Positions 1 to 64,000 of a stretch of DNA of 64,000 bases are shown here, piece by piece. How positions within the stretch are numbered: position 1 is the first letter of the stretch; each line of letters opens with the position of its first letter. The notes below the pieces were generated by a model that saw only the letters and a list, made by a program, of their open reading frames with translations, did not search any database and was not told where the DNA came from. Origin of the DNA: Escherichia phage BUCT632; sequence record PQ488502.1. One strand, 5' to 3'. The position numbers and the translations under genes were made by a program.

Positions 1-560
1 ATGCTTACTTTGCAATCTACGGTCTGGAAGCAATGCAGTTTTACGCATCCTTTGCATGTACCTTTGCATTAGCAGAGAACGATATTCTGCAAGGTATTGC
101 TAAAAACCTACAATTAATCGCTAAAGATGAAGCTCTGCACACTCAGATGTCCAAAGCAATCATCCAGATTATGTTTCAGCAATTTGACAAAGATCTGGTA
201 GATGAAGCAGTGGCTAAAGCACCAGCACAGCTCTTAAAAACTCTGAAAACTGAAATTGAATGGGGTCATTTCATTTTCAAAGGTCGTAGTCTGATTGGTT
301 TGAACGCAGAACTTCTAGAAGAGTACCTATATTTTGTGGGACGTAATGCGTTTATGCACATTGGTGTAGAATGGCCTAGTCATTTACCAGTAATCACCAA
401 AAACCCTATTCCGTGGATCATGAACTGGTTGGATACCACTTCTTTACAGCCTGCTCCACAAGAAATCCAGATTGGTGCAGCCTACCGTGTAGGTCAGGTA
501 ACTGAGACCTCTACGGATACTCTGAAAGATCTGGGCAATGAATTTGGAGATTTCTTATGA
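1..560 (+). CDS. nrdB: Ribonucleotide reductase class Ia small (beta) subunit, C-terminal part; 5' end lies outside window
   Basis: C-terminal tail NPIPWIMNWL...QPAPQEIQIG...VGQV closely resembles recalled E. coli NrdB C-terminus; ORF open to window edge. Confidence 0.8.
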   Translation, partial: AYFAIYGLEAMQFYASFACTFALAENDILQGIAKNLQLIAKDEALHTQMSKAIIQIMFQQFDKDLVDEAVAKAPAQLLKTLKTEIEWGHFIFKGRSLIGLNAELLEEYLYFVGRNAFMHIGVEWPSHLPVITKNPIPWIMNWLDTTSLQPAPQEIQIGAAYRVGQVTETSTDTLKDLGNEFGDFL

Positions 561-1090
561 TAACGGCATTATATGCAGTTGGGCCGAATGGGGAGTTCGG
601 CCTCCGAGGTAAACTCCCCTGGGGTTCCTTCAAAGAAGAACTAGATGCTTTCTACTCTCAACTGGACGTGTTGAACCCAGATAACATCATCATTGGTGCG
701 GGTACTTATTTAGCACTTCCAGAAGTTGTTCGGCAACGTATGATTGGAGAATCTGACCTCTTTATTCGTGCGGATCGTCCTCTGCCTGATGATATTAAAC
801 ATGGTATTTACACTCCAATTTCTAAGATTGGGGATACATTACCTACATTCTTAAAAGATCAACAGACAGTGGTTTTAGGTGGCGCAACATTACTGTACGA
901 AATGTATATTCATGGACATATTGAAAGTGCTTTTGTATCAACAATCTTTAGTAATCAAAAACTAGAGGCAGATGTACATCTGGATAATATGATTCTAGAT
1001 TACAACTATGAATCTACTCGTTTAGTTTACGCAACCGGCGCAAACAGTGATAACAGCCTGCGATTTGTACAGGAATTGGTTACTTATTAA
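557..1090 (+). CDS. frd: Dihydrofolate reductase
   Basis: 177 aa; N-terminal IxAxxxNGxxGxxGxLPW pattern typical of DHFR; overlaps neighbours by 1-4 nt (operon with nrdB, thyA). Confidence 0.75.
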
Positions 1091-1944
1091 TGGATCAGTA
1101 TATCGAAGTTGGAAAACGTATTCTATCAGAAGGTCAGTGGGTAACGAACCCTAGAACAGGGGTTCGTTGCCTCACTATTATTGACGCAGACTTTACTTTT
1201 AACGTGGGTGCAGGGGAATTTCCACTTATTACTACTCGTAAGGCGTTTGCAAAACAAGCAATAATGGAAATGATTGGGTATCTACGTGGGTATGACTCAG
1301 CAGCACAATTCCGCGCTATTGGTGTTAACACATGGAATGCTAATGCAAATGAAAACTTAGCTTGGCTAGACAATCAATACCGTAAAGGTGAGGATGATAT
1401 GGGACGAGTCTATGGTGTTCAAGGACGTCAGTGGACTAATTCCGATGGTCTTATGTTTGACCAACTAGCCAAGATTTATCATAACCTGAAGAAGGGCATT
1501 GATGATCGTGGGGAAATTCTAACATTCTGGAATCCGGGAGAGTTCTCAAAGGGTTGCTTACGTCCATGTATGCACACTCATCAATTCTCTATTTTGGGAG
1601 ATACATTATACCTGAACTCTTTCCAGAGATCTAATGACTTCCTGTTAGGCCAAGTATTTAACATGGTTCAGTGCTATACGCTTCTAGCATTAATGGCACA
1701 GATTACAGGTCTTAAACCAGGAATTGCACGCCAGAAGATTATCAATCTTCATATCTATGAGGATCAGTATAATGTTTTGATGGAGCATAAGCAATTCGAT
1801 CGTGAACCTTTTGCGCATCCTACTCTAGAAATCAATCCAAACATCCGAACTCTGGAGGATGTATTGACCTGGGTAAGTAAGGATGATTTTACTGTTCGTG
1901 GTTACGAACACCACCCTGCTATTGCATATCCATTCACTGTGTAA
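1090..1944 (+). CDS. thyA: Thymidylate synthase
   Basis: 284 aa; ThyA-like motifs [10 protein letters not shown], active-site [20 protein letters not shown]; followed by hairpin terminator. Confidence 0.8.
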
Positions 1945-1949
1945 TTTAA

Positions 1950-1975
1950 ATAGCCCTTCGGGGCTATTATATTTG
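1950..1975 (+). terminator. Hairpin terminator after thyA (TAGCCC-TTCG-GGGCTA plus T-rich tail)
   Basis: perfect 6-bp GC-rich stem with tetraloop followed by TTATATTT. Confidence 0.5.
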
Positions 1976-2043
1976 AAATTGTATTTGCTTATTAAGTACA
2001 ATTTCAAATATAATATACTCAATAAGTACAAAAGGATAATAAA

Positions 2044-2427
2044 ATGAGTAAAGAAATTGAATTAGAACAAGCCCTTCTGAGTTACTCCAATTACTTGCAG
2101 AGTGATAAAGAAACTATTACTAAGGAACAGGTATTATTAATACTAGACTCTATCACTTCTAAATTCAGGACTTTAGAAGACTACTACTCTGTAGGCAATG
2201 GAGATGAGAAGGTAGAGTTACGTCTAAATCTTCTAGAAGATATGGGTTGGGACGAGGAAGATCAATTAGGACATTTAGGTATATCTACAGAAATTCTAGA
2301 AAATACAGAGTATGAAAATATACTTGAAGTAAAGAGCAGAAGTGCTATTCGATATAATACTTATGGTACAGGTATTACAGGAATAAAAGCATTACTTAGT
2401 ATAGACATAGGATGGTTAGATGAATAA
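2044..2427 (+). CDS. Hypothetical acidic protein
   Basis: 127-aa ORF in co-directional gene array; no recognisable motif. Confidence 0.45.
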   Translation: MSKEIELEQALLSYSNYLQSDKETITKEQVLLILDSITSKFRTLEDYYSVGNGDEKVELRLNLLEDMGWDEEDQLGHLGISTEILENTEYENILEVKSRSAIRYNTYGTGITGIKALLSIDIGWLDE

Positions 2428-2968
2428 AAAGTTACCTAGCCAAGAAAGATTAAAAGAATTATTAATCTATGATCCAGATACCGGTATATTTACTAATAAG
2501 GTAAGTCGTGGTAGGGGAGGAAAAGCAGGTTCACCCGCTGGATACCTAAGAAAAGATGGCTATATAACTATTAAGATAGATAAAATAGATTATTTAGCAC
2601 ATAGACTAGCCTTTCTATACATGACAGGATCAATACCAGATTTAATAGACCACAAAAATAGGATTAGGTCAGATAATAGGTGGATAAACCTAAGAGAAGC
2701 TACAAGCCAGTCTAATAATAGAAACTGTACCGCATCGAGTAAATCTGGATATCTAGGTGTACACTGGAACAAACAATTGCAGAAATGGCAAGTACAGGTG
2801 ATTGATAATAATGGTAAAAATATTTACGGGGGTGTTTTTGACTACTTAGACCTAGAAAGTGCGGTCATAAAGGCTAATGAACTAAGAAAAACACTTCATG
2901 GTAGCGAAGCTGTTATAGAAGATTTCTATACCAACTATTACCCACCAATAGAGGAACTTAATAAGTGA
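2420..2968 (+). CDS. HNH homing endonuclease with AP2-like DNA-binding domain
   Basis: HNH motif DHKNRIRSDNRWINLREATSQSNNRN and AP2-like SGYLGVHWNKQLQKWQVQV. Confidence 0.7.
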   Translation: MNKKLPSQERLKELLIYDPDTGIFTNKVSRGRGGKAGSPAGYLRKDGYITIKIDKIDYLAHRLAFLYMTGSIPDLIDHKNRIRSDNRWINLREATSQSNNRNCTASSKSGYLGVHWNKQLQKWQVQVIDNNGKNIYGGVFDYLDLESAVIKANELRKTLHGSEAVIEDFYTNYYPPIEELNK

Positions 2969-3441
2969 GCGTTTTCCACATTTACACAGATGGTGCTTGT
3001 AAGTCTAACCCAGGTCCAGGTGCTTGGGGTTTTATTGTCTATGATGATAACGACGATCGTTTAGGTTCTAAATCTGGTTATAATCCTAAAACTACAAATA
3101 ATGAGATGGAACTCACAGCTATTGTAGAAGCTCTACGTTGGTCTGTTAAAAAAGATAATAGACCGATTGCTATCTATACTGACTCTGCTTATTGCAAAAA
3201 TGGTATGGAAAGTTGGATGTTTTCTTGGCAAAGGAAAGGTTGGAAGAAAGCAGATGGTGAAGTTCCTCTTAATCTAGAACTTTGGCAGGAAGCATTTAAA
3301 TTAACACAGCAGTATATCAACTTTCATAACACTAACCCTACCTTTATTAAGGTTAAAGGACATTCTGGTATTAGTGGTAATGAAGCTGTAGATGCCTTAT
3401 GTAATACAGTTATTACTGAAGCTGAAATGGCTGAGATGTGA
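2965..3441 (+). CDS. rnhA: Ribonuclease H
   Basis: RNase HI motifs IYTDGAC...GxGAWG, ELTAIVEAL, YTDSAY, GHSGISGNEAVDAL. Confidence 0.85.
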   Translation: MSVFHIYTDGACKSNPGPGAWGFIVYDDNDDRLGSKSGYNPKTTNNEMELTAIVEALRWSVKKDNRPIAIYTDSAYCKNGMESWMFSWQRKGWKKADGEVPLNLELWQEAFKLTQQYINFHNTNPTFIKVKGHSGISGNEAVDALCNTVITEAEMAEM

Positions 3442-3461
3442 TAAATAAACTAAAAATTTTC

Positions 3462-3490
3462 TTGCTTAAAACCCTCTAATTTAGTATAAT
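3462..3490 (+). promoter_or_regulatory. PN25-type sigma70 promoter (-35 TTGCTT, 17-nt spacer, -10 TATAAT)
   Basis: TTGCTT at 3462-3467, TATAAT at 3485-3490, AT-rich upstream element. Confidence 0.6.
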
Positions 3491-3517
3491 ATTCGTATTG
3501 AAAGTGAGGAGGGCTTT

Positions 3518-3796
3518 ATGCGAATTTATAACTCAAATTCATTAGGGTTTAAACCATTGAGAAAACGTGCACAATCACCTCGTAAAATAAGAAAGGCTAA
3601 TATTGGTGAGCCAGAAACACGTCTTCCACCTCCACCAGAACAACGTTTAGTTTACCTGGATGAAGAATTAGCTGAACGCGAAAGAAAAGCTCAAGAAGAG
3701 ATTGAGCGTAAGAAAATGTGTACTGCTCCAGCGTATAATAAAGGGGCGTATCAATATGTCTCAGATGCCGAACAAGCTAAGATGGTTGGTAGATAA
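3518..3796 (+). CDS. Hypothetical basic protein
   Basis: 92-aa ORF downstream of promoter with GAGGAGG RBS. Confidence 0.4.
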   Translation: MRIYNSNSLGFKPLRKRAQSPRKIRKANIGEPETRLPPPPEQRLVYLDEELAERERKAQEEIERKKMCTAPAYNKGAYQYVSDAEQAKMVGR

Positions 3797-3812
3797 TTTT
3801 TAAAAAATTCAT

Positions 3813-3841
3813 TTGCTAAACGCTTCAAATTCTCGTATAAT
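3813..3841 (+). promoter_or_regulatory. PN25-type sigma70 promoter
   Basis: AAAAATTCATTTGCTA -35 (3813-3818), 17-nt spacer, TATAAT 3836-3841, conserved ATAAATTGA leader. Confidence 0.65.
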
Positions 3842-3879
3842 ATACTTCATAAATTGATAAACAAAAAGGAAAATAAATA

Positions 3880-4395
3880 ATGGCTAAGCAGAAAACCGCA
3901 AAAACTCAAGCAGCTCCGGCAGTTAAAACTTTCCCGCAGACCGAGGCTAATCGCAAAGCTCGTCTGGAACGCCACCTGCGTAAGCATCCTACCGATGCTC
4001 AGGCTGCTCAAGCACTGAATAATCCGGCTCCGATTCGTCAGAAGCCTAAGGCTAAAAATGCCACACGTCAATTCTACAAAATGGTTATGTATGTAGAAAA
4101 TTACGGCCACAAATCTGTCCCAGTTTCCCTGAGCTTCAACGCTGGGGCTGAATTGTTCTCTCGTAATGGTATGTCTATGAAAGACTATGAAAAGGCAGTT
4201 AACCAGAAGCGTAAACCAACAGCAGATGTATTGCGTGATACTCGTGGACAGTTTGGCTCTGTTAAACCAAATATCTTTGGCGTAGAGTATAGTAAAGATA
4301 ATGTTCGTGCTCTGTGTTACGGTGTAGGCATTAAGTTCACGGGTGATTCTGCTCGTAAATCTGCTAAACCAGCTCGTAAGCGTAAAGCGAAGTAA
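3880..4395 (+). CDS. Hypothetical lysine/arginine-rich protein (possible nucleic-acid binding)
   Basis: 171-aa ORF with basic N- and C-termini; followed by hairpin AGGGGC-GAAA-GCCCCT at 4405-4420. Confidence 0.5.
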   Translation: MAKQKTAKTQAAPAVKTFPQTEANRKARLERHLRKHPTDAQAAQALNNPAPIRQKPKAKNATRQFYKMVMYVENYGHKSVPVSLSFNAGAELFSRNGMSMKDYEKAVNQKRKPTADVLRDTRGQFGSVKPNIFGVEYSKDNVRALCYGVGIKFTGDSARKSAKPARKRKAK

Positions 4396-4436
4396 TAGAT
4401 AAATAGGGGCGAAAGCCCCTCTTATTTGGAGAGACT

Positions 4437-4673
4437 ATGCGTAATTTTGTAGCAAAGAATGATTTTAACCGTGCTAGCACTCATAAGTCCGCTAGAGATT
4501 ACACGCGACTTTCTAGTCATGAGGTAATGGACACCTGTTATGAAGAGCTGGAAGGTAGCTGGAATGAATGGCCCGACTTCTCTATGGAAGAGAACTGGGA
4601 TGTCAGTGAGGATATGCTTCCTGGTTTTAAAGACCCCAAGAAGTGGGAGTCTATTAAAGAGACAGCTCTTTAA
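4437..4673 (+). CDS. Hypothetical acidic protein
   Basis: 78-aa ORF in gene array. Confidence 0.35.
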   Translation: MRNFVAKNDFNRASTHKSARDYTRLSSHEVMDTCYEELEGSWNEWPDFSMEENWDVSEDMLPGFKDPKKWESIKETAL

Positions 4674-4701
4674 TAGTTTTCTACACAATAAAGGATAAGT
4701 T

Positions 4702-5403
4702 ATGAAAGTAAAACCATTTGGTATGCTAGATATTGAATCTCTAGGAACTCCAGGAGATTGTGGTACTACTCATATCGCAATGCCTTCATTCGCTTTTGTA
4801 GCTATGCATGGAATTGATAAAGACCCTGGTCTAGTATTTGTTACTTTGGATGTACAAGATCAGCTTAATTCTGGTGCTAAAGTTACAGCGTCTACTCTAG
4901 CATTCTGGATGGATCAAGCTAAGCATAGCCCGTCTGCTATCCACATTATGGAAGCTATGAACGAGCGTAATCCAAAGCTGATTGCATTCCAAAACGGTAA
5001 ACATCATTGTACTAGTAAACTCGGCTCTAACTATGCTGCCTACTCTAAGGCCCAAAATATTATGGAGTTGGCTCTAGGCGATAATGCTTTGTATTATGGC
5101 AACGGCCCAGAGTTCGATATGACTATCTACTCTGCAAACACTTTCCATGCTGGAACCAATGAAGAAATAGTTCCGTGGAAATTCTGGAACTTGGGTAATG
5201 TTCGATCTCTTCGTAATCTCTGGATGCAAACTGGCTATAGTTATAAAGCTCTAGAAACCGAAGCTATTAGCTGGGCAATAGCTAAAATGGAGAAAATGGA
5301 CACTATTCGTTATGGGATCTATCCGGTTAAGCATGATCCAGCATTCGATGCCTTAGTTGAGAGCTATTGTGTTGCAGCTATGATCGAAAAAATGAAAATT
5401 TGA
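4702..5403 (+). CDS. Hypothetical protein
   Basis: 233-aa ORF with RBS AAAGGA upstream; N-terminal MLDIESLG could be a DEDD-like exonuclease motif (weak). Confidence 0.5.
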   Translation: MKVKPFGMLDIESLGTPGDCGTTHIAMPSFAFVAMHGIDKDPGLVFVTLDVQDQLNSGAKVTASTLAFWMDQAKHSPSAIHIMEAMNERNPKLIAFQNGKHHCTSKLGSNYAAYSKAQNIMELALGDNALYYGNGPEFDMTIYSANTFHAGTNEEIVPWKFWNLGNVRSLRNLWMQTGYSYKALETEAISWAIAKMEKMDTIRYGIYPVKHDPAFDALVESYCVAAMIEKMKI

Positions 5404-5404
5404 T

Positions 5405-5433
5405 TTGCTTTCGGCTCCAAAATTCTGTATAAT
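5405..5433 (+). promoter_or_regulatory. PN25-type sigma70 promoter
   Basis: TTGCTT 5405-5410, 17-nt spacer, TATAAT 5428-5433. Confidence 0.6.
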
Positions 5434-5473
5434 ATATTCATAAATTTGAGAAAACAATAAAAGGAAAACAAAT

Positions 5474-5656
5474 ATGCCAGTATCTAAAAATGTTCGTAAA
5501 AATGGTAAGAAAGCTACTCGTAATCTGGGTATCCGTCGTATGGCTGAACGTCAATCAGGTATCCAGAAAATCTTTGATCTGCTAAATCGTGCTAATCCTA
5601 AAATTGATAACAGTAACGATACTGTTCTGCGCACTCTGCTGGCAATTGGTCTGTAA
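5474..5656 (+). CDS. Hypothetical small basic protein
   Basis: 60-aa ORF directly downstream of promoter. Confidence 0.4.
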   Translation: MPVSKNVRKNGKKATRNLGIRRMAERQSGIQKIFDLLNRANPKIDNSNDTVLRTLLAIGL

Positions 5657-5709
5657 TAGACCAAATTTAAACAAATTCAAATCTCAAACTTCATATAAGG
5701 AAGCAAATA

Positions 5710-6348
5710 ATGACTACTCGTATTTCTAAAACTCGCGCTCTGGCAACTATCAAATCTCTGGAAGCTAAAATCCGTAAAGCTACTGAACAACAGCTTCTGA
5801 TCGCTGTTGGTGAAGGTAAGGATAAAAATAAGGTTGTAGTTGGCGCTGCAATCGAAGTAGATGACCTGTCTACCCGTATTAAGACTGATTTCCAATCTCT
5901 GCTGGATATGATGTCCCAGCGTGATCGTATCAAAGCTGCTCTGATTAAGAGCAATGCAGAAACAATCGTTGAGATTGGTTCTCGTAAAATGACTGTTGCG
6001 GAAGCAATTGAAGCTAAGCGTTCTATGGAGCTTAAAGCTCAACTGCTGGCTAACATGCGTAAGCAGTTCCATGCCGCTACGGTTAAGTTTAATACGCAGA
6101 AAGCACAGTTTGATGCTAAATATGAGCGTTTGCAGGATAGCATGGCTACCCGCGATAAGAAAACTTCCGAAGATGAAGTTAAAATGCAGCTCAACCTGCT
6201 GGAACTCAAGAATACTCCATTCTTGATTGATCCTCTGGAACTGGAGAAGCTGATTAAGCAGCATGACGAGGAATACCAGGACTTTGCAACAAATGTTGAC
6301 TTTGTTCTGTCCGAGTCTAACGCTTCTACCTTCATTGAAGTAGAGTAA
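5710..6348 (+). CDS. Hypothetical coiled-coil protein
   Basis: 212-aa ORF with RBS AAGGAAG; antisense ORF 5677..6390 judged spurious. Confidence 0.55.
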   Translation: MTTRISKTRALATIKSLEAKIRKATEQQLLIAVGEGKDKNKVVVGAAIEVDDLSTRIKTDFQSLLDMMSQRDRIKAALIKSNAETIVEIGSRKMTVAEAIEAKRSMELKAQLLANMRKQFHAATVKFNTQKAQFDAKYERLQDSMATRDKKTSEDEVKMQLNLLELKNTPFLIDPLELEKLIKQHDEEYQDFATNVDFVLSESNASTFIEVE

Positions 6349-6731
6349 TAATTTAAAAGCTAGTAAATCGGTAGACGAAAGCCCAAGCATCTTACCTCGC
6401 AGCAGCGGTTGAAATACGAGGTTAAATAAGACCGCTGACCATACTATAAAGTATAATCTATTGGAGATTATGTTTATTACACCAGCCTTTTAAGCTGACA
6501 CGTAAGAACAAAGCGTCGTTGATATTACCGACACAACTTCAAAGATAAACATTTAAGTATGAAAGCTGAAAAGTTTAAAGAACTCAAACTTCTAAACTTC
6601 TAAAGCTAAAAGATGCAAAGTATTCGTTGATGATTCAAACCCTAGATCAAAGGTACATGGCTCATAAGATATGGCCTGTGGCGCCTCTAGGCTGTTTATC
6701 GGTTTACTAGTTTCACAATTTAAAAATGTAT

Positions 6732-6760
6732 TTGCTAATTTACTAAGTTATCTGTATAAT
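6732..6760 (+). promoter_or_regulatory. PN25-type sigma70 promoter
   Basis: TTGCTA 6732-6737, 17-nt spacer, TATAAT 6755-6760. Confidence 0.6.
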
Positions 6761-6790
6761 ATATTTTTAAATTGATGAAACGAGGCTATT

Positions 6791-7108
6791 ATGACTTTTC
6801 ATATTTTGATTGATGATGTGCGTAATCTTCACGGAATGGACATTATCATTCGAACCCCAGAAGCCGCTGTAGAGTTTCTGAATAAAACTGATACCACAGG
6901 CCATTTCGTTTATATGGATAATGACTTGGCTGTAGATGGTATGGAAGGTTATCAAATTCTTCGTTTACTCTTAGAATTTGGGCAGAGACCAAAGAAAGTG
7001 GTACTAGTAACCTCGAACCCAGTAGCTAAGCAAAATATGCGTAATGATTTGCTTGACTTAGGGTATAAAGAAAATCCCAATCGTGTTGAATATGATTGGC
7101 AGGAGTAA
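6791..7108 (+). CDS. Hypothetical protein
   Basis: 105-aa ORF downstream of promoter. Confidence 0.45.
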   Translation: MTFHILIDDVRNLHGMDIIIRTPEAAVEFLNKTDTTGHFVYMDNDLAVDGMEGYQILRLLLEFGQRPKKVVLVTSNPVAKQNMRNDLLDLGYKENPNRVEYDWQE

Positions 7109-7113
7109 AAAGA

Positions 7114-7563
7114 ATGAAGGCAGCTTTGCTTTTAGTAGCTGCCCTTACCTTCAGCTTTAGTAGTCAGGCATCGCACGATGCAAAAGAAATAGATTGCATT
7201 GCTAAAAATATCTATTTCGAGAGTCGTGGTGAGGGCATAAAGGGAATGACGGCGATTGCACATGTTACTAAAAACCGTGTAAACTCCGGTAAATTCCCAG
7301 ATTCCTACTGTAAAGTAGTATATCAGTCTAACCAGTTCTCTTGGGTATCTAAGAGACCAAAAGTTGATAAAACCGATGAGGCTTGGCAAACAGCCAAGAA
7401 TTTAGCTAGAGTGATATACTACGTTGATTTACCACAAGATCCTACACATGGAGCACTATACTTCCATAGTGGTAAAGATAAACCTTATTGGACAAAGAAG
7501 TTTAAGAAAACAACTAAGATTAAGGGACATACGTTTTATAAACCTGTTGTCACTAAAACTTAA
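7114..7563 (+). CDS. SleB-like cell wall hydrolase domain protein with signal peptide
   Basis: N-terminal signal-like MKAALLLVAALTFSFSSQA; SleB-like stretch NIYFESRGEG...AIAHVTKNRV...YQSNQFSWV; ATG at 7114 with AGGAG RBS (track start 7096 is TTG). Confidence 0.6.
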   Translation: MKAALLLVAALTFSFSSQASHDAKEIDCIAKNIYFESRGEGIKGMTAIAHVTKNRVNSGKFPDSYCKVVYQSNQFSWVSKRPKVDKTDEAWQTAKNLARVIYYVDLPQDPTHGALYFHSGKDKPYWTKKFKKTTKIKGHTFYKPVVTKT

Positions 7564-7571
7564 AAATTTAC

Positions 7572-7600
7572 TTGCTTAAATACTTAAATTTCTGTATAAT
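7572..7600 (+). promoter_or_regulatory. PN25-type sigma70 promoter
   Basis: TTGCTT 7572-7577, 17-nt spacer, TATAAT 7595-7600. Confidence 0.6.
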
Positions 7601-7801
7601 ACTTCCATAAACTAATGAGAGGAAGCGAAATATGAAATCAGTTGTAATTATTGGTGTTAACACTCGCGGTATTCGTACTACGAAAACTGTTAAAACATCT
7701 AACGTGGCTGAAATTACTACTAACCCTAAAAAGTTTGATTTCGCCAAAGTCTCGGCAGTTATGACAGAACAATCTTTTAACCAAGCGTTAGGAATGAAAT
7801 A

Positions 7802-8245
7802 ATGGAAGAGAATATTTTAGATGTTTTGCGTAGAGCTTTGCAGGATTCTAAGTTTAATGGTTCTGATAAAGAAGTCGCTAAAAGCTACCAGACCATAATC
7901 GGGGATCTTCAGCGTATTGATAAAGATTTCATCACTTCTGAACAATTTGTGTCTTATCTCAAAGCTCAACTAAAAAGCATTAACCAGATGAAAGCTAAAC
8001 TTCATGGTCGAGATCTTGATAGCTATAGCTTACAGTCTGCTCAGTATGAATACATTCTAAATAAGTGGTTGCAGGAGTATCTGCCTCCTCAGTTATCTGA
8101 TACTGAGATTCGTAAATACTTTGCAGAATTAGTTAAGCTAAACCCTGGAATTACAAAGGGTATGCTGATGAAAGCGATTAAGGAAGAATTTCCTGGGCGT
8201 TATGATGGTGGTACTGCTGCTCAGATTGCTGGCGAATTTAATTAA
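7802..8245 (+). CDS. Hypothetical protein, possibly GatB/YqeY-domain like
   Basis: 147-aa ORF; weak resemblance to YqeY-type helical domain; assignment tentative. Confidence 0.4.
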   Translation: MEENILDVLRRALQDSKFNGSDKEVAKSYQTIIGDLQRIDKDFITSEQFVSYLKAQLKSINQMKAKLHGRDLDSYSLQSAQYEYILNKWLQEYLPPQLSDTEIRKYFAELVKLNPGITKGMLMKAIKEEFPGRYDGGTAAQIAGEFN

Positions 8246-8253
8246 AAATTCAT

Positions 8254-8282
8254 TTGCTAAATGCTTATAAATTCTGTATAAT
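8254..8282 (+). promoter_or_regulatory. PN25-type sigma70 promoter driving an ORF-free transcript
   Basis: TTGCTA 8254-8259, 17-nt spacer, TATAAT 8277-8282; no ORF for about 790 nt downstream. Confidence 0.6.
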
Positions 8283-8289
8283 ATATTCA

Positions 8290-9079
8290 TAAATTAGGGA
8301 ACAGCGAGCCGATTACGCTGAGTGCAGAATCCCAACCGGAGCGCATTGAATAGAGTCGGTGGGTTAGTTGTAAAACTAGTACACAGGGGGCGGCAATCCC
8401 GGTTAGTGGCTAGAACGTGTAAAATGAGGCGTCTGAAACCTCTCCCCTAAACTCTTCTCTAATTTATAAATAGTGGGGTGTGGAAATCACTTATGTAGTA
8501 ACACTGCCGTCCTAGTATAATTGGTATTATCAAGCCGTAACTGGTGGAAGATGTAGGTTCGAATCCTACGGTCGGTAAGAACTGGATAACTGATGCTTTT
8601 AACGTAAAAGCTTCCGAGGTTAGTTGCGCACTGCCTAAACCACGCGGTAGTTGGTTCCAGACTAACCAACCAGTCTGCTGAATAGTTTTATTACGATTTA
8701 ACTATGTCCAGGCTAAAGAAGAACTTTAGAAGGTATTCTAGGATAGTGAAGTTCTTTCTCCATATCGGAGTAGTTTTTCAAGCTATCCACAAAGTGGGAA
8801 ATGCTGACATGAGAGATGTCACTAATGGTGCACAATAGCACAGGTAATTCGCGATAACTCCTGTTGAGTAGCAGCAAAAGGCGGGAAGTCATGACCCCAA
8901 GCCTAACCGAGTCCTCAATATACCGCAGGATATAACCACTAAGTCACCCTGACTTAAACTGGAAAATAATAGACGTTACCGTATTTTGTCTTGAAATACT
9001 TAATGAGTGAGACTTATGACTCTCCCGGTATCGTCTGTATTTTTAAGAGTTTTTACGAGAGTTCTTAAAAATACTTAAA
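8290..9079 (+). ncRNA. Promoter-driven ORF-free region; candidate structured non-coding RNA(s) or degenerate tRNA
   Basis: no plus-strand ORF of 60 aa or more; T-arm-like hairpin GTAGG-TTCGAAT-CCTAC at 8553-8569 with acceptor-like pairing 8506-8512/8570-8576 but no anticodon arm; several local hairpins. Confidence 0.3.
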
Positions 9080-9154
9080 CGGGGTGTAGTCTAAGGGAGA
9101 GGCAGGAGTCTTCTAAATTCCTTTATGCAGGTTCGAATCCTGTCACCTCGGCCA
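9080..9154 (+). tRNA. tRNA-Arg (anticodon UCU)
   Basis: acceptor CGGGGTG/CACCTCG, D-stem GTCT/AGGC, anticodon arm GGAGT-CTTCTAA-ATTCC, T-arm GCAGG-TTCGAAT-CCTGT, encoded CCA. Confidence 0.7.
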
Positions 9155-9188
9155 ATTTTATTAACTGTAACTAAAACAAAGGAAACAT

Positions 9189-10136
9189 ATGTTTAATACT
9201 AAAAATATGAAAGAACTGACTTCTGAGCAGAAAGTAATTCGTACTATTAAACGTTGGGGTATTGGTGCTGTAGTTGGTTTAGCAGGCTTGATTCTAGCTT
9301 TTAATTCATATACTATTGTTTCTGATGGTACGGTTAAAACCCAAACATTCCTGGGTAAAGTAGATCCTAATCCAGTATTGCCTGGTTTCCATCTTGTAAA
9401 TCCGTTTGCATCTTTCGATACTTTTAGTACAAAAGATATTGCTGTAAAATTAGATAAACTTCAGGTTCCTAGCCAGGATAAGTTTAAATCCACTGTTGAC
9501 CTGACTGTTATGTTGCAGTTTGATGGTTCTAAGGCACCGATTAACCGTATTAACGCAGGTACTCAGGATCAGGCACTAGACAAGTATGTAACTGAAAAAT
9601 TATTGTCTACTATTCGTGAGTTTGGTAAGTCTGTACCTAAAGCACAAGATTTGTTTGATGCTAAAATTCAGGCTCAATTACAAACTGCAATTCAACAGGA
9701 AGTTGAAGAGTATGCACGCCCATATGGTTACACAGTTAAGCAGGTGTTCCTTCAGGATATTACTCTGCCACCAGTAATCATGGAGCAGGTACAGAATACC
9801 AAAGTTCGTGAAGAGCAAGTTAATGCTGCGAAAGCTGAACTGGCTCGTGTTGAACAGGAAGCACAGCAGAAGGTTAAACAAGCAGAAGCAGATCGTGAAG
9901 CTCGTAATAACCAAGCTATTGCTAATGAACGTGACGCAGATGCTAAACTGTATGCAGCTAAGAAAGAAGCTGAAGCTAACGCCGCACTGCAACGTACCAT
10001 TACTCCTGAGATGATTCGTTGGAAACAACTGGAAGTTGAAATGATTCGTGCTCAGAAATATCAAGGTGGTGTACCGCAGACTGTGGTTGGCACTGGCTAT
10101 GATGGCCAAATGATTATGGATATGCGTAATAAATAA
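9189..10136 (+). CDS. SPFH/band-7 (prohibitin/HflK-like) membrane protein
   Basis: N-terminal TM segment, SPFH-like core and C-terminal Ala/Glu/Gln-rich coiled coil. Confidence 0.7.
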   Translation: MFNTKNMKELTSEQKVIRTIKRWGIGAVVGLAGLILAFNSYTIVSDGTVKTQTFLGKVDPNPVLPGFHLVNPFASFDTFSTKDIAVKLDKLQVPSQDKFKSTVDLTVMLQFDGSKAPINRINAGTQDQALDKYVTEKLLSTIREFGKSVPKAQDLFDAKIQAQLQTAIQQEVEEYARPYGYTVKQVFLQDITLPPVIMEQVQNTKVREEQVNAAKAELARVEQEAQQKVKQAEADREARNNQAIANERDADAKLYAAKKEAEANAALQRTITPEMIRWKQLEVEMIRAQKYQGGVPQTVVGTGYDGQMIMDMRNK

Positions 10137-10160
10137 TACCCGCATGTAACATCTGAAGTA

Positions 10161-10195
10161 AGCCCTGCGTTCCCTGGAGAGCGCAGGGTTTTTCT
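10161..10195 (+). terminator. Rho-independent terminator
   Basis: GCCCTGCG...CGCAGGGT hairpin followed by TTTTTCTG. Confidence 0.7.
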
Positions 10196-10213
10196 GTATT
10201 TAAGATAAAAGAA

Positions 10214-10248
10214 AAGCCCCTAAGTCTTTCGACTAGGGGCTTTATTGT
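10214..10248. terminator. Bidirectional hairpin terminator between convergent genes
   Basis: AGCCCCTAAGTC / GACTAGGGGCT stem flanked by A-run upstream and T-run downstream. Confidence 0.6.
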
Positions 10249-10460
10249 TTGGTTCTTTAGAACCATATACTCTTATTACAGCAACCACCCATACGGGAGG
10301 CCAATCTTGACTGAAAATCTACTCTAGGGGGCAGGATAAGAGTAGGCTTAAAGGCAAACGGATTGAACGCCGGTATTTGCGTAAACATTGCTGGAGAGCA
10401 ACAACGTGCTACAGGCATTGGGCAGCACGAAACAGATTTTCTGCAACACATAATTCCTCC

Positions 10461-10877
10461 TTAGGAGTTATTACCACCATTTTGAGCTTTTGCAACTTGG
10501 CTTTGGCAGAAGCTATTAAACTTACCCATAAGTGATACAAGCTGTTTCCCATCCTCTGTCTTTGCGAAGTCTTCGAAAAGGGCTAGTACTGCCTGTCCTT
10601 CCGCAGAAACCTGCGATTGTTGGGTTTGTTGCTGAACTTGCTGCTGCGGCACCTGTTGCTGCATTTGTTGAGGCATTTGCGACTGCCCGCTCATTTGCTG
10701 CATCATTTGTATAGGACTCACACTTCCAGGGTTTTGCTGGAGTTGTTGCTGCATCTGTTGCGCTTCTGCTAAACGCTGTTGCAATTGTTGTAAGTAGGGG
10801 TTATCCAGACCCGGAATGGGCTGCTGGGAGCCCATACTTTGATTAAGTCCGTTATTTACAAAACCATATTTACTCAT
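10461..10877 (-). CDS. Hypothetical glutamine-rich low-complexity protein
   Basis: 138-aa minus-strand ORF, Q-rich repeats (QQMQQQLQQ, QQQVQQQTQQ); one of few minus-strand genes in the early region. Confidence 0.5.
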   Translation of the reverse strand: MSKYGFVNNGLNQSMGSQQPIPGLDNPYLQQLQQRLAEAQQMQQQLQQNPGSVSPIQMMQQMSGQSQMPQQMQQQVPQQQVQQQTQQSQVSAEGQAVLALFEDFAKTEDGKQLVSLMGKFNSFCQSQVAKAQNGGNNS

Positions 10878-10898
10878 AATGGGCTCCTCCCCTTAATA

Positions 10899-11888
10899 TT
10901 AAGCCGGCAGTTTAGCCTGCAGACCAGCCAGAGTCTGAGTGATAGCACCAAGACTTAAAGCGATTTGATTAATTACCTGACCGTTAGCACCGCTACCTGC
11001 AGCGATTGCTTCACGTAGGCGACATGCATCTAACTCATCCTGGATACGCGCAGTAGTTACACCAGCGATCGCAGTCTGAAGTTCACAGCAACATTCAGCG
11101 ATCTGACGTTCCAGAGAGTTCTGGTTAGCACACATCTGAGCCTGAACAGCGGCAAACTGGTTATTAGTTTGTAAAGTCTGCTGGAAAGCGATCTGTGCAG
11201 AATCAAACTTATCTTGTGCACGAGCTATCTGGTTAGCTGCGAAAGATTGATCAATCTGGCGAGAAAGATCGAACTGACCCTGAATAACGTTGCGAGTTTC
11301 CTGGCAGATCTGATTAGATAGATTAGCACCTGTACCATAGATCGTAGTTAGTACAGACTGAGTATCACGGCTCTGGTTTTGGGATGTCTGGCTAAAACCA
11401 TTGTTAACTGCGCTTAAAACAGCTCCAGTACCCTGGTTAGCTTCTGTACGAGTAGTGTTAATAGCTGCTAGAATACTAGCGGTATCTTGGTTCTGAAGTA
11501 CTGCATCAACTGCGGTACCTTCACCAACTACACCACGTCCACCGAATCCACCGAAACCACCGAATCCGCCTGTTAATAGAGCACCGATTAGGATAGCTCC
11601 GAATAGTCCCATACCTTCACCACCGAAAGCACCTGCGTTTGCTGGGTAACCACCCAGTAGGCCAGGGAAGCCACTAGTGAATACGTTTACTGGTTCTTGC
11701 ATTTTATGTTTTCCATATTTATGACAATGTTCATCATCATCTTCTTCATCATCTTCATCGTGTTCGCGATGTTTCTCTTCGTAGGCTCTGACCTTCTCCC
11801 ACTTTTTCTTATCTGATTCCTCGTGACGGTGCAGTTCTGCTGCAACGCTAGCGACGGTCTCAGGACTCTTAGCTACTTCTTCTGTCAT
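10899..11888 (-). CDS. Hypothetical protein with acidic His/Asp/Glu-rich segment and Gly-rich (GGFGGFGGFGG) segment
   Basis: minus-strand ORF; start taken at ATG 11888 preceded by AGGAGGTG RBS (track start 11948 is further upstream). Confidence 0.5.
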   Translation of the reverse strand: MTEEVAKSPETVASVAAELHRHEESDKKKWEKVRAYEEKHREHDEDDEEDDDEHCHKYGKHKMQEPVNVFTSGFPGLLGGYPANAGAFGGEGMGLFGAILIGALLTGGFGGFGGFGGRGVVGEGTAVDAVLQNQDTASILAAINTTRTEANQGTGAVLSAVNNGFSQTSQNQSRDTQSVLTTIYGTGANLSNQICQETRNVIQGQFDLSRQIDQSFAANQIARAQDKFDSAQIAFQQTLQTNNQFAAVQAQMCANQNSLERQIAECCCELQTAIAGVTTARIQDELDACRLREAIAAGSGANGQVINQIALSLGAITQTLAGLQAKLPA

Positions 11889-12095
11889 TTTTTGACACCT
11901 CCTAGTATATAGAAAATGTGTGTCTCTTTGATCACTCATCCATAACATATACTTTACACTACCCCAGCGAAAATGTCAAGGGGTCTTTAAAAATTGCCCC
12001 CGGATTTTTAGTGGGGTCACAAATTTTGGTCCTCACCACTTATCTGCTACCCTTAAGTGCCCTATGATTTTCCTCTAAAAAGTTAAAAAATTTGA

Positions 12096-12124
12096 TTGCT
12101 TGAATGCTAAATTCTCTGTATAAT
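12096..12124 (+). promoter_or_regulatory. PN25-type sigma70 promoter
   Basis: TTGCTT 12096-12101, 17-nt spacer, TATAAT 12119-12124, leader ATAAATTTGAGAGAGG. Confidence 0.65.
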
Positions 12125-12154
12125 ATATCTATAAATTTGAGAGAGGAACCAAAT

Positions 12155-12673
12155 ATGAATGTTGATGAGCTAACACAGCACCTCTTATCTAGAGGATTTG
12201 ATACAGATAAATATCATTGCTGGTTAAGTCCGGAAGGGTGGCTAACAGTCCCGTTGTATGATTTCTCTGGAATGTTGAGGGGCTATCAAACTTATAATCC
12301 TTCTGCTCCAAAAGGTCATGGTAAGTGCCCATTTGAAGCTAAATACTTTACTTATTCTACTACACAGTGTGTATGGGGACTAGAAACTCTCAATGGAGAT
12401 GAAAAAGTAGTATTGATCGCTGAATCTGTATTTAAGGCAGTTGCGTTACATAATGCGGGTTATCCAGCCCTGGCAATGTTGGGTTCTTCTCCAGGAAAAG
12501 CGTTATTAAAGCAACTGAAATTACTACCTTTTAAATTGGTAGCTGTTGGAGACAATGATCCCGATGGTGAAAAATTTGCTAGACAATTAAATGGATTTGT
12601 TTCTCCTGTAGATGTAGATGAGATGTCTACCGAAAACTTGAAAAATTTTCTTGCTATGAAGCTAAATTTCTAA
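12155..12673 (+). CDS. Hypothetical protein (possible Toprim-like fold)
   Basis: ORF from ATG 12155 after promoter; segment VVLIAESVF...VAVGDNDPDGEKFA loosely Toprim-like. Confidence 0.45.
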   Translation: MNVDELTQHLLSRGFDTDKYHCWLSPEGWLTVPLYDFSGMLRGYQTYNPSAPKGHGKCPFEAKYFTYSTTQCVWGLETLNGDEKVVLIAESVFKAVALHNAGYPALAMLGSSPGKALLKQLKLLPFKLVAVGDNDPDGEKFARQLNGFVSPVDVDEMSTENLKNFLAMKLNF

Positions 12674-12694
12674 TATAATATATCTTATAAATTC

Positions 12695-12783
12695 GGAAGA
12701 ATAGCATAACGGTATTGCAGCAGATTGCTAATCTGTCGGTTTGAAATATAGCCTTGTGGGTTCGATTCCCACTTCTTCCGCCA
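12695..12783 (+). tRNA. tRNA-Ser (anticodon GCU), type II
   Basis: acceptor GGAAGAA/TTCTTCC, anticodon loop TTGCTAA, long variable arm, T-arm GTGGG-TTCGATT-CCCAC, encoded CCA. Confidence 0.75.
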
Positions 12784-12789
12784 GATTTT

Positions 12790-12867
12790 GGTTCTCAAGC
12801 TCATATGGTATGAGCACCCGGCTCATAACCGGAAGGTACGTAGGTTCGAATCCTCGGGGAGCCACCA
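12790..12867 (+). tRNA. tRNA with CAU anticodon (Met or Ile2)
   Basis: acceptor GGTTCTC/GGGAGCC with G-U pairs, D-arm GCTC-ATATGGTAT-GAGC, anticodon loop CTCATAA, T-loop TTCGAAT, CCA. Confidence 0.65.
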
Positions 12868-12885
12868 ATTAAATAGAGGTCACAA

Positions 12886-13074
12886 ATGGATCTATATATA
12901 GTTTATGTTGTGTTTATTCAAGATAGAGAATACCCGGGTGAATATAAAAAAGGATATAGGTTAGCCAGAGCTACCTCTGAAGCCCAAGCTATGGATAAAG
13001 TGGCGGATTATATGATTACAGTAGAAAACGTACACTATATCGACTACCTTGAAGCCTCAAAAGTAATTGACTAA
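12886..13074 (+). CDS. Hypothetical small protein
   Basis: 62-aa ORF between tRNA genes. Confidence 0.35.
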   Translation: MDLYIVYVVFIQDREYPGEYKKGYRLARATSEAQAMDKVADYMITVENVHYIDYLEASKVID

Positions 13075-13081
13075 ACTACAC

Positions 13082-13158
13082 GGGGGTGTAATCGAATTGG
13101 CATAGGTACTGGACTTAAAATTCAGGTTTTGTGGGTTCGAATCCCACCACCCCTACCA
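13082..13158 (+). tRNA. tRNA with UAA anticodon (Leu by anticodon) and short variable arm
   Basis: acceptor GGGGGTG/CACCCCT, anticodon arm CTGGA-CTTAAAA-TTCAG, T-arm GTGGG-TTCGAAT-CCCAC, A73, CCA. Confidence 0.6.
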
Positions 13159-13333
13159 AATTAAGGAAATAAGATGTATAGACATCCACCTCCGCCAACA
13201 CGTCGTTCTAGGGAAGTCGTCCTTATGGAATTGACTAAAAACTTCAAGGCAACTCTTGAAGATAGAGATCTGGGCACGGATGAAGACATTGATTTTATTT
13301 GTAGACTATTAAAGATGAAACTGGAGAAACAAC

Positions 13334-13540
13334 ATGGCTAATCCTGAAATTACCGCACAACGTTTCATGCTTAAAGGCATGATTGCTGAGGCAGGTATAA
13401 CTCAAGAGGTTGCAGATTTTCATAAGCAATTTCTTGACATTATAACTCTAGCTAAAGAGACTGGAGAAAAAGAACATGGAGCGGCAATTATGGCTATATC
13501 TCTTATTAGTCTAGACTTGGCTGAAGAATCTGGAGTTTAG
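13334..13540 (+). CDS. Hypothetical small protein
   Basis: 68-aa ORF. Confidence 0.4.
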   Translation: MANPEITAQRFMLKGMIAEAGITQEVADFHKQFLDIITLAKETGEKEHGAAIMAISLISLDLAEESGV

Positions 13541-13570
13541 CTCCTCCAAACAGAATTTTTAAAAATGTAC

Positions 13571-13600
13571 TTGCCTTTTGCTTTAAATTTCTGATATAAT
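13571..13600 (+). promoter_or_regulatory. PN25-type sigma70 promoter
   Basis: TTGCCT 13571-13576, 18-nt spacer, TATAAT 13595-13600. Confidence 0.55.
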
Positions 13601-13630
13601 AGTTATATAAATTGATGAAGGAGTTAACGA

Positions 13631-13906
13631 ATGCAAAATCGTGTTATAGCTGCTGGTATTGAAAGTGCAATCTGTAAATCCTGGGAAGGCTGGGAAGGTG
13701 AGATTGAATGGCTTTATTTCTACGATGTAGAACTTCTGCCGGAAATTAAAGCTAAATGTATTGAAGCTGGCATGGCTCCAGATGCAAAAGCTGATATTGA
13801 TATTTCAATGTCTGAACTTAAAGGTCGTGTAATCACTGTTAGTGATGAGGGCGAAGAAGTTTTTGAACTTCCATTCTCCTTAACTGTCACTCCTAAGTTC
13901 GACTAA
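13631..13906 (+). CDS. Hypothetical acidic protein
   Basis: 91-aa ORF downstream of promoter with GAAGGAG RBS. Confidence 0.45.
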   Translation: MQNRVIAAGIESAICKSWEGWEGEIEWLYFYDVELLPEIKAKCIEAGMAPDAKADIDISMSELKGRVITVSDEGEEVFELPFSLTVTPKFD

Positions 13907-13942
13907 CTAATACAGCATTGGGCAAGTTCTTTAAAATTTGAC

Positions 13943-13971
13943 TTGCTCAGTGCCTTAAAACTTGATATAAT
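13943..13971 (+). promoter_or_regulatory. PN25-type sigma70 promoter ahead of hairpin and tRNA-Tyr
   Basis: TTGCTC 13943-13948, 17-nt spacer, TATAAT 13966-13971. Confidence 0.55.
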
Positions 13972-13990
13972 AGTTATCTAATTTGGAAAC

Positions 13991-14095
13991 ATATCTGAAT
14001 GAGAAGTAATTAGGCGAGTTGCTTTTAGGGGTAAAGTCAGGAAATCCTGAAATATTCCACCTTGAGTTTAACCGACTTACTTTTCATTCAAATAT
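13991..14095 (+). other. Long hairpin (about 19-bp closing stem) abutting the tRNA-Tyr 5' end; candidate RNase III processing site or small structured RNA
   Basis: 5' arm ATATCTGAATGAGAAGTAA (13991-14009) pairs with 3' arm TTACTTTTCATTCAAATAT (14077-14095), one mismatch and one G-U. Confidence 0.45.
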
Positions 14096-14176
14096 GGGGG
14101 ATTGGCTCAGCGGCGACGGCGCCTGGCTGTAGACCGGGTATATCACGCGGAGGTTCGAGTCCTCCATCCCCCACCA
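14096..14176 (+). tRNA. tRNA-Tyr (anticodon GUA), type II
   Basis: acceptor GGGGGAT/ATCCCCC, anticodon arm CCTGG-CTGTAGA-CCGGG, long variable arm, T-arm GGAGG-TTCGAGT-CCTCC, CCA. Confidence 0.7.
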
Positions 14177-14194
14177 AATTACTAAGGAAGTAAT

Positions 14195-14740
14195 ATGCAC
14201 AATAAGTTAATAAATGAGCTTCAAAAAAGACAGATAATAACAAAAACTAAGGAGTTTGATATAACTCCAGATTTAATAGTTGAATGCTCGAAAGTTTACT
14301 TAGAGTTAAGTAATACAAAGGCTAAGAAAGTCTCCTTAGGAGATCTTAGATATAATGTTAAACTATTGTGCTTATCCTTAATTAAATTTAAGCAAAAAAA
14401 TAAACTTCCCATAAAAGAAGGCTTCATATATTTTATAGCAAATAAGGCCTGGCCCAATTATTTTAAGATTGGTATGTCAGCTAACCCAAAGAAACGCTTA
14501 GCAAACTATCAAACATATAGCCCTTTTAGGGACTATACAATGCTACACTGGTCTTTCTGGTTTGATAGAAAGGAAGGCAAAAAGTTTGTCCATAGCCTCT
14601 ATCAAGATAGGGATCATGAATGGGTTAAGTTGCCTCGAAGAAAACTAAATAAAATATTTGAACAAATTAATAAACTTTCTGGCTTGGAACATTTAGTACA
14701 GAAAGTTAATAAAGAAATAGTTAATGCACCTATCGTCTAA
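14195..14740 (+). CDS. T5orf172-domain protein (GIY-YIG-related, MUG113-like)
   Basis: motif GFIYFIANKAWPNYFKIGMSANPKKRLANYQTYSP matches the T5orf172-type core; 3' end overlaps tRNA-Glu by 15 nt. Confidence 0.55.
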   Translation: MHNKLINELQKRQIITKTKEFDITPDLIVECSKVYLELSNTKAKKVSLGDLRYNVKLLCLSLIKFKQKNKLPIKEGFIYFIANKAWPNYFKIGMSANPKKRLANYQTYSPFRDYTMLHWSFWFDRKEGKKFVHSLYQDRDHEWVKLPRRKLNKIFEQINKLSGLEHLVQKVNKEIVNAPIV

Positions 14741-14800
14741 TGGTTAGGACATCAGGATTTCAATCTGAGAATCGGAGTTCAATTCTCCGTGGGTGTACCA
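14726..14800 (+). tRNA. tRNA-Glu (anticodon UUC)
   Basis: acceptor GCACCTA/TGGGTGT with G-U pairs, D-stem GTCT/GGAC, anticodon arm TCAGG-ATTTCAA-TCTGA, T-arm CGGAG-TTCAATT-CTCCG, CCA. Confidence 0.65.
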
Positions 14801-14808
14801 ATTTCTGC

Positions 14809-14885
14809 ATTCCTAGAGTGTTACTGGACAGCATGTCGGTCTCCAAAACCGTACGGTCTAGGTTCGAGTCCTAGTAGGTTTGCCA
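14809..14885 (+). tRNA. tRNA-Trp (anticodon CCA), with U-U mismatches in acceptor stem
   Basis: T-arm CTAGG-TTCGAGT-CCTAG, anticodon loop CTCCAAA on CGGT/ACCG stem, D-stem GTGT/GCAT, CCA; acceptor ATTCCTA/TAGGTTT has two U-U. Confidence 0.5.
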
Positions 14886-14891
14886 AAATTT

Positions 14892-14966
14892 GCACCTTTA
14901 GCTGAGATGGATTAGCGCTTGCCTGAAGAGCTTGAGAGGTTCGTTCGATACGAACAGGGTGCACCA
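14892..14966 (+). tRNA. tRNA-Phe (anticodon GAA), with U-U mismatches in anticodon stem
   Basis: acceptor GCACCTT/AGGGTGC, D-stem GCTG/TAGC, anticodon loop CTGAAGA, T-arm GTTCG-TTCGATA-CGAAC, CCA. Confidence 0.5.
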
Positions 14967-14983
14967 AATTGAAGGAGCTGCTG

Positions 14984-15256
14984 ATGCATCCTGAAAACTT
15001 CTTTATTTACTGCGCGGATAAGTCGCTGAAACGTAGAATTAACAAAGTCTATCATTATCGTGCTAGTCAACAGCCTTATGTATACGCTTTTGACGGTGAT
15101 CACATTCCACTAGAACAATTATCTTGTGATTACATGATATTGAAGAACTTTGACGAGACGAAGATCTCAAGCGTTCATAATCGACAGAATCCATTAACGT
15201 GGAAATATAAGAAGAAAAAGAAAGGCATCAAATTCTTAAAAAATGTAGTTGCTTAG
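14984..15256 (+). CDS. Hypothetical protein
   Basis: ORF from ATG 14984; lysine-rich C-terminus; low confidence. Confidence 0.3.
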   Translation: MHPENFFIYCADKSLKRRINKVYHYRASQQPYVYAFDGDHIPLEQLSCDYMILKNFDETKISSVHNRQNPLTWKYKKKKKGIKFLKNVVA

Positions 15257-15277
15257 TTTCCAAAAGTTCTGTATAAT
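15249..15277 (+). promoter_or_regulatory. PN25-type sigma70 promoter
   Basis: TTGCTT 15249-15254, 17-nt spacer, TATAAT 15272-15277. Confidence 0.6.
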
Positions 15278-15325
15278 AATTACATAAATTGAACTGGAGA
15301 AGCAACATGACAGAACAAGATAAAT

Positions 15326-15401
15326 CGACCGTTGGCTGAATGGCTTAGGCGAAGGATTGCAAATCCTTTTTATGTGAGTTCAAATCTCATGCGGTCGTCC
15401 A
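15326..15401 (+). tRNA. tRNA-Cys (anticodon GCA)
   Basis: acceptor CGACCGT/GCGGTCG, anticodon arm AAGGA-TTGCAAA-TCCTT, T-arm GTGAG-TTCAAAT-CTCAT, CCA. Confidence 0.75.
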
Positions 15402-15402
15402 A

Positions 15403-15547
15403 TTTGCTGAAAGAATTGTTAAATCAATTCAGGCACGCGTAGGAACACTGTCTCCGTAATTGAAAGATGGGGCACGGTTTGGAGAGGTATGCCGCTACAC
15501 GCTACGGTGCTAACTCCGTCTAGGTGAAAATCCTAGTCAGCAATGTA
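15403..15547 (+). other. Structured ORF-free element closed by a 7-bp long-range stem with T-arm-like hairpin; candidate ncRNA or degenerate tRNA
   Basis: TTGCTGA (15403-15409) pairs with TCAGCAA near 15540; hairpin CTAGG-TGAAAAT-CCTAG just before the 3' arm. Confidence 0.3.
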
Positions 15548-15553
15548 AATTTA

Positions 15554-15635
15554 GGGTCGTTAGCCAAGCGGTTTGGCGGCGGATTGTTAATCCGTGTCGA
15601 AAGACAACGTAGGTTCGAATCCTACACGGCCCGCC
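15554..15635 (+). tRNA. tRNA with GUU anticodon (Asn) and unusually long variable arm
   Basis: acceptor GGGTCGT/ACGGCCC, anticodon arm GCGGA-TTGTTAA-TCCGT, 13-nt variable arm GTC-GAAA-GAC, T-arm GTAGG-TTCGAAT-CCTAC, G73, CCA. Confidence 0.6.
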
Positions 15636-15738
15636 AAATTCTGTGTAGAGTTAAGTAAACCGGTAGCCAATCAGCTATCATTGCTGACATCGAATTCAGC
15701 CACAGATACCATTTTCATTAATAACTGAGGAAACAAGC

Positions 15739-15924
15739 ATGTCCAAGAATGTAATTGCACAGTTAGAAGTTCATCGTGATAGCACTATCAACAATATTGA
15801 AGTTGAGAAGAAATACATCGAAGAACTTAAACATGATATACTAGTAAGTCTTAATCGTCTTAATGTACGAAAAGAGTTTCTTAAAGAACTTAATGCAGCT
15901 ATTGAAAAACTCAAAGCTGAGTAA
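15739..15924 (+). CDS. Hypothetical small coiled-coil protein
   Basis: 61-aa ORF with GAGGAAA RBS. Confidence 0.4.
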   Translation: MSKNVIAQLEVHRDSTINNIEVEKKYIEELKHDILVSLNRLNVRKEFLKELNAAIEKLKAE

Positions 15925-15933
15925 ATGAATTAT

Positions 15934-16010
15934 GCGACCGGGGCTGGCTTGGTAATGGTACTCCCCTGTCACGGGAGGGAATGTGGGTTCAAATCCCATC
16001 GGTCGCGCCA
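15934..16010 (+). tRNA. tRNA-Asp (anticodon GUC)
   Basis: acceptor GCGACCG/CGGTCGC, anticodon arm CTCCC-CTGTCAC-GGGAG, T-arm GTGGG-TTCAAAT-CCCAT, CCA. Confidence 0.8.
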
Positions 16011-16036
16011 AACTAAACTAGCACGAGAAAAATGCT

Positions 16037-16384
16037 ATGATTAATGCTAAAGAAGAATTGTTACTTGCCCTAAAGAATACTAATTCTGAAGTTAAGTGTA
16101 TTAAGATAGAATTCGGTTATTATGGGGACAAAGAAGTTTGGGTATTACCCGTAGGTTATACAGAAAAAGATATTGAAGATTTTCTAAATAATCTAGACTT
16201 TAAATATGATTCTGGTTTCGGTGGACAATTGCTTTATGGTAACGTATGGTTTACTGATGGAACTTGGTTAGAACGTGGTGAATATGATGGTTCTGAATGG
16301 TGGGAGTATAAGACTACACCAGCAATCCCTGAGGAATGCCGAACAATTAATGGTGAGGTAGATAATACTTTACGGTTAAACTAA
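16037..16384 (+). CDS. Hypothetical protein
   Basis: 115-aa ORF between tRNA genes. Confidence 0.45.
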   Translation: MINAKEELLLALKNTNSEVKCIKIEFGYYGDKEVWVLPVGYTEKDIEDFLNNLDFKYDSGFGGQLLYGNVWFTDGTWLERGEYDGSEWWEYKTTPAIPEECRTINGEVDNTLRLN

Positions 16385-16506
16385 TAAAATTTCAGTGCAG
16401 AACACGGAGCTAGCAATTCGGAAGTGCTGACTCATGATAAGCTGCCTATGTACTTGCGAAGCGGTCGTGTCCAAGACTCGGACTCTTGCACTGAAAACAA
16501 TCAAAC

Positions 16507-16627
16507 ATTCTAGCGTGGTTGATGGGGAAACCAGCTTGGCGAGGGCAGAAGCTCGTTCGATTCGAGTGAAAGAATGGTTCTCGTAAGTCCGCACAAGTGA
16601 TAACAGGTTCGAGTCCTGTCTAGAATG
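16507..16627 (+). tRNA. Oversized tRNA-like gene (121 nt) with about 55-nt insertion in the anticodon loop; no encoded CCA
   Basis: acceptor ATTCTAG/CTAGAAT, D-arm TGGT-TGATGGGGAA-ACCA, anticodon-stem-like pairing GCTTG(16534-16538)/CAAGT(16594-16598) enclosing 55 nt, T-arm ACAGG-TTCGAGT-CCTGT. Confidence 0.4.
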
Positions 16628-16635
16628 ACACTATA

Positions 16636-16763
16636 AAGTTTACTTATTATGTAGGTTCCGGTAGATCGGCGGGTCTATTCTGGCATTTAAGAGGGGTCTC
16701 GCAAACTTCTTTGTCAGCCGTGGGGTTGGTAGCCTCCAGGCGGCCTACACAATAAGTAAATTT
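16636..16763 (+). other. Long hairpin (about 20-bp closing stem enclosing about 88 nt); candidate small structured RNA or RNase III site
   Basis: AAGTTTACTTATTATGTAGG (16636-16655) pairs with CCTACACAATAAGTAAATTT (16744-16763). Confidence 0.45.
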
Positions 16764-16776
16764 ATTAAAAATTCAT

Positions 16777-16805
16777 TTGCTATTCTGCTTAATTCTCTGT
16801 ATAAT
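16777..16805 (+). promoter_or_regulatory. PN25-type sigma70 promoter
   Basis: TTGCTA 16777-16782, 17-nt spacer, TATAAT 16800-16805. Confidence 0.6.
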
Positions 16806-17000
16806 ATATTTTATAAAGTGAAGAGAAGGAAAGCAAAATGAAACACAAGATAGCTCAAGTTTTTATGGCATTATGGTGTATGCCAATAGCTGTAACAGCT
16901 TTTAATCTAGATACTTTTACTATAGAAGAAAAATGTATCGGATTAGTTAGCGGCTTTAGTATGCTTGGCTTATCTTTGTTGTGGTTGAAGAAATAATATT

Positions 17001-17078
17001 CTCCGTGTAGCTCAGTTTGGCCAGAGCGTTTCGTTTGGGGCGATAGGGTCGGGGGTTCAAATCCTCCCACGGAGACCA
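17001..17078 (+). tRNA. tRNA-Pro (anticodon UGG)
   Basis: acceptor CTCCGTG/CACGGAG, D-stem GCTC/GAGC, anticodon loop TTTGGGG, T-arm GGGGG-TTCAAAT-CCTCC, CCA. Confidence 0.65.
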
Positions 17079-17084
17079 AACAAT

Positions 17085-17162
17085 TGCGGGTTAGATCTCT
17101 GGTAGAGATCGCTAGTCTCATAAGCTAGAAAGAGGTAGGTTCGATTCCTGCACCCGCTTCCA
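17085..17162 (+). tRNA. tRNA with CAU anticodon (Met or Ile2)
   Basis: D-arm GATC-TCTGGTAGA-GATC, anticodon arm CTAGT-CTCATAA-GCTAG, T-arm GTAGG-TTCGATT-CCTGC, CCA. Confidence 0.65.
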
Positions 17163-17351
17163 TTTTAATAGGGGATTTCGAAATGAAAGTATTTCGATTA
17201 GTAGTAAGTGACAAACGTTTAGGTAAGAATACCTCAAAATCATTACTTGCTCATTATGGTAAAAATTGGGATGAAGTAATGGTAGAGTTTAATACTAATC
17301 ACCCTTACTTGAAAGTTCACTCTATTAAAGAAGTATACAATGGTTACTAAT

Positions 17352-17430
17352 AGATCGCTAGCTCAATAGGTTTAGTAGCATCCGACTTTTAATCGGAAGG
17401 TTCTGGGTTCGAGTCCCAGGCGATCTACCA
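17352..17430 (+). tRNA. tRNA-Lys (anticodon UUU)
   Basis: acceptor AGATCGC/GCGATCT, anticodon arm TCCGA-CTTTTAA-TCGGA, T-arm CTGGG-TTCGAGT-CCCAG, CCA. Confidence 0.8.
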
Positions 17431-17448
17431 ATTTCAAGAAAAACGCAG

Positions 17449-17477
17449 TTGCTTGATGCTTAATTTCTTGTTATAAT
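17449..17477 (+). promoter_or_regulatory. PN25-type sigma70 promoter ahead of structured RNA and tRNA-Ala
   Basis: TTGCTT 17449-17454, 17-nt spacer, TATAAT 17472-17477. Confidence 0.6.
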
Positions 17478-17516
17478 ATTTATATAAATTGATGAGGAGA
17501 AATCCTCATCATAGTT

Positions 17517-17701
17517 CACTAAGGTATTAGCTCGACCTAGGACTGGCTGCCAAAAAGCACGATCCCCATGATTCGGGAGAAGTTCTAGATTGGTCCACTA
17601 GATTCAGCGGCAACTGAATAGTGTATTGGGTTTGCGAGATGACGCAGTTCCTTCCGCTCGAAGCGAAGGTGCTGTAGTTACGCCGAGCTAATAGCCTTAG
17701 T
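17517..17701 (+). other. Structured ORF-free element closed by about 17-bp long-range stem (one bulge); candidate ncRNA or RNase III processing domain
   Basis: ACTAAGGTATTAGCTCG (17517-17534) pairs with CGAGCTAATAGCCTTAGT (17684-17701); internal hairpins. Confidence 0.4.
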
Positions 17702-17715
17702 AAACTAAAGAATTT

Positions 17716-17794
17716 GGGGAATGGGTCTGCATGGAGTGGACACCTCGCTTGCACCGAGGACATCAGAACGGTTCGATTCCGTTATTCTCCACCA
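17716..17794 (+). tRNA. tRNA-Ala (anticodon UGC)
   Basis: acceptor GGGGAAT/ATTCTCC, anticodon arm CCTCG-CTTGCAC-CGAGG, T-arm AACGG-TTCGATT-CCGTT, CCA. Confidence 0.75.
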
Positions 17795-17799
17795 AATAC

Positions 17800-17876
17800 G
17801 CGTGATTGATGGAATTGGCATACATACCGTCCTTAGAAGTCGGGTTTTGAGGGTTCGAATCCCTTGTCACGCACCA
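17800..17876 (+). tRNA. tRNA with UAG anticodon (Leu by anticodon) and short variable arm
   Basis: acceptor GCGTGAT/GTCACGC, anticodon arm CCGTC-CTTAGAA-GTCGG, T-arm GAGGG-TTCGAAT-CCCTT, A73, CCA. Confidence 0.55.
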
Positions 17877-17987
17877 AATTTGATGGTCAGAGTAAATTAA
17901 ACCTACTATCTCGGTTGAGCTGTTTTAATGGGTTCGAATCCCAGCGAGGCGTAACTGCCTGGTGTGATAGAGGCATCATCTTATTAT

Positions 17988-18078
17988 TGGAAGAGCAAAT
18001 CGAATTGGCGACGAAAACCGCTTGGAAAGTGGCTGACTGGTAAAACGGCTTGAGAGTTCAAATCTCTCCTCTTCCGCC
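17988..18078 (+). tRNA. tRNA-Ser (anticodon GGA), type II
   Basis: acceptor GGAAGAG/CTCTTCC, D-stem TCG/CGA, anticodon loop TTGGAAA, long variable arm, T-arm GAGAG-TTCAAAT-CTCTC, CCA. Confidence 0.6.
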
Positions 18079-18098
18079 AAACACTTGAGGTAATAATA

Positions 18099-18446
18099 AT
18101 GCTAGCAAAAGATAAAGCTCTAGAGTTTTTAGCATCTTTAGATGAAGATAAGATTATAGATGCTGCTGAAAAAGCTGGAATGCCAGATTTAACATATCTG
18201 GAACGTGCTATTATTGCTCGTGATAAACTACAGAAAGAGTTTGCTATTGCTCAGGAGGAGTTTTATACTCGCTATAACGCTCTTACTAAGCAAATTGAAA
18301 ATGAGTGTTCTCATACTTGGGGAGTAACAGAAAACCTAGGTAATGATCACGATGGCTGGTCTAAAGTAAAAATTACCTACTACCATCGTAGGACTTGTAA
18401 AATTTGTGGAAAAGTAGAAAACTTCACTAGTACGAGTGACTATTAG
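18099..18446 (+). CDS. Hypothetical protein with C-terminal zinc-ribbon-like Cys/His cluster
   Basis: 115-aa ORF; CSHTWG...HRRTCKICGKVE. Confidence 0.45.
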   Translation: MLAKDKALEFLASLDEDKIIDAAEKAGMPDLTYLERAIIARDKLQKEFAIAQEEFYTRYNALTKQIENECSHTWGVTENLGNDHDGWSKVKITYYHRRTCKICGKVENFTSTSDY

Positions 18447-18459
18447 TATAATAAATACT

Positions 18460-18549
18460 AGAAGATAGGACGTAGTGGTATGTAACTGGTCTTGAAAACC
18501 AGCCCGCTGTAGTGATACGGTGATGGTTCGACTCCATTATCTTCTGCCA
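18460..18549 (+). tRNA. tRNA-Ser (anticodon UGA), type II
   Basis: acceptor AGAAGAT/ATCTTCT, anticodon arm CTGGT-CTTGAAA-ACCAG, long variable arm, T-arm GATGG-TTCGACT-CCATT, CCA. Confidence 0.75.
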
Positions 18550-18569
18550 ATTAACTATAAGGAAATCTT

Positions 18570-18743
18570 ATGAGCAAAACAGTTACTGTAACAATGAAGG
18601 ATGGTAAAAAATTTAAAGCATGTCTTCATGAAACAGATAAGGGATGGATGGCTTATTTGCCACACCTAGATTCCACCGGGTACGGAATGACCCAACGTGA
18701 AGCTATTGTTGATGCTTTAAATGAGGCTTCTGCTGGTTTATAA
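18570..18743 (+). CDS. Hypothetical small protein
   Basis: 57-aa ORF with AAGGAAA RBS, below the ORF-track length cutoff. Confidence 0.3.
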   Translation: MSKTVTVTMKDGKKFKACLHETDKGWMAYLPHLDSTGYGMTQREAIVDALNEASAGL

Positions 18744-18750
18744 AAATTCT

Positions 18751-18882
18751 TGAAGTATGCCGGAATTGGTAGACGGGGCTGCCTAAAAGGTTTATAGAGA
18801 ACATCCACTCTCTACAACATACCTCATAAAGCGGCTGAGATAAATGGTCTATCTCGTGAAGGTTCAAGTCCTTCTGCTTCTT
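18751..18882 (+). tRNA. Oversized tRNA-like gene (132 nt, Leu-like D-arm, type II variable arm) with 48-nt insertion in anticodon loop; no encoded CCA
   Basis: acceptor TGAAGTA/TGCTTCT, D-region CCGGAATTGGTAGACGG, anticodon-stem GCTGC(18778-18782)/GCGGC(18831-18835) enclosing 48 nt with internal hairpin, variable-arm hairpin GAGATA/TATCTC, T-arm GAAGG-TTCAAGT-CCTTC. Confidence 0.4.
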
Positions 18883-18996
18883 GATACATCTATGGCTCAA
18901 AGTGTAACGGTGCTATTTGATGCTCTTAGTAAGACTTCCCCGACATGCGTTCGGGAGTAAGCTGCTAAGGCTAGAGTAGAAGAGTTTCTGAGAGCC

Positions 18997-19116
18997 GCCA
19001 CAATTGAAAATTCGTACTCGTCTTGAGCTGCGTGCAATAGGAGATAACTTGATTAGTATTCTAGAACATGCTAATTGAGGAAGGTTTCGCTAACCCTGCG
19101 AGTTTTCAATTGTGGC
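18997..19116 (+). other. Long-range 14-bp stem whose 3' arm overlaps the tRNA-His 5' end; candidate processing hairpin
   Basis: GCCACAATTGAAAA (18997-19010) pairs perfectly with TTTTCAATTGTGGC (19103-19116). Confidence 0.4.
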
Positions 19117-19188
19117 TATATTATAATTGGTTAATGATCCTGATTGTGAATCAGGCCTATGTGGATTCGAATTCCACTAGCCACCCCA
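19112..19188 (+). tRNA. tRNA-His (anticodon GUG)
   Basis: acceptor GTGGCTA/TAGCCAC, anticodon arm CCTGA-TTGTGAA-TCAGG, T-arm GTGGA-TTCGAAT-TCCAC, CCA. Confidence 0.75.
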
Positions 19189-19213
19189 AATTAACTTAAA
19201 TAGGAAATAAAAT

Positions 19214-19414
19214 ATGGCTGATTTCTGCAAACAATGCTCTATTGATATGTGGGGTAAAGATACTGGTGATCTTTCTGGTTTGATTACAGAAGCTGAAGTT
19301 AAAGAAGGTTACGGTGCTGTTGTGCTTTGCGAGGGATGCGGAGTTATTCGTGTAGATCATGAAGGCAAACGTCTAGAAGAACCAGAACCAATAGCCACGG
19401 TTCCTGTAGAGTAA
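19214..19414 (+). CDS. Hypothetical small Cys-rich (zinc-ribbon-like) protein
   Basis: 66-aa ORF with CKQC...CEGC pairs. Confidence 0.45.
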   Translation: MADFCKQCSIDMWGKDTGDLSGLITEAEVKEGYGAVVLCEGCGVIRVDHEGKRLEEPEPIATVPVE

Positions 19415-19422
19415 AGAATTAT

Positions 19423-19498
19423 TGGAGTGTAGATCAATTGGCAGATCGTCGGCCTCTGACTCCGAAGGTTCCTGGTTCGATCCCAGGCACTCCAGCCA
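19423..19498 (+). tRNA. tRNA-Gln (anticodon CUG)
   Basis: acceptor TGGAGTG/CACTCCA, D-stem GATC/GATC, anticodon loop CTCTGAC, T-arm CCTGG-TTCGATC-CCAGG, CCA. Confidence 0.65.
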
Positions 19499-19504
19499 AA
19501 CAAT

Positions 19505-19580
19505 TGGAGAGTAGTGTAACGGTTAGCACAACGGCCTTTGACCCCGTTAATGGTAGGTTCGATTCCTCCTTCTCCAGCCA
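19505..19580 (+). tRNA. tRNA-Gln (anticodon UUG)
   Basis: acceptor TGGAGAG/TTCTCCA, D-stem GTGT/GCAC, anticodon loop CTTTGAC, T-loop TTCGATT, CCA. Confidence 0.65.
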
Positions 19581-19588
19581 AATAATAA

Positions 19589-19664
19589 GCGGTTAAGCAC
19601 ACGGGTTGTGTCGCAGGCCTTCCAAGCCTCGCTGAGTAGGGTTCGATTCCCTCTAGCCGCTCCA
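19589..19664 (+). tRNA. tRNA-Gly (anticodon UCC)
   Basis: acceptor GCGGTTA/TAGCCGC, anticodon arm AGGC-CTTCCAA-GCCT, T-loop TTCGATT, CCA. Confidence 0.65.
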
Positions 19665-19680
19665 ACTTTAAGGAAACATT

Positions 19681-19932
19681 ATGCACGTTTTTGAGTTTCG
19701 TAATAAAAGTACCGATAAACGAGTTATTGTTATTGGAGAAACATACCGAGCATACGAACAAACTGACGGCTCTGTTATCCTGAATGATGAGAAAGGAGGT
19801 TTTAGCTTTTATCCAGAAGAACCTTATGAAGAGTTTCGAAAACAATTTAACCTAGACTGGAGAAAGCATTTAAACACTGTTGCTTCATCCGTAGTATTGC
19901 CAACTACCAGTACTGTACTCTCTAATGGCTGA
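19681..19932 (+). CDS. Hypothetical protein
   Basis: 83-aa ORF with AAGGAAA RBS after the tRNA triplet. Confidence 0.45.
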   Translation: MHVFEFRNKSTDKRVIVIGETYRAYEQTDGSVILNDEKGGFSFYPEEPYEEFRKQFNLDWRKHLNTVASSVVLPTTSTVLSNG

Positions 19933-20075
19933 TAACCTAAAAGTCAAGATCGATAAACAAAAGAAACGTGTAGAAGTAGAGATTGGTGAAGAACGTGTAG
20001 CCTTCACCTTTGAATTTCTACAACAAATGGCAATGACAGTTATGACTGACAAGTCTCTTGTTATTGAAAAAGAAA

Positions 20076-20099
20076 TCCCGTTGAAATAACGGGTTTTTG
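20076..20099 (+). terminator. Rho-independent terminator
   Basis: CCCGTT-GAAATA-ACGGG hairpin followed by TTTTT. Confidence 0.7.
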
Positions 20100-20173
20100 C
20101 TCCTAAAGCATTGTTGGCGATGCAGTTGCCTTGTAAGCATCTGAACCGGGTTCGATTCCTGGTGGGAGCACCA
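20099..20173 (+). tRNA. tRNA-Thr (anticodon UGU)
   Basis: acceptor GCTCCTA/TGGGAGC, D-arm GCAT-TGTTGGCG-ATGC, anticodon loop CTTGTAA, T-arm CCGGG-TTCGATT-CCTGG, CCA. Confidence 0.7.
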
Positions 20174-20188
20174 AATTTAAAAATTCAT

Positions 20189-20217
20189 TTGCTTTCTCTC
20201 TTATTTCTTGTTATAAT
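20189..20217 (+). promoter_or_regulatory. PN25-type sigma70 promoter
   Basis: TTGCTT 20189-20194, 17-nt spacer, TATAAT 20212-20217. Confidence 0.6.
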
Positions 20218-20247
20218 ACTTGTATAAATTAACGAGAGGGAAACCAA

Positions 20248-20541
20248 ATGAAACGTTATCTTTCTGTTATGTTCCAAACTGGTGGTCAACGCTATACCTA
20301 TGAATTTCCTAGCTCTTGGAAAATCAAAGAAGGTGATCAAGTAGTTGTACTAACACCGCGTGATGGGTACAAGGTAGTAACGGTTAAGCAAGTCTTTCCA
20401 AAAGATTATACGCCATCTAAGTCTATTAATTATAAGATGATTCATGGTGTAGTTCGTCAAGTACCCCGAGTGGACATCGAGGTCAAAGTAGATAAAGATG
20501 GTAAACTTAAATATACCTCTTGCTTAGACGAGTTGCTATAA
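20248..20541 (+). CDS. Hypothetical protein
   Basis: 97-aa ORF downstream of promoter. Confidence 0.5.
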   Translation: MKRYLSVMFQTGGQRYTYEFPSSWKIKEGDQVVVLTPRDGYKVVTVKQVFPKDYTPSKSINYKMIHGVVRQVPRVDIEVKVDKDGKLKYTSCLDELL

Positions 20542-20747
20542 TGAGAATTACTTTCACAGAAAAGATTATGGGTGATGGTGTTATGATCATTACCGCATGG
20601 GATGGTAATCAGTGGTGTAGTGTTTCAGGTATTAAGCCTGAAGAACAAACACTAGAAAATATCTCAAAGATTAAGCGAAGAATGGCAGAACGTGCACGAC
20701 TTCCAGGTGCGCCTAGAAATGGTAAACGTTCTGCAATTAAATGTTAA
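20541..20747 (+). CDS. Hypothetical protein
   Basis: ORF from ATG 20541 overlapping upstream stop (ATAATG). Confidence 0.4.
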   Translation: MRITFTEKIMGDGVMIITAWDGNQWCSVSGIKPEEQTLENISKIKRRMAERARLPGAPRNGKRSAIKC

Positions 20748-20748
20748 T

Positions 20749-20825
20749 GCTTCGGTAGCTTAGCGATCTAAAGCACTCGGCTGATAACCGAGAGATCGGG
20801 GGTTTAAATCCCTCCCGGAGTACCA
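20749..20825 (+). tRNA. tRNA-Ile (anticodon GAU)
   Basis: acceptor GCTTCGG/CCGGAGT with G-U pairs, anticodon arm CTCGG-CTGATAA-CCGAG, variant T-loop TTTAAAT, CCA. Confidence 0.65.
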
Positions 20826-20931
20826 AATTTAGGAATTAAGACTATGCGTCCAGGAAAGTTTAAAAAAGCTAATTGGTCTAAAGAGTATAAAGAATACTTA
20901 CTTAGTCTAATAAAACATAATAGTTAGTTGG

Positions 20932-21007
20932 CAGAGTGGTTATGCACCTCCTTCATACGGAGCGACTACAGTGGTTCAAATCCACTACTAACTACCATTA
21001 AAATAGC
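20932..21007 (+). tRNA. tRNA with CAU anticodon (Met or Ile2)
   Basis: acceptor AGTTAGT/ACTAACT, anticodon loop TTCATAC on CTCC/GGAG stem, T-arm AGTGG-TTCAAAT-CCACT, CCA. Confidence 0.6.
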
Positions 21008-21034
21008 TAGAGATAGCTAAATTTAGGAGCAGCT

Positions 21035-21229
21035 ATGTTAACAATTAAAATAATGTCAGCCAAGAATGGGGAACAGATTCATACAGGCAAAAGTGTAAGC
21101 TTTAATCCTAGAAATAAAAGATTGGCTATAGTTGGAGTAGATCAAGCCATCTTTTTAAAAGAAGATGAAGTAGCATATGTCATGAACCAAACTGGTAAGA
21201 CAGTTTCCGTATACTATGGAAAAGTATAA
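21035..21229 (+). CDS. Hypothetical small protein
   Basis: 64-aa ORF. Confidence 0.4.
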   Translation: MLTIKIMSAKNGEQIHTGKSVSFNPRNKRLAIVGVDQAIFLKEDEVAYVMNQTGKTVSVYYGKV

Positions 21230-21271
21230 AGAATAAATAGCTGAGCCAAATTCTAACATCGGGGAGATCTA

Positions 21272-21640
21272 ATGAAAGCATATCAAAATCTTAAATCTGG
21301 CGTAATTAACCTTGTTCATGAAAATCAGATTATTCAGCTATACTCCGACAATGGTGAACTTAAACAGAAAGTTCTAGTTGAAGATCTAGAAGGTATCACA
21401 CCACAATTCGATCCCGAAGCCTTCCGTGAAGTCAAAGTGGAAGTCGCTCCTCAAATCGAAGGTGGTCAGCACCTAAATGTCAATGTATTAAGCCGTGATC
21501 AGCTTTTGGATGCGCAGAAACATCCTGAAAAATATCCTCAGCTGACAATCCGTGTCTCTGGCTATGCTGTTCGATTTAATGCATTGACGCGTGAACAACA
21601 GAACGACGTTATTAGTCGTACATTTACTCAGGCGATGTAA
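21272..21640 (+). CDS. grcA: Autonomous glycyl-radical cofactor (GrcA/YfiD-like)
   Basis: C-terminal half [11 protein letters not shown]...[36 protein letters not shown] matches recalled E. coli GrcA glycyl-radical region. Confidence 0.75.
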
Positions 21641-21721
21641 TGGGGTTTGGATACGGTTTCTCCGAACTACGCAAGGTAGTCGAGCAAACTCCATTTATCT
21701 CCCAAGTTTTAGGAGAAATGT

Positions 21722-22027
21722 GTGGATCGAGCATTAAGACGCCATCACCGGCAACGTGTGAAAAACAACCGCAAGAAGTATTGGACAGTCTTCCCACATG
21801 AAGAAAGTCCCAAGCGGTTAGGTATTGTCACTACTACTCCTTGCATCTGTTCTTGCTGGATGTGTGGGAACCCTCGCAAGTATTATAAGAATAGTAAAGC
21901 AGGCATGAAAACCTCGGAGATCCGGAAAATGGAAGCGATGATTGCGGACATCACCTATACTGGTGGTATTTCAAATGATGAATTTGATGGCTTCGTAGCG
22001 TTCGAAGATGAACGCCCCGATCTGTAA
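21722..22027 (+). CDS. Hypothetical Cys-rich protein
   Basis: 101-aa ORF, CICSCWMC cluster; followed by terminator. Confidence 0.4.
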   Translation: MDRALRRHHRQRVKNNRKKYWTVFPHEESPKRLGIVTTTPCICSCWMCGNPRKYYKNSKAGMKTSEIRKMEAMIADITYTGGISNDEFDGFVAFEDERPDL

Positions 22028-22035
22028 TTAATAAC

Positions 22036-22073
22036 AAACCCCAGCTATTGAATAAGTAGTCTGGGGTTTTTCT
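22036..22073 (+). terminator. Rho-independent terminator
   Basis: AACCCCAG...CTGGGGTT hairpin followed by TTTCTG. Confidence 0.65.
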
Positions 22074-22148
22074 GTATAAAGGTACATAATATATGTATAA
22101 TAAAATCCATCCACATTAGGTTAACTTAAAAGACTTAATGGAGGTAAT

Positions 22149-22496
22149 ATGAGCCGTACTTATCGTAGACAATCTGGGGATCAGTGGTGGAAGTCTAAAG
22201 AACAATTCTCTCAAGAATATTCTTTCCTCAAAGAAAATGGCTACTGGATTCGTGTTATTTATGCTAAATCCTGGGATGATGTAGAGCAGGAAATGAAGGA
22301 AGCAACCATTCGTAATGAGAAAAAGGATGGTTATAACTGGAATTCTATTAGTAAGAATGTTAAGTGGCATTCTAATAAAATGGTTCGTCAAGGGAATCGT
22401 CAAGAACTCCACCGCGTGATGAAAGATCCAGAAAATTATGACTATAATCGCGATCATGACATGCGTAAGCGTGGATTATGGTGGTGCTATGACTAA
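22149..22496 (+). CDS. Hypothetical protein
   Basis: 115-aa ORF with GGAGG RBS. Confidence 0.5.
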   Translation: MSRTYRRQSGDQWWKSKEQFSQEYSFLKENGYWIRVIYAKSWDDVEQEMKEATIRNEKKDGYNWNSISKNVKWHSNKMVRQGNRQELHRVMKDPENYDYNRDHDMRKRGLWWCYD

Positions 22497-22513
22497 TTTC
22501 TGAAATAATTCAT

Positions 22514-22542
22514 TTGCTAAACCTCTCTTTTCTTGCTATAAT
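22514..22542 (+). promoter_or_regulatory. PN25-type sigma70 promoter
   Basis: TTGCTA 22514-22519, 17-nt spacer, TATAAT 22537-22542. Confidence 0.6.
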
Positions 22543-22572
22543 ATGTTTATAAATTGATGAGAGAGGTTTGAA

Positions 22573-22854
22573 ATGAAAACTCGTCTAGACTGTGCTGTTC
22601 ATGTTCTTGAACATGATGTTGCAGGAACCTGTATGTCTTACCACGAAGCAGGTCGTTTAATTAAAGAACGTGTGGCAGATGTGTGCGGATTGAAGATTAC
22701 TGCTGAGGAAGCTGATGATCTTTTAGGCCAAGCACTGGAGAAAACCGAAATGTTTCTCTGCGATTCTTGTTCTTGGTGGTGTGAAGCTCACGAACGTTCT
22801 TTCAACGATTATGATGTATGTCGTGACTGTAGTGGGGAGGATGAAGATGAATAA
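22573..22854 (+). CDS. Hypothetical Cys-rich acidic protein
   Basis: 93-aa ORF; CDSCSWWC...CRDC zinc-binding-like pattern. Confidence 0.5.
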   Translation: MKTRLDCAVHVLEHDVAGTCMSYHEAGRLIKERVADVCGLKITAEEADDLLGQALEKTEMFLCDSCSWWCEAHERSFNDYDVCRDCSGEDEDE

Positions 22855-23146
22855 GTTTATTATTGCACTGGTGATCTCCGCAGTTAGTTTCGGTTCTCTG
22901 GCGTCTACCAAAGTTTCTATGAAAAATGGCAGTGTTAAAGTCCAACAGAACGGCATTATTACCGAGTATGGTAAAGTTCGTGATGTTAAGGAACGTAATG
23001 GTAAAGTAGAAATATATACTAATAAAAACTTCTCTACTCCAGCCGTTACTATTAGCAAACGCGGTGAAATAACCACTCAACGTACTAATAGCTCCAGTTC
23101 TTTTACTTGTCGTTATGATTGCGACTTTGAAGGTGAAGATGAATAA
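22847..23146 (+). CDS. Hypothetical secreted protein
   Basis: ORF from ATG 22847, signal-peptide-like MNKFIIALVISAVSFGSLAST. Confidence 0.45.
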   Translation: MNKFIIALVISAVSFGSLASTKVSMKNGSVKVQQNGIITEYGKVRDVKERNGKVEIYTNKNFSTPAVTISKRGEITTQRTNSSSSFTCRYDCDFEGEDE

Positions 23147-23534
23147 TTTAGACCCTAGAATTAAATTTGCAATTACAGAAATCCAAGATCAAATTGATGA
23201 GGATTTCACTGTTTGGTCAAGGTCTGGTAATGGAGAATATTGCCAGCTTTATAGTATGAAAATGGGTATCTCAATTGAGCTTAATATCAACTCTGAAGGT
23301 AAAGTAGAAGCCCAACCCATGTTCAGTATTCCAGGCTTCTCTGGATTTGTTGAAGGTATAAAACTATGCCTACCAAATAACCATCTTCATCGAGTTATTT
23401 GTCAGTTAGAGACTATTAAGCATTTCTTGCCAGAGGGTAACATTAATGACTACTACCATGAAGTTGTAGCAGCTCATATGATGAAAGAACGCAAACGTCG
23501 GAGAGAAGAACGTGAAAAGACTAAACATCAATAG
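23139..23534 (+). CDS. Hypothetical protein
   Basis: ORF from ATG 23139 overlapping upstream gene end. Confidence 0.45.
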   Translation: MNNLDPRIKFAITEIQDQIDEDFTVWSRSGNGEYCQLYSMKMGISIELNINSEGKVEAQPMFSIPGFSGFVEGIKLCLPNNHLHRVICQLETIKHFLPEGNINDYYHEVVAAHMMKERKRRREEREKTKHQ

Positions 23535-23808
23535 CACAGTGCAGATTCCAGCAACTAAGGATGTTTTAACATTCCTACGTAGTGAGAATACCCAGTTTTG
23601 GCATGACTATATTCAGGAAAATAAAAATAATCCAGATATAGTTGCCTTTGCAAAAAAACGTATCGAAGAATATAAAGATCCAGAGATTAAAGATGGGATG
23701 ATCACTATGCAATTGTGGGTAGCCATGAATACGTTTGGCCCTACTATGAGTCTAGGAGTTACTCCACTGTTTACTAATATTCTAATTAATGAAAAGGATC
23801 TGAAATGA
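23512..23808 (+). CDS. Hypothetical protein
   Basis: 98-aa ORF. Confidence 0.4.
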   Translation: MKRLNINSTVQIPATKDVLTFLRSENTQFWHDYIQENKNNPDIVAFAKKRIEEYKDPEIKDGMITMQLWVAMNTFGPTMSLGVTPLFTNILINEKDLK

Positions 23809-24089
23809 TTATCTCTCCATTTGCTCTTTGGTTCGTCATTGGATCTATAGTAGCTATTTACAGCTTGGTTGATGATCTGTATATTTCTAAGAATAAAGAT
23901 GTAATATTATACGTTATACATAAAACTCGACCGTTAGATCTGCCTCCTCTTGATGATAAAACATTACTCAGATGTGCTAGATCTATGATATTTATTGTAG
24001 ATATTCTTCTAGGCCCAACATCTGTGTTTTTCTTTTATAGAAAGACTCGTAATATGAAAAAATTTAAAGCTGAAATGCAGAATACCTAA
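23805..24089 (+). CDS. Hypothetical membrane protein
   Basis: 94-aa ORF with two hydrophobic segments. Confidence 0.4.
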   Translation: MIISPFALWFVIGSIVAIYSLVDDLYISKNKDVILYVIHKTRPLDLPPLDDKTLLRCARSMIFIVDILLGPTSVFFFYRKTRNMKKFKAEMQNT

Positions 24090-24199
24090 AGAACTCGCGT
24101 AGGACCGAGTTGCGTCACCTGCAACTGTTACGGATAAGGGAGTCGTGCCCCTTAGTGCGGTAAGTGGTGAGGTGGCTGCTAGCCATAACTGGAGATAAT

Positions 24200-24544
24200 A
24201 TGACTATATTACTAATTCTTGTTACAACTTGGTTTTTAATCGGTGCTGTATATGCGATAGCTATTATTAGACATTTGGACGAATATTCTGCTGAATGGTT
24301 TATTAAGTATCTACGTATTGATGATCAAGAACAGAAGTTTAAAGATGAAAAGCAGAAAAAAGCAGTAAATAATATGACAGCCAAAGAATGCTTGTTCTAC
24401 ATGCGTATTGTAGGGTTCTTTGGACTATTAGTTGCTGGCCCAATTGGTTCTACCATTGCTCCATATAAAGAAACAGTTGCTGACATCAAATTGTGGAGAA
24501 ATGCAGGGGTACTACGCAAAGCTAGAGAAACTAATATTACATAA
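24200..24544 (+). CDS. Hypothetical membrane protein
   Basis: ORF from ATG 24200; N-terminal TM segment ILLILVTTWFLIGAVYAIAII. Confidence 0.4.
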   Translation: MTILLILVTTWFLIGAVYAIAIIRHLDEYSAEWFIKYLRIDDQEQKFKDEKQKKAVNNMTAKECLFYMRIVGFFGLLVAGPIGSTIAPYKETVADIKLWRNAGVLRKARETNIT

Positions 24545-24587
24545 GATTGATGCTAAATCAACTTACTAGCAAAAGCAAATAATGACA

Positions 24588-24625
24588 AAGCCCAGCCTGC
24601 ACTTTTGCGACTGGGCTATTTTTAT
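24588..24625 (+). terminator. Rho-independent terminator
   Basis: AAGCCCAG...CTGGGCT hairpin followed by ATTTTTAT. Confidence 0.6.
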
Positions 24626-24638
24626 AATAAAATTTTAG

Positions 24639-24667
24639 TTGCTTAGATGCCCAAACTTTTGTATAAT
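24639..24667 (+). promoter_or_regulatory. PN25-type sigma70 promoter
   Basis: TTGCTT 24639-24644, 17-nt spacer, TATAAT 24662-24667. Confidence 0.6.
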
Positions 24668-24698
24668 ATGTTTATAGATTGAGGCAAGAGGATTAAAT

Positions 24699-25397
24699 AT
24701 GAGGATTATTTCTAAGTTCGCCGATGTGTATGATTTGCAGAACAGTTTGTTCGACCCAGATCGTGTGTGGGAACGTAAAACTGAGGAGTTGCTGGTTAAA
24801 GTAACTGATGATGCAGAAAAGAACATTGTGCATACTCGCCAGGTATTTCGTGATGGTTCACTATCCTTCCGTGGTGATTTCGAATATTTTGTAAACCCAC
24901 TATTTGTTGCAGGTGAAGTTTACTGGTTGCACGAGCTGTACTGCTGGCATCCGGCATTTAGCTTCAAAACGTTCAACCTAGACACTATGTTCGATAAAAT
25001 GGAAGAGATGGGATTGCATGCCCGCTCTTATTTAATGGATAAGAGTCGCGGAGATGTTCGTGAAACAATGCGTGATTTGCTCGCTGAAGCAAAACCTAAA
25101 GCAGAACGTATCTTATCCGAACTGCGTGTACCGATTGCATATGTGAAAGGTATTAAAAAGAACGATAACGATGATGTTCGTAACTTCGTGATTCAGACTA
25201 ACATTCGTTTCCATCAGTCAGGTATTCCGTGGCAGGAAATTGAAAGTAACTTATACCGTTTACACCAAGTTCTCGAACAGTATATCTTCGGTGTACTAGG
25301 AACTGGTGAGCCTGATATGATTAAAGTATCAGATAAAGACAGGTTAGCAGCGCATGGATTTGATACAAAAACTTCTTTCAGGAATATGGCACGGTAA
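24699..25397 (+). CDS. Hypothetical protein
   Basis: 232-aa ORF downstream of promoter. Confidence 0.5.
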   Translation: MRIISKFADVYDLQNSLFDPDRVWERKTEELLVKVTDDAEKNIVHTRQVFRDGSLSFRGDFEYFVNPLFVAGEVYWLHELYCWHPAFSFKTFNLDTMFDKMEEMGLHARSYLMDKSRGDVRETMRDLLAEAKPKAERILSELRVPIAYVKGIKKNDNDDVRNFVIQTNIRFHQSGIPWQEIESNLYRLHQVLEQYIFGVLGTGEPDMIKVSDKDRLAAHGFDTKTSFRNMAR

Positions 25398-25803
25398 GTG
25401 GTATATCCTGGGAGCAGGTCTAGCGATAGGCATCGGGTTCGGTGCTTATCACTTAGTAAATAAAGTGGAGACTTTGGCGGGAGATCTTGCGGTAGCTACT
25501 AAAAAGATTTCTTCTCTAGAGACTTCCCTTAACAAGGTGAAAGCTGAAAGCGAACTTCGTGAGACTAGAATGAATCAGTATTTCACGATGAATAATATTT
25601 CTCAAGCAGATCTAGATAAGAAAATTAGTCAGCTTGATAAAGCACTTAGTCGTCAAGACATTATAGCTGCAAAGCCTAGATTGGTAACATTAATTGCTAA
25701 AAAGCAGGGTAAGGAGTTCGAGGAAAGATTAGCATGTTTAACTGGAAACTTGGAATACTGCTCGCAGCCGCAATCACAATCACAGGCTGTGCACAAGAAA
25801 TAA
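25354..25803 (+). CDS. Membrane-anchored coiled-coil protein (i-spanin-like candidate)
   Basis: N-terminal TM ILGAGLAIGIGFGAY then coiled coil; 3' end overlapped by lipoprotein ORF. Confidence 0.4.
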   Translation: MDLIQKLLSGIWHGKWYILGAGLAIGIGFGAYHLVNKVETLAGDLAVATKKISSLETSLNKVKAESELRETRMNQYFTMNNISQADLDKKISQLDKALSRQDIIAAKPRLVTLIAKKQGKEFEERLACLTGNLEYCSQPQSQSQAVHKK

Positions 25804-26087
25804 AGACAGAATCTACACATGAGCTACCAACAGCTCATGTAGACTGGCCCAAAGGACTTCAACCTTGTAGCTTTGACTTTAAGTTTGAAAAGAAATTAGC
25901 TACAAATGGAGAAGATGGCGTAGTAGTTGTTGTACCATATAAAGACTGGAATATGTTGGCAAAATGCCGTGAGGCAGAATATTCCTATATTTCACGACTG
26001 ACTGGTATGGTTTGCTTCTATCGCCAAGATTTACAAGAAAAACGTTGCTTAGTTTACTATCCACCAATTAACAATAGGAAAGATTAA
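25734..26087 (+). CDS. Lipoprotein (o-spanin-like candidate)
   Basis: signal peptide with lipobox ITGC; starts inside preceding gene, as in Rz/Rz1-type pairs. Confidence 0.4.
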   Translation: MFNWKLGILLAAAITITGCAQEIKTESTHELPTAHVDWPKGLQPCSFDFKFEKKLATNGEDGVVVVVPYKDWNMLAKCREAEYSYISRLTGMVCFYRQDLQEKRCLVYYPPINNRKD

Positions 26088-26839
26088 TGTCAGTATTAGT
26101 CGGTTTACATGGTGAAGCTGGTTCGGGAAAAGATACTGTTGCAAAATTAATTATCGATTGGTGTAATGACACGTATCCAACGTGTTTACCCCGTCGTTAC
26201 AGTTTTGCTAAGCCCGTTTATGAACTTGCATCCGTAATCCTCGGTGTAACTCCAGAGTTTCTAGGAGAGCGCAGGGGAAAAGAGGTTGACCAATGGTTTA
26301 CAGTCACACAATCTCAATTGGAGCGAGCCAGAGATGTGTGGTTTAAGTACGGTATCGATAAGTTTGAAGACTTCTCGTACGTTTGGCCTATTTTTGAGGA
26401 AAAATATCTTAATCCTCAACAACTTATCTCAGAGAATAAAGAAGACGGACTTTATAGTTTATTTATTTCTCCGAGAAAAATGTTACAGCTCGTAGGGACA
26501 GAGCTAGGAAGGCAGCTGGTGCATGAACGCATTTGGCTCATAATTCTGGAGCAATCCATCGCTAAAGACGACCCAGATGTCGCCGTAATAACAGATGTTA
26601 GATTCCCCAATGAAGGAGAGCTACTCAGAGAAACAAACCATTTAGATATGGATTCTTTGATAGTAAATGTAGTACCCGCTGAGCAGAAGTTCACTATTAA
26701 ATCAGATCATCCATCTGAAAGTGGTATTCCTGCAAAATATATTACTCACGAATTAGTTAATAAATTCGATGGTATCAATAACCTTAAACTAGAAGTTTAT
26801 AACTTCTGTGACTTAGAGCTAGAACCACTAGTAGGATAA
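26087..26839 (+). CDS. Deoxynucleoside monophosphate kinase (P-loop NTPase)
   Basis: 250 aa, Walker A GLHGEAGSGKDT at N-terminus; length matches recalled T5 dNMP kinase. Confidence 0.6.
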   Translation: MSVLVGLHGEAGSGKDTVAKLIIDWCNDTYPTCLPRRYSFAKPVYELASVILGVTPEFLGERRGKEVDQWFTVTQSQLERARDVWFKYGIDKFEDFSYVWPIFEEKYLNPQQLISENKEDGLYSLFISPRKMLQLVGTELGRQLVHERIWLIILEQSIAKDDPDVAVITDVRFPNEGELLRETNHLDMDSLIVNVVPAEQKFTIKSDHPSESGIPAKYITHELVNKFDGINNLKLEVYNFCDLELEPLVG

Positions 26840-26851
26840 TCAAGGATCGCT

Positions 26852-27451
26852 ATGACTAATAAAAAAGAAGAAAAGACTAACCTGTTTCACTCCATTCGCC
26901 AATCTAACGAGTATACCTTTTTCTTTGATGAAGAATTAGGGCCGCCGGATGAATACCGTGATTTATCAATGGTACTTATGCAGGCAAATGAGGACGACGA
27001 AATTAATCTGATGATTAATGGCCCGGGTGGTTATGTTGATACTGCTGCACAGTTATCTAACTTAATTGCTAATTGCCGTGGAACAGTTATAGGACATCTG
27101 ATTGGTCCTAGTGCTTCTGCTTACTGCACAATTTTCCTATCCTGTCATGGATGGGTAGTACATCCACATGCTACGCTAATGGGACACACGTTCTCTGGCG
27201 GGTTCTGTGAGAAAGGTCAAGAAATCAAGAAAGCCTATGAATCTTACAACAAGTTTGTAGAAGATATGATGCTAGATGTCTACTATCCATTTTTCTCAAT
27301 AGATGAAATCGACGAGATGGTAAAAGACAACAAAAATATCTATCTAGATAGCAAAGAAATCCATAAGCGTATTGAAATCTTGGCAAAATATCGATCTGAG
27401 CAATATAATAAAGCCCAGTTACCTCAATCCGGGGAGCACAACGAAGAGTAA
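26852..27451 (+). CDS. ClpP-like serine protease domain protein (tentative)
   Basis: LMINGPGG and GPSASAY segments resemble ClpP INSPGG and GxAAS(M)G motifs. Confidence 0.4.
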   Translation: MTNKKEEKTNLFHSIRQSNEYTFFFDEELGPPDEYRDLSMVLMQANEDDEINLMINGPGGYVDTAAQLSNLIANCRGTVIGHLIGPSASAYCTIFLSCHGWVVHPHATLMGHTFSGGFCEKGQEIKKAYESYNKFVEDMMLDVYYPFFSIDEIDEMVKDNKNIYLDSKEIHKRIEILAKYRSEQYNKAQLPQSGEHNEE

Positions 27452-27459
27452 GTAATTTT

Positions 27460-27493
27460 AAGCCAGGGTTTAACGACCCTGGCTTTTCTTTTA
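27460..27493 (+). terminator. Rho-independent terminator
   Basis: AGCCAGGGT-TTAAC-GACCCTGGCT hairpin followed by TTTCTTTT. Confidence 0.75.
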
Positions 27494-27554
27494 TCTAAAA
27501 TTCTTCTTGACAACGACAAAATTTTATGCTCCAGAAGTGATCTTTAAAAACACA

Positions 27555-27582
27555 TTGTAATTTTCCTCCAAAATTAGTATAA
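27555..27582 (+). promoter_or_regulatory. sigma70-type promoter ahead of lysis genes
   Basis: TTGTAA 27555-27560, 16-nt spacer, TATAAT 27577-27582. Confidence 0.45.
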
Positions 27583-27607
27583 TGGTACTGGTTAGAGGAG
27601 GTTACAA

Positions 27608-28264
27608 TTGGAAAAGTTCTTACAATTATTAACGGTACTGCTCCAAGAAGCGAAAGATCCAGCATCGCTTCTTAAACGTCTGCTAACTATCTTAGTTGCT
27701 GTCATTATTTTCTTATTTGTTAGTAATACTAGCGAGGTGATGTCATTCTTAAAGACTTTCTCCACGTCTGCGGTTCTACAGGATGTTCAAACTCAAAGGA
27801 TAGATAACTTTCCTAATGTAGCTAGAGAGAAGAGCATGGTACTCTTTTCTCAAACGGGTGCGGATGCTGTTTTTGTCGTCAAGTATAAACCCGATGCCAT
27901 TAATGATTATTCTAACATTATTGCATGGGAAAGCAATGCGCAATTAGATAGGGCTGACTTGGCCGATAAAGCGGTAAATAAAACGTCTGAGCTATATAGA
28001 CGTCACTTGGAAGGCTTTAACTACGCATCGGATTTAAGTGTAAAAGTAAATAAATACATGGGGTTAAATATACCTGCGTTTAAGAACGTTACTTTTAATT
28101 ACATATACACTTGTCCGTATTTCAATCTAAACAATATCTATGCTGGATATATTGGTATTGCTTGGAAAGATAATCCTGTAGATGCAGCCGATTCTGAGAA
28201 ATTTAACGAGTATTTAACAAAGCTCTGTTCCCCACAACAGAGATCTTTAGGTAGATCAATATGA
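27608..28264 (+). CDS. Holin-like membrane protein (candidate)
   Basis: 218-aa ORF directly upstream of and overlapping endolysin; N-terminal TM LTILVAVIIFLFV; TTG start after AGGAGG RBS. Confidence 0.4.
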   Translation: MEKFLQLLTVLLQEAKDPASLLKRLLTILVAVIIFLFVSNTSEVMSFLKTFSTSAVLQDVQTQRIDNFPNVAREKSMVLFSQTGADAVFVVKYKPDAINDYSNIIAWESNAQLDRADLADKAVNKTSELYRRHLEGFNYASDLSVKVNKYMGLNIPAFKNVTFNYIYTCPYFNLNNIYAGYIGIAWKDNPVDAADSEKFNEYLTKLCSPQQRSLGRSI

Positions 28265-28674
28265 GTTTTAAATTTGGTAAAAATAGCGAAAAACAATTAG
28301 CTACCGTTAAGCCAGAGCTACAAAAAGTAGCTCGTAGAGCTTTAGAATTATCTCCGTATGATTTCACGATCGTACAGGGTATTCGTACAGTAGCACAAAG
28401 TGCCCAGAATATTGCTAATGGTACTTCATTTTTAAAAGATCCTAGTAAAAGCAAGCATATTACTGGGGATGCCCTTGATTTTGCTCCATACATTAATGGC
28501 AAAATTGATTGGAATGATTTAGAAGCATTTTGGGCAGTTAAAAAGGCTTTTGAACAAGCTGGTAAAGAACTGGGCATTAAACTTCGCTTTGGTGCTGATT
28601 GGAATGCTTCGGGAGATTATCACGATGAAATAAAACGTGGTACCTATGATGGCGGTCATGTCGAACTAGTTTAA
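28261..28674 (+). CDS. Endolysin, L-alanyl-D-glutamate peptidase (peptidase M15 / VanY-like)
   Basis: 137 aa; zinc-peptidase motifs HITGDALDF and DGGHVEL; length matches recalled T5 endolysin. Confidence 0.75.
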   Translation: MSFKFGKNSEKQLATVKPELQKVARRALELSPYDFTIVQGIRTVAQSAQNIANGTSFLKDPSKSKHITGDALDFAPYINGKIDWNDLEAFWAVKKAFEQAGKELGIKLRFGADWNASGDYHDEIKRGTYDGGHVELV

Positions 28675-28683
28675 TTAATAACT

Positions 28684-28708
28684 GAGGCGGGAATATTCCC
28701 GCCTTTTT
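28684..28708 (+). terminator. Rho-independent terminator
   Basis: GGCGGGA-ATATT-CCCGCC hairpin followed by TTTTT. Confidence 0.75.
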
Positions 28709-28751
28709 AGGCAAAGGGGGCTTTAATAATTTTTGAAGATAGGAGAAAGCC

Positions 28752-29168
28752 ATGTTTGCAGAACTATTCACTATGATGCTGCTAGGTATCTGGAAAATAA
28801 GTCTAGTAGTATTCGTTTTAATGATAGTCTTTACTATCCTTGCATTAACTACCCGAAATAGCTTATTAATAAAGGTTATTCACGGACTAGAGTATATAAT
28901 TATGGGTTCATTCGGCGTTTGTAAATGCAATTGCCATAGAGATACGAAATATTGTTGGTTATGGATGGAACTAGAGAATCCTATATCCATAGCTTTGGCT
29001 GTTTCATTCGGTATGATTCTTATGGCCCTTACTCTAGCATTAATACCTTTGATGTTAGCTGGGGGAGTTACAGCGTATTTCACCCTTTTCTCCCCGATAC
29101 TTATGTACTCAATTTACCCAATAACTATGTATCTAGTTAGGAAAAGATTTATACATGTAGTAGATTAA
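28752..29168 (+). CDS. Hypothetical multi-pass membrane protein
   Basis: 138-aa ORF with several hydrophobic segments. Confidence 0.4.
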   Translation: MFAELFTMMLLGIWKISLVVFVLMIVFTILALTTRNSLLIKVIHGLEYIIMGSFGVCKCNCHRDTKYCWLWMELENPISIALAVSFGMILMALTLALIPLMLAGGVTAYFTLFSPILMYSIYPITMYLVRKRFIHVVD

Positions 29169-29181
29169 GATAAAAAAGTAG

Positions 29182-29210
29182 TTGACTTTTAGTCCTAGTT
29201 ATTATATAAT
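29182..29210 (+). promoter_or_regulatory. PN25-type sigma70 promoter
   Basis: TTGACT 29182-29187, 17-nt spacer, TATAAT 29205-29210. Confidence 0.6.
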
Positions 29211-29243
29211 ATATACATAAATTAGTTAAGAGAGGTATATATT

Positions 29244-29675
29244 ATGTCTGATCGTTTCTATACTCAAATGGCGGAACATTTTCGTATACCACATTACGAG
29301 CTAAACATTGCACTCCGTGATCATGACTCTCCTGAGTACAAAAAGCTCGAAAAGAAAGCGGAAAAATCTATTGATACAAAGGTAGGTGCATCTATGTCTA
29401 AGGGCAAAAAGTTAACTCGTCTTGATCTTAATAAAATTTTAACTGAACTTTTGGGTACTGATATTGAAGGTGCTAAATTACCGCTTCTTGTACTAGAGAC
29501 TATGATTAAAAAGGTCAAAAATAAAGAGTATAAAAAGGTAGAAGTCCCAGAAGGCAGATTAAAAGCTCCTTATCAGGAAGCATTAACCGAGTGTTTGGGT
29601 GTAAATCTTGATCTAAGCACTGCAACCGTAAAAACTATGAGAAACTTCTTAGAGGCCATTAATAACTATGAGTAA
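29244..29675 (+). CDS. Hypothetical protein
   Basis: 143-aa ORF downstream of promoter. Confidence 0.45.
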   Translation: MSDRFYTQMAEHFRIPHYELNIALRDHDSPEYKKLEKKAEKSIDTKVGASMSKGKKLTRLDLNKILTELLGTDIEGAKLPLLVLETMIKKVKNKEYKKVEVPEGRLKAPYQEALTECLGVNLDLSTATVKTMRNFLEAINNYE

Positions 29676-29958
29676 ATTAGTATATCTATTGAAAGGTTCC
29701 ACTTGCAATCCTTGCAAAATGTTTGAGCCAGTATTTGATAAAGTAGTCAATGACTATAATTTGGAAATCCATAAAGAGACTGATAATACAGAATTAATGC
29801 AGAAATTTGGTGTGCGCCAAGTTCCTGTAGTAGTTCTGGCGGATCGCTTACCTAATGGTCGAGTAGAAGCTAATCATATTCTGATTGGACGTCAGCTTCG
29901 TAAAGAAACTATGCACGAAGCTATTAAAAATTTCCTGGATGATAATCCAGAGGACTAA
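29668..29958 (+). CDS. Thioredoxin/glutaredoxin-like protein
   Basis: 96-aa ORF with CNPC active-site-like motif (STCNPCKMFEP). Confidence 0.5.
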   Translation: MSKLVYLLKGSTCNPCKMFEPVFDKVVNDYNLEIHKETDNTELMQKFGVRQVPVVVLADRLPNGRVEANHILIGRQLRKETMHEAIKNFLDDNPED

Positions 29959-29965
29959 TAAACAA

Positions 29966-29997
29966 AGCCTGATCTTAGCTGATCAGGCTTTTATTTT
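29966..29997 (+). terminator. Rho-independent terminator
   Basis: AGCCTGATC-TTAGCT-GATCAGGCT hairpin followed by TTTATTTT. Confidence 0.75.
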
Positions 29998-29999
29998 AC

Positions 30000-30028
30000 T
30001 TGCTTTTTGCTAAAAATTTTGGTATAAT
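30000..30028 (+). promoter_or_regulatory. PN25-type sigma70 promoter
   Basis: TTGCTT 30000-30005, 17-nt spacer, TATAAT 30023-30028. Confidence 0.6.
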
Positions 30029-30137
30029 ACTTATATAAATTGATGAGAGACATTAATATGATTATGTCACATATCTTTGTATGGATTTTAGTCATATTAA
30101 TGGCTTTCTTTGTCCTTCAAGAAATAGGAGTATTACG

Positions 30138-30515
30138 ATGAACTATGCATATCTTATTATTAATAATAATGTAGTTTGTGGTACTCGCGCCGTTGAGATG
30201 GGTATTACAGAAGAAAAGTATAAGTCACTTCCAGAAAAGGAACAACAATATTATGTTGAAGAAGCTGCTTGGGAATATGCTGATGTTTATCCCGAACAAC
30301 GTGAAGATCGCGTTACTATTGTTGTTTCTTTGGGGTTGGTTGGCTGTGATACCGAAGTTGATACAGACCTAGAGACTTTAGAAGAATGGGGAGAATTAGA
30401 CATTTTAGCTAAAAACTCTTTAATCCGTGAGGCTTTTTGGGAAGCAGTTGACTGCCATGTTGTCTTTGAGCCTAACGATGAGGAAGCTGAGAAGCATACT
30501 AATCACTGGAGATAA
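30138..30515 (+). CDS. Hypothetical acidic protein
   Basis: ORF from ATG 30138 with GGAG RBS. Confidence 0.4.
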   Translation: MNYAYLIINNNVVCGTRAVEMGITEEKYKSLPEKEQQYYVEEAAWEYADVYPEQREDRVTIVVSLGLVGCDTEVDTDLETLEEWGELDILAKNSLIREAFWEAVDCHVVFEPNDEEAEKHTNHWR

Positions 30516-30519
30516 TTAA

Positions 30520-30765
30520 ATGTTAGCAGAACAAGCAAAACGTTTAACCAGAATAAATAGAGCTGCACTTCTTAAGAGCAGAAAGAAATCATATAAGTAT
30601 GTTAAAAAGAGAATAGTTTCTTCTGTGGAGATTGGGGGTTCTTTTGTACAGTTTAATCGTGATGAAATTAGTTATGAAGCTATAAAAGCCCTCTATAAAG
30701 AGGGTTATACTCTCCAACTATCTAATGATTATGGCACAACTATTTTAACTGTTATTTGGGAATAA
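30520..30765 (+). CDS. Hypothetical small basic protein
   Basis: 81-aa ORF. Confidence 0.4.
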   Translation: MLAEQAKRLTRINRAALLKSRKKSYKYVKKRIVSSVEIGGSFVQFNRDEISYEAIKALYKEGYTLQLSNDYGTTILTVIWE

Positions 30766-30767
30766 TT

Positions 30768-31631
30768 ATGAAAAAAGAATTTAATGTACATAAAACTCTA
30801 GTAGTGCCTGATGACGCCAACTTATTTTTCGTTGGTGATATTCATGGATGCAATGATTTGCTAGAAGATGCGTTGAAATTAGCAGGGTATAATGGCAAAA
30901 AAGATTGCTTAGTATGTGTTGGTGACTTAATTGACCGAGGCACACAAAACCTACAAGTTTTAGCCAAATTCCTGTATAATCCACATTTTATCAGTGTCCG
31001 TGGTAATCATGACCAATTTATGATTGCAGGAGATTGGGCTAATTGGATGTATAACGGTGGTATGTGGGCTATGGATGAGCTGGATGCAGACACCATTAAA
31101 AATATTGCCGAAGATATGGCTGAAAAAATGCCAGTATTCCTAACTGTTAGACATCGTGGTAAGAAGTATGGTGTTGTTCACGGTGGCGTACCTTTTACGT
31201 ACAAAGAATGTGGTAATGAAGTAGAAACCCCAATATGGGATAATCTTATTGCACAAGTAGAAGCAGCTAAGGAAGACCCACATGACCATCCTGGATACCA
31301 TATTGAACCATATTTATGGGATCGAGATGTAATCCAAGAAATAGGCTTCTACTTGTCCAAAAATGGTGAAGAACACCCGTATTTCCAGCGTTATGCAGGA
31401 TTTAAAGAAAAATATATGGTAGAAGTGCCAGAGGTTAAAGGGGTAGATTTCGTATTTCACGGACATACTGGGGTTCCTTACCCACTTCTTTATAAAAACC
31501 GTGTTTATCTTGATACTGGCGGTGTTTTCAACGGGCAGTTGACGATTGCGCAAGTTAATGATGAAACGGGTAAAATCACCACATTTACTACACTCCGGGA
31601 AGATAGCTGTGGTGTACAGAGGGTTCTTTAA
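30768..31631 (+). CDS. Serine/threonine protein phosphatase (PPP-family metallophosphatase)
   Basis: motifs GDIHG, GDLIDRG, GNHD in canonical order. Confidence 0.75.
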   Translation: MKKEFNVHKTLVVPDDANLFFVGDIHGCNDLLEDALKLAGYNGKKDCLVCVGDLIDRGTQNLQVLAKFLYNPHFISVRGNHDQFMIAGDWANWMYNGGMWAMDELDADTIKNIAEDMAEKMPVFLTVRHRGKKYGVVHGGVPFTYKECGNEVETPIWDNLIAQVEAAKEDPHDHPGYHIEPYLWDRDVIQEIGFYLSKNGEEHPYFQRYAGFKEKYMVEVPEVKGVDFVFHGHTGVPYPLLYKNRVYLDTGGVFNGQLTIAQVNDETGKITTFTTLREDSCGVQRVL

Positions 31632-32152
31632 TGAAAGTTCGCTTTTGGAGTGATCTCCACTTGTGGCATGCAAATATTACTAAATTCAGACCAATCTTCT
31701 CTACTATGGAAGAGCATGACGAATTTATTATGGATACTATTACATCCGTGAAAGATAAGCGTACAGTATTCTATATTTTAGGAGACGCATTTGTATCTAG
31801 AAATGGTTTGGAGAAGTTCGAAAAACTCTTTGGCAATGTTAGAACTACGTTAGTTTTGGGAAACCACGACTTAGAACGAGAAGGATTATCTTTCAAAGAC
31901 TTAATAGGGATTGTAGATAATGTACAATCACTAGTTAAGTATAAAAACTTCTGGCTTTCCCATGCTCCAATACACCATGGGGAGCTGAGAGGTAAGAAGA
32001 ACTTACATGGGCATACTCACTTTGAGCTAATGGGGGATCCTCGTTATATTAACGTTTGTGTCGAGTATGCAAAATCACCAGTACGTCTGGAAGACATCAT
32101 GAGTGGTAAGTATACCTCACATGATAAAACTAGCTGGATGTTAAATGTCTGA
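31631..32152 (+). CDS. Calcineurin-like metallophosphoesterase
   Basis: 173 aa; SDLHLWH, GDAF, GNHDLE, HGHTHFE motifs. Confidence 0.6.
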   Translation: MKVRFWSDLHLWHANITKFRPIFSTMEEHDEFIMDTITSVKDKRTVFYILGDAFVSRNGLEKFEKLFGNVRTTLVLGNHDLEREGLSFKDLIGIVDNVQSLVKYKNFWLSHAPIHHGELRGKKNLHGHTHFELMGDPRYINVCVEYAKSPVRLEDIMSGKYTSHDKTSWMLNV

Positions 32153-32260
32153 GTATATAGCTGAGGCTATTATTAAACGAATCATACAAGCGATAGCAAT
32201 ACTTATAATCATTTATATTGCTATTGGCACAGGATTAGGCATTTTAATTAAAAGTTTTAT

Positions 32261-32289
32261 TTGCTAAAATGCTTAAGTTTCTGTATAAT
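32261..32289 (+). promoter_or_regulatory. PN25-type sigma70 promoter
   Basis: TTGCTA 32261-32266, 17-nt spacer, TATAAT 32284-32289. Confidence 0.6.
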
Positions 32290-32319
32290 TACTTTATAAA
32301 TTGATGAGAGGGAATCAAA

Positions 32320-32751
32320 ATGAACAAAGTTGATAAAGCTCTAGTTTTCGCAGCAGCAGATAAGTTTGAACAAGTTAAGGCAACTTTCCGAACCTTATTC
32401 CAGTCTTACGTTCAGGATAAGTCTAACCCTATCTCTGAACGTTTGATGGTCTGGGAATGTCATGCTTGCAATGCCCTATTAATTGCTGATTATCGTAGCG
32501 ATATAGATAAAGATCTGTGCGAAATTCTTATCCCTGAGGAGGCAGAACGTTATCAGTTAATCTCTTTCCAAGATTTGGCGGAGCATATCATTCCTGATGA
32601 TCTTTGGGATAAATACTATGGTGATCCTGAAGATGAAGGAATGACTCCAGAAGCCTGTATTGAGCTGATCTGCAAAGATCATCCTGAAATTGCAGAGAAA
32701 TTTGAAAAAGTTTTTGCTTCTGAGTTCTCCGGCGTTGTTAACGATTGGTAA
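32320..32751 (+). CDS. Hypothetical acidic protein
   Basis: 143-aa ORF downstream of promoter. Confidence 0.45.
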   Translation: MNKVDKALVFAAADKFEQVKATFRTLFQSYVQDKSNPISERLMVWECHACNALLIADYRSDIDKDLCEILIPEEAERYQLISFQDLAEHIIPDDLWDKYYGDPEDEGMTPEACIELICKDHPEIAEKFEKVFASEFSGVVNDW

Positions 32752-32768
32752 GTAATTAAAAAATTCAG

Positions 32769-32797
32769 TTGCTTTAAGCCTTAAAATTCTGTATAAT
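32769..32797 (+). promoter_or_regulatory. PN25-type sigma70 promoter
   Basis: TTGCTT 32769-32774, 17-nt spacer, TATAAT 32792-32797. Confidence 0.6.
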
Positions 32798-32829
32798 AAG
32801 TTCATAAATTAATGAGAGAGGAAATTCTA

Positions 32830-33081
32830 ATGGAAAACATGACTAAAAACGAAATGGCTAACGTTCTGGCAATTCTCCTCGACATGCAGGGTTTTGAGGG
32901 TCAGCTCATGAAGATGTCTATTCCAGCAATGAAAAAGATGTATGATTCTCTGAATAAGAATGCTATGGCATTCAACCTTGCAAAACAGGAAGCACGTTTT
33001 GCTAAAGAGCATCAGGCGACTGCCGAACGCCGTGCAGCATCTTTTGAGCGTGAAGTTAAGCAACTGAAAGGTAAGAAATAA
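32830..33081 (+). CDS. Hypothetical protein
   Basis: ORF from ATG 32830 downstream of promoter. Confidence 0.45.
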   Translation: MENMTKNEMANVLAILLDMQGFEGQLMKMSIPAMKKMYDSLNKNAMAFNLAKQEARFAKEHQATAERRAASFEREVKQLKGKK

Positions 33082-33247
33082 TAATGGAAAGAGTATCAAT
33101 TTCAATACTGTCATTCCTTATAGGAATACTAATATATAATATGGTTTCTCTTAACATACGCTTAACTGAAGTAGACAAGTCTCTTCATGAGCTAAACGTA
33201 GAGATTTGCAAAGTAACTCCAAATAACGAAAAATGTAGGGGTATTTA

Positions 33248-33529
33248 ATGTTAATTGAAATTCTCATTGGATTGCTAGTGCTTATGACACTAGCAGCGAT
33301 TGGTGGAGTTATTGGTATTGTAAGCATACGAAAAAATATGGAGAGTATGCTTATTACTAATAGTGGACTCCACTGTCGCTTAATAGAACAAGAACAAGAT
33401 ATTGAACTAGCACAAAGACGCTCAGATATTCTAAAAGAAAAACTAAACAATATTGAAGCAATAGCTGGGGATACAAAATTACCTAATAAAGTAATGCGTG
33501 CACAGATAATTACGGAGATTAAAAAATGA
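33248..33529 (+). CDS. Hypothetical membrane protein
   Basis: 93-aa ORF, N-terminal TM segment. Confidence 0.4.
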   Translation: MLIEILIGLLVLMTLAAIGGVIGIVSIRKNMESMLITNSGLHCRLIEQEQDIELAQRRSDILKEKLNNIEAIAGDTKLPNKVMRAQIITEIKK

Positions 33530-33771
33530 TGATGTTTATTCTAGCGTTTTATCTAATTGTGGTTGGTGTACTGGTTACTAAATACCACACATGGACGCCA
33601 AAGAATGTTGTTAAGGTAGCCTTATTTGTTATTCCAGTTCCACTTATTATCTTTTCTATGTTACTGGTGATGTTAGTTGGTAAAGTAACAAAAACCGATA
33701 TTAAACGTATTGCTGATGAATTGCAACAGTCTTGTGATATGGTAGAGGATATTCTTAAAGATGAAGCTTAA
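33526..33771 (+). CDS. Hypothetical membrane protein
   Basis: 81-aa ORF with two TM segments. Confidence 0.4.
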   Translation: MMMFILAFYLIVVGVLVTKYHTWTPKNVVKVALFVIPVPLIIFSMLLVMLVGKVTKTDIKRIADELQQSCDMVEDILKDEA

Positions 33772-34087
33772 TTTTAATGAATTAAATACCTTACATGAGA
33801 TACTACAGTTTGTGAATAATAATATTAGTATTCCAGATGATACATTAGAAGTTCTCACGTTAATCGAGAAAAAGGTAGGAATTGAGATTGAGGACTCTTG
33901 GAAACCACTTTCTGTATTAACACCACTTAATATGAAAGTGATAGTTAAAAATATTGATACTGGTGAAGAGTGTGAAATGATTCGTAAAGAACTAGCTGAT
34001 AGCTATTCACCAAAGTCTGTAGTAATGTACCATGATGATACCGCTAAGACTCTACAGACAGCTAATTACGTATGGCGTCTCCCATGA
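33761..34087 (+). CDS. Hypothetical protein
   Basis: 108-aa ORF. Confidence 0.45.
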   Translation: MKLNFNELNTLHEILQFVNNNISIPDDTLEVLTLIEKKVGIEIEDSWKPLSVLTPLNMKVIVKNIDTGEECEMIRKELADSYSPKSVVMYHDDTAKTLQTANYVWRLP

Positions 34088-34383
34088 TTGATTTAGTACC
34101 AATTACTGCGGGGCTAATAGCACTATTAGTGCTTGCAGTTTTTATTATTGTGGAGCAGGCCAAAGTAATAAGGAGACTTAAAAACAATGATAAAACGTCT
34201 TGTTTATCAGGCACCAAAGATTGTAACTGAGTATTTTGTATTACTTCCTCAGATTGTATTTCTAACAGCATTATTTAATATACTTTTTCGACATCTAGGA
34301 ATAACGGAAAATATCTTCTACACTTCTGGACTACTTCCTTTTATGTACGAAGGCATCATCGTGGCAATTAACGGAGTTCGTAA

Positions 34384-34845
34384 ATGACAGCACTACAACA
34401 ACTACAGAATTACTGGTTTGATAATCAATTTAACGATCTCTTTATCCAGTTATTTGTCGAAACGAACGGACGCTTCAACTACCGATTCTTTAATAAGTTT
34501 CATGAAACAAAATTCTCCCATACAGAAATTAATGCAGCGATCCAAGACCTAACTGGTTCTAAAGTAGTTCAATATCGTGAAGTAGACTTTACACCAGATT
34601 GTTTTGGGTTTGAATTGTTTAAGAAAGCATATAAATTTGGTAAGTTTGAAGATGCTCGTCAATGGGTTCATGATTTCTGGTACAACACTGATATTGTTCC
34701 TAGTCGTGTACTGATTCTTAACTGGATTGCTAAACAACATCCACCTAAAACTCAATCGTCCTTCTTACCAACTGACACAGGAAACCTCTACCATGACAGA
34801 AAAGAAAAATCCATTGCTGGAGCAGATGAAGGAATGGGAGAGTAA
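34384..34845 (+). CDS. Hypothetical protein
   Basis: 153-aa ORF. Confidence 0.45.
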   Translation: MTALQQLQNYWFDNQFNDLFIQLFVETNGRFNYRFFNKFHETKFSHTEINAAIQDLTGSKVVQYREVDFTPDCFGFELFKKAYKFGKFEDARQWVHDFWYNTDIVPSRVLILNWIAKQHPPKTQSSFLPTDTGNLYHDRKEKSIAGADEGMGE

Positions 34846-35164
34846 TATTGAATCTGGTCTAGTAGACGGTGAAGATATTGTTAACTCCATGTTAGAAGTA
34901 ACAATAGATAATATTAATCCTATTTTGGCGGGGGAAGCTTCTGATCTTATAGGACTTTCTAGTACTTTCGATTCTTTGGCTAAATTAGCTTTAGATGATG
35001 AAGAGATAACCAAAGAAGATCTCGCCTCAGCTATGAATATGGCTATTAACGCTTACATTGGCAAACGTACCGATGAACTCGACAAACAAATCAAAAAGCG
35101 TGATACAACGTTAAATCTTATGGAAACGGCCACTATGTTAAGAAGTGGTAAACAACTTCATTAA
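34793..35164 (+). CDS. Hypothetical acidic protein
   Basis: ORF from ATG 34793; followed by hairpin AGGCCAG...CTGGCCT at 35171-35196. Confidence 0.4.
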   Translation: MTEKKNPLLEQMKEWESNIESGLVDGEDIVNSMLEVTIDNINPILAGEASDLIGLSSTFDSLAKLALDDEEITKEDLASAMNMAINAYIGKRTDELDKQIKKRDTTLNLMETATMLRSGKQLH

Positions 35165-35218
35165 TTCTAGAGGCCAGGACTTAATTGTTCTGGCCTTTTG
35201 TGTTTCAAGGAATTTCAA

Positions 35219-35422
35219 ATGCAAGTATACGTCCTTACTAGAGATATAAATGAGTATAATCAGGATGGTGAATATTTTGTAAAGGTATTCGCTGAAAAGC
35301 CAAGTAAACAACAATTATTAGATGCTGGAGTACCAGAAGACCAGGCTAAGTGTATATTACAAGATAAAGAGTTTACTGGTGATGCTTACGAATGTTTCTA
35401 CCTTAGCTGTGAGAATATCTAA
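35219..35422 (+). CDS. Hypothetical small protein
   Basis: ORF from ATG 35219. Confidence 0.4.
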   Translation: MQVYVLTRDINEYNQDGEYFVKVFAEKPSKQQLLDAGVPEDQAKCILQDKEFTGDAYECFYLSCENI

Positions 35423-35423
35423 T

Positions 35424-35870
35424 ATGAGAGAAAAAGTAAATGAATTACTAATCGAGGAAGCTAACAACTTCCCAATAAATAGGTTTATCAAATCGGATGG
35501 ATCTATTAATAGAACCAAGATTAAGCAGCTACATCCCGACTTTCAGCAAGAAGCACTAAATCTTATATTTATCAAGAAAGCTGTTGCAGTTCATGGAGCT
35601 TTCTTTGGGTATGAGCGTGTAAATTACAAAACAATGCAACAGCAAGTCGAGATCTATTGTCCGGACCATGAAGGGTATTACTGGCAAACTGCTAGATCTC
35701 ATTTAGAAGGGCATGGTTGTCGACTGTGTGCACACAAGGTTGTGCAGCGTGTCACAGATTATGGAACCTACACCGTGCCAGCATGTTACCATAAATTTGT
35801 AATTGACGATAATCATATAGTTTGGTATAATAAGTTTTCAAAGTTAAGAATGGAGATAAATAGTGAGTAA
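35424..35870 (+). CDS. Hypothetical protein with Cys/His cluster
   Basis: ORF from ATG 35424; CPDHEGYYW...HGCRLCAHK. Confidence 0.4.
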   Translation: MREKVNELLIEEANNFPINRFIKSDGSINRTKIKQLHPDFQQEALNLIFIKKAVAVHGAFFGYERVNYKTMQQQVEIYCPDHEGYYWQTARSHLEGHGCRLCAHKVVQRVTDYGTYTVPACYHKFVIDDNHIVWYNKFSKLRMEINSE

Positions 35871-36153
35871 CTATATTATATGGTCAAATCCATTAGCAGC
35901 ACTTAGTAACAAACTATTTAAAACAACGTGGGGCTATAATGAAATAGACTTAAGCAGTCGCCCAATACCAAATACATGCTCACTAGTCCCAGATCTGTAT
36001 AAAGTAGTAATAAATAACGTAGAATATTTGGTTGACGAATTTGATAGAAGGCATATACTAGAGAGTATTTATGATGCCAATATATCAATGAATGAATTAA
36101 TAGATCATGCCCAAATGTGTGATAAAAGCTGGATGTTAATATGGAAATCATAG
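35863..36153 (+). CDS. Hypothetical protein
   Basis: 96-aa ORF. Confidence 0.4.
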   Translation: MSNYIIWSNPLAALSNKLFKTTWGYNEIDLSSRPIPNTCSLVPDLYKVVINNVEYLVDEFDRRHILESIYDANISMNELIDHAQMCDKSWMLIWKS

Positions 36154-36374
36154 CAATTATTTTAGTAGTTATGTTATTCATCGTAGTACTTGTATCTTTT
36201 GCTATTATGCGTAGAGCTAGAGAACTAGCAGAAGATCTAGTAAAATTACGTGGTGAGTTAGCTGCTCTTAAATTACAACGAGAGGCCTTAAAAGTATTTG
36301 TAGCTCAAGGTAGCGCAGCGCATACAGCAGAAGACTTCATCGTATATCTCAAACGTTACGTGGGAATCAAATAA
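36141..36374 (+). CDS. Hypothetical membrane protein
   Basis: 77-aa ORF with N-terminal TM segment. Confidence 0.4.
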   Translation: MEIIAIILVVMLFIVVLVSFAIMRRARELAEDLVKLRGELAALKLQREALKVFVAQGSAAHTAEDFIVYLKRYVGIK

Positions 36375-36559
36375 TGGAAACATTACTTCTTGTATTATTA
36401 GGAGGCTCACTCCTAATAATCCTGGGACTGATACTGATTTGCAGTCGCCTCAATACTAAGAATCTAGAGTTAACCTGTGAGAATGAAATTCTCAATAATG
36501 AACTCTTTCAATATAACATCGCAGCCCATAAACTGTTAGACAAACTGGAGAATAAATAA
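36374..36559 (+). CDS. Hypothetical small membrane protein
   Basis: 61-aa ORF, hydrophobic N-terminus. Confidence 0.35.
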   Translation: METLLLVLLGGSLLIILGLILICSRLNTKNLELTCENEILNNELFQYNIAAHKLLDKLENK

Positions 36560-37179
36560 TGACTTTTAATGCACAACAACCTATTCAAGTAGTACCGGAT
36601 CATGAACTGAACACATGGGATTATAGCTTTAAAGATTTAACTGCTACTGTACAATTTAAATCTATGAAGCTAACATTTGCACATAATGACCTTAGAGCAT
36701 GTAAAGATCTTGAGGATAAGCTCGAAGATGCTCGTAAGATTTTTGGCAAGGCTCGCATCCCAGCTGATAATCTAATTAACGCATTAATCGATGCAGGGTA
36801 CAAACTTGTGAAGACTGAGGTGAACCGCCCTAGTACTCCAGTGACTATTAGAGATCCGTGGCAGTCAGGGACAATCTCAATGCTGAATAACTCCGATAAA
36901 AGATTAATGTCGGATATGCACAATGTTCCTTGTGGGGGTGTGGTAAGTAGTACGCAGTCATATAAGTTTGTGGAAGATTACGGCCCTTCTGTACAGTTGA
37001 AACATACTCAAGAAGCTTTTGAATCTGATATGCGAAGCGTAGCACCTGCGGATGTTGGAGTTTCTAGGAGTTCTGTTTGTACTATTCATTTTAATAATCC
37101 TGGTCAACATGGAAGTTTAGAAGATGCTATTATGGAGGCGTTGGGAGCTGCCATTAATGAAGATAATAGGGGTAGCTAA
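36559..37179 (+). CDS. Hypothetical protein
   Basis: 206-aa ORF; followed by hairpin GAGCCTC-TACG-GAGGCTC. Confidence 0.5.
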   Translation: MTFNAQQPIQVVPDHELNTWDYSFKDLTATVQFKSMKLTFAHNDLRACKDLEDKLEDARKIFGKARIPADNLINALIDAGYKLVKTEVNRPSTPVTIRDPWQSGTISMLNNSDKRLMSDMHNVPCGGVVSSTQSYKFVEDYGPSVQLKHTQEAFESDMRSVAPADVGVSRSSVCTIHFNNPGQHGSLEDAIMEALGAAINEDNRGS

Positions 37180-37257
37180 TCCTCTAATACATGAGCCTCT
37201 ACGGAGGCTCTAAAATAAAAAGAAGGTCATCCAGACCTTAAAAATGAGAGATAAATA

Positions 37258-38142
37258 ATGTATAACTTTAAAGATAAACTAAGACAAAATGCTGGCAAAG
37301 GAAAGGCAAAGGAGAATAATAGTGTTCCTAATGCTAAAGTACTTCCGTTTCCTGAACTAACTCAAGAAGAAAAAGATAAACTAGCATTTATGTTCGATGC
37401 ACTTATAGGATTAAGTGGACGACTGTACTCCACCCTTAGTCTTAATGAGAAACGTCTAGTAGAGATGTTTTGTAAACGTTACCCAGTTACTTCAAAGGGC
37501 AATGCCCATAAAGAAGGTGAAAAAGCATTCACAGTCTTAAAAATCAGTGCATATGCACATCGTTTCTTAGTTTATGGGTTACAGATGGAATACTTCACCA
37601 TTCCACCATTTAAGTCATTTCACATTTTTGAAGATGAACGAATGAATATTGATGATCTCTATGGAGATACGTACAAATATTCAGGGAGTCCATTCCATGA
37701 TGCATTAAGAAGCTATCCTACTAGTTATTTACCAGTTAGGGCATCACAAGGTAAAGCTAGCATCTTTGCGGTATACTCAGGATCTAAAGCATCTGATCTA
37801 GAAACTTATATATTTAAAGAGCGTAAATCTGTGCTTCCAGATGAAGCATTATATAATAATCCATTGCTTCCAGAAAAAGAACCAGAGAAAATTGATGTAA
37901 CCCCACCAACCCCATCTGATTCTCCTTATCTGAAGTTTGAAAATCAAGTTGGATGGGTTCTAGAAATGGGTGTAGCCTCACCGCTTGCTGCAGCATTCAT
38001 CAATAGGTATCTAGAAATTCCTGACGAGTTCCACTCACGTTATAATACGAATATTCAGATTACAGATGAATTAATAGCCATTGCAAAAGGTACACCTACT
38101 GACACTGAGGCGTATCAAAAAGCATACCAAGAGTTACTATAA
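37258..38142 (+). CDS. Hypothetical protein
   Basis: 294-aa ORF with RBS GAGAGA; last plus-strand early gene before the repeat locus. Confidence 0.5.
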   Translation: MYNFKDKLRQNAGKGKAKENNSVPNAKVLPFPELTQEEKDKLAFMFDALIGLSGRLYSTLSLNEKRLVEMFCKRYPVTSKGNAHKEGEKAFTVLKISAYAHRFLVYGLQMEYFTIPPFKSFHIFEDERMNIDDLYGDTYKYSGSPFHDALRSYPTSYLPVRASQGKASIFAVYSGSKASDLETYIFKERKSVLPDEALYNNPLLPEKEPEKIDVTPPTPSDSPYLKFENQVGWVLEMGVASPLAAAFINRYLEIPDEFHSRYNTNIQITDELIAIAKGTPTDTEAYQKAYQELL

Positions 38143-38562
38143 GATCCTGCATGTCTCGGTGCACAATACCTGTACCGAGACTCAAATACAAACTCTCGTT
38201 GACAGATAGCTAAATGTATGTTATCATAACTCTATGAGTTAATAGAATTAACCATTTAGAGTTGCCACACAGAAGGTGTGGTGGTTCAGTAATTTAAAAT
38301 TACTAACTTGTAGCGGAGGATACGGAGCGACAGGACAAGTTAATAAGTAATTTAATATAAATTGCTAGAAACATCACGAGACCTTCTGGCGGGGCAAAGC
38401 TCTATATGAGAACCCTGGGGGGATCTTATATTTAAAATAAAAGTAAAACTTTTGACCACATAATTTACATTCAAGATGATACACCGGTTGCCGCTCATCT
38501 GCTAGGATGGCACAACACTTTCCTAAAAACTCCAGAGTTCTCACGAAATATCACACTTCTAG

Positions 38563-38640
38563 TGGGCGGTTCTCCTAAGTTTCTAGGAACATATACTAGG
38601 CGGTTTAATACAGGGCGGTTATTGGGAGGGCGGTTATTTC
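38563..38640. repeat. Four direct copies of GGGCGGTT spaced about 20-25 bp
   Basis: GTGGGCGGTT, TAGGCGGTT, AGGGCGGTT, AGGGCGGTT within 80 bp. Confidence 0.6.
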
Positions 38641-38679
38641 TAGAAGGCATTTTTCCAAAACACATTTCCAGAAATTACT

Positions 38680-39279
38680 GTCGGATTTGCACACTGACAT
38701 AAGTTTAAAAACTGGTCGGATTTGCACAATTGCCTAAGTTTTTAGGAACATATAATCTCCTGAAAATGGCAGCATTATTTCGGGCCGAAGGCCCATGATT
38801 GCCTGAGTTTTTAGAGCCACAGAAATTTTCACTTGTCAAGCTATTTTGCCCCATTTTGCTAATAAAATTTTACTTTATCTCACCCCAAGCCCAATTAACC
38901 CAAATCTTCTCAACTCTTCCCCAAAAACGCAGCAAATCAGGCGTTGCACGCCACCAATGCTGCTCCTCTCGCAGTTCCCCCTATTTTCTCTCGCTCTCTC
39001 ATCTTATCCCCAAACCCACACAATCACACACCCTCTCATCGAAGTCACAAAAATCTTGTCGGATTCGCACATCTTAATCCTAGAAAAACCGTGTCGGATT
39101 TGCACATACCCCACAGGATTCGAACGCAGTTCGAGATTGCTGGAGTTTTTGGGAGACAGATTCGTCACTCTCACGAATTTATAAATTTTTCGGGTCGGAT
39201 TTGCACACTACCAAAAATTGTCGGATTTGCACATACACGCCCGCACGTAACACCCGTGGAGCAATGTCGGATTTGCACA
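38680..39279. repeat. Seven direct copies of 14-bp iteron-like motif GTCGGATTTGCACA
   Basis: copies at 38680, 38715, 39058 (variant GTCGGATTCGCACA), 39093, 39193, 39219, 39266; irregular spacing. Confidence 0.8.
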
Positions 39280-39282
39280 AAA

Positions 39283-39306
39283 GCGCAGGGCAATTGCCCT
39301 GCGCTA
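39283..39306. repeat. Perfect 24-bp palindrome AGCGCAGGGCAATTGCCCTGCGCT
   Basis: 10-bp GC-rich arms around AATT centre. Confidence 0.75.
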
Positions 39307-39530
39307 AATGAGAATAAAAATAAGAATCATTCTCATTTAAAAAGCGGAATGAGAATGATAATAATTCGCATTTAGAAAGTGAAACGATTCTCACTTAGAA
39401 AGTGGAATGATTCTCATTTAAAAAACGGAATGAAAATTATTCAGGAAGTGAAACGATTCTCATTTAGAAAGTGGAATGCGAATGATAATGATTCGCATTT
39501 AAGAATGGAAGTGAGAAACACTGCTATTTA
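39307..39530. repeat. AT-rich degenerate tandem repeat array (units like GAATGATTCTCATTTAAAAA)
   Basis: at least 8 related units of about 20-25 bp with GAATGA/TCTCATTT cores. Confidence 0.65.
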
Positions 39531-39615
39531 AGTTATCCACAGACTTATCAACAGCACGATTTGACTTGACAAAATCCTAGCCATTTTGAAGCGTTATTAA
39601 CAGACTTATCCACAG
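39523..39615. promoter_or_regulatory. Two DnaA-box consensus sites (TTATCCACA)
   Basis: TTATCCACA at 39523-39531 and 39607-39615, exact matches to E. coli DnaA box consensus. Confidence 0.6.
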
Positions 39616-39960
39616 CTTATCCTACTGTATAAATATACAGTATTCCTATGCAGTGAATAATTCTAATATACCGCTAAAACGCTCTCAAAGATTGGAGGAG
39701 GCTTGAAAATTAGTTAGCCCGCTAACGATCACACAAGGCGACACGTAACACCCTAATCATTAGCAGGCTAACCATCGCGGGCGCTGTCAAATAAGAATGA
39801 TTCTTATTTGAGAATTGGGGGCACTTCCTGATAGTTGCGCCCCGTGATTATTATAGTAGTGGGCAATCGTTACGCTTTGCCCACTCCCGCCACTCATCTT
39901 GATGCCTAGACTTGCGACGGCGTACTAAAAACCGTTTGTACCAGTGATTAAACCATCGTT

Positions 39961-40164
39961 TCATAAATCTTCCTCCGGTAGTCGATGCGTGATTTTTTCC
40001 TCTTCCCCGTAGGAATCCACTAAATACTGATAATAACCATCGTGATCATAAATCACTTTATCATACTCGCCACGCTCGACCGCTTGTCTATTTTCCGGCG
40101 TATCGGGCACGTAAAAAACATCAACCATTGTGCTAGTTTTGGTCACAACAATTTTATTGCTCAT
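39961..40164 (-). CDS. Hypothetical protein
   Basis: 67-aa minus-strand ORF, first of a minus-strand block. Confidence 0.4.
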   Translation of the reverse strand: MSNKIVVTKTSTMVDVFYVPDTPENRQAVERGEYDKVIYDHDGYYQYLVDSYGEEEKITHRLPEEDL

Positions 40165-40216
40165 AATAACGCTCCGTTACTATATAATCTCGTTGCAATA
40201 CACCAAAATTATATAG

Positions 40217-40432
40217 TTACTCATATTCTAGCTCGAAAATATCCTCACCATATAATTTGATTAAATCAACTAAATAAAACGCTGTGCCAGTATTATTATT
40301 TCTCCTTATAAATCTATGATTCGCGTCTTTAAATACAGTGAATACATCACCTGTTTTACCTACTCCCCATAAATCCTGTGTTAATTTTACCCGTTTAACC
40401 TTTAGCAACATATTCCAAGTAATTTCATTCAT
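40217..40432 (-). CDS. Hypothetical protein
   Basis: 71-aa minus-strand ORF. Confidence 0.4.
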   Translation of the reverse strand: MNEITWNMLLKVKRVKLTQDLWGVGKTGDVFTVFKDANHRFIRRNNNTGTAFYLVDLIKLYGEDIFELEYE

Positions 40433-40788
40433 TGCGCCACCTTTCGAAACGCTGTTTCAATACTATCCGCAGTGGATTGAATATATGCGCCTTTCATTAT
40501 CAGGCGCTCGGTGCATACTTTGCGGAAAATATTAATAAAATCATCTTCATTTTCTGCAATTAATGCTTCCCCCATAACTTGAACGTCACAAGATGCAAAG
40601 GTCAAAAATTGAAACGCTAGTTCACGGGCAACGACCGCATTGATTTTATAATGCGCCTTGCCCTCATAAATATTAATAACGCCCTTATAAGCTGGGGAAA
40701 GCTGATTTAAGTAGTTTGCTAGTAATGCCGGACGGCAATTAGCAACAAAACGATTACCTTCATAAATAACCATTTGACAACCTCCCAA
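40429..40788 (-). CDS. Hypothetical protein
   Basis: 119-aa minus-strand ORF overlapping downstream gene by 4 nt. Confidence 0.4.
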   Translation of the reverse strand: MGGCQMVIYEGNRFVANCRPALLANYLNQLSPAYKGVINIYEGKAHYKINAVVARELAFQFLTFASCDVQVMGEALIAENEDDFINIFRKVCTERLIMKGAYIQSTADSIETAFRKVAQ

Positions 40789-40896
40789 TTATATAGCCGG
40801 ATAATAACATAAAGATCCCCAATGAAAGGGGATCATTCTTAAATAGGGTGGCTGTAAAACCGCCAACCATTGCAAGGATAATAACAATAACGCTTT

Positions 40897-41109
40897 TCAT
40901 AGCACCCCACGAAACGCAGCGTAAAAGGTGGCAAAATGTTTAACCGTTTCAGCGATCACGTTGCCGCGCTTATCAAATTTCTTTTCTGTAACACGAAAAG
41001 CGTTTTTATTACGTGCTACATATTCGATTTTACAATCTTCCCGCTCGAACGTGTTAACATCCACCAGCTTAAATCCTTTCGAACGTGCAAGAGAAACGTT
41101 ACGGATCAT
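40897..41109 (-). CDS. Hypothetical protein
   Basis: 70-aa minus-strand ORF. Confidence 0.4.
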   Translation of the reverse strand: MIRNVSLARSKGFKLVDVNTFEREDCKIEYVARNKNAFRVTEKKFDKRGNVIAETVKHFATFYAAFRGVL

Positions 41110-41307
41110 TTTTATTCTCCTTTACTAGTCATGCAGCCCAGCAGATAAGAAAACGCAGCAATGCCAGCGCCAATAATAACGGCGTGAACGCCAAAAGCTA
41201 TTGCAAATAACGATAAAATAGCGCCCAAGATACCCGCCAGAATAGCTCGAAAAATAATCATTTTTATTCTCCTAGTCAGTGGGGGATATAATATCCCCCG
41301 TTACTAA

Positions 41308-41538
41308 TTACATTAAAACAATTTTTGCGGCTTGTTTTTTAGTGCAATGTTCAGCTTTCAGGGTATCCAGCAAAAAGCCCGCCGTTTGCTGATCGATTTT
41401 ATCGGCGTTGTATAGTTCTTGGATGGTGTTATAAGTTTTAGCAATGCCGAACTCCTGCACCATTTCATGAATAACAACGCGATTGGACACCCAACCTTGA
41501 GCGGTAAACAGATGAGTAGCAGAAGAGTAAGCAACCAT
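41308..41538 (-). CDS. Hypothetical protein
   Basis: 76-aa minus-strand ORF. Confidence 0.4.
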   Translation of the reverse strand: MVAYSSATHLFTAQGWVSNRVVIHEMVQEFGIAKTYNTIQELYNADKIDQQTAGFLLDTLKAEHCTKKQAAKIVLM

Positions 41539-41642
41539 TTTAAGCCTCCAAATTTTTGGGAAATTTTCAATCCACCGTTTTGGTGTAAAGGCATTATAAC
41601 AAAAAAGGCCACCATAAAAGGCGACCTTTACAAAACTTTACA

Positions 41643-42137
41643 TTAGACTACTTGTAAGGATTCAACATTGAAACATCGTTTCAATTCGTCATGCAAAACA
41701 GCGTATTCCTCCCATCGGGTACTATCAGGAATATAAACAAGCTGTTTTAATCGATTTGCGTATATTACCGCTTTGTTATCGACTATCTCGACGCCGCCAT
41801 ATTTAATAATTAATTTCATGACGGAATTAATAGGATCGCCGCCGTTTACATATGTGCCGGATTTACTTAGCTGATAATGATAAAGGCTTGCATATACGTT
41901 TTCATTTTCATACCATTCGCCAGTTTCTTCGTCTTCATAGCCATCACTACCAAAACGAGAAGCATTATCAACAGCCATTTCCTGAGCAAAAGCGTCCAGA
42001 TCCGTACCAGCAGGAACAAAGTATTCCTCGGTGTTCCCTTCCCCGCAATAGCCAGTATGACAATCGACTAAAATGATCATATCATGTTTAGCCGTGCTTA
42101 CTTCCCCTAGCGAGAAGCCGTATTTTTCCTCAGCCAT
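41643..42137 (-). CDS. Hypothetical acidic protein
   Basis: 164-aa minus-strand ORF. Confidence 0.5.
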   Translation of the reverse strand: MAEEKYGFSLGEVSTAKHDMIILVDCHTGYCGEGNTEEYFVPAGTDLDAFAQEMAVDNASRFGSDGYEDEETGEWYENENVYASLYHYQLSKSGTYVNGGDPINSVMKLIIKYGGVEIVDNKAVIYANRLKQLVYIPDSTRWEEYAVLHDELKRCFNVESLQVV

Positions 42138-42202
42138 TTATTAGCCTCCTATTAATTAACAAGGGAATAGTAAAGTGGGGAAATAATCCCCACTAAATAT
42201 TA

Positions 42203-43213
42203 TTACTCGATTTCGGTGCTAGTGGTAAAAGTAGAAATATCAATACCTTTCACCATTTCATCAATCATTTCAGCGATGTTAAAACTTTGCACCATTTCCA
42301 GCATTGCCGCTTCCATAGCCGCCCCCGCTACCGCTTTCGCCTTTTGGTTACTCGGTGCGTACTGGTCAACCGCCACACTCAGCAGGTTAGCAATCACTAC
42401 TCGACCGATCGGCGTATCAATATAACCTTTAATCATAAACGGTGCTTTTTTAGCCGCTACTTTCGTAATTTGAGTCAGTGCAATTTTACCCGCTTCCAGT
42501 TTTGCAGCATTTACAACAGCGGATTTATTAGCGGCAACGATGTTAGCAATCTTGGTCATGGTGTTTTTTCCTTTGTTTTCAGTAGTTTGAGTATTAACGC
42601 TTTGAGTGTTAGAATTTACAGCATGGTTTTCTACGCTGTCAATAATCTGATCTTCATCTTTCCAGAAAGAAAAACCAGCGCTTTCTATATCCCCATCATA
42701 AATATACGGGTATAACTCCCGTGGTAACAAAAAATTACCATCGCCATCAAAAGCCATTATACCAGTATATTGAGATCCGTCGTTATCCGGCTTATGCCAT
42801 CCAGCGGGTAAATACTTCCAGATAACATCTAAAAATCCCTCAATGCTAGAAAGTCCATTTATCAGATCAAGCCCAATAAGCTCGAAACCATTTATATTAA
42901 ATGATTGACGGCCTGAATTGCTATGATACGCAACAATATTATTACCCTGCGTAATAATAAAATCGGCATCCGGCCCCGCTCCCCTGCCTGTAAAGATATG
43001 GCAATCCCGATTATATAAAACTAGCGTTGCCCCTTGTTTATATAACGGCAAAAAACCATCCATATCATAAGCGTCATAATCATCAAAAAAGTTTTGATGA
43101 ATAGTCTCAATCTTGTTAATAAAATGTTTAATGCTGGTTGACTTGCTACCGTCCAGCAGGTTGCGCAATGCACCCTTTAATACGGTGGCATTATCAGGTT
43201 TATACAGCCTCAT
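42203..43213 (-). CDS. Hypothetical protein
   Basis: 336-aa minus-strand ORF; start preceded (on minus strand) by AGGAGGCCGAACAA RBS. Confidence 0.55.
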   Translation of the reverse strand: MRLYKPDNATVLKGALRNLLDGSKSTSIKHFINKIETIHQNFFDDYDAYDMDGFLPLYKQGATLVLYNRDCHIFTGRGAGPDADFIITQGNNIVAYHSNSGRQSFNINGFELIGLDLINGLSSIEGFLDVIWKYLPAGWHKPDNDGSQYTGIMAFDGDGNFLLPRELYPYIYDGDIESAGFSFWKDEDQIIDSVENHAVNSNTQSVNTQTTENKGKNTMTKIANIVAANKSAVVNAAKLEAGKIALTQITKVAAKKAPFMIKGYIDTPIGRVVIANLLSVAVDQYAPSNQKAKAVAGAAMEAAMLEMVQSFNIAEMIDEMVKGIDISTFTTSTEIE

Positions 43214-43505
43214 TTGTTCGGCCTCCTCGTTAATCGGTGAGTGAATGATATAGATATTTGTTCACTAGGGGCAAGAAAAAAGAAAATGTTTTTTATTCCT
43301 TGCCTAGCGCCTATTTTTATGCTAACCGCGCAGCGGTGTAATAAAGAGCAAAAAACGGCGAAGCCACCAGGCCGCAGCATTGAGGCTTTACTTTACTATT
43401 ACCTTGCAGCGTTTAGCTCGTTAGAATGCGATTTAGGCCGCTTAAAATTGATTGCAGTTGTTAACACTACCTTTTTACCCTGTATATTTATACAGTGGAA
43501 TAACC

Positions 43506-43872
43506 TGTGGATAAGTCTGTGCAAAAGTCCTTATATCGCCGCCTATCGTGTCAAGTTATTTCGTGCTGTGGATAACGTTGTGGATAACTTAAATGATAGT
43601 GGTTCTCACTTAGGCCGATAGTTTCTTATAGTTATTATTTCTCATTAATTTATAAGTATATTATATATTATGAAATAGTTAGTTGGCTAATGAGATTTTT
43701 CGTGATTAATAGTCTGCTAATAGTTTACTCTGTTACAGTCCACCAGCATGATTATCATCCTAGCAATTATTATCCTGCTATCTTTCCGATACATACTAGC
43801 AAACAAAAGTCAATTAATTTATTTCATAAAATAAGTAGTTATCCACTGGAAAATAAAAGTCAAGTGGATAAC
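43506..43872. promoter_or_regulatory. Cluster of five DnaA-box matches in divergent intergenic region
   Basis: TGTGGATAA at 43506-43514, 43567-43575, 43579-43587; TTATCCAC at 43839-43846; GTGGATAAC at 43864-43872. Confidence 0.55.
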
Positions 43873-44751
43873 TAGGAAAATTTCATTTTTGCTTTTGGGG
43901 ATAAGTTATCAACAAGGCTAGAATGCGCCTAAAACGCCCTAGAACGCGATGAAGTTTTTAGCCATCCCATCATAAGGGGATAGGCCGTTTATCGCTGCCA
44001 CGAGCTTTTTGGATTTTGTCAAGTAGGGCAAAGCAAATATAAATGAAAAAATTACTTGCCTATCTGCTTTATTTTGTGGTATTCGCGCGCCCGTTTCTTT
44101 TAATTTTAGGCCATCGCCGCACGGTGTCCGGTGAGTTTTGTCTTTACGTTTCTTTACAAAAATAAGGTTGCGCCATTTTCGGGAATCCCCTATTATTTAT
44201 CACGTAGGGCGGCAATGACGAACTACACGGCGGGAAGTTTACCGCCACGCTCTTTAAAAATTGGGTACATCTTAAAGCCTATCGGCGGTAAACTTATACA
44301 TTATAAGGAATCGACGATATGAAACAAACGCTTTTGATCACTGGCAAGCCTATTAAGGCACTAGATAGCAAAACAAAAAATTTGTTGACAGTAGCTCAAA
44401 GATCAGTAAAATATAGATTCACGCAGTACAAGAAAGGCCGCCAGCAAGGTTTAGAAATGATCTGGCGCAATATTATGATTGACCTGAAGGAAAATCATAA
44501 AAAATTGCAAAAAATTGTTTGACACCCTAGCCGATAGGCTTTAAGATGTACTCAGTTCGATAAGAGCGATAACTTGATAAAATTTGACGGTCGGTGCTTA
44601 CCATAATGCATCCCGCCCCCTAACGGGATATAGCGGCCTACGTGGAGTTCTTTAAATTGATTATAGCGGCGGGAGGATTGTTACTTATTACCTGCTAGTA
44701 TTTTCTAGTAGGTAATGCGGAACAATCCCCAAATAACTAGGAGTTTATACT

Positions 44752-45003
44752 ATGCAAAACGTTATTACCGCGCCGAAAGTTGGTCAATCCGTCTTCATTC
44801 CTTTCGTTACTAAAACGGATGAATTAACCGGAAAAGCCGAACGTATTAAAGGTGCGGCGCTTATGCCGTTCGATACAATCGACGCGGTATATGCTGAAAA
44901 TGAACGCAGTAACAACGGCAAGCCGATTTATAACGTTCGCGTTAAATCCGGCGACGTTGTAAAGGTTGTTCAACGCAACGAAAAATGGGAAGCTGTATTG
45001 TAA
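44752..45003 (+). CDS. Hypothetical protein
   Basis: 83-aa ORF with AGGAGTTTATACT-ATG initiation context shared by neighbouring genes. Confidence 0.45.
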   Translation: MQNVITAPKVGQSVFIPFVTKTDELTGKAERIKGAALMPFDTIDAVYAENERSNNGKPIYNVRVKSGDVVKVVQRNEKWEAVL

Positions 45004-45104
45004 TGTAGTGTTAACTTTATATTCCCCTGAAATATGGGGAATATATGGATTAACATTTAGTTAATCATTAAATCCCTTAAATTAAACTAATAGGAGTTTT
45101 TACC

Positions 45105-45512
45105 ATGACTAACGCAAAAACCGCAAAATTCGCATGGAACGAAGAAAACACTCAGAAAGCTGTTTCTATGTATCAGCAGTTAATCAACGAAAACGGTTTA
45201 GATTTCGCAAATAGCGACGGTTTAAAAGAGATTGCAAAAGCAGTAGGCGCGGCTTCTCCCGTATCCGTTCGGTCAAAATTGACCAGTGCAAAAGCCTATC
45301 AAAAAAGCGATAAGCCGCGTAAAGTTGGCGGCGGTAGCTCTGTGCGTAAAGCTCACTATGTGCGCGTTATCGCTAAACATGCTATCGATTCCGGCATTAT
45401 CAAAGACGCCGATGATCTGGCAAGTCTGGAAAGTGCAAAACTTGAAACGCTGGACGCAGTAGCGCAATTGTTAGGCGTTGCTGATGAAGTAAAACAAGCC
45501 GCAGGCGAATAA
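45105..45512 (+). CDS. Hypothetical protein
   Basis: 135-aa ORF with shared AGGAGTTTTTACC-ATG context. Confidence 0.5.
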   Translation: MTNAKTAKFAWNEENTQKAVSMYQQLINENGLDFANSDGLKEIAKAVGAASPVSVRSKLTSAKAYQKSDKPRKVGGGSSVRKAHYVRVIAKHAIDSGIIKDADDLASLESAKLETLDAVAQLLGVADEVKQAAGE

Positions 45513-45513
45513 T

Positions 45514-45557
45514 AGTTATACCTTGCCCCCTTCTAGTGAGGGGGCAATAATATAACT
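45514..45557. other. Long palindromic hairpin (no U-tract) after gene
   Basis: AGTTATACCTTGCCCCC...GGGGGCAATAATATAACT. Confidence 0.5.
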
Positions 45558-45602
45558 GTTTAGCGATAGTTATTTTCTTCCCTTAAATCAGGAGTTTTAA
45601 AA

Positions 45603-45800
45603 ATGATTTTCTTCCCTACTGAATCTTTGATTCTAGGCTTGTTTATTATGGCGGCCTCATTATTGTTCGCTTATTTTCAAAATGATTTAGATTCGTATTA
45701 TTTTAAACGTAAATCTAAGTTAGCAAAACGTTTAGGTCTGCTTTGTTTTATCGCTGCCGTTGCTTGTGGTGTTAGTTCTAGCCTAGTGCCTTTAAATTAA
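45603..45800 (+). CDS. Hypothetical small membrane protein
   Basis: 65-aa ORF, two hydrophobic segments. Confidence 0.35.
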   Translation: MIFFPTESLILGLFIMAASLLFAYFQNDLDSYYFKRKSKLAKRLGLLCFIAAVACGVSSSLVPLN

Positions 45801-45890
45801 TGTTGCAAATTATAACGCCTATTATTTGAGGCGTTATATTTGGCAATATTGCCATTATTAATCTAATCCCTTTAATGGAGTTTTATTACT

Positions 45891-47561
45891 ATGATTATTT
45901 CCGCAGAAAAACAAACCGTTATCCTGAAAATGGCCGCTGACTTTAATTTCTATGGTAAACGTCTGCGCGCTACTAAACTGGAGGTCTGCGACGATATATC
46001 AAAAGCAGTCTACGATACAACGAAACATTCTACCGCCATTTGTGATTGGCTGGAAGCAAACAAACCAGCTAAACCGAAAGCGGCAAAAGTAGCAAAAGCC
46101 ATTAAAAACGACGAGCGCCCCGAAGCGGCTGGGATTGTTTCTAGTACGGTTGAGCAATGGGAAGTAAAACAGGGTAAACGTTTTATTATTACGTCGATTC
46201 AGAATAATACTTTCCCGCATAAAAACTTTTTAGCAAGTCTGGAAAAATTCGCTGAATATATCGGTGCCGATTTGCTTGTTTCTAAGTATATTTATAATAA
46301 AAACGGCTTCCAAAATGGAGAAGGTGCAGACGGAATCAAATATGATTCTGCGTTTGATAAATATATTTGCAGCAAAAACGTGTTTTTAAATAACCGCCGT
46401 TTTGCTTTCATGGCTGAAATTAATGTTTTGCCTACCGCAGATTATCCGCTTTCTGGATTCGCAGAAACTGCAACGGCTTTAAATATTGAAGGTCTGGCAA
46501 TTGGTCACGCTAAAATTACCGCTGAAAGCGTACCAGCTTTAAAAGGTGAAGTAGTGCGCCGTATGTACTCAACCGGAACGGCAACCCTCAAAAACTACAT
46601 TCAGCAGAAAGCAGGACAAAAGGCCGAGGCGCTGCATAACTTCGGTGCGCTGATTGTTGAGTTCGACGAGGACGGGGAATTTTTTGTTCGCCAGCTTGAA
46701 ACGATGGACGAAAGCGGGGTATTTTATGATCTGAATGTGTGCGCTACTCCTGCCGGATGCTATGAGACATCGGGGCATGTTTTAGGCTTGCAGTATGGTG
46801 ATATTCATGCAGAAAAACTAGATGAGGCTTGCGCTCAAGCGTCTTGGGGTCATGGTGATACTTATGGGCTTGTGGATATTCTCAAACCGAAATATCAGTT
46901 TGTACATGATGTGCATGATTTTACATCCCGCAATCATCATAACCGCGCTTCTGGTGTATTCCTAGCGAAACAGTACGCCGCCGGACGTGATAAGGTTATT
47001 GATGATCTTATCGATACGGGGCGCGTGCTGGAATCAATGGAGCGTGATTTTTCTCAAACAATCATTGTTGAATCAAATCACGATTTGGCGTTATCCCGTT
47101 GGCTGGATGATCGAAATGCTAACATCAAAGACGATCCAGCAAACGCCGAACTATATCACAGCCTAAACGCTGCAATCTATGCGGCTATTGCAAAGCAGGA
47201 CGATACTTTCAACGTGCTAGATTATGCCTTGCGTAAGGTAGCAGGTTGTGAATTTAACGCCATTTTCCTGACCACTGACCAATCATTTAAAATTGCAGGC
47301 ATTGAATGCGGCGTACACGGTCACAACGGCATTAACGGCAGCCGTGGCAACCCGAAACAATTTAAGAAATTGGGCAAGTTAAACACGGGGCATACGCATA
47401 CCGCCAGCATTTACGGTGGCGTTTATACCGCTGGCGTTGCTGGTAGTCTGGATATGGGTTACAACGTTGGCGCGTCAAGCTGGACGCAAACGCATTTAAT
47501 TACATACGCCAACGGCCAGCGCACTTTGATTGACTTTAAAAACGGCAAGTTTTTCGCATAA
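45891..47561 (+). CDS. A1: A1-like pre-early protein with calcineurin-like metallophosphoesterase motifs
   Basis: 556 aa (length matches recalled T5 A1); motifs GDIHAEKLD, HDVHDF, GHTHTASIY. Confidence 0.6.
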   Translation: MIISAEKQTVILKMAADFNFYGKRLRATKLEVCDDISKAVYDTTKHSTAICDWLEANKPAKPKAAKVAKAIKNDERPEAAGIVSSTVEQWEVKQGKRFIITSIQNNTFPHKNFLASLEKFAEYIGADLLVSKYIYNKNGFQNGEGADGIKYDSAFDKYICSKNVFLNNRRFAFMAEINVLPTADYPLSGFAETATALNIEGLAIGHAKITAESVPALKGEVVRRMYSTGTATLKNYIQQKAGQKAEALHNFGALIVEFDEDGEFFVRQLETMDESGVFYDLNVCATPAGCYETSGHVLGLQYGDIHAEKLDEACAQASWGHGDTYGLVDILKPKYQFVHDVHDFTSRNHHNRASGVFLAKQYAAGRDKVIDDLIDTGRVLESMERDFSQTIIVESNHDLALSRWLDDRNANIKDDPANAELYHSLNAAIYAAIAKQDDTFNVLDYALRKVAGCEFNAIFLTTDQSFKIAGIECGVHGHNGINGSRGNPKQFKKLGKLNTGHTHTASIYGGVYTAGVAGSLDMGYNVGASSWTQTHLITYANGQRTLIDFKNGKFFA

Positions 47562-47568
47562 TTAAATT

Positions 47569-47594
47569 TATAAGCTGGAAATATTTCCAGCTTA
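47569..47594. other. Perfect palindromic hairpin after A1-like gene
   Basis: ATAAGCTGGAAATATTTCCAGCTTAT. Confidence 0.5.
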
Positions 47595-47626
47595 TACCCT
47601 TATTAAATTAATTGGAGTTTATAACT

Positions 47627-48019
47627 ATGAAAAAGCAAAATATCCCATTCGATCGCGCTCAATCCTCAATCGTTCTGGTTTATTCTAATGGTGAACGTTA
47701 CCACGTCGAGGCGGGGCACGTTGTTGATGATTTAATCGAGTTTAACGAGGCGTTACAGATCACGACTTTCGCCTATACGCAAGGCCGCGCAAGTAGTCAC
47801 ATCAAGGCCGCTGGCGTTTATGTTGACACGGTGAAACAAGAAACGATTATCATCGACGCCGTAAAATCCGGCCTAGCCTTTGCAGTTGTCGCGCCTTGCC
47901 CCGCTTGCCTAGATGATCAGCTAACGAGTGCAAAGGTATATACCTGCGCGGGTATTCGTTCCAGTGTATCAGGTGAGGATGTTAGTTTTATCGCTGATGC
48001 GTTGGCTTATGGTCTTTAA
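47627..48019 (+). CDS. A2: A2-like pre-early protein (by position and size)
   Basis: 130-aa ORF immediately downstream of A1-like gene; ATG 47627 after GGAG. Confidence 0.45.
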   Translation: MKKQNIPFDRAQSSIVLVYSNGERYHVEAGHVVDDLIEFNEALQITTFAYTQGRASSHIKAAGVYVDTVKQETIIIDAVKSGLAFAVVAPCPACLDDQLTSAKVYTCAGIRSSVSGEDVSFIADALAYGL

Positions 48020-48098
48020 TAGTTAATTTATTATTACCCGCTTATAAATAGCGGGTAATGCTGAATTAATCTAATCCCTTAAATGGAGAACGTAACAA

Positions 48099-48833
48099 AT
48101 GAATAAAGCTATTATGAATATTTCCCGCAGCTTCCCGCATATTTCCCGCGTCATGATTTGGGATTTAGACGGCACTATCATTAATTCTTTCCATCGTGTA
48201 GCGCCTTGCTTTGATAGTGAGGGCAATTTAGATTTAAATAAGTATAAAAATGAAGCGTGTAAACATCATTTAATAATGCAGGATTCTTTATTGCCATTGG
48301 TTGAATACATGCGCCAATGTATGAATGACGCAAATACTTTAAATATTATTTGTACCGCTCGACTAATGAGCAAGTCGGACTATTATTATTTGCGTAAACA
48401 AGGTCTGCGCGGTCGTGGTAATAGTAATATCCGCGTGTTTTCCCGCGATACACTGCATAAATATTTTAAAGCTGATAAGGTTAGCGAGATATACCACAGC
48501 AAAGACGCAGTTTATAAATCTTATTATTTTGAATTATTTAAACAGCTATATCCGAACGCTGATTTTACGATGATTGATGATCATAAAGGCGTATTATCAG
48601 CGGCGGCATCATACGGATTTAAAACGCTGGACGCGCAAGCCGTTAACGATATTCTATCAATCGGGGTGGCATTGATAGGTGAAACCTTTATCGATGAATC
48701 GCTCGATGATGATAATGATTATCAGTTCCTAGCCGATCGTTTGAAATTATGTTGGGAAGGTATGACCGAGGAAGAACGCGCAGAATATAGTTGCAGCCCG
48801 CAACAATACATGGAGAAATTAAAAGTTGCATAA
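48099..48833 (+). CDS. dmp: HAD-family 5'-deoxynucleotidase (dmp-like)
   Basis: 244 aa; HAD motif I MIWDLDGTII near N-terminus; size and position consistent with recalled T5 dmp. Confidence 0.5.
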   Translation: MNKAIMNISRSFPHISRVMIWDLDGTIINSFHRVAPCFDSEGNLDLNKYKNEACKHHLIMQDSLLPLVEYMRQCMNDANTLNIICTARLMSKSDYYYLRKQGLRGRGNSNIRVFSRDTLHKYFKADKVSEIYHSKDAVYKSYYFELFKQLYPNADFTMIDDHKGVLSAAASYGFKTLDAQAVNDILSIGVALIGETFIDESLDDDNDYQFLADRLKLCWEGMTEEERAEYSCSPQQYMEKLKVA

Positions 48834-48847
48834 TAATTAAAGTTGAA

Positions 48848-48884
48848 ATAGTCACGGTGTGTAACGATAACATGCCGTGACTAT
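48848..48884. other. Hairpin with 10-bp perfect stem after dmp-like gene
   Basis: ATAGTCACGG...CCGTGACTAT. Confidence 0.5.
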
Positions 48885-48984
48885 TAGCTTGCTAAGTACC
48901 GGGCGGTAATGAGACTTATTCTCATCTCGGGGGGCACTGGACACACCTCCATGTGTAATCTTATGAAATTTGGCAAAAGTCAAA

Positions 48985-49230
48985 TTAGCGCATAGAAGGG
49001 TCATCAAACCTGTGTTCTGGTCTGAACTCACGGAATCTCTTCCGCGACGCCCGAGATCCATCCGACCACTCCCGATCAAACTCCGCACGTTTCTCGTCAA
49101 ACTTCCGCTCCCTTTCCGCAATCTCCCGCGCCACTTCCGCAATATATTTACGATGCTTGTTGATTGCCGCAGTCGTCCCGAAAACTCCCGCGAGTACCCC
49201 TATAATAAAAGCAATTACAATACTAAACAT
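48985..49230 (-). CDS. Hypothetical membrane-anchored protein
   Basis: 81-aa minus-strand ORF, N-terminal TM then Arg/Glu-rich tail; two shorter membrane ORFs follow upstream on the same strand. Confidence 0.35.
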   Translation of the reverse strand: MFSIVIAFIIGVLAGVFGTTAAINKHRKYIAEVAREIAERERKFDEKRAEFDREWSDGSRASRKRFREFRPEHRFDDPSMR

Positions 49231-49639
49231 TATTTATATTCCCGTAGCTTACGTTCAATACGAGCTAAGTGGTTATCCAAGACACATTGCCCTAGAATTA
49301 CCACAACTAATAAAACAATAATTATTACCTCCATTAAAGCCACCCCGCCATAGCTGCTAACCAAAAGCCTACGAAGATTAGGAATAATACAAAACCAAAT
49401 CCGTAAATATTAATCCACGCTTCATACACTTCTCCGCGTCTGCTCTTTCTTTTGTTTGGCATATCTTTCACTCTCCAATAAATATGGTATTTTAAAGTAT
49501 TTTATAGTTTGTACATAACCAACCATGCTCGTGACTTCCTAGAAGGACTTCTACTTTTCTCACATAGTGGTTTCTGCTAGTACACCATCCAAGAAATAAA
49601 AAATTTAGTTTACTTGGATGTCTTTTTGCTTTATACTAA

Positions 49640-49906
49640 TTACAGGTAGTTAGATTGCTCTAGTTTAAATTTACAATCACCATATTTAAGGTCAAACTGA
49701 CTGAGATCCCACCACCCAAACTTAGTACGGAGCTGTACTACTGGGAATCGATCTCCCTTAATACGAACTTTTTGAACCTTGAGGCCGTAATGTTCTTCTC
49801 CCGCACCACCAAAAGATTTTACAAATCCAGTACAAAATGGTTTGGGAGCAGGTGCACAACCAGATAACATAACTGCGGCAACTAGTGCAATCACAAACTT
49901 TTTCAT
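49640..49906 (-). CDS. llp: Lipoprotein, Llp-like (candidate receptor-blocking superinfection exclusion protein)
   Basis: signal peptide with lipobox LSGC; small; divergent from adjacent receptor-binding protein gene as recalled for T5 llp-oad. Confidence 0.5.
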   Translation of the reverse strand: MKKFVIALVAAVMLSGCAPAPKPFCTGFVKSFGGAGEEHYGLKVQKVRIKGDRFPVVQLRTKFGWWDLSQFDLKYGDCKFKLEQSNYL

Positions 49907-49991
49907 ATTTATCTCTCCATTTCTAATTTATGAGTATATTATAGCAAAATAGAGAGATGAAAGCAAATACATTTTTATAATAGGAGATTAT

Positions 49992-51749
49992 ATGGGTTTT
50001 TTCGCTGGAAAATATAGCGATGGTAAGACCGTACTATCTTTAAATACTGAATCTGGTGGTGACATTAATCGTCACTATAGTCCAAATGCCAATAGTATTT
50101 TTCATAGTGATATGCCATTTGTCCTAGTTGATGGTACTTATGAGTCTGGGTTAGGTGATGCCGGTAATGGGTTTTTTGTATGTCAGATGCCCTCTGACAT
50201 AATAAATATTAAATCCAATGACCCCGGTAGAGTTATATTAACTGCTATTGAGATTAATGGTACTCACAGAGCTTTTCTTAATGGTACTCAGAGTAAGGTG
50301 GGTCAAACTATAGTTGCCACTCAAGCAGATCCTTTTAGATCTTTTGCTAGTGTTTCCCAGACTAGTGGATTTGCATTTGGTAATAGCCTGGCATCTGGTA
50401 CATATAACTATAATCCATCTATAGGACATGAAGAATCTATTTCTAGGAATGGTACAGGGGGTACTACCTTACATAGTACGTATCATGGTATAGTTAGGCC
50501 AGGTGCAGGAGCTCCAGTAGGTATTACTGTTGCAGAAGCTTTTGCACAGTTAGGATTCCCTACTAATAGTAGTACAGTACCTATAGATAGTAATAACCAA
50601 TATTACTGGGACCCAGGATGGATGTCTCCTTTAGGATCAGCACACAGAGGGCACGATTGGTTTTATGTTTGTAACTCTAACATACGTGGGTATGGTGGGG
50701 TAAGACAAGGTCTTCCTGGTAATGTAAATACTATGTATCATGATGGGGGTAATAGATTTGTTTGTAGAGGTTCTACAACTAATTTAGCTAATCAATCTGG
50801 TAACGCTACAATATTACAGGATTGGTATAACATAACCCCTACTAAAGTTATTTGGTACGTTTTGAATTTAAGATACTCAAATGGTAATATGGGTATTTCT
50901 GGTAATCCTTTTACTGGCTCAGATATTCTTATCTCTCCCTCTAATTTTACTATAAAAGGGGTTAGTTTACCGAATACTGGGTATAAGTTTATCAACCAAA
51001 ATGCTTTTGGTAACTTAGGTTATAGACCAGATATGGAATATATTGGAAATAACGCAGCGTACACCGGGGCCTTTGGGGATACCACTGCAAGATGTGAACT
51101 TGTAGGTTCTAGTAACGGGAGTTTATGGTCTCCTGTAGACTATGGAGGGGCTAAGTCTCAAATTAGTATTTACAAATTCGGAGCTGGTAAGCAATGGTAT
51201 GTAAATTCTAATGATAATACTATCGGTAATGAACACGGGGTTGTTTGGGGGCCTTCAGCAGTTCCACTACGACTTTTTAGCGGAAATGTTGGTAGTTCTT
51301 ACATGGGGGATGATATTACTCCCAGCTATCCAGGAACTGGAGATAGATACGTTGGTTTATCAACTATTGGGCTAGGTATACCGGGTGGCAATGCTACTGT
51401 AATTCTTACCACTGAAGTTATATCAGGTAATCTTAACTGTGCAGGTGTTCCTGCTAATACATGGAATAACGGTGTGTTTCAAGTGCAGGGAAGAAGAGCA
51501 TATAGTTATAGTAATGGAGACGCGATATTCCACCAGATTTTAACACTACCAGTAGGGTATTTAGTACCTTTTCATACTACATCTGCTTTTAGATACACAC
51601 CTAACAATGCCCTAAGTAGAAATAGTTTTATATACACTGCTAAAAATCTGGGGAACGGAAATGTAGAGTTAGGGGTAGTTATGCACGTAAGTTTAGGTAG
51701 TGCAGTTTTTCTACCTAGATTAAGAGTAACAGTTCAACGCCTTACCTAA
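49992..51749 (+). CDS. Receptor-binding tail protein (pb5/Oad-like candidate)
   Basis: 585-aa Gly/Asn/Ser/Thr-rich ORF between Llp-like gene and terminase genes. Confidence 0.45.
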
Positions 51750-51759
51750 AGGAGGAAAT

Positions 51760-52242
51760 ATGGCAAATGATGTATTAGTACCAGATCTTATGTCCCCTGA
51801 AGGGATGGATGTGATTGAAGCTTATTTACAGTGCGGTAGCGATGTGCCTTCTGCCGCACGTAGTCTTGGAATGTCCGAAATTGCTTTCCGAGATATTATG
51901 AATCGTAGTGAAGTTAAGAATTACTTAAACGATATTTTTATGGAAAGTGGTTTCCGTAACAGGGATCGTTTATTTGGTGTTCTGGATGAAGTTATTAAGC
52001 GTAAGCTGGAGGAACTGGAAGAAACTGGCATGGGTTCTGACCAAGATATTATGGATATTCTCTGGAAAGCACATAAAATGAAAATGGAAGAAATGAAAAT
52101 GATGGTAGAATTGGAGAAAGTGAAGGCAGCAGCCCGTACTCCAGCTAACCAGACCAATATCCAGAATAATATTATTGCTGGAGCTGGGGATCAAAACTAC
52201 ATGGACTTAATTACTTCCCTAGCTACTGGAGGTAAGAAGTAA
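51760..52242 (+). CDS. Terminase small subunit (candidate)
   Basis: 160-aa ORF immediately upstream of and abutting large terminase; GGAGG RBS. Confidence 0.45.
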
Positions 52243-53558
52243 TGGAAGTATCAAGACCCTACGTTAATACGGTAGATGTTATTGATTTCGGGATAGATAA
52301 ACGTTTCTTTCGTCTACCTGTTTCAGGAATACTAGCACAAGAAGGTATTACACCTAATGGTCCTCAAATAGCGATTATCAATGCGCTAGAAGACCCTAGA
52401 CATCGTTTTGTAACGGCGTGTGTATCACGCCGTGTGGGCAAGTCCTTCATCGCGTATACTCTTGGGTTCCTAAAATTGCTGGAACCTAATGTGAAGGTGT
52501 TGGTAGTTGCTCCTAACTACTCACTGGCCAACATCGGGTGGTCTCAGATTCGTGGTCTTATTAAAAAGTACGGCCTACAAACCGAACGTGAGAACGCTAA
52601 AGATAAAGAGATTGAGCTAGCAAACGGCTCACTGTTTAAACTAGCTTCTGCGGCGCAGGCTGACTCCGCAGTTGGACGTTCATATGACTTTATCATCTTC
52701 GATGAGGCGGCAATTTCCGACGTTGGTGGTGATGCCTTTAGAGTTCAGTTGCGTCCTACTCTAGATAAGCCTAATTCTAAGGCTCTATTTATCTCTACTC
52801 CTCGTGGGGGTAACTGGTTTAAAGAGTTTTATGCCTATGGATTTGATGATACATTACCTAACTGGGTATCTATTCATGGTACATATCGTGATAACCCACG
52901 TGCTGATCTGAATGACATCGAAGAAGCACGTCGTACAGTTAGTAAAAACTACTTCCGTCAGGAATATGAGGCTGACTTCTCTGTATTCGAAGGTCAGATC
53001 TTTGATACCTTTAATGCTATCGATCATGTTAAAGATCTCAAAGGTATGCGTCACTTCTTTAAAGATGATGACGCATTCGAAACGTTGCTTGGTATTGACG
53101 TTGGTTATCGTGATCCTACAGCAGTTCTTACTATTAAGTACCACTATGATACAGATACCTACTATGTATTAGAAGAGTACCAGCAGGCAGAGAAAACTAC
53201 AGCGCAACATGCTGCGTATATTCAGCACTGTATAGATCGTTATAAAGTTGATCGTATTTTTGTTGACTCTGCAGCAGCTCAGTTCCGTCAGGACTTAGCT
53301 TATGAACATGAAATTGCATCAGCTCCAGCTAAAAAATCTGTCCTAGATGGTCTAGCATGTTTACAGGCACTATTCCAACAGGGAAAGATTATTGTAGACG
53401 CTTCATGCTCTTCATTAATCCATGCATTGCAGAACTACAAGTGGGATTTCCAAGAAGGTGAAGAGAAATTATCACGTGAAAAACCACGTCATGATGCTAA
53501 CTCTCACCTCTGTGATGCGCTGCGCTATGGAATTTACTCTATTTCCCGTGGTAAATAA
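52242..53558 (+). CDS. Terminase large subunit
   Basis: 438 aa; Walker A-like VSRRVGKSF and DE motif FIIFDEAA; position before portal/capsid genes. Confidence 0.7.
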   Translation: MEVSRPYVNTVDVIDFGIDKRFFRLPVSGILAQEGITPNGPQIAIINALEDPRHRFVTACVSRRVGKSFIAYTLGFLKLLEPNVKVLVVAPNYSLANIGWSQIRGLIKKYGLQTERENAKDKEIELANGSLFKLASAAQADSAVGRSYDFIIFDEAAISDVGGDAFRVQLRPTLDKPNSKALFISTPRGGNWFKEFYAYGFDDTLPNWVSIHGTYRDNPRADLNDIEEARRTVSKNYFRQEYEADFSVFEGQIFDTFNAIDHVKDLKGMRHFFKDDDAFETLLGIDVGYRDPTAVLTIKYHYDTDTYYVLEEYQQAEKTTAQHAAYIQHCIDRYKVDRIFVDSAAAQFRQDLAYEHEIASAPAKKSVLDGLACLQALFQQGKIIVDASCSSLIHALQNYKWDFQEGEEKLSREKPRHDANSHLCDALRYGIYSISRGK

Positions 53559-53672
53559 ATAAGTATAGGATGGGATACTACTCAGTTGGTATCCCATTCC
53601 TGCATTTTAAAATCCCCTTTACAAATTCGATACGATTATGTATACTATATTCATACAGTTGAGGAGAACACT

Positions 53673-54026
53673 ATGGCAAGCAATATAAAATATAAACGCG
53701 ATGCTATATCCCTTATGAGAGACGGAATAAAAAGTCAATATAAAAAAGACTCTCAATGTGCTATCTGCGGTTGTGCTGAAGAATTAGAGCTTCATCATTA
53801 CCATACGGTGTCTCTACTAGTTAAGGCATGAGCTAGTAGAAGACACTGTTACCCTTTGTGTACACCATCACCAATTATTACATAAGGTTTACACAAAAGA
53901 ACCTCCTTTATTTTCTGCTAATAAGCAAAAAGTGTGGGTTCAAAAGCAGAAAGACAAATTACAGAATCCTCAAGAAAAGACACAAGTCAAGACTGAAACA
54001 AAATCAGGATTCGCAAGGTTCTTATA
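53673..54026 (+). pseudogene. HNH endonuclease-like gene split by a frameshift near 53820-53833
   Basis: frame 0 gives ...CAICGCAEELELHHYH then stop at 53831; frame +1 continues ...TLCVHHHQLLH... to stop at 54026. Confidence 0.4.
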
Positions 54027-55039
54027 ATGGGTTTTAAAAGCTGGATTACTGAAAAGCTAAATCCGGGTCAACGTATTATAAGAGACATGGAACCAGTTAG
54101 TCATCGCACTAACCGTAAGCCTTTTACCACTGGACAAGCCTACAGTAAAATTGAGATTCTCAATAGAACTGCTAATATGGTTATAGATAGTGCGGCGGAG
54201 TGTTCTTATACTCATGTACGACCTAATCCGTAGACTTGTAGTCACTGACCTACTTTTTGAAGGTTGTGCATACATCTATTGGGATGGCACAGCACTTTAT
54301 CATGTCCCTGCTGCACTAATGCAAGTAGAGGCAGATGCCAATAAGTTTATCAAAAAATTTATATTTAATAATCAGATAGACTATCGCGTAGATGAGATTA
54401 TCTTTATAAAGGATAACAGTTACGTGTGTGGCACAAATTCTCAAATTTCTGGACAATCTCGTGTTGCTACTGTTATTGACTCTCTTGAGAAGCGTTCTAA
54501 GATGCTTAACTTTAAAGAGAAGTTCCTCGATAACGGAACCGTGATTGGTCTTATTCTTGAGACGGATGAAATCCTGAACAAGAAATTGCGTGAGCGTAAA
54601 CAAGAAGAATTACAACTAGATTATAATCCTAGTACAGGTCAGTCCTCTGTCCTGATTAGACTAAGTACTGCTTGATGGTGGTAATAATGCGAACATTCGA
54701 CCAAACATCGAATTGTTCTACTATATGACTATCATCCCTATGCTGAACAAGCTGACTAGTTCTCTTACTTTCTTTTTTGGTTATAAGATTACTCCTAATA
54801 CTAAGGAAGTAGCTGCATTAACACCAGATAAAGAATCTGAGGCTAAACATTTAACCTCATTGGTTAATAATGGTATTATAACTGGTAATGAAGCTCGTTT
54901 AGAGCTGAACCTTGAACCTTTAGATGATGAGCAGATGAATAAGATTCGTATTCCTGCTAACGTTGCTGGTTCTGCAACAGGTGTATCCGGTCAAGAAGGT
55001 GGTAGACCTCAAGGTTCCACCGAGGGAGATAAAGAATGA
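54027..55039 (+). pseudogene. Portal protein gene region, coding potential split across three reading frames
   Basis: ORFs 54027..54233, 54190..54675, 54713..55039 in three frames sit where portal is expected; an ATG at 53828 would give a 403-aa portal if frames were continuous. Confidence 0.4.
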
Positions 55040-55527
55040 TTGATTATAGTGGTCTAAAGACCATTTTTGGTGAAAAACTGCCAGAATCTCATATCTTCTT
55101 TGCTACGGTTGCTGCGCATAAATATGTTCCTAGCTATGCTTTTCTGCGTAGAGAACTAGGACTTTCATCTGCGCATACTAACCGTAAAGTATGGAAGAAA
55201 TTTGTAGAGGCTTATGGTGCAGCAGTTCCTCCTGCTCCGCCTGCTCCGCCCTTAACTCTTTCTAAAGATTTAACTGCTAGCATGTCTGTTGAAGAGGGAG
55301 CAGCGTTAACACTTTCTGTTACTGCAACCGGTGGCACTGGTCCGTATACTTATGCTTGGACTAAAGATGGTGCTCCTATTCCAGATGCTACAGATGCTAC
55401 CTATACTAAGCCTGCAGCAGCTACTGAGGATTCTGGAGTCTATAAAGTAACGGTAACAGATAGCAAGAAAGTTAGTAAGGATTCTACTGCATGCACAGTA
55501 ACGGTTAATCCCGGTGTTGGAGGCTAA
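55036..55527 (+). CDS. Capsid decoration protein with C-terminal Ig-like domain (pb10-like)
   Basis: 163 aa; Pro-rich linker then Ig-like segment LTLSVTATGGTGPYTYAWTKDG...VYKVTVTD. Confidence 0.55.
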   Translation: MIDYSGLKTIFGEKLPESHIFFATVAAHKYVPSYAFLRRELGLSSAHTNRKVWKKFVEAYGAAVPPAPPAPPLTLSKDLTASMSVEEGAALTLSVTATGGTGPYTYAWTKDGAPIPDATDATYTKPAAATEDSGVYKVTVTDSKKVSKDSTACTVTVNPGVGG

Positions 55528-55530
55528 TAA

Positions 55531-56163
55531 ATGACACAAGCTGCTATTGACTATAACAAGTTAAAATCAGCACCGGTTCATTTAGATGCTTATATTAAAT
55601 CTATTGATAGCGAATCTAAAGAGGGTGTTGTAAAAATCCGGGGATTCGCTAATACAATTAGTAAAGATCGCGCTGGCGATGTAATCCCTGCTTCCGCATG
55701 GAAAACATCTAATGCACTTGCTAACTATATGAAAAACCCGATTATTCTTTTCGGACACGACCATCGTCGTCCAATCGGCAAGTGTATTGATCTTAATCCT
55801 ACTGAAATGGGTCTCGAAATTGAGTGCGAGATTTATGAAAGTTCTGATCCGGCTATCTTTTCACTAATTAAAAACGGTGTGCTGAAAACTTTTAGTATCG
55901 GATTCCGCTGCTTAGATGCAGAGTGGGATGAAGCTACTGATATATTTATTATTAAAGATTTAGAACTATACGAAGTTTCGGTAGTTTCTGTACCTTGTAA
56001 TCAGGACTCAACATTCAATCTCGCTAAGAGCATGAATGGTCATGATTATACTGAATGGCGCAAATCTTTTACTGCAATAAGTTCTAAAGCTGTCCCAGCT
56101 CAAGAACGTAATCTTTCTGAACTAGAAAAACTTGCGATAGCTTTAGGCTACGTTAAAGAATAA
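55531..56163 (+). CDS. Prohead maturation protease (HK97-family S78-like)
   Basis: 210 aa, located between decoration and major capsid genes; segment FGHDHRRPIG. Confidence 0.6.
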   Translation: MTQAAIDYNKLKSAPVHLDAYIKSIDSESKEGVVKIRGFANTISKDRAGDVIPASAWKTSNALANYMKNPIILFGHDHRRPIGKCIDLNPTEMGLEIECEIYESSDPAIFSLIKNGVLKTFSIGFRCLDAEWDEATDIFIIKDLELYEVSVVSVPCNQDSTFNLAKSMNGHDYTEWRKSFTAISSKAVPAQERNLSELEKLAIALGYVKE

Positions 56164-56180
56164 CGGAGAATTATTTAAAA

Positions 56181-57557
56181 ATGACTATTGATATTAATAA
56201 GCTGAAAGAAGAACTTGGTCTGGGTGATCTGGCTAAATCTCTGGAAGGTCTGACCGCTGCTCAGAAAGCTGCTGAAGCTGAACGTATGCGTAAAGAGCAG
56301 GAAGAAAAAGAACTGGCTCGTATGAACGACCTGGTTTCTAAAGCAGTTGGCGAAGATCGTCAGAAGCTAGAAGAAGCTCTGGAACTGGTTAAATCCCTGG
56401 ATGAAAAATCCAAGAAGAGCGCAGAACTGTTTGCACAGACTGTAGAAAAACAGCAGGAAACTATTGTTGGTCTTCAGGACGAAATCAAATCTCTGCTGGC
56501 AGCTCGTGAAGGACGTTCCTTCGTCGGTGATAGCGTAGCTAAAGCACTGTATGGTACTCAGGAAAACTTTGAAGACGAAGTAGAGAAACTGGTTCTTCTG
56601 TCCTACGTGATGGAAAAAGGTGTATTTGATACCGAACATGGCCAGAGACACCTGAAAGCAGTAAACAACTCCTCTTCTGTAGAAGTTTCTAGTGAAAGTT
56701 ACGAAACTATTTTCTCCCAGCGTATTATTCGTGATCTGCAGAAAGAACTAGTGGTTGGTGCTCTGTTCGAAGAACTGCCAATGTCCAGCAAATTGCTGAC
56801 CATGCTGGTTGAGCCAGAAGCTGGTAAAGCTACCTGGGTAGATGCTTCCACTTATGGTACTGATGCTACTACGGGTAACGAAGTTAAAGGTGCTCTGACT
56901 GAAATTCAGTTCAAGACCTATAAACTGGCTGCTAAATCCTTCATTACTGATGAAACTGAAGAAGATGCAATCTTCTCCTTGCTGCCACTGCTTCGTAAGC
57001 GTCTGATTGAAGCACACGCTGTTTCTATTGAAGAAGCCTTTATGACTGGTGATGGTTCTGGCAAGCCAAAAGGTCTGCTGACTCTTGCTAGTGAAGATAG
57101 TGCTAAGGTTGTTACCGAAGCTAAAGCTGACGGTTCTGTACTGGTAACTGCTAAAACTATCTCTAAACTGCGTCGTAAACTGGGCCGTCATGGTCTGAAA
57201 CTGAGCAAACTGGTACTGATCGTATCTATGGATGCTTACTACGATCTGCTGGAAGATGAAGAATGGCAGGATGTTGCACAGGTTGGTAATGATGCTGTTA
57301 AACTGCAGGGCCAGGTTGGTCGTATTTATGGTCTGCCGGTTGTAGTTTCTGAGTACTTCCCGGCTAAAGCTAACTCTGCAGAATTCGCAGTTATTGTTTA
57401 TAAAGATAACTTCGTAATGCCGCGTCAGCGCGCTGTTACTGTTGAACGTGAGCGCCAGGCTGGTAAACAGCGTGATGCATACTACGTTACTCAGCGTGTT
57501 AACCTGCAACGTTACTTTGCAAATGGCGTTGTGTCCGGTACTTACGCTGCATCTTAA
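56181..57557 (+). CDS. Major capsid protein (pb8-like)
   Basis: 458 aa with N-terminal coiled-coil scaffold-like region; strongly biased codon usage; followed by strong terminator. Confidence 0.75.
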   Translation: MTIDINKLKEELGLGDLAKSLEGLTAAQKAAEAERMRKEQEEKELARMNDLVSKAVGEDRQKLEEALELVKSLDEKSKKSAELFAQTVEKQQETIVGLQDEIKSLLAAREGRSFVGDSVAKALYGTQENFEDEVEKLVLLSYVMEKGVFDTEHGQRHLKAVNNSSSVEVSSESYETIFSQRIIRDLQKELVVGALFEELPMSSKLLTMLVEPEAGKATWVDASTYGTDATTGNEVKGALTEIQFKTYKLAAKSFITDETEEDAIFSLLPLLRKRLIEAHAVSIEEAFMTGDGSGKPKGLLTLASEDSAKVVTEAKADGSVLVTAKTISKLRRKLGRHGLKLSKLVLIVSMDAYYDLLEDEEWQDVAQVGNDAVKLQGQVGRIYGLPVVVSEYFPAKANSAEFAVIVYKDNFVMPRQRAVTVERERQAGKQRDAYYVTQRVNLQRYFANGVVSGTYAAS

Positions 57558-57575
57558 TACAGGCTTTTCAGCCGA

Positions 57576-57603
57576 TAAGGAGAGCTTCGGCTCTCCTTTT
57601 TTA
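57576..57603 (+). terminator. Rho-independent terminator after capsid gene
   Basis: AAGGAGAGC-TTCG-GCTCTCCTT hairpin followed by TTTTTTATT. Confidence 0.8.
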
Positions 57604-57616
57604 TTGGGAAAAATAA

Positions 57617-58129
57617 ATGCAAATCATCACAGCCGAAGATTATAGATTATACGGTAGTTTAAAACGACCTGAATTAGAGTCTGGTGTAGAAATGATGATT
57701 ACTGCTGCCAATGCGCTGATTACGAGCCTTCTAGGCATGGATGATGCTGATGCGGTAGACCAGTTAATCAATACAAAACCTACACGTAGGAAATATTTTC
57801 TGAGCTCACCCTCTGCTACCTCCGTAACTAAAGTGACGATTAACGATAATGAGATTGATCCAGAGCAGTATAAGCTATACTCTGATGGTGTTATCCTCCT
57901 AAAGTTTAATCCTCCAGAAGGTTATATGGATGTAGCATATACACAAGGTGGCTTCAATCCAATGCCTGAAGATCTTAAGTTAGCAGCATGTATGCTAGTA
58001 GATCATTGGCATAAACAAGATTACCGCCAAGCTAAAACAATTGGTGGTGAAACAGTAACCTTCAATAATACTAAATCTGGTATTCCAGAGCATATTCGTA
58101 CTATTATTGAAGTATACAGGAGAGTATAA
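57617..58129 (+). CDS. Hypothetical head-tail joining/completion protein
   Basis: 170-aa ORF immediately after capsid gene. Confidence 0.45.
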   Translation: MQIITAEDYRLYGSLKRPELESGVEMMITAANALITSLLGMDDADAVDQLINTKPTRRKYFLSSPSATSVTKVTINDNEIDPEQYKLYSDGVILLKFNPPEGYMDVAYTQGGFNPMPEDLKLAACMLVDHWHKQDYRQAKTIGGETVTFNNTKSGIPEHIRTIIEVYRRV

Positions 58130-58896
58130 TGTCTCTTTCCGATCTAGCTAAACAAATTATTAAAGAGCAGCTAGATACTGCAGGACGATCTGAAAATAAT
58201 AAGAATACTGTTGTATACTCTGTTGAAACAGGGTTAAAAGATCCTACCAGAGATGGTACTGTTGCTCAAGTATCTTTTAAGTTTTCAAAACCCGTATCAC
58301 AAGATCTTCTTGATGTTAGAACAGCCTCTATACTAAAAGCGGTATCCTCTAGTTTAGATCTTTCTGGGGATTTAGGTGCTCTAGAAAATCTTATACAGGC
58401 AACTGCTGGTAAAAAATCCGCTGTAGGTAAAAAACGTTCTACAGGCAGAGTACAGGTAAACTTTGGGGATCCTAGAGACGTAGAGGATGGATACTCAGGT
58501 GCAATAACAGGTGCTTCTGGACGCTTCGTGTCTAATAGCAATATGAAGGTTATACTAGAGATAGTTGCTAAAGAATACTTAATAAAGGATATGAAGAAGA
58601 CAGGAGCACCACTAAAATTTAGAACCGGTCGCTTTGCAAACTCTTTAAAAATTAAAGATGTTATGCTTAGAGATGCAGAGACTAGTAAAGGTGCCCCAGA
58701 ACTAAACGTAACATATAACTATATGACTCGTCCATATTCTGTATTCAACCCCGTAGTATCTACATACAGGAGATTATCTCTACGACCTTATCCTGGCGCT
58801 AGAAACCCACAAAAACTTATTGGTGAGGCTATAGCAAAAGCTGCAAGAGACCTGATTCACTCCAGATATAAAATTAAGGTTAATCAAGGAACCTAA
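58129..58896 (+). CDS. Hypothetical structural protein
   Basis: 255-aa ORF, translationally coupled (ATAATG overlap). Confidence 0.45.
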   Translation: MSLSDLAKQIIKEQLDTAGRSENNKNTVVYSVETGLKDPTRDGTVAQVSFKFSKPVSQDLLDVRTASILKAVSSSLDLSGDLGALENLIQATAGKKSAVGKKRSTGRVQVNFGDPRDVEDGYSGAITGASGRFVSNSNMKVILEIVAKEYLIKDMKKTGAPLKFRTGRFANSLKIKDVMLRDAETSKGAPELNVTYNYMTRPYSVFNPVVSTYRRLSLRPYPGARNPQKLIGEAIAKAARDLIHSRYKIKVNQGT

Positions 58897-58899
58897 TAA

Positions 58900-59385
58900 A
58901 TGGATCATAGAACAAGTATTGCACAAGCTATGGTTGACCGAATCTCTAAACAAATGGATGGTTCTCAACCTGACGAATATTTTAATAACCTATACGGAAA
59001 CGTTTCTCGTCAAACTTATAAATTTGAGGAAATACGAGAGTTTCCTTATGTGGCAGTTCATATCGGAACTGAAACTGGGCAGTATCTTCCTTCGGGCCAA
59101 CAGTGGATGTTTTTAGAACTTCCAATCCTGGTGTACGATAAAGAGAAAACAGACATTCAAGAGCAACTTGAAAAACTCGTAGCGGATATAAAAACCGTTA
59201 TTGACACAGGTGGAAATTTAGAATATACTGTTAGTAAACCTAATGGATCGACCTTCCCATGTGAGGCAACTGATATGATCATTACATCAGTTAGTACAGA
59301 TGAGGGTCTACTGGCCCCATATGGTTTAGCAGAAATAAATGTAACAGTGAGGTATCAGCCTCCACGTAGGTCACTTCGCAGATAA
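58900..59385 (+). CDS. Hypothetical structural protein
   Basis: 161-aa ORF. Confidence 0.45.
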   Translation: MDHRTSIAQAMVDRISKQMDGSQPDEYFNNLYGNVSRQTYKFEEIREFPYVAVHIGTETGQYLPSGQQWMFLELPILVYDKEKTDIQEQLEKLVADIKTVIDTGGNLEYTVSKPNGSTFPCEATDMIITSVSTDEGLLAPYGLAEINVTVRYQPPRRSLRR

Positions 59386-59411
59386 GTTACAGATTAGGAG
59401 AAAATAATTAA

Positions 59412-60806
59412 ATGTCTTTACAACTATTACGTAATACTCGAATCTTCGTGTCTACGGTTAAGACTGGTCATGATAAGACCAACACGCAAGAGATTCTAGT
59501 TCAGGATGATATTTCTTGGGGTCAGGACAGTAACTCAACAGATATTACTGTTAATGAAGCTGGTCCACGTCCAACTCGTGGTTCTAAACGTTTTAATGAC
59601 TCTTTAAACGCGGCTGAGTGGAGTTTCTCTACTTATATCCTGCCGTATAAAGATAAAACTACTAGCAAACAAATTGTTCCTGACTATATGTTATGGCATG
59701 CACTTTCTAGTGGTAAAGCTCTTAACCTAGAAGGTGATACAGGGGCACACAATAACGAAGCTAACTTTATGGTTAACTTCAAAGATAACTCCTACCATGA
59801 GTTAGCAATGTTACACATTTATATTCTGACTGATAAAGCATGGAGTTATATCGATTCCTGTCAGATTAATCAGGCAGAAGTTAACGTTGATATCGAAGAT
59901 ATTGGCCGTGTAACTTGGTCTGGTAATGGTAATCAGCTTATTCCTCTGGATGAGCAACCATTTGACCCAGATGAATTAGGTATTGATGATGAAACTTATA
60001 TGACTATCCAGAGTTCTTATATTAAGAACAAACTTACTATCCTGAAAATTAAGGATATGGATTCTGGTAAAGCATATGATATTCCTATTACTGGTGGTAC
60101 TTTCACTATTAATAACAACATCACGTACCTAACCCCGAATATTATGTCCCGTGTAAATATTCCGATCGGTTCATTTACTGGCGCATTTGAACTGACTGGT
60201 TCATTAACTGCTTATCTGAATGATAAATCTCTTGGTTCTATGGAGCTGTACAAAGATCTTATCAAAACTCTGAAGGTAGTTAACCGCTTCGAAATTGCTC
60301 TAGTACTTGGTGGTGAATACGATGAAGAACGTCCTGCGGCTATTCTAGTAGCTAAACAAGCACACGTTAATATCCCTACTATTGAAACTGATGATGTACT
60401 TGGTACTTCAGTAGAGTTTAAAGCTATTCCATCTGATCTGGATGCTGGTGATGAAGGTTACTTAGGCTTCTCTAGTAAATATACCAAAACAACTATTAAT
60501 AACTTGATTGTTAATGGTGATGGTGCTACTAATGCTGTAACCGCAATTACTGTTAAATCTGCTGGTGATGCTACTACAGTAAACAACTCGGCTACTCTTC
60601 AAATGAGTGTTGAAGTTACTCCTTCTTCCGCAAAGAATAAGGAAGTTACTTGGGCTATCACTGCCGGTGATGCAGCTACTATCAGTGCAACCGGACTGTT
60701 AACAGCAGATGCTACTAAAACTGGTGCAGTTACTGTAGAAGCTACTGCTAAAGATGGTTCTGGAGTTAAAGGTACTAAACAGATTACTGTAACAGCAGGT
60801 GGCTAA
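59412..60806 (+). CDS. Major tail tube protein with C-terminal Ig-like domain (pb6-like)
   Basis: 464 aa (length matches recalled T5 pb6); C-terminal Ig-like/BIG2-like segment. Confidence 0.6.
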   Translation: MSLQLLRNTRIFVSTVKTGHDKTNTQEILVQDDISWGQDSNSTDITVNEAGPRPTRGSKRFNDSLNAAEWSFSTYILPYKDKTTSKQIVPDYMLWHALSSGKALNLEGDTGAHNNEANFMVNFKDNSYHELAMLHIYILTDKAWSYIDSCQINQAEVNVDIEDIGRVTWSGNGNQLIPLDEQPFDPDELGIDDETYMTIQSSYIKNKLTILKIKDMDSGKAYDIPITGGTFTINNNITYLTPNIMSRVNIPIGSFTGAFELTGSLTAYLNDKSLGSMELYKDLIKTLKVVNRFEIALVLGGEYDEERPAAILVAKQAHVNIPTIETDDVLGTSVEFKAIPSDLDAGDEGYLGFSSKYTKTTINNLIVNGDGATNAVTAITVKSAGDATTVNNSATLQMSVEVTPSSAKNKEVTWAITAGDAATISATGLLTADATKTGAVTVEATAKDGSGVKGTKQITVTAGG

Positions 60807-60810
60807 TTAA

Positions 60811-61710
60811 ATGTACTACTCTCTAATGAGAGAGTCAAAAGTTATAGTTGAGTATGATGGTAGGGCATTTCATTTTGATGCCCTATCAAACTATGATATA
60901 CAGACTTCCTACGAGGAATTCAAGACTCTTCGTAGGACTGTTCATCGTAGAACTAACTATGCAGACTCTATTATAAATGCTCAAACCCCCTCTTCTATCT
61001 CTCTAGCAGTAAATTTCAGCAATACTCTTACGGAGGCTAACTTCTTTGAATGGTTAGGTTTTGATAGAAAAGGTAATACTTTCTTACTCCCACTATATAG
61101 TAATAATATTGAACCTATTATGTTCAATATCTATATGGTAAACAAAGATAATAACTGTGTATATTTTGAAAACTGCTATGTATCTACGGTAGATTTTTCT
61201 TTAGATAAGAATATACCAATTCTTAATGTTGGTATTGAATCGGGGAAATTTTCCGAAGTATCTACGTATAGAGAAGCAGCTTCTATTATACAGGGTGAAG
61301 TAATGTCTTATAGCCCAGTAGTAGCTTCTACTAATGGTAGCATCTTACCTGGTCTTATTTCCGCCTCTTTATCTTTCCAACAGCAGTGCTCCTGGAGAGA
61401 GGATAAGAGTGTTTTTGATATAAATAAAATTTATAATAATAAAAGAGCCTATGTAACTGAAATGAATGCTTCGGCAACCATTTCTCTATACTACTTAAAA
61501 CGTTTTGCAGGAGATATGGTTTATAATATAGAACCGGAGACAGATGTACCTTTAACGATAAGAAATAATAATATTTCTATAGATTTTCCTTCAGCACGTA
61601 TTACAAAACGCCTAGATTTCTCAGATGTGTATAGAGTTGAGTGGGATATTATACCTACTGCTTCTTCAGACCCAGTGAGAATAGATTTCTTTGGAGAAAT
61701 TAAAAAATGA
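60811..61710 (+). CDS. Hypothetical tail protein
   Basis: 299-aa ORF between tail tube and tape measure genes. Confidence 0.45.
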   Translation: MYYSLMRESKVIVEYDGRAFHFDALSNYDIQTSYEEFKTLRRTVHRRTNYADSIINAQTPSSISLAVNFSNTLTEANFFEWLGFDRKGNTFLLPLYSNNIEPIMFNIYMVNKDNNCVYFENCYVSTVDFSLDKNIPILNVGIESGKFSEVSTYREAASIIQGEVMSYSPVVASTNGSILPGLISASLSFQQQCSWREDKSVFDINKIYNNKRAYVTEMNASATISLYYLKRFAGDMVYNIEPETDVPLTIRNNNISIDFPSARITKRLDFSDVYRVEWDIIPTASSDPVRIDFFGEIKK

Positions 61711-62111
61711 TTAATTTAAAAGATATTACTCTTGATACTCGTACTATTACTCTTTCCTACCCAGGTATGCCGAACTTTAAACTAGAACTTAACTATATGT
61801 CTCGTGCTACCTCTAAACGTGTTATTTCTTCTGCTAAACGCGATGAATGGGTTAACGGTACTTTGGTTCAGATACAGGATGATGATAAGTTTATTGAAGC
61901 TTTCGTTGATGCTGCGATTAAAGGTTGGACTGGTTTGACTGTAGGTGACGTTGAAAAACTGATGCTGATTGAAACTGATGCTGATCCTGAGACTGAAGTT
62001 CCTTTTAGCCGCGATAATGCTGTAATGCTCATGCAGAACTCTGCTGCGTTTGATTCTTGGATCAACCAGACAGTGTTCCACTTAGACACTTTTCGTAGCC
62101 CAAAAGCGTAA
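61707..62111 (+). CDS. Hypothetical protein (possible tail assembly chaperone)
   Basis: 134-aa acidic ORF upstream of tape measure gene. Confidence 0.4.
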   Translation: MINLKDITLDTRTITLSYPGMPNFKLELNYMSRATSKRVISSAKRDEWVNGTLVQIQDDDKFIEAFVDAAIKGWTGLTVGDVEKLMLIETDADPETEVPFSRDNAVMLMQNSAAFDSWINQTVFHLDTFRSPKA

Positions 62112-62172
62112 AGAGTTACTAAATGCTGTTGCTGACTTTGCTGATAAGTGTATTAAAAGCTCAGCATCTAAA

Positions 62173-62541
62173 ATGACTAAACAACAATATTTAATACTTT
62201 GCGAGTCAATGGGTATAGAACCTGATCCTAAGGCTATGCCTGTTGAACTTGAAGATTTTCCACCGATTGTAGCTATTAGTATGAATATTTATAACAGTCT
62301 AATTGACTGTTTCATACCGGGTGACTTTCCTATTTTTATAGGTAAGGATAAGGCTGCATTAGGTGTTTTATTTGATATTTATGGGATTACTGATCCCATA
62401 GAAAAAGAATTTGTTCTACACATTATCAATATATTTGATGCTAAAGCTGTAGATGCTGCACGTAAACGTGCTGAGAAGCATAAACCGCAAAACGGAAGGA
62501 TTCCTAACGTTAAGCCACATGCTAGATCTCGTGCACGGTAA
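62173..62541 (+). CDS. Hypothetical protein
   Basis: 122-aa ORF; followed by terminator. Confidence 0.4.
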   Translation: MTKQQYLILCESMGIEPDPKAMPVELEDFPPIVAISMNIYNSLIDCFIPGDFPIFIGKDKAALGVLFDIYGITDPIEKEFVLHIINIFDAKAVDAARKRAEKHKPQNGRIPNVKPHARSRAR

Positions 62542-62574
62542 AAGTTTCCTCCAATGGGCGTTCCACGATGAGGC

Positions 62575-62607
62575 TTGGCTCTGGGTGATTTGCCCAGAGC
62601 CTTTTTT
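62575..62607 (+). terminator. Rho-independent terminator
   Basis: GGCTCTGGG-TGATTTG-CCCAGAGCC hairpin followed by TTTTTTATT. Confidence 0.8.
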
Positions 62608-62624
62608 ATTGGGAAAAATAAAAC

Positions 62625-64000
62625 ATGACTGATAAGCTAATACGAGAATTACTAATAGACGTTAAACAGAAGGGGGCAACTCGTACTGCAAAGTCTATTG
62701 AAAACGTATCTGATGCGTTGGAAAATGCTGCTGCTGCTTCCGAACTGACAAATGAGCAGTTAGGTAAAATGCCCAGAACTCTTTATTCCATTGAGAGGGC
62801 AGCAGACAGAGCAGCGAAAAGTCTTACTAAAATGCAAGCTAGTAGGGGTATGGCTGGTATCACTAAATCCATTGATGGTATTGGTGATAAGCTAGATTAC
62901 CTGGCTATCCAACTTATTGAAGTAACAGATAAACTAGAAATTGGGTTTGATGGAGTTTCTAGATCTGTTAAAGCAATGGGTAATGATGTTGCAGCTGCAA
63001 CAGAGAAAGTTCAAGATAGATTGTATGATACTAATAGAGCATTAGGTGGCACAGCTAGGGGTTTTAATGACACTGCTGGTGCCGCTGGTAGAGCTTCTAG
63101 AGCTATTGGTAATACTTCTGGTTCAGCACGTGGTGCAACTCGTGATTTTGCGGCAATGGCTAAGATAGGTGGTAGTTTACCTATTATGTATGCAGCTCTT
63201 GCTTCCAACATCTTCGTTTTGCAATCTGCATTCGAACAACTTAAACTAGGTGATCAGTTAAATCGTCTAGAAAAATTTGGTGTTATAGTAGGTACTCAGA
63301 CAGGTACTCCTGTTCAGACCCTTGCTAGATCACTACAAGAAGCTGCTGGATATGCTATTTCTTTTGAGGAAGCAATGAGACAGGCATCTTCAGCATCTGC
63401 TTATGGATTTGATGCTGAACAGCTTAATAAATTTGGTTTAGTAGCTCGTCGTGCTGCTGCTGTTCTTGGCGTTGATATGACTGATGCACTTAACCGTGTA
63501 ATTAAGGGTGTATCTAAACAAGAAATCGAACTTCTGGATGAACTTGGTGTCACCATTCGTCTTAATGACGCATACGCTGATTATGTTAAACAGTTAAATG
63601 CTGCAAACACAGGTATAACATATAATGTTAATAGTCTTACTACCTTCCAGAAACAACAAGCGTACGCTAACGCGGTAATTGCTGAATCTACTAAACGGTT
63701 TGGCTACCTAGATGAAGTACTACGTGCAACTCCATGGGAGCAATTTGCTGCTAATGCAGATGCTGCACTAAGAAAAATACAACAAGCTGCTGCTAAGTAT
63801 TTAGGGCCAGTAATTGATGCTATCAACACAGTATTTTATACATCTCAGGCTTCTATATCCGCTGAGGCAGCTAGAGCTCAAGAAAAAACTAATAGACAGA
63901 TAGACCCTACCAACGTTGGTGCTGTTGCTTTAAGTTTAGCTGCTTCTGAAGAAGGCTATAATAAAGCTCTAGATATGTATAAGGAATCTCTTGATAAGCG
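62625..64000 (+). CDS. Tail tape measure protein (pb2-like), 5' part; continues beyond window
   Basis: open frame from ATG 62625 to window end (not in ORF track because no stop); Ala/Gly-rich helical repeats. Confidence 0.6.
   Translation, partial: MTDKLIRELLIDVKQKGATRTAKSIENVSDALENAAAASELTNEQLGKMPRTLYSIERAADRAAKSLTKMQASRGMAGITKSIDGIGDKLDYLAIQLIEVTDKLEIGFDGVSRSVKAMGNDVAAATEKVQDRLYDTNRALGGTARGFNDTAGAAGRASRAIGNTSGSARGATRDFAAMAKIGGSLPIMYAALASNIFVLQSAFEQLKLGDQLNRLEKFGVIVGTQTGTPVQTLARSLQEAAGYAISFEEAMRQASSASAYGFDAEQLNKFGLVARRAAAVLGVDMTDALNRVIKGVSKQEIELLDELGVTIRLNDAYADYVKQLNAANTGITYNVNSLTTFQKQQAYANAVIAESTKRFGYLDEVLRATPWEQFAANADAALRKIQQAAAKYLGPVIDAINTVFYTSQASISAEAARAQEKTNRQIDPTNVGAVALSLAASEEGYNKALDMYKESLDK

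What the first reader, a model, noticed from the sequence alone, without database searches (positions are those of the whole stretch)
8290..9079. Strong promoter driving about 790 nt of ORF-free transcript upstream of tRNA-Arg
A consensus PN25-type promoter (8254-8282) is followed by 790 nt with no plus-strand ORF of 60 aa or more. The region contains a perfect T-arm-like hairpin (8553-8569) with acceptor-like flanking pairing but no anticodon arm, and several local hairpins (for example 8654-8678). It may encode one or more non-coding RNAs or a degenerate tRNA.
Basis: seen in the sequence. Interest (0 to 1): 0.55.

Follow-up and report, generated by a model that had tools for sequence, protein, structure and literature searches.

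The report
T5 phage RNAX: large structured non-coding RNA
The ORF-free stretch is real and is the "RNAX" stable RNA that GenBank already annotates in T5-like phages with function unknown; comparison with relatives shows it is a multi-domain structured RNA with an embedded tRNA look-alike, the same kind of thing as the large phage RNAs GOLLD and ROOL that also sit beside tRNA gene clusters.

Summary
A near-consensus sigma-70 promoter (8254-8282) is followed by about 790 nt with no conserved ORF on either strand, ending at tRNA-Arg(UCU). The window is a Tequintavirus. GenBank records for T5 and Salmonella phage 5 already annotate this interval as rnaX, "stable RNA with unknown functions", so the locus is not new.

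What I found in no Rfam family or searchable paper is its architecture:
- a 5' domain closed by a helix that pairs the transcript's 5' end, with a replaceable interior that T5 lacks;
- a tRNA-like element (8506-8578; Rfam tRNA 35.5 bits) with covarying acceptor and T stems but never a normal anticodon loop;
- a variable middle;
- a conserved 3' domain of about 290 nt (8791-9079).

In the 3' domain, invariant loops alternate with helices that keep pairing through compensatory changes. In the 8791-8942 part, 22 of 31 pairs show changes on both sides and 96% of cells pair, against 28-48% when partners are slid.

The locus is shared by Tequintavirus, Epseptimavirus, Sugarlandvirus and a Pectobacterium phage. 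It is most likely an accessory, RNase P-matured non-coding RNA. Its function is unknown.

The parts
8254..8282 (+). Sigma-70 early promoter (T5 'P16-17', PN25-type): TTGCTA, 17-nt spacer, TATAAT
   Evidence: 10 of 12 consensus positions. GenBank promoter feature. Conserved in all relatives.
8289..9079 (+). RNAX transcript body. The 5' end is inferred at A8289 (the GenBank feature starts at about 8295). The 3' end is the RNase P site at the 5' end of tRNA-Arg.
   Evidence: misc_RNA rnaX 'stable RNA with unknown functions' in AJ604531 and AY734508. No conserved ORF.
8289..8301 (+). 5' strand of helix P0 (AUAAAUUAGGGAA). It pairs with 8455-8467 and sequesters the transcript's 5' end.
   Evidence: Minimum-free-energy fold. 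Duplex found in 13 of 14 lineages at -11 to -18 kcal/mol, against about -8 +/- 1.8 for shuffled sequence, with changed sequences in L064 and DU_PP_V.
8302..8454 (+). Interior of the 5' domain. It is replaceable: 8303-8445 is absent from T5, SP3 and SA001, and other lineages carry different inserts or an HNH endonuclease gene here. It contains hairpin CAGCG/CGCUG (8302-8320) and the conserved motif UGAAUAGAGUCGGUGGGUU (8347-8365).
8455..8467 (+). 3' strand of helix P0 (UUCUCUAAUUUAU)
8468..8505 (+). Conserved leader in front of the tRNA-like element (UAGUGGGGUGUGGAAAUCACUUAUGUAGUAACACU)
   Evidence: retained in 17-18 of 20 divergent loci.
8506..8578 (+). tRNA-like element. It has an acceptor stem (U5-U68 mismatch, G1-U72), D arm and T arm. 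The 'anticodon' arm is a short stem with a 6-nt loop GUAACU. No CCA is encoded.
   Evidence: Rfam RF00005 35.5 bits. Covariation in the T stem and acceptor stem and non-canonical anticodon arms in all lineages.
8579..8611 (+). Conserved trailer (AAGAACUGGAUAACUG) plus a hairpin at 8595-8611 whose stem sequence differs between lineages while staying complementary (GCUUUUA/UAAAAGC, GCUUAU/AUAAGC, GCUUC/GAAGC, GCGUA/UACGC)
8612..8790 (+). Variable middle or linker.
   Evidence: only 5-8 of 20 divergent loci align..
8791..8942 (+). 3' domain part a, a multi-helix junction closed by P1.
- P1: GUGG 8794-8797 with CCAC 8936-8939.
- P2: 8805-8810 with 8816-8821.
- P3a: 8829-8832 with 8870-8873.
- P3b: 8840-8844 with 8860-8864.
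- P4: 8879-8882 with 8901-8904, and 8884-8886 with 8895-8897.
- P5: 8911-8915 with 8927-8931.
8887..8894 (+). Invariant 8-nt P4 loop AGUCAUGA, which contains the self-complementary UCAUGA
   Evidence: Identical in every aligned lineage, including Sugarlandvirus and Pectobacterium phage DU_PP_V.
8942..9079 (+). 3' domain part b.
- P6: hairpin AGUCA-CCC-UGACU (8942-8954).
- Invariant linker UAAACUGGAA (8955-8969).
- P7: 8971-8975 with 9032-9036, enclosing two hairpins and the motif CUUAAU (8999-9004).
- P9: terminal 17-bp A/U-rich hairpin (9037-9074), ending 5 nt before tRNA-Arg.
9080..9154 (+). tRNA-Arg(UCU), co-transcribed. Its RNase P site defines the 3' end of RNAX.
9189..10136 (+). SPFH/Band-7 membrane protein gene in the same transcription unit. 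The first plus-strand terminator (ter1) is at 10160-10191.

Best explanation
The interval is the gene for RNAX, an accessory non-coding RNA of about 0.79 kb in T5-like phages.

How it is made: host RNA polymerase starts at the strong early promoter P16-17. It transcribes RNAX, tRNA-Arg(UCU) and the SPFH gene as one unit, up to terminator ter1.

How it is matured (inferred): host RNase P cuts at the 5' end of tRNA-Arg, which creates the RNAX 3' end. It probably also cuts at the embedded tRNA-like element.

Architecture:
- a 5' domain whose closing helix hides the 5' end and whose interior is dispensable;
- a tRNA-like element that keeps the acceptor, T and D arms but has no decoding anticodon loop;
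- a variable linker;
- a conserved 3' domain of about 290 nt, made of a P1-closed junction, a three-way junction and a terminal hairpin.

The invariant single-stranded loops of the 3' domain (AGUCAUGA, the CCY hairpin followed by UAAACUGGAAGAUA, and CUUAAU) are the likely contact surfaces for a partner or for self-association.

I think it acts in trans as a stable RNA or RNA-protein particle during infection. That makes it a functional analogue of the large phage RNAs GOLLD and ROOL that sit beside tRNA islands, and a plausible part of the tRNA-centred contest with host defences.

Shown here: it is non-coding, the promoter is present, it has a conserved and covarying structure, it is conserved across genera, and it is dispensable in the laboratory. 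Inferred: the processing sites, its stability, action in trans, and its partner.
For: Annotation and transcription unit:
- Same locus annotated as stable RNA RNAX.
- Promoter present and no terminator before 10160.
- No conserved ORF on either strand.

Distribution: more than 500 phage records carry the region. These include Epseptimavirus, Sugarlandvirus and Pectobacterium phage DU_PP_V of another subfamily.

Conservation: the 8792-8851 part of the 3' domain is 93-95% identical among divergent lineages, at least as conserved as the flanking protein genes.

Structure of part a (8791-8942):
- MAFFT-only alignment: 95.6% of cells paired and 7 pairs changed on both sides, against 37-52% and 0 pairs when partners are slid.
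- Covariance-model alignment of 24 sequences: 95.8% paired and 22 of 31 pairs changed on both sides, against 28-48% slid; 0 of 500 shuffles reach the observed values.

Structure of part b (8940-9078): 93.6% paired against 32-51% slid, with 7 compensated pairs. The model also recovers the Tequintavirus and Pectobacterium versions.

Strand: many G-U pairs would be A-C mismatches on the minus strand, so the plus strand is the structured one.

Other elements:
- tRNA-like element: Rfam match and covarying T and acceptor stems.
- P0 helix retained in nearly all lineages, and as a simple hairpin in T5 where the interior is deleted.

Dispensability: the T5 st0 deletion end-point lies just upstream of the promoter, so this viable mutant lacks RNAX.

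GOLLD and ROOL precedent: large phage RNAs near tRNA islands. GOLLD has a conserved 3' region, a variable 5' region, and tRNAs in its linker (PMC12286853).
Against: - No expression, end-mapping or stability data were available here. 'Stable RNA' rests only on the GenBank annotation.
- Folding energies are unremarkable: z = +0.67 for the 5' domain and -1.12 for the whole RNA.
- The covariation comes from a handful of lineages that exchange modules by recombination, so independent events are few. The covariance-model alignments lean towards the model structure.
- P1, P6, P9 and all the loops are nearly invariant, which gives no covariation evidence and could also reflect DNA-level constraints.
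- The RNA is dispensable for growth in the laboratory, and T5 itself lacks the interior of the 5' domain.
- No similarity to GOLLD, ROOL or any other Rfam family, so the analogy rests on context, not homology.
Confidence: 0.6

Rival explanations
1. It is a cis-acting leader or processing platform. On this view the structured RNA exists to direct maturation, stability or expression of whatever lies immediately downstream (tRNA-Arg, or an ORF). The terminal hairpin P9 would act as an RNase III or RNase P guide or a translational operator, and the released fragment would have no function of its own.
For: - RNAX, tRNA-Arg and the SPFH gene form one transcription unit with no internal terminator.
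- P9 always abuts the next gene. That gene is tRNA-Arg 3-5 nt away in Tequintavirus and DU_PP_V, the ribosome-binding site of a 108-aa ORF in Sugarlandvirus, or a 169-aa ORF in S147, TrudiRoth and bobsandoy.
- The P6 22-mer sits just upstream of start codons in unrelated phage contigs.
Against: - About 290 nt of conserved multi-junction structure, plus a further 500 nt, is far more than known processing signals need.
- The domain is kept unchanged while the downstream gene differs between lineages.
- The other T5 tRNAs are processed without such a leader.
- GenBank annotates it as a stable RNA species in its own right.
Confidence: 0.2
2. It is a DNA-level element. On this view the invariant inverted repeats (GTCATGAC, AGTCA-CCY-TGACT, the P9 palindrome) are binding sites for a phage or host DNA-binding protein, or homing-endonuclease targets, and transcription through them is incidental.
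For: - The most conserved motifs are inverted repeats that never vary.
- Homing endonuclease genes insert in and next to the region.
Against: - Helices between the motifs change sequence on both strands while keeping complementarity, and they use G-U pairs that work only in plus-strand RNA.
- The half-site spacing differs between the two AGTCA/TGACT repeats (0 nt in one, 3 nt in the other).
- Homing endonucleases target conserved sequence; they do not explain why it is conserved.
Confidence: 0.07
3. It is a neutral remnant: a spacer made of decayed tRNA genes and scars of mobile-element insertion, with no function.
For: - A degenerate tRNA is present.
- The interior of the 5' domain and the middle region are highly variable and partly deleted in T5.
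- The region is dispensable in T5 st0.
Against: - The 3' domain and the tRNA-like element are as conserved as the neighbouring genes across three or more genera.
- Exact motifs persist in Sugarlandvirus and DU_PP_V, where the surrounding sequence no longer aligns.
- Compensatory changes are seen.
Confidence: 0.03
4. It encodes one or more small proteins.
For: Automatic annotation has called ORFs of 42-60 aa here, for example in Stokescottia and GreteKellenberger.
Against: - Every ORF of 42 aa or more is interrupted by frameshifts or stops within Tequintavirus itself, and all are lost in Epseptimavirus.
- One-nucleotide indels occur in the conserved domain.
Confidence: 0.02

Closest known systems
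RNAX (gene rnaX) as annotated in GenBank AJ604531 (Salmonella phage 5 tRNA region) and AY734508 (T5), submitted by the Ksenzenko laboratory
   Same: It is the same locus. It runs from promoter P16-17 to the base before tRNA-Arg (785 nt in phage 5, 99.6% identical to the window; 719 nt in T5) and is described as 'stable RNA with unknown functions'.
   Different: The annotation gives no structure, domains, conservation or function. The internal tRNA-like element and the conserved 3' domain are not marked. I found no open paper describing it.
GOLLD RNA (Rfam family; large phage/prophage RNA)
   Same: - Around 800 nt.
- Encoded by phages next to tRNA islands.
- Conserved 3' region and less conserved 5' region.
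- tRNAs sometimes lie in the linker.
- Function unknown.
Source: PMC12286853.
   Different: No match to the Rfam model even at E up to 10. The hosts and phage family are different. Oligomer formation is untested for RNAX.
ROOL RNA (Rfam family)
   Same: A large, ornate, phage-encoded RNA near tRNA genes. It is abundant but non-essential, and conserved kissing loops hold its assemblies together.
   Different: No Rfam match. The secondary structure is unrelated. The self-complementary loop of RNAX is only a hint of self-association.
The other T5 'tRNA-like RNAs' and 'stable RNAs' (RNA1-3; RNA I, III, IV, 2H), and the species 1 and 2 stable RNAs of the phage T4 tRNA cluster
   Same: They are non-coding RNAs of unknown function embedded in a phage tRNA operon and released by the tRNA-processing machinery (for T5; the T4 case is from my own knowledge).
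   Different: Those RNAs are 70-170 nt. RNAX is about 790 nt, has a large non-tRNA domain, and is not similar to them.
tRNA-like domains that lack an anticodon (tmRNA tRNA-like domain, bacterial YrlA RNA, mascRNA)
   Same: An acceptor/T-arm minihelix plus a D-arm mimic, sufficient in those systems for RNase P and the CCA-adding enzyme, with the anticodon arm replaced by another stem (my own knowledge).
   Different: ARAGORN finds no tmRNA. Rfam finds no tmRNA or YrlA match. No tag reading frame is present and no Ro-binding stem was identified.

Membership tests
RNAX of T5-like phages (GenBank annotation) | Lies between promoter P16-17 and tRNA-Arg(UCU) at the start of the tRNA region, with sequence identity to the annotated feature | tested here: met
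   99.6% identity over the whole interval to AJ604531, with the rnaX and promoter features under the match. T5 record AY734508 likewise.
RNAX of T5-like phages (GenBank annotation) | Accumulates as a stable RNA in infected cells | not testable with these tools
   Only the depositor's note says so. No RNA-seq data or paper was found.
tRNA (Rfam RF00005) | Score at or above the family's gathering threshold | tested here: met
   35.5 bits against a threshold of 29 at 8506-8577. Homologues score 29-36 bits.
tRNA (Rfam RF00005) | Canonical anticodon arm: 5-bp stem and 7-nt loop with U33 and a purine at position 37 | tested here: not met
   The 18-nt arm is left unaligned by the model. Across lineages the loop is 6, 9 or 4 nt, or the arm is extended to 31 nt. 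ARAGORN misses it in the window.
tRNA (Rfam RF00005) | Acceptor and T stems maintained by compensatory change | tested here: met
   T stem: GUAGG/CCUAC, GCAGG/CCUGC and GUGGG/CCCAC. Acceptor pair 4-69: G-C in most lineages, C-G in DU_PP_V. Acceptor pair 5-68: U-U in most, A-U in T5, U-A in L103.
GOLLD RNA | Match to the Rfam covariance model (conserved 3' domain) | tested here: not met
   No hit at E up to 10 on 8240-9160 or at E up to 1 on 7000-22000.
GOLLD RNA | Large phage-encoded RNA beside a tRNA island, with a conserved 3' part, a variable 5' part and a tRNA in the linker | tested here: met
   Family description from PMC12286853.
ROOL RNA | Match to the Rfam covariance model | tested here: not met
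   No hit.
GOLLD/ROOL-type RNA-only assemblies | Forms homo-oligomers through conserved inter-molecular loop contacts | not testable with these tools
   The only hint is the invariant self-complementary loop AGUCAUGA.
Protein-coding gene | An open reading frame conserved among relatives | tested here: not met
tmRNA | tRNA-like domain plus a tag reading frame detectable by ARAGORN or Rfam | tested here: not met

The most novel reading that the evidence does not exclude
RNAX is the founding member of a previously undescribed class of large, ornate phage RNAs, functionally akin to GOLLD and ROOL but unrelated in sequence. Its conserved 3' domain would self-associate through the invariant self-complementary loop, or capture a host or phage factor. 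Its tRNA look-alike would recruit, or act as a decoy for, tRNA-processing or tRNA-cleaving enzymes. Together these would give T5-like phages an RNA-based accessory weapon in the tRNA-centred contest with bacterial defences.
Probability: 0.3. Interest if true: 0.8.

Novelty: new member of a known kind. Interest (0 to 1): 0.6.

Why it matters
T5 is a classical, genetically tractable model phage, and its tRNA region has recently been shown to counter tRNA-cleaving defences such as PARIS and retron Eco7 (PMC11464382; PMC10644984). An 0.8-kb structured RNA sits at the head of that region, is conserved in more than 500 phage genomes and has no known function.

The functions of the comparable large phage RNAs GOLLD and ROOL are also unknown, and those RNAs come mostly from hosts that are harder to study. 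RNAX offers an E. coli/Salmonella system in which to ask what such RNAs do. A natural deletion mutant (T5 st0) and natural domain variants already exist.

If the RNA turns out to be only a processing leader, the result still corrects annotation. Many genome records call spurious ORFs or 'tRNA-Sec/Ser/OTHER' genes in this region.

Tried and rejected
- Rfam 15 scans found only tRNA matches and chance-level hits: E up to 1 on 15 kb, E up to 10 on the locus, and gathering thresholds on nine homologous loci.
- Thermodynamic stability does not mark the RNA out: z = +0.67 and -1.12.
- Self-similarity within the window shows only T-arm matches to the real tRNAs. The 22-mer and the P4 loop motif are single-copy in the window.
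- Small-ORF hypothesis rejected.
- A long-range pairing between UUCCAG (8655-8660) and the invariant CUGGAA linker is not conserved across lineages.
- The P6 22-mer as a repeated phage promoter is rejected. It is single-copy in each unrelated contig of 6-14 kb.
- Host mimicry at the sequence level is rejected. There is no blastn match in 5,426 complete E. coli genomes, and the 22-mer has only two hits in 185,579 species genomes.
- IMG/VR scans returned essentially the same isolate genomes as GenBank and added little diversity.
- Literature searches for RNAX, T5 stable RNAs, a T5 transcriptome, and Demerecviridae structured RNAs found nothing on this RNA.
- Model R1 does not detect the Pectobacterium version with default filters. 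With filters off it gives only 7.5 bits, so that homology for part a rests on motifs and synteny.

Full report
**What the window is.** The region is 99-99.6% identical to Tequintavirus genomes such as Salmonella phages VSe12, phage 5 and Spc35 and Escherichia phage OSYSP. ARAGORN finds 22 tRNA genes downstream, so this is the head of the T5-type tRNA region.

**The observation.**
- The promoter at 8254-8282 is TTGCTA-17 nt-TATAAT, 10 of 12 consensus positions. GenBank annotates it as promoter P16-17.
- By analogy with T5 PN25 (my own knowledge), transcription should start at A8289. The GenBank rnaX feature begins about 6 nt later.
- Between the promoter and tRNA-Arg(UCU) at 9080-9154, no plus-strand ORF exceeds 45 aa.
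- None of the five ORFs of 42-60 aa on either strand survives in relatives. T5, L010, L014 and the Epseptimaviruses carry frameshifts or stops in every one.
- The first plus-strand terminator is ter1 at 10160-10191. The promoter therefore drives one unit: the ORF-free RNA, then tRNA-Arg, then an SPFH/Band-7 gene.

**It is already annotated.** GenBank AJ604531 (phage 5 tRNA region) and AY734508 (T5) mark exactly this interval as misc_RNA rnaX, 'RNAX, stable RNA with unknown functions'. The same record lists further 'stable' and 'tRNA-like' RNAs of unknown function in the tRNA region.
- The T5 record also places one end of the st0 deletion just upstream of the promoter. The viable laboratory mutant T5 st0 therefore lacks RNAX.
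- I found no open paper on RNAX.
- No Rfam family matches it apart from tRNA.

**The tRNA-like element.** Rfam's tRNA model matches 8506-8577 at 35.5 bits against a threshold of 29, but it skips the 18-nt anticodon-arm region.
- Across lineages the T stem covaries: GUAGG/CCUAC, GCAGG/CCUGC, GUGGG/CCCAC.
- Acceptor pair 4-69 switches from G-C to C-G in the Pectobacterium phage. Pair 5-68 is U-U in most lineages, A-U in T5 and U-A in one variant.
- The 'anticodon' arm is always a stem-loop, but with a 6-, 9- or 4-nt loop, or as a 31-nt extended arm in Sugarlandvirus.
- It is therefore a maintained tRNA-shaped module that cannot decode. This explains why different pipelines call it tRNA-OTHER, tRNA-Ser(ACT) or tRNA-Sec(TCA).

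**Conservation pattern.** Against 20 divergent loci, four blocks are retained:
- the promoter and the first ~30 nt;
- 8462-8611, which covers the leader, the tRNA-like element and the trailer;
- 8792-8971;
- 9032-9079.

Identity in 8792-8851 is 93-95%, at least as high as in the flanking genes. The interior of the 5' domain (8303-8445) is missing from T5, SP3 and SA001. Other lineages replace it with other sequence or with an HNH endonuclease gene. The interval 8612-8790 is poorly conserved.

**The 5' domain.** The first 13 nt of the transcript (8289-8301) pair with 8455-8467.
- An equivalent duplex exists in 13 of 14 lineages examined, at -11 to -18 kcal/mol against about -8 +/- 1.8 for shuffled sequence. 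Both strands are altered in L064 and DU_PP_V.
- In T5 the helix remains as a simple hairpin after loss of the interior.
- A helix that buries the 5' end fits a stable RNA (inference).

**The 3' domain, part a (8791-8942).** An alignment of 17 lineages shows invariant motifs separated by helices whose sequences change while staying complementary. The invariant motifs include GGAGUCAUGACC and AACCAC. RNAalifold and per-lineage folds agree on a junction closed by P1 (GUGG/CCAC), with hairpins P2, P3, P4 and P5.
- MAFFT-only alignment of 14 sequences: 95.6% of cells pair and 7 pairs change on both sides. With partners slid by 1-3 columns, 37-52% pair and no pair changes on both sides.
- A covariance model built from that alignment finds full-length matches in Sugarlandvirus (24-28 bits) and in three divergent Epseptimaviruses.
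- On the resulting 24-sequence alignment, 22 of 31 pairs have changes on both sides and 95.8% of cells pair, against 28-48% slid. None of 500 shuffles reaches the observed values.
- The alignment is fitted to the model, so these figures lean towards the structure. The MAFFT-only result is the independent check.
- Frequent G-U pairs identify the plus strand as the folded one.
- The P4 outer helix takes several different sequences: AGGCU/AGCCU, AGACU/AGUCU, UAAAC/GUUUA, GUGAC/GUCAC and CCUAGAC/GUCUAGG. Its 8-nt loop AGUCAUGA never changes.
- In the Pectobacterium phage, P1 appears as ACGG/CCGU (a weak hit).

**The 3' domain, part b (8942-9079).** It consists of:
- an invariant hairpin, AGUCA-CCY-UGACU;
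- an invariant linker, UAAACUGGAAGAUA;
- a helix P7 that differs between lineages (AGACG/CGUCU, CUGACGG/CCGUCGG, CUGACAG/CUGUCGG) and encloses two hairpins and the motif CUUAAU;
- a nearly invariant 17-bp terminal hairpin that abuts the next gene.

A second model recovers all lineage types, including Tequintavirus (about 80 bits) and the Pectobacterium phage (49 bits). On that alignment 93.6% of cells pair, against 32-51% slid, and 7 pairs are compensated. Support is weaker than for part a because two of the helices never vary.

**Distribution.**
- The locus layout is: promoter, 5' domain, tRNA-like element, 3' domain, then tRNA-Arg or an inserted ORF.
- It is present in Tequintavirus, Epseptimavirus, Sugarlandvirus (Klebsiella) and Hongcheonvirus (Pectobacterium).
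- It is absent from 5,426 complete E. coli genomes.

**Interpretation.** The data exclude a coding region and a neutral spacer. They make a purely DNA-level element unlikely.
- Best reading: an accessory structured RNA matured by the host tRNA-processing machinery, with the 3' domain as its functional core.
- Closest known kind: the large phage RNAs GOLLD and ROOL. They sit beside tRNA islands, are non-essential and have unknown function. GOLLD also has a conserved 3' part, a variable 5' part and tRNAs in its linker (PMC12286853).
- RNAX is not a member of either family, because it fails the Rfam models.
- Main rival: a cis-acting leader for the downstream gene. The data do not exclude this.
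- Function, partners, processing sites and stability remain inferred.

Noticed in passing
window 8942-8963; loci L071:1469, L081, L090:867, L099, L089/L110, L100:5721, L070/L080, L106/L111, L084 (two copies), L115:1114: The invariant 22-mer AGTCACCYTGACTWWAACTGGA of the RNAX 3' domain also occurs, exactly or nearly so, in unrelated-looking phage and metagenome contigs and in a Sulfurimonas single-cell contig. It is single-copy in each. It usually lies in an intergenic spot just upstream of a ribosome-binding site and ATG, or after a terminator. None of the other RNAX motifs is nearby. Exact 22-mers are not expected by chance, so this may be a portable RNA or DNA signal shared among phages.
   Followed up: partly
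L090 (Ga0315885_101303, 1565 nt) and L084 (reverse complement 1540-1700): Two metagenome contigs carry both the P6-type 22-mer and a P4-loop-like motif (GGGAAGTCATGAGCC; AGAGTCATGCT), in a different order and spacing from RNAX. L090 is GC-rich and looks non-coding throughout. They may be distant relatives of the 3' domain or carry a shared pair of modules.
   Followed up: partly
window 8303-8445; L066/L067 (HNH gene in its place); L030:1529-2026; L030:2614-3123: The RNAX locus is a hot spot for mobile inserts. T5, SP3 and SA001 lack a 143-nt module. HNH endonuclease genes replace the interior of the 5' domain in several Epseptimaviruses. A 169-aa ORF with no Pfam match is inserted between the terminal hairpin and tRNA-Arg in S147, TrudiRoth, bobsandoy and 1-23.
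   Followed up: partly
L005 (T5) 817-904; L082: T5 and one metagenome relative carry an 87-nt insertion between P1 and P6. It duplicates the P6 hairpin and linker, giving two copies of AGTCACCTTGAC..TAAACTGGAA.
   Followed up: no
window 12790-12864, 19588-19661, 18751-18882: Rfam finds tRNA-type matches that ARAGORN misses (40.3, 30.9 and 25 bits). In the phage 5 record the first two correspond to annotated tRNA-Ile2 and tRNA-Gly. The third falls among the annotated 'RNA I / RNAIII / RNA1' stable RNAs of unknown function. The tRNA region holds at least seven further uncharacterised RNAs (RNA I, III, IV, 2H, RNA1-3).
   Followed up: no
window 7802-8245: The gene immediately upstream of the RNAX promoter encodes a 147-aa protein with a weak YqeY/GatB-type match (25.4 bits, just under Pfam's cutoff of 27). 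That domain binds tRNA in other proteins. Many genome records mis-name this gene 'recombination-related exonuclease' or 'tRNA amidotransferase'. Its adjacency to a tRNA-like RNA may be meaningful.
   Followed up: partly
window 8283-8301 and about 2.8 kb upstream in related genomes (for example L001:222-248): The -10 region and the first ~20 transcribed bases (CTGTATAATA.ATTCATAAATT) recur at another early promoter in each genome. Part of the conservation of the 5' strand of helix P0 therefore reflects promoter architecture rather than RNA structure.
   Followed up: no

Follow-up and report, generated by a model that had tools for sequence, protein, structure and literature searches.

Phages T5 and BF23 carry an operon, T5.077-T5.078-T5.079, which has already been annotated in both genomes with its promoter and terminator and is not new as a sequence feature. 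The annotation lists T5.077 and T5.078 as hypothetical proteins placed between the promoter P12 and the bidirectional terminator ter1. The T5 operon occupies positions 38064-39671 of NC_005859, and the BF23 record (AJ604530) names the genes ORF 326aa, ORF 138aa, and ORF 64aa. A literature search on T5.077-079 (ORF077-079) found nothing relevant. Among described systems, the cassettes for moron-type membrane superinfection-exclusion proteins (e.g. HK97 gp15, T4 Imm/Sp, and T5 Llp) resemble the locus analyzed here in having their own promoter and terminator, an opposite orientation, a dispensable and patchy character, and a predicted membrane association. They differ from it in that they share no sequence similarity with it and encode one protein rather than three; an exclusion phenotype is putative for the present locus.

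We analyzed a stretch of 64,000 nucleotides (the window) from Escherichia phage BUCT632 (PQ488502.1), a T5-like phage with 97.6% DNA identity to phage JLBYU40. The window contains an island of minus-strand genes orthologous to the T5.077-T5.078-T5.079 operon known from Tequintavirus/Epseptimavirus phages (Table 1). Comparison by tblastn and of the translations revealed three co-oriented ORFs (~320-345, 130-146, and 64 aa) with 81-100% protein identity to T5/BF23. As in T5, the island lies between an SPFH gene (T5.080) and a Toprim gene (T5.076) and is antisense to both, with P12 upstream, the bidirectional terminator downstream, and the nick site adjacent. A preliminary description of this DNA had noticed a minus-strand island inside a plus-strand early region; it is the sole minus-strand coding unit within ~38 kb of plus-strand early genes, and the GC skew reverses there. 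The same description had reported two adjacent minus-strand genes; their coordinates were exact and each has a GGAGG-type RBS, but a third gene (gene 3) had been missed.

Table 1. Features of the island and its borders (positions in the window).
Feature	Position	Strand	Remarks
SPFH gene (counterpart of T5.080, 'lipoprotein')	9189-10136	+	Convergent with the island
SPFH-gene terminator hairpin	10160-10191	+	Terminator scan and fold
Operon intrinsic terminator	10213-10243	-	Hairpin, then UUUUCUUUUAU on the minus strand; readable on the plus strand too
Gene 3 (T5.079 ortholog)	10257-10451	-	64 aa; start context TAAGGAGGAATTATG; annotated in T5 and BF23
Gene 2 (T5.078 ortholog)	10461-10877	-	138 aa; GGAGG-type RBS; phrog_7894; 222 phage records
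Gene 1 (T5.077 ortholog)	10899-11888	-	329 aa; SD GGAGG 11898-11902; phrog_8119; 222 phage records
Promoter P12	11951-11979	-	-35 TTGACA 11979-11974, 17-nt spacer, -10 TAAAGT 11956-11951; 10/12 matches (promoter scan)
Divergent promoter for the Toprim gene (P15a equivalent)	12076-12150	+	TATAAT 12119-12124; T5/BF23 annotation mapped by position

The T5 and BF23 records annotate P12, the three ORFs, and the bidirectional terminator, and our promoter scan and hairpin folds concur with them. The position of P12 agrees with the 'promoter P12' of T5 (NC_005859 37954-38028) and of BF23. From the -10 element, transcription would start at ~11944, downstream of the ATG of a longer listed ORF (10899-11948), which is therefore not the gene. 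Folding of 10150-10260 on both strands revealed two strong hairpins at the downstream end (z = -4.9 and -4.6). The island-proximal hairpin corresponds to ter1 of BF23 and to what the T5 record calls an 'efficient bidirectional terminator'. In the other hairpin, a GCGC at ~10181-10184 corresponds by position to the 'major single-chain interruption' (nick) of T5, annotated at 39746-39747, 75 nt beyond the end of T5.079. The idea that bidirectional terminators bracket the genes held for this end only, since no significant hairpin was found in 11950-12090 (z = -0.6 and +0.2); an upstream terminator was rejected, and divergent promoters occupy that end instead. An Rfam search of the island region found only tRNAs. 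Taken together, the island is one transcription unit, begun by the sigma-70-type promoter P12 and closed by an intrinsic terminator, with genes for three co-inherited proteins. The suggestion that it is a separately regulated module is borne out by this promoter and terminator, so annotated in T5/BF23, and by the discrete loss of the unit in phage HildyBeyeler.

The GC content of the island is raised because of the amino-acid composition of its products, and GC3 (0.33) resembles that of the rest of the genome. A foreign origin, which the GC bump might have indicated, was rejected on this ground.

Low-complexity composition, together with loss of the cassette from many relatives and its needlessness in the laboratory, could mean that the ORFs are chance-open frames or decaying remnants, not functional genes. 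We regard this as scarcely credible. Phage records matching by tblastn number 222 for 077, 222 for 078, and 221 for 079 (at ≥80% identity); the three ORFs are intact in these 221-222 genomes, each with an SD sequence, and retention of 077 and 078 in 222 records indicates that they are genes. Moreover, the conserved cores are not of low complexity, homologs at only 35-45% identity keep the gene order, and gene 1 has a strong optimal-codon bias.

The cassette is an accessory presence/absence unit that is dispensable in viable strains and missing from about half of the close T5 relatives. The neighboring SPFH gene occurs in 431 records (≥90% identity), compared with 222 records that have the cassette. 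T5 st0, which is viable, lacks wild-type positions 33681-41878, the island included, and HildyBeyeler lacks exactly the segment corresponding to 10217-11917 of the window, with a P12 remnant kept; virions of both are normal. T5Mos carries a deletion of 30661-38625 (PMC11464382). RNA-seq and proteomics data on phage Bas33 (PMC13250531) are not applicable here, because Bas33 lacks the cassette. One distant locus from a non-T5 phage (L006) has the same three genes and again a strong terminator at their end.

We then compared the products of the three genes with their homologs. Protein 1 matched phrog_8119 across residues 1-329 of 329 (E = 4.9e-205). Residues 1-62 are acidic and His-rich (22.6% Glu, 14.5% Lys, 11.3% His, and 11.3% Asp), residues 63-125 (34.9% Gly) contain GGFGGFGGFGG and are hydrophobic with glycine-zipper motifs (LFGAILIGALLTGGFGGFGGFGG), and residues 126-329 are a helical domain rich in Q/N/A/T. 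The preliminary description had correctly recognized the His/Asp/Glu block and the GGFGGFGGFGG block as parts of one protein, and a Gln-rich character of the other; the 138-aa product contains 27.5% Gln. It had also taken the unusual composition as a mark of the module. The low-complexity tracts are real, but the poly-Q and His/Asp/Glu blocks are variable parts of the proteins. Protein 1 has 329 aa here, 321 in T5, and 326 in BF23; these small differences all fall within its acidic/His and Gly blocks, both of them variable. Most of the wider family has no acidic/His block, and where one occurs its length is not constant. As judged from the alignments, the conserved core of 077 is the glycine-zipper hydrophobic segment plus the ~200-aa helical domain with a CCC (residues 266-268, nt 11085-11093) that is invariant in 35 of the 35 aligned family members.

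The sole strongly hydrophobic window of protein 1 is at residues 95-113 (hydropathy 1.72). Most 077-type members have a 19-residue hydropathy of 1.7-1.9 and GxxxG spacing; several homologs have an Arg within this segment and values of just 1.1-1.5, so that membrane insertion of protein 1 is not certain. The segment begins only past ~90 charged residues, and the flanking charges leave its topology unfixed. Most of the helical domain shows only a weak heptad pattern. The AlphaFold2 model is poor overall (pLDDT 53) and too uncertain for a meaningful fold search; it shows two helices joined by a turn, immediately ahead of which stands the CCC, a helix at residues 12-43 is confident, and the Gly-rich segment (pLDDT 35-44) is not modeled as a helix. 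The Fop of gene 1 is 0.64-0.66, rank 4 among 66 ORFs (major capsid protein, 0.80; tail tube protein, 0.60) and behind the capsid protein only among large ORFs, which predicts an abundant protein.

Protein 2 matched phrog_7894 across residues 1-138 of 138 (E = 2e-79). Its N-terminal helix (YLQQLQQRLAEAQ) is conserved, as is a helical hairpin at the C-terminus (residues 90-133), where one Cys is invariant. The poly-Q linker between them (residues ~49-89, nt 10611-10733) is variable and nearly absent in distant homologs. The hairpin (92-133, pLDDT 80-90) is the sole confident part of the AlphaFold2 model, in which the linker is disordered, and a Foldseek search of the model against viral structures gave matches confined to the protein's own family.

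Gene 3, whose SD sequence overlaps the stop codon of gene 2, encodes a basic Cys/Pro/Ser/Phe-rich peptide with the N-terminus MCCRKSVSCC. Positions M1, C2, C3, P13, C17, C18, F23, and P31 (NPF motif) are invariant, and there are two conserved CC doublets. Third codon positions account for 10 of the 17 differences from phage STG2, and an MCC-starting ORF is found at the same position in the distant syntenic loci L004, L005, L006, and L010. Among the sampled database matches (221 records, ≥80% identity), most leave this gene without annotation. Neither a hydrophobic leader nor a lipobox was found when looked for in the protein sequence.

Cysteines and histidines of this kind could belong to a cytoplasmic metal-binding or redox module, in which the His-rich acidic N-terminus, the CCC, the CC doublets, and the Cys of protein 2 would together either bind a metal, be it Zn, Ni, Cu, or an Fe-S-like cluster, or buffer thiols, serving phage metabolism or countering host defence. 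The His-rich blocks reach HHYHHHHHHHEH in phage STG2, the CCC and, in protein 3, the MCC and second CC doublet are invariant, and the sequences of proteins 2 and 3 have no hydrophobic N-terminal leader. However, the His-rich block is missing from most of the wider family and some cassette-bearing relatives are His-poor there, Pfam and NCBIfam scans gave no match to a known metal-binding family, and a metallochaperone would not usually have so high a codon bias or a helical rod of 200 aa. We consider this explanation unlikely.

Homology did not link the cassette to a function, in agreement with the preliminary description. Scans of all three proteins with Pfam, NCBIfam, and PADLOC yielded nothing above noise; the PADLOC defence models gave no match at E ≤ 0.1 except a meaningless 10-bit one. 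Remote homology searching, which had been proposed as a check, matched phrog families; PDB profiles gave no significant match. The 077 family is covered by phrog_8119, phrog_9288, and phrog_16490, which, like phrog_7894, are annotated as of unknown function. Sequence similarity assigns protein 1 to a very large, uncharacterised phage protein family, for which a search at E ≤ 1e-3 yielded 184 cluster representatives and which comprises at least 366 clusters. Three features define the family: a hydrophobic segment with a glycine zipper, an uncharged helical domain of ~200 aa, and the CCC just before a helix-turn-helix reversal. Metagenomic members of these phrogs are 240-290-aa proteins that share with 077 the glycine-zipper segment, an N/Q/S/T/A-rich helical domain, and the invariant CCC. 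Unlike T5.077, distant members have neither the acidic/His N-terminal extension nor the partners 078 and 079, no homologs of which were found in distant-family loci, and they are located in modules made up of head or late genes, where they have another conserved partner, of 92-102 aa. Only three matches, all in MAGs, were found for the distant family in bacterial genomes. Proteins 2 and 3 are lineage-specific partners of protein 1, and the poly-Q and His/acidic tracts are variable spacers.

The location of these relatives raises the alternative that protein 1 is a head-associated or morphogenetic protein, that is, a decoration, internal, or ejection component, as distant relatives may be. Homologs in metagenomic phages come directly after the genes for portal, scaffold, and major head protein (phrog_11589, E = 3e-138), the conserved 92-102-aa partner then follows the homolog in 22 of 23 loci, and the codon bias of gene 1 is like that of structural genes. 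A Gly-rich hydrophobic segment with long uncharged helices is also a composition like that of tape-measure and ejection proteins. For the T5-like cassette we nevertheless hold this to be quite improbable. T5 st0 and HildyBeyeler form normal virions without it, and its genes are found in the early tRNA region with a sigma-70 consensus promoter in front. The MS/MS table for BF23 virions lists 18 proteins (PMC10644984), and the 326-aa ORF product is not one of them. Placement in head-gene modules suggests a different role for those distant members.

Profile searches of the PDB returned no useful matches for protein 2 and the 92-102-aa partner, and only nonsignificant HA2 matches for protein 1. 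Almost all of these matches are to influenza HA2 chains; in them the GLFGAI... segment is paired with the HA2 fusion peptide, and the helix after it with the HA2 coiled coil (E = 0.04-1). Protein 1 might thus be an auxiliary membrane-fusion or lysis factor, spanin-like or class I fusion-like, in which a Gly-rich segment resembling a fusion peptide leads into a long helix and, past a Cys cluster where the chain reverses, a second one. The model has this order, with the CCC before the turn, and some distant homologs lie 1-2 kb from endolysin genes (Amidase_3, VanY). Two-component spanins (Rz/Rz1, T4 PseT.3/PseT.2) and HA2 likewise combine a hydrophobic segment, long helices with a reversal, and nearby cysteines, but have no significant homology to the cassette, which has no lipoprotein partner. 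The HA2 matches are neither significant nor independent of one another, the sequence of protein 3 contains neither a lipobox nor a signal peptide, and protein 1 ends with ...LAGLQAKLPA directly after the last helix, without a C-terminal membrane anchor. In addition, T5 already possesses the holin T5.041, the endolysin T5.040, and the Rz-like PseT.2/PseT.3-type spanins T5.044/T5.045 ~15 kb away, and the cassette is dispensable for plaque formation and, in laboratory culture, for lysis. A spanin identity was rejected on account of the missing lipobox, the T5 spanins elsewhere, and deletion of the cassette in viable T5 st0; an HA2-like class I fusion protein was likewise unsupported, since the best PDB profile E-values were 0.04-1 and no anchor follows the second helix. 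The broader fusion or lysis role appears very unlikely.

The best explanation, which we offer tentatively and at somewhat under an even chance as a whole, joins the accessory operon T5.077-079, as shown above, with a role of protein 1 as an envelope scaffold with two partners. The specific mechanism, a membrane-anchored abundant scaffold with two Cys-bearing partners at the infected-cell envelope, is possible but rather doubtful. According to it, protein 1 would be made in large amounts, as the codon bias predicts, and its glycine-zipper segment would anchor it in, or lay it on, the inner membrane, while the long helical domain would oligomerise. Protein 2, a one-Cys helical hairpin, and protein 3, the MCC...CC peptide, would dock on protein 1 via the cysteine clusters, by metal bridging or disulfides; their mutual association is proposed from co-inheritance alone. 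The three-protein assembly may alter the infected-cell envelope in a way useful in nature and not in the laboratory, most plausibly by blocking entry of competing phages or by stabilising the membrane. Because T5 is virulent, the cassette would be expressed in lytic growth only. A bolder proposal, to which we give little credence, is that T5.077-type proteins are an unrecognised widespread class of phage membrane-active proteins, joined in T5-like phages with a poly-Q adaptor and an MCC/CC-doublet peptide as a cysteine-cross-linked envelope assembly that performs a new, possibly fusion-like, remodelling or exclusion.

What the present analysis adds to the annotated operon is that it is a clean presence/absence cassette, which laboratory strains can spare, that its third gene is mostly unannotated in the sampled matches, and that conservation lies outside its conspicuous low-complexity tracts. 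Beyond the family link, it is one more phage gene set without an assigned function. Through protein 1, however, T5 is connected with a metagenomic phage family of very large size that has no known function, and since T5 is open to genetic work and deletion strains already occur naturally, the cassette is a convenient entry to the 077 family.

A megablast search with positions 9000-13000 matched 470 phage records, and the best matches were Tequintavirus genomes that covered the whole query at 97.6% identity. The window runs antisense to GenBank T5, and because this is a T5-like phage with 22 plus-strand tRNA genes in the window, the island sits in the early tRNA region. The preliminary description had placed a minus-strand island inside a plus-strand early region; indeed, no other credible minus-strand gene was found in the first ~38 kb, and the sign of the GC skew flips across the island. 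The two adjacent ORFs that it reported lie exactly where it put them, each with a GGAGG ribosome-binding site, but a third gene was overlooked. We refer to the products, orthologs of T5.077, T5.078 and T5.079, as proteins 1, 2 and 3. On the strand of the early region, pre-early and late genes come next (45000-64000): by size, one ORF of 556 aa is A1-sized, and two of 458 and 464 aa look like the major capsid and the tail tube protein, respectively. It therefore seems that the record is a permuted assembly in which the terminal repeat has been collapsed.

Features of the island and its surroundings, in window positions
Feature	Position	Strand	Basis or remark
tRNA-model match, 35.5 bits	8506-8577	+	Rfam; unreported by ARAGORN; upstream of tRNA-Arg gene, in region labelled RNAX in T5
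SPFH/Band-7 protein gene, convergent neighbour	9189-10136	+	Pfam E = 2e-17
Third ORF, 64 aa, T5.079 ortholog	10257-10451	-	between stop of 138-aa gene (10461) and terminator
Gene 2, 138 aa	10461-10877	-	
Gene 1, 329 aa	10899-11888	-	
Promoter, TTGACA / 17 nt / TAAAGT	11979-11951	-	promoter scan
Toprim gene, mechanical ORF	12104-12673	+	true start placed at 12155, from promoter -10 TATAAT (12119-12124) and T5 annotation (519 bp)
tRNA-model match, 40.3 bits	12790-12864	+	Rfam; unreported by ARAGORN; position of T5 tRNA-Ile2(CAU), next to tRNA-Ser

The third ORF starts in the context TAAGGAGGAATTATG, in which the Shine-Dalgarno sequence overlaps the stop codon of the preceding gene. It is without annotation (feature 'none') in most sampled records, and it was found at 80% identity or more in all 221 phage records that tblastn matched; proteins 1 and 2 each matched 222 records. 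When the gene was compared with that of Epseptimavirus STG2, 10 of the 17 nucleotide differences fell at third codon positions. In distant syntenic loci, whose protein 1 has only 35-45% identity, the equivalent place is taken by an ORF of 60-69 aa that always starts with MCC and contains a further CC doublet and an NPF-like motif; among these loci are one in Pseudomonas phage RSP and one in a contig of 61.7 kb that has a Mu-like portal. Judged from the sequence, all three ORFs are real genes, and that they are non-genes is practically inconceivable. PHROGs assigned proteins 1 and 2 to phrog_8119 and phrog_7894, both annotated as unknown function, and full-text literature searches on the gene names returned nothing relevant.

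Bidirectional terminators had been thought to bracket the island. This held at the downstream end, where folding gave strong hairpins at 10160-10191 and at 10213-10243 (z = -4.9 and -4.6) and, on the minus strand, a run of U comes after the second. It failed at the upstream end (11950-12090), where folding was no better than for shuffled sequence (z = -0.6 and +0.2) and where the operon promoter lies together with a plus-strand promoter that serves the next gene. The suggestion of a separately regulated module was borne out by the operon's own promoter P12 and terminator, so annotated in T5 and BF23. The order in T5 (NC_005859) is P12, T5.077 (966 bp), T5.078 (417 bp), T5.079 (195 bp), an 'efficient bidirectional rho-independent transcription terminator' and the major nick site; the BF23 tRNA-region record lists 'ORF 326aa', 'ORF 138aa', 'ORF 64aa', P12 and 'ter1', and the products are annotated as hypothetical throughout in both. 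The operon is an already catalogued feature with the same layout in T5 and BF23, and the preliminary description was right for the most part, yet incomplete. In a non-T5 contig the trio likewise ends in a strong terminator directly after the small gene. A GCGC at about 10181-10184, the position of the major single-strand nick annotated in T5 and BF23, lies within the terminator hairpin of the SPFH gene (10160-10191), and the nick site therefore falls between convergent genes, within the stem of a terminator.

The unusual compositions reported earlier were confirmed by residue percentages: the 138-aa protein 2 contains 27.5% Gln, and the 329-aa protein 1 combines a His/Asp/Glu block (residues 1-62: 22.6% Glu, 14.5% Lys, 11.3% His and 11.3% Asp) with a Gly block (residues 63-125: 34.9% Gly, GGFGGFGGFGG included). 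The acidic/His block varies in length, with HHYHHHHHHHEH as the STG2 expansion. Conservation in protein 1 covers a helix (residues 12-43, pLDDT above 90), the MQEPVNVFTNG motif, a Gly-rich hydrophobic segment (19-residue hydropathy 1.72, GxxxG spacing) beside which the charges are compatible with more than one topology, and ~200 aa of helical domain in which Ala, Gln, Thr and Asn are frequent. The AlphaFold2 model, poor overall (pLDDT 53), has a long helix at 136-274 and, after a turn, another at 280-326; an invariant CCC (266-268) would lie just ahead of the modelled turn, and heptad periodicity is clear only near 245-272 and 301-326. In protein 2 the N-terminal helix and the C-terminal helical hairpin are conserved, the hairpin (pLDDT 80-90) with a single invariant Cys, and the poly-Q linker between them is nearly gone from distant homologs. 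Protein 3 is basic, probably disordered, and has many Cys, Pro, Ser and Phe residues. A cytoplasmic metal or redox module, to which the cysteines and the acidic/His block might belong, is unlikely.

The frequency of E. coli-optimal codons in gene 1 is 0.64-0.66 (rank 4 of 66 ORFs), below the value for the major capsid protein (0.80) and above that for the tail tube protein (0.60), which predicts that protein 1 would be abundant. Its GC3 of 0.33 is ordinary, so the local rise in GC reflects amino-acid composition. Optimal-codon usage is also high in the SPFH gene (Fop 0.615, rank 5 of 66). We tentatively propose that protein 1 would be made in abundance and associate with the membrane, that its helical domain would oligomerise, that the two small proteins would dock on it via cysteine clusters, and that the assembly would target the envelope of the infected cell, e.g. 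for exclusion of other phages or membrane stabilisation. Taken as a whole, this mechanism is possible, with the chances rather against it.

When 1.84 billion cluster representatives were searched with a profile, 184 relatives of protein 1 were found at E <= 1e-3, and a second search found at least 366 clusters; all were metagenomic and none was a named protein. Bacterial genomes gave only three matches, all MAG. Most relatives are 240-290 aa long and begin just ahead of the Gly-rich segment; they carry the same CCC and match phrog_8119, phrog_9288 and phrog_16490. A gene for a conserved 92-102-aa protein follows the family member in 22 of 23 loci, and homologs of 078 and 079 were sought in the distant-family loci and none was found. 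Pfam, NCBIfam, PADLOC and PDB searches gave no identification of the cassette or distant-family proteins. These data place the largest operon product in a large, uncharacterised family of phage proteins. In a metagenomic phage with a distant member (L016, 882-4508), the portal gene (phrog_6547) is apparently split by an intein-like insert, and portal residues 485-860 match inserts known in large terminase subunits.

In one group the family gene directly follows those for portal, scaffold and major head protein. A head-associated role for the operon, as suggested for these distant relatives, seems quite unlikely; the BF23 virion proteome comprises 18 proteins, none from the operon (PMC10644984). 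In other groups the family gene is near endolysin genes, and a PDB profile search with protein 1 returned mostly influenza HA2 (E = 0.04-1) over GLFGAI... and the next helix, a resemblance that may serve as a lead and is not evidence of homology. Elsewhere in its genome T5 encodes a holin, an endolysin and a pair of Rz-like spanins of its own, and an auxiliary fusion or lysis factor is very unlikely.

T5 st0 lacks wild-type positions 33681-41878, a stretch in which the operon and both neighbours lie. The T5Mos deletion (30661-38625; PMC11464382) would take out P12 and ~560 nt from the start of T5.077, if its coordinates are those of NC_005859. In Tequintavirus HildyBeyeler (Bas33) the SPFH-Toprim gap is only 287 bp: the genome aligns to the window through 10216 and resumes at 11918, and what is missing is precisely the trio with its terminator. 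A P12 remnant is kept, and the absence therefore indicates deletion. At 90% identity or more, 431 records have the SPFH gene, versus 222 with the cassette; since the gene is retained in relatives without the cassette, the two are not strictly linked. In the Epseptimavirus Salmonella phage STG2 (L011, 188-1922), a PnuC-like transporter and a nicotinamide-nucleotide adenylyltransferase, not the Toprim gene, lie upstream of the cassette, whose upstream neighbourhood is therefore not the same across genera. Taken together, these results show that the island is a self-contained, dispensable, non-virion three-gene operon. To earlier knowledge they add a third gene, a corrected regulatory layout, evidence of dispensability and the family link.

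What the first reader, a model, noticed from the sequence alone, without database searches (positions are those of the whole stretch)
13991..19116. Family of long hairpins and closed structured domains flanking tRNA genes
At least five ORF-free elements sit between promoters and tRNAs, each closed by an unusually long duplex: 13991-14095 (19 bp, abuts tRNA-Tyr), 15403-15547 (7 bp plus T-arm-like hairpin), 16636-16763 (20 bp), 17517-17701 (about 17 bp), 18997-19116 (14 bp, 3' arm overlaps tRNA-His 5' end). A shorter 12-bp stem at 9036-9074 precedes tRNA-Arg. Duplexes of this length are typical RNase III substrates, so they may be processing sites for polycistronic tRNA precursors; alternatively they are stable small RNAs.
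Basis: partly seen in the sequence, partly recalled or inferred. Interest (0 to 1): 0.6.

Follow-up and report, generated by a model that had tools for sequence, protein, structure and literature searches.

The report
Phage T5-type stable RNAs, RNase III helices
The long hairpins are real, conserved RNA structures in the tRNA gene cluster of a T5-like phage; most are the "stable RNAs of unknown function" already annotated in phage T5, and their long closing helices look like cutting sites for the host enzyme RNase III that release the neighbouring tRNAs.

Summary
The window is the early tRNA region of a T5-like phage (Tequintavirus). All the described stems exist and fold far better than shuffled sequence. 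Three of the five elements are 95-99% identical orthologues of RNAs that RefSeq annotates in T5 and BF23 as "stable RNA with unknown functions": RNAIV (E3), RNA2H (E4) and RNAIII (E5). E1 is the structured 5' leader of the tRNA-Tyr operon. E2 is an unannotated tRNA-shaped RNA, also present in Klebsiella T5-like phages and Klebsiella Mydovirus. They are not one homologous family. E1, E3, E4, E5 and the pre-tRNA-Arg hairpin share a 17-22 bp terminal helix. This helix is the most conserved sequence in the region (99.5-99.9% identity for four of the five; not reliably measured for E5). In front of tRNA-Tyr and tRNA-His it is kept by compensatory changes while the enclosed cargo is swapped. The RNA ends annotated in T5 lie inside these helices with exact 2-nt 3' overhangs (RNAIII, RNA2H), which is the RNase III signature. 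Best reading: RNase III processing modules of polycistronic tRNA transcripts, whose excised cores persist as stable RNAs. The enzyme assignment is inferred, and any trans function remains unknown. Largely already known; moderate interest.

The parts
9037..9074 (+). 17-bp A/U-rich hairpin ending 5 nt before tRNA-Arg(UCU). It is the 3' end of the T5 'RNAX' region.
   Evidence: Fold (z -4.4). 100% identical in 20 or more T5-like loci. 68% identical to the hairpin abutting tRNA-Tyr in Klebsiella phage Roth49, with the same length and the same ACGA loop.
13925..13999 (+). Orthologue of T5 early promoter P14a, which drives E1 and tRNA-Tyr.
   Evidence: 97% match to the promoter feature annotated in NC_005859.
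13990..14095 (+). E1: structured 5' leader of the tRNA-Tyr operon. A 19-20 bp stem whose 3' arm ends at position -1 of tRNA-Tyr, with a small branched apex.
   Evidence: Folds. Not annotated as an RNA in T5. A hairpin at the same place occurs in all T5-like phages examined, in three sequence versions (105, 44-46 and 38 nt). 10 of 18 pairs show compensatory changes, reached by 0 of 500 shuffles.
14096..14176 (+). tRNA-Tyr(GUA), directly abutted by E1.
15404..15544 (+). E2: tRNA-shaped RNA. It has a 7-bp acceptor-like stem, 2 nt, a D-like hairpin, 1 nt, a 10-bp helix carrying two hairpins, an 8-nt linker, then a T-like arm (5 bp, loop UGAAAAU) stacked on the acceptor. No CCA is encoded.
   Evidence: Consensus folds, with compensatory changes in the acceptor, D, long and T helices across three sequence types. 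Present in Klebsiella T5-like phages at another site, and in Klebsiella Mydovirus between two tRNA-Ser genes. In T5 the same spacer holds a T5orf172/MUG113-domain ORF instead. No Rfam hit.
16636..16763 (+). E3: full helix-closed precursor form of RNAIV. A 13-bp A/U-rich outer stem, an A-C mismatch, an 8-bp inner stem, and three hairpins.
   Evidence: 99.4% of cells paired, 9 pairs compensatory, reached by 0 of 500 shuffles. The outer stem is 99.6% identical across 27 loci.
16649..16751 (+). Orthologue of mature T5 RNAIV (103 nt), annotated 'stable RNA with unknown functions'.
   Evidence: Ungapped 95% match. Annotation. The ends lie at the mismatch inside the helix, with about a 1-nt 3' overhang.
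17490..17511 (+). 9-bp hairpin at the 5' end of the transcript from the P13b promoter, just before E4.
   Evidence: z -3.7. Promoter mapping.
17518..17701 (+). E4: helix-closed precursor form of RNA2H. A 17-bp closing helix with one bulge and several inner hairpins.
   Evidence: 99.7% paired, 10 pairs and 63 cells compensatory. The 3' hairpin is wholly re-written with compensation. The second hairpin is enlarged by 22-25 nt in Epseptimavirus. The closing stem is 99.6% identical across 29 loci.
17525..17696 (+). Orthologue of mature T5 RNA2H (172 nt).
   Evidence: Ungapped 96.5% match. The 5' end pairs with 17694 and the 3' end is 17696, giving a 2-nt 3' overhang in both the window and T5.
18894..19000 (+). 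Orthologue of T5 RNAI (107 nt). It has a tRNA-like terminus: a 5-bp closing stem followed by GCCA. Its last 4 nt form the start of the E5 helix.
18997..19116 (+). E5: 20-bp helix that pairs the 3' end of RNAI (GCCACA) with the 5' end of tRNA-His (UGUGGC) and encloses RNAIII.
   Evidence: z -6.0. In Epseptimaviruses the same outer 12 bp enclose unrelated cargos of 78 or 135 nt. The inner 8 bp differ but stay paired: 98% paired, 6 pairs compensatory.
19005..19110 (+). Orthologue of mature T5 RNAIII (106 nt).
   Evidence: Ungapped 99% match. The 5' end pairs with 19108 and the 3' end is 19110, giving a 2-nt 3' overhang.
19112..19188 (+). tRNA-His(GUG). Its first 5 nt lie in the 3' arm of the E5 helix. 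The nucleotide at -1 is U, not G.

Best explanation
These are RNA-level elements of the early, host-RNA-polymerase-transcribed tRNA operons of a T5-like phage. E3, E4 and E5 are the T5 stable RNAs RNAIV, RNA2H and RNAIII. E1 is the tRNA-Tyr leader. E2 is a separate tRNA-shaped RNA gene that is processed like the tRNAs around it.

The long terminal helices (E1, E3, E4, E5 and the pre-tRNA-Arg hairpin) most likely act as double-strand cleavage sites for host RNase III. The enzyme would bind the two-turn helix and cut both strands about 10-12 bp from the inner junction, with a 2-nt stagger. This would detach the upstream RNA (for E5, the tRNA-like RNAI with a 4-nt trailer). It would free the downstream tRNA with a short or no leader for RNase P. 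It would also release the enclosed domain, which survives as a 'stable RNA' because 10-12 bp of helix still seal its ends.

Shown here: the structures, their conservation and covariation, the identity with the T5 RNAs, and the position of the annotated ends.

Inferred: that RNase III makes the cuts, and that processing is the selected function. Whether the excised cores also act in trans is unknown.
For: 1. Identity. Megablast places the window in Tequintavirus. RNAIII, RNA2H and RNAIV of NC_005859 map ungapped at 95-99% onto E5, E4 and E3. The same RNAs are annotated in BF23.

2. Real RNA structures. MFE z-scores are -3.6 to -6.0. The + strand is favoured. Covariation supports the folds: RNAIV has 9 compensatory pairs, RNA2H 10 pairs and 63 cells, both beyond all 500 shuffles and beyond the slid controls.

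3. The helix, not the cargo, is the constant part. tRNA-Tyr is preceded by a 17-20 bp hairpin ending at -1 in every T5-like phage examined. It comes in three versions (105, 44-46 and 38 nt), with 10 of 18 pairs compensatory. tRNA-His is preceded by a helix overlapping its 5' end that encloses three unrelated cargos (120, 78 and 135 nt), with 6 compensatory pairs.

4. The closing stems are the most conserved sequence in the region. Those of E1, E3, E4 and the pre-Arg hairpin are 99.5-99.9% identical. tRNA genes are 94.6%, codon position 2 is 95.4% and codon position 3 is 81.8%.

5. End geometry. The annotated ends of RNAIII and RNA2H lie inside uninterrupted helices, opposite each other, with exactly 2-nt 3' overhangs and 12 and 10 bp of helix retained. 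RNAIV has about 1 nt. A 2-nt 3' overhang is the characteristic RNase III product (PMC3867540). A single RNase III recognition unit spans about 11 bp (PMC1540722). E. coli has no 5' exonuclease (established knowledge), so a 5' end inside a duplex needs a double-strand-specific endonuclease.

6. The base pairs flanking the inferred cuts in E5 and E3 are A-U/U-A.
Against: - No cleavage data were available here. I do not know how the T5 annotators fixed the RNA ends. That the ends are not at the helix bases suggests experiment, but this is my inference.
- RNAIV shows a 1-nt, not a 2-nt, overhang.
- In E4 two G-C pairs lie between the staggered cuts. The proximal/distal-box register could not be assigned, so antideterminants were not excluded.
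- The inner folds of RNAIV and RNA2H are themselves maintained by compensatory changes. A pure spacer would not need that.
- In some Epseptimaviruses the RNA2H homologue is followed by an ORF rather than tRNA-Ala.
- T5 mutants deleted for most of this region grow on laboratory hosts (PMC11464382), so none of it is essential.
- The 99.5-99.9% stem conservation does not cover E5. One search gave 95.4% for its stem, a figure I consider unreliable because loci with other cargo types were aligned there.
Confidence: 0.6

Rival explanations
1. The functional parts are the enclosed domains. RNAIII, RNAIV, RNA2H and E2 would be trans-acting RNAs, for example tRNA-shaped decoys or sponges for host proteins or tRNA-targeting defence nucleases. 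The long helix would serve only to make them nuclease-resistant.
For: - They accumulate as stable RNAs in T5 and BF23 (annotation).
- The inner helices of RNAIV and RNA2H covary, and some loops are invariant. One example is the 7-nt loop CUCGCAA of RNAIV.
- E2 is an independent cassette found at different sites and in a second phage family.
- RNAI and RNA3 end in CCA like tRNAs.
- T5 tRNAs are known to neutralise tRNA-cleaving defences (PMC11464382; PMC10644984).
Against: - For E1 and E5 the enclosed domain is replaced by unrelated or much smaller sequence while the helix is kept.
- No partner, target complementarity or known family was found. There was no Rfam hit at E<=10 and no E. coli homologue.
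- The region is dispensable in the laboratory.
- This explanation is not exclusive of the processing model.
Confidence: 0.25
2. The hairpins are end-protecting structures only. RNase P and RNase E would make the cuts, and the hairpins would block 3' exonucleases on the upstream fragment or shield 5' ends. RNase III would not be involved.
For: - E1, the pre-Arg hairpin and E5 end exactly at, or within 5 nt of, an RNase P site. After RNase P cleavage they would sit at the 3' terminus of the upstream RNA.
- The P13b transcript also starts with a small hairpin.
Against: - This does not explain 5' ends located 7-13 bp inside perfect helices, or the 2-nt stagger.
- It does not explain why stems of 17-22 bp are kept when 8-10 bp would protect an end.
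Confidence: 0.1
3. They are transcription terminators or attenuators, DNA-level inverted repeats (cruciforms, recombination or homing-endonuclease sites), or unrecognised small ORFs.
For: - Some GenBank records annotate 'hypothetical protein' over E4, E5 or E2.
- Arms this long also pair on the - strand.
- The region is mosaic and rich in homing-endonuclease genes.
Against: - No G+C-rich stem followed by a U-run was found at any element.
- Many G-U pairs make the + strand fold markedly better.
- Length differences between homologues are not multiples of three (185/186/208-210 nt; 128/126/122 nt). Substitutions follow base-pairing, not codons.
- T5 records them as RNAs.
Confidence: 0.04

Closest known systems
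Phage T5 / BF23 small stable RNAs RNAI, RNAIII, RNAIV and RNA2H, and the tRNA-like RNA1, RNA2 and RNA3 (misc_RNA features of NC_005859 and NC_042564)
   Same: E3, E4 and E5 are their orthologues: 95-99% identical, same order, same neighbouring tRNAs and promoters. E2 resembles the 'tRNA-like' members in kind.
   Different: E1 (the tRNA-Tyr leader hairpin), E2 and a conserved 121-nt closed domain at 16385-16505 are not annotated in T5. T5 has a T5orf172-domain ORF where E2 sits. The records give no structure, processing or function.
Phage T4 species 1 and species 2 RNAs (rnaC, rnaD) in the T4 tRNA cluster
   Same: Small stable RNAs of unknown function, encoded next to phage tRNA genes. rnaC folds into a tRNA-like shape with a canonical T arm and expansions.
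   Different: No sequence or covariance-model similarity. The T4 RNAs are not closed by 17-22 bp helices.
RNase III processing helices: the stems flanking 16S and 23S rRNA in rrn operons, the T7 early-mRNA sites such as R1.1, and the RNase III site upstream of T4 tRNA-Gln (the rRNA and T4 examples are from my own knowledge)
   Same: A helix formed by sequences flanking a structured RNA. Staggered cuts leave 2-nt 3' overhangs, releasing the enclosed RNA and its neighbours (PMC3867540, PMC1540722).
   Different: Here the enclosed RNAs are only 40-170 nt and the helices directly touch or overlap tRNA 5' ends. Enzyme dependence is untested. The T4 tRNA-Gln leader hairpin is only about 11 bp and lies 13 nt from the tRNA.
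Bacterial Y RNAs (YrlA): a tRNA-like module plus a long stem formed by the two ends
   Same: A long terminal stem closing a multi-branched, partly tRNA-like domain.
   Different: No Rfam match at E<=10. In E2 the RNA termini are at the acceptor-like stem, not at the opposite end. No Ro/Rsr gene was noticed in the region's annotation tables or ORF list; I did not search for one.

Membership tests
T5 stable RNAs RNAIII / RNA2H / RNAIV | Full-length sequence identity to the annotated T5 RNA | tested here: met
   Ungapped matches: 106/106 nt at 99%, 172/172 nt at 96.5%, 103/103 nt at 95%.
T5 stable RNAs RNAIII / RNA2H / RNAIV | Same genomic context: promoters P13a and P13b, tRNA-His, tRNA-Ala, RNAI and RNA2 as neighbours | tested here: met
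T5 stable RNAs RNAIII / RNA2H / RNAIV | Accumulates as a discrete stable RNA in infected cells | not testable with these tools
   This rests on the depositors' annotation only. The primary papers were not in the searchable library.
E. coli RNase III substrate | Regular double helix of about two turns (at least one 11-bp recognition unit) | tested here: met
   Helices of 17-22 bp. 10-12 bp are retained on the inner side of the inferred cuts. The 11-bp unit is from PMC1540722.
E. coli RNase III substrate | Cuts on both strands staggered to give 2-nt 3' overhangs | tested here: met
   Exactly 2 nt for RNAIII and RNA2H in both the window and T5, and about 1 nt for RNAIV, using the T5 annotated ends. 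The origin of those ends is unknown to me.
E. coli RNase III substrate | No antideterminant G-C/C-G pairs at proximal-box positions 2 and 4 | tested here: inconclusive
   A-U pairs flank the cuts in E5 and E3. In E4, G-C pairs lie between the cuts. The box register could not be fixed from the text available.
E. coli RNase III substrate | Cleavage depends on rnc | not testable with these tools
   Needs an experiment.
tRNA (Rfam RF00005), for E2 | Scores above threshold with the tRNA covariance model | tested here: not met
   No tRNA hit on 15404-15544 at E<=10.
tRNA (Rfam RF00005), for E2 | Cloverleaf topology: a 7-bp acceptor, 2 nt, D arm, 1 nt, central arm, then a T arm of 5 bp with a 7-nt loop stacked on the acceptor | tested here: met
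   Consensus fold with compensatory changes in all four helices across three sequence types.
tRNA (Rfam RF00005), for E2 | Conserved D-loop GG and T-loop UUC elbow, a 7-nt anticodon loop, and a CCA end | tested here: not met
   The D loop is UUAAAU and the T loop is UGAAAAU. The central arm is a 10-bp helix bearing two hairpins. No CCA is encoded.
Y RNA / 6S RNA / tmRNA / other curated RNA families | Match to the family covariance model | tested here: not met
   Nothing but tRNAs and chance-level hits at E<=10 in three focused scans and one regional scan.
Intrinsic terminator | G+C-rich stem followed by a U-run | tested here: not met
   No such site coincides with any closing helix. The only hit inside the elements is a weak 5-bp site within E5.

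The most novel reading that the evidence does not exclude
The helices are interchangeable 'launch cassettes'. The phage lineage would use them to express and stabilise a changing set of small, partly tRNA-shaped RNAs (RNAIII, RNAIV, RNA2H, E2 and the alternative cargos in Epseptimavirus and Klebsiella phages). These RNAs would act in trans as decoys for tRNA-targeting or RNA-sensing bacterial immune nucleases, complementing the known anti-defence role of T5 tRNAs.

A narrower variant concerns tRNA-His. The helix in front of it would serve as a ruler that lets RNase III, not RNase P, set the 5' end one nucleotide upstream of G+1. This would give the phage tRNA-His an extra 5' nucleotide (U-1) that its sequence cannot retain through a G-1:C73 pair.
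Probability: 0.12. Interest if true: 0.7.

Novelty: already known. Interest (0 to 1): 0.38.

Why it matters
What the small stable RNAs in phage tRNA clusters do (T4 species 1 and 2; T5 RNA I-IV) has, to my knowledge, been open for decades; the T5 and BF23 records still list their functions as unknown.

This analysis gives them covariation-backed structures. It shows that the constant, most strongly selected part is the terminal helix touching tRNA-Tyr, tRNA-His and tRNA-Arg. It also yields a simple, testable processing model: RNase III cuts at named phosphodiester bonds.

It shows that many GenBank 'hypothetical protein' calls in this region of T5-like genomes lie on RNA genes.

T5 tRNAs are now known to defeat tRNA-cleaving defence systems. 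How these tRNAs are released quickly from early transcripts, and whether the co-released RNAs help, is therefore of practical interest for phage-host work and for phage therapy with T5-like phages.

Tried and rejected
- **Rfam.** One gathering-threshold scan and four permissive scans found no family for any element. This rejects Y RNA, 6S RNA, tmRNA and riboswitch readings.
- **Covariance model of RNAIV (R1).** Searched against the window, Klebsiella T5-like, Mydovirus, T4 and unrelated viral loci. It found no paralogue and no distant homologue, so the five elements are not one homologous family.
- **BLAST of all elements against 5,426 complete E. coli genomes.** No match, so they are not host-derived.
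- **Exact-motif scan of IMG/VR for the E2 core.** It returned only T5-like and Mydovirus contigs plus four coincidental coding matches.
- **Literature.** Seven full-text searches found no paper in the library describing these RNAs or T5 RNA-seq data. One search retrieved only the RNase III rules papers. The 1970s-80s primary papers are not held.
- **Loop complementarity.** A 7-nt complementarity between the RNAIV loop (CUCGCAA) and RNA2H (UUGCGAG) was dropped. It is expected by chance, and the RNA2H side changes in Epseptimavirus without a matching change.
- **MAFFT alignment of E2.** MAFFT mis-aligns the Mydovirus E2 acceptor stem. I read that stem by eye.
- **E5 conservation figure.** The per-position identity for E5 is depressed because loci with other cargo types were aligned there. 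I did not use it.
- **Terminator, DNA-cruciform and small-ORF readings.** Considered and rejected; see the rival explanations.

Full report
**What the window is.** The 13-20 kb stretch matches 642 phage records. The best are Tequintavirus (T5-like) genomes at 95-99% identity. ARAGORN and Rfam find 22-24 tRNA genes, all on the + strand, between 8.5 and 21 kb. This is the early tRNA region of a T5-like phage.

| Element | Interval | Closing stem | z-score |
|---|---|---|---|
| E1 | 13991-14095 | 5+14 bp | -4.6 |
| E2 | 15403-15547 | 7 bp | -2.2 |
| E3 | 16636-16763 | 13+8 bp | -5.4 |
| E4 | 17517-17701 | 8+9 bp, one bulge | -3.6 |
| E5 | 18997-19116 | 20 bp including G-U pairs; 3' arm overlaps tRNA-His | -6.0 |
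| pre-tRNA-Arg hairpin | 9037-9074 | 17 bp | -4.4 |

Among the 25 tRNAs of the window, only Arg, Tyr and His have at least 14 uninterrupted bp ending within 8 nt of their 5' end. The rest have 5-10 bp. The + strand folds better than the - strand in all five elements, most clearly for E3 and E5, because of G-U pairs.

**What they are: identity.** The RefSeq record of T5 (NC_005859) annotates eight misc_RNA genes in this region, described as "stable RNA with unknown functions" or "tRNA-like stable RNA". The BF23 tRNA-region record carries the same set. Mapping them onto the window gives ungapped, full-length matches:

| T5 RNA | Window interval | Relation to the finding |
|---|---|---|
| RNAIII | 19005-19110 | inside E5 |
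| RNA2H | 17525-17696 | inside E4 |
| RNAIV | 16649-16751 | inside E3 |
| RNA1 | 18749-18893 | not in the finding |
| RNA2 | 16506-16630 | not in the finding |
| RNA3 | 15639-15711 | not in the finding |
| RNAX | 8450-9079 | ends with the pre-tRNA-Arg hairpin |

- E1 corresponds to the unannotated 96-nt gap between promoter P14a and tRNA-Tyr.
- E2 has no counterpart in T5. There the Cys-Asn spacer holds ORF T5.069, a T5orf172/MUG113-domain protein.

Three of the five elements are therefore already known as stable RNAs. None has a match in Rfam, even at E<=10 in short focused scans. None has a relative in 5,426 E. coli genomes.

**Comparative evidence for RNAIV and RNA2H.** I collected the region from 22 Tequintavirus contigs, eight Epseptimavirus genomes and a Klebsiella T5-like phage.

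- For RNAIV (24 distinct sequences), 99.4% of pair cells are paired and 9 pairs carry compensatory changes. This exceeds all 500 shuffles and all slid controls.
- For RNA2H (28 sequences), 99.7% are paired, with 10 pairs and 63 cells compensatory.
- In RNA2H the 3' hairpin is entirely re-written with pairing kept. Another hairpin is enlarged by 22-25 nt in Epseptimavirus.
- Length differences are not multiples of three, which argues against coding.

The closing helices hardly vary at all.

**How strongly the closing helices are conserved.** Figures are identity across 30 loci.

| Sequence class | Identity |
|---|---|
| Closing stems of E1, E3, E4 and the pre-Arg hairpin | 99.5-99.9% |
| tRNA genes | 94.6% |
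| Second codon positions | 95.4% |
| Third codon positions | 81.8% |

**The helix is the constant part; the cargo is not.** E1 and E5 looked invariant among their BLAST-detectable homologues. I therefore examined phages that seemed to lack them.

- Upstream of tRNA-Tyr, every T5-like phage examined has a 17-20 bp hairpin whose 3' arm ends at position -1.
- That hairpin comes in three versions: the 105-nt branched form (the window, T5), a plain 44-46-nt hairpin (many Tequinta- and Epseptimaviruses) and a 38-nt hairpin in Klebsiella phage Roth49.
- Aligned by distance from the tRNA, 97% of cells pair and 10 of 18 pairs show changes on both sides, reached by 0 of 500 shuffles.
- Upstream of tRNA-His, Epseptimaviruses that lack RNAIII still have a 20-bp helix.
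- That helix starts in the GCCA end of an RNAI-like RNA and ends in UGUGGC of tRNA-His. It encloses unrelated cargos of 78 or 135 nt.
- Its inner 8 bp differ between types but stay paired: 98% paired, 6 compensatory pairs.
- The Klebsiella pre-tRNA-Tyr hairpin is 68% identical to the window's pre-tRNA-Arg hairpin, with the same length and loop. A small hairpin module has therefore moved between tRNAs.

A covariance model of RNAIV finds no paralogue in the window and no homologue in the more distant loci. The elements form a functional class, not a homologous family.

**E2 is a different object.**

- Its consensus fold is a cloverleaf.
- In order, it has a 7-bp acceptor-like stem, two nucleotides, a D-like hairpin, one nucleotide, and a 10-bp helix bearing two hairpins.
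- An 8-nt linker follows, then a 5-bp T-like arm with the invariant loop UGAAAAU stacked on the acceptor.
- Compensatory changes occur in all four helices among three sequence types.
- It sits in tRNA arrays with tRNA-like spacing.
- In Klebsiella T5-like phages it lies between tRNA-Tyr and tRNA-Lys.
- In Klebsiella Mydovirus (Vequintavirinae) it lies between two tRNA-Ser genes.
- It lacks the D-loop/T-loop elbow nucleotides, an anticodon loop and an encoded CCA.
- It does not score as a tRNA.
- It belongs with the "tRNA-like stable RNAs" of T5 (RNA1, RNA2, RNA3) and T4 species 1 RNA. It is an unannotated member of that known kind.

**How the helices most likely work.**

- The ends annotated in T5 do not lie at the bases of the helices but inside them.
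- For RNAIII, the 5' end (19005) pairs with 19108 and the 3' end is 19110.
- For RNA2H, the 5' end (17525) pairs with 17694 and the 3' end is 17696.
- Both give exactly 2-nt 3' overhangs, in the window and in T5 itself. They leave 12 and 10 bp of helix on the RNA.
- RNAIV has its 5' end at a mismatch inside the helix and about a 1-nt overhang.
- Staggered cuts with 2-nt 3' overhangs are the hallmark of RNase III (PMC3867540). One recognition unit spans about 11 bp (PMC1540722).
- E. coli has no 5' exonuclease (established knowledge). A 5' end inside an uninterrupted duplex therefore points to a double-strand-specific endonuclease.

In the E5 case one such cut would do three things:
- leave RNAI with a 4-nt trailer to be trimmed to its CCA end;
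- release RNAIII;
- leave tRNA-His with at most one extra nucleotide.

Which steps are shown and which inferred:
- The structures, their conservation and the position of the annotated ends are shown here.
- The enzyme, and the assumption that the annotated ends are experimental, are inferences.
- I could not fix the proximal/distal-box register, so antideterminant base pairs were not excluded.

**What remains open.**

- The inner folds of RNAIV and RNA2H are maintained by compensatory changes. E2 travels as an independent cassette. A trans function such as decoy or sponge is therefore not excluded.
- I found no target, partner or family.
- T5 mutants lacking most of the region grow on laboratory hosts (PMC11464382).
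- Terminator, DNA-level and small-ORF readings are poorly supported.

**Verdict.** The core of the finding re-discovers RNAs already annotated in T5 and BF23.

New here:
- the structural models;
- the cargo-swapping helices at tRNA-Tyr, tRNA-His and tRNA-Arg;
- the RNase III end geometry;
- the E2 RNA shared with a second phage family.

Noticed in passing
window 16385-16505: A 121-nt ORF-free segment between an ORF and RNA2. It is closed by an 11-12 bp stem (about 16390-16401 with 16485-16496) and is 98.5% identical across 21 loci.
   Followed up: partly
window 13916-13955: A 12-14 bp inverted repeat (GCAYTGRGCAAGT ... ACTTGCYCARTGC) whose 3' arm contains the -35 hexamer TTGACT of promoter P14a. 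It is present in all T5-like loci. It could be an end hairpin for the upstream ORF transcript or an operator.
   Followed up: no
window 19111-19116, and tRNA-His 19112-19188: The phage tRNA-His has U, not G, at position -1, so no G-1:C73 pair is possible. The T5 record nevertheless annotates a 78-nt tRNA that includes this U.
   Followed up: partly
window 18894-19000 and 15639-15711: RNAI ends in GCCA after a 5-bp closing stem, and RNA3 ends in ACCA. Both therefore carry tRNA-like 3' termini.
   Followed up: partly
window 17877-18075, 8506-8577, 18751-18882, 19588-19661: Degenerate or unusual tRNA-like sequences.
- 17877-18075: T-arm remnants and a truncated tRNA-Ser-like piece.
- 8506-8577: a weak tRNA hit (35 bits).
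- 18751-18882: RNA1, which scores as a tRNA with a roughly 55-nt insertion (25 bits).
- 19588-19661: a likely tRNA-Gly missed by ARAGORN.
   Followed up: partly
window 14195-14740; T5 locus L002 8007-8525 (- strand): T5orf172/MUG113-domain ORFs (GIY-YIG-related, probably mobile) occupy different inter-tRNA spacers in different phages. In T5 one sits exactly where E2 lies in this phage.
   Followed up: partly
L046 6166-6278 (Klebsiella phage Roth49): Another helix-closed, multi-branched domain between tRNA-Arg and tRNA-Gln, with a 10-bp stem CUCUGCUGAG/CUCAGCAGAG and z -3.9. It has no sequence similarity to the window's elements. Closed domains therefore seem general in tRNA regions of T5-like phages.
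   Followed up: no
L042 7419-7625 (gmork_122); Stokescottia and other GenBank records over E2, E4 and E5: 'Hypothetical protein' CDS annotations overlap the RNA elements in several GenBank genomes. These are probably mis-annotations.
   Followed up: no
window 44248-44286 with 44530-44568; also 7312-7330 with 7407-7425 and 31246-31264 with 31345-31363: Other long-range inverted repeats outside the tRNA region: 39-nt arms at 85% complementarity 243 nt apart, and 19-nt arms at 89% about 80 nt apart. Not examined.
   Followed up: no
window 16698-16704 and 17632-17638: The invariant 7-nt loop CUCGCAA of RNAIV is exactly complementary to UUGCGAG in RNA2H. This is probably chance, because the RNA2H side changes in Epseptimavirus while the RNAIV loop does not.
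   Followed up: partly
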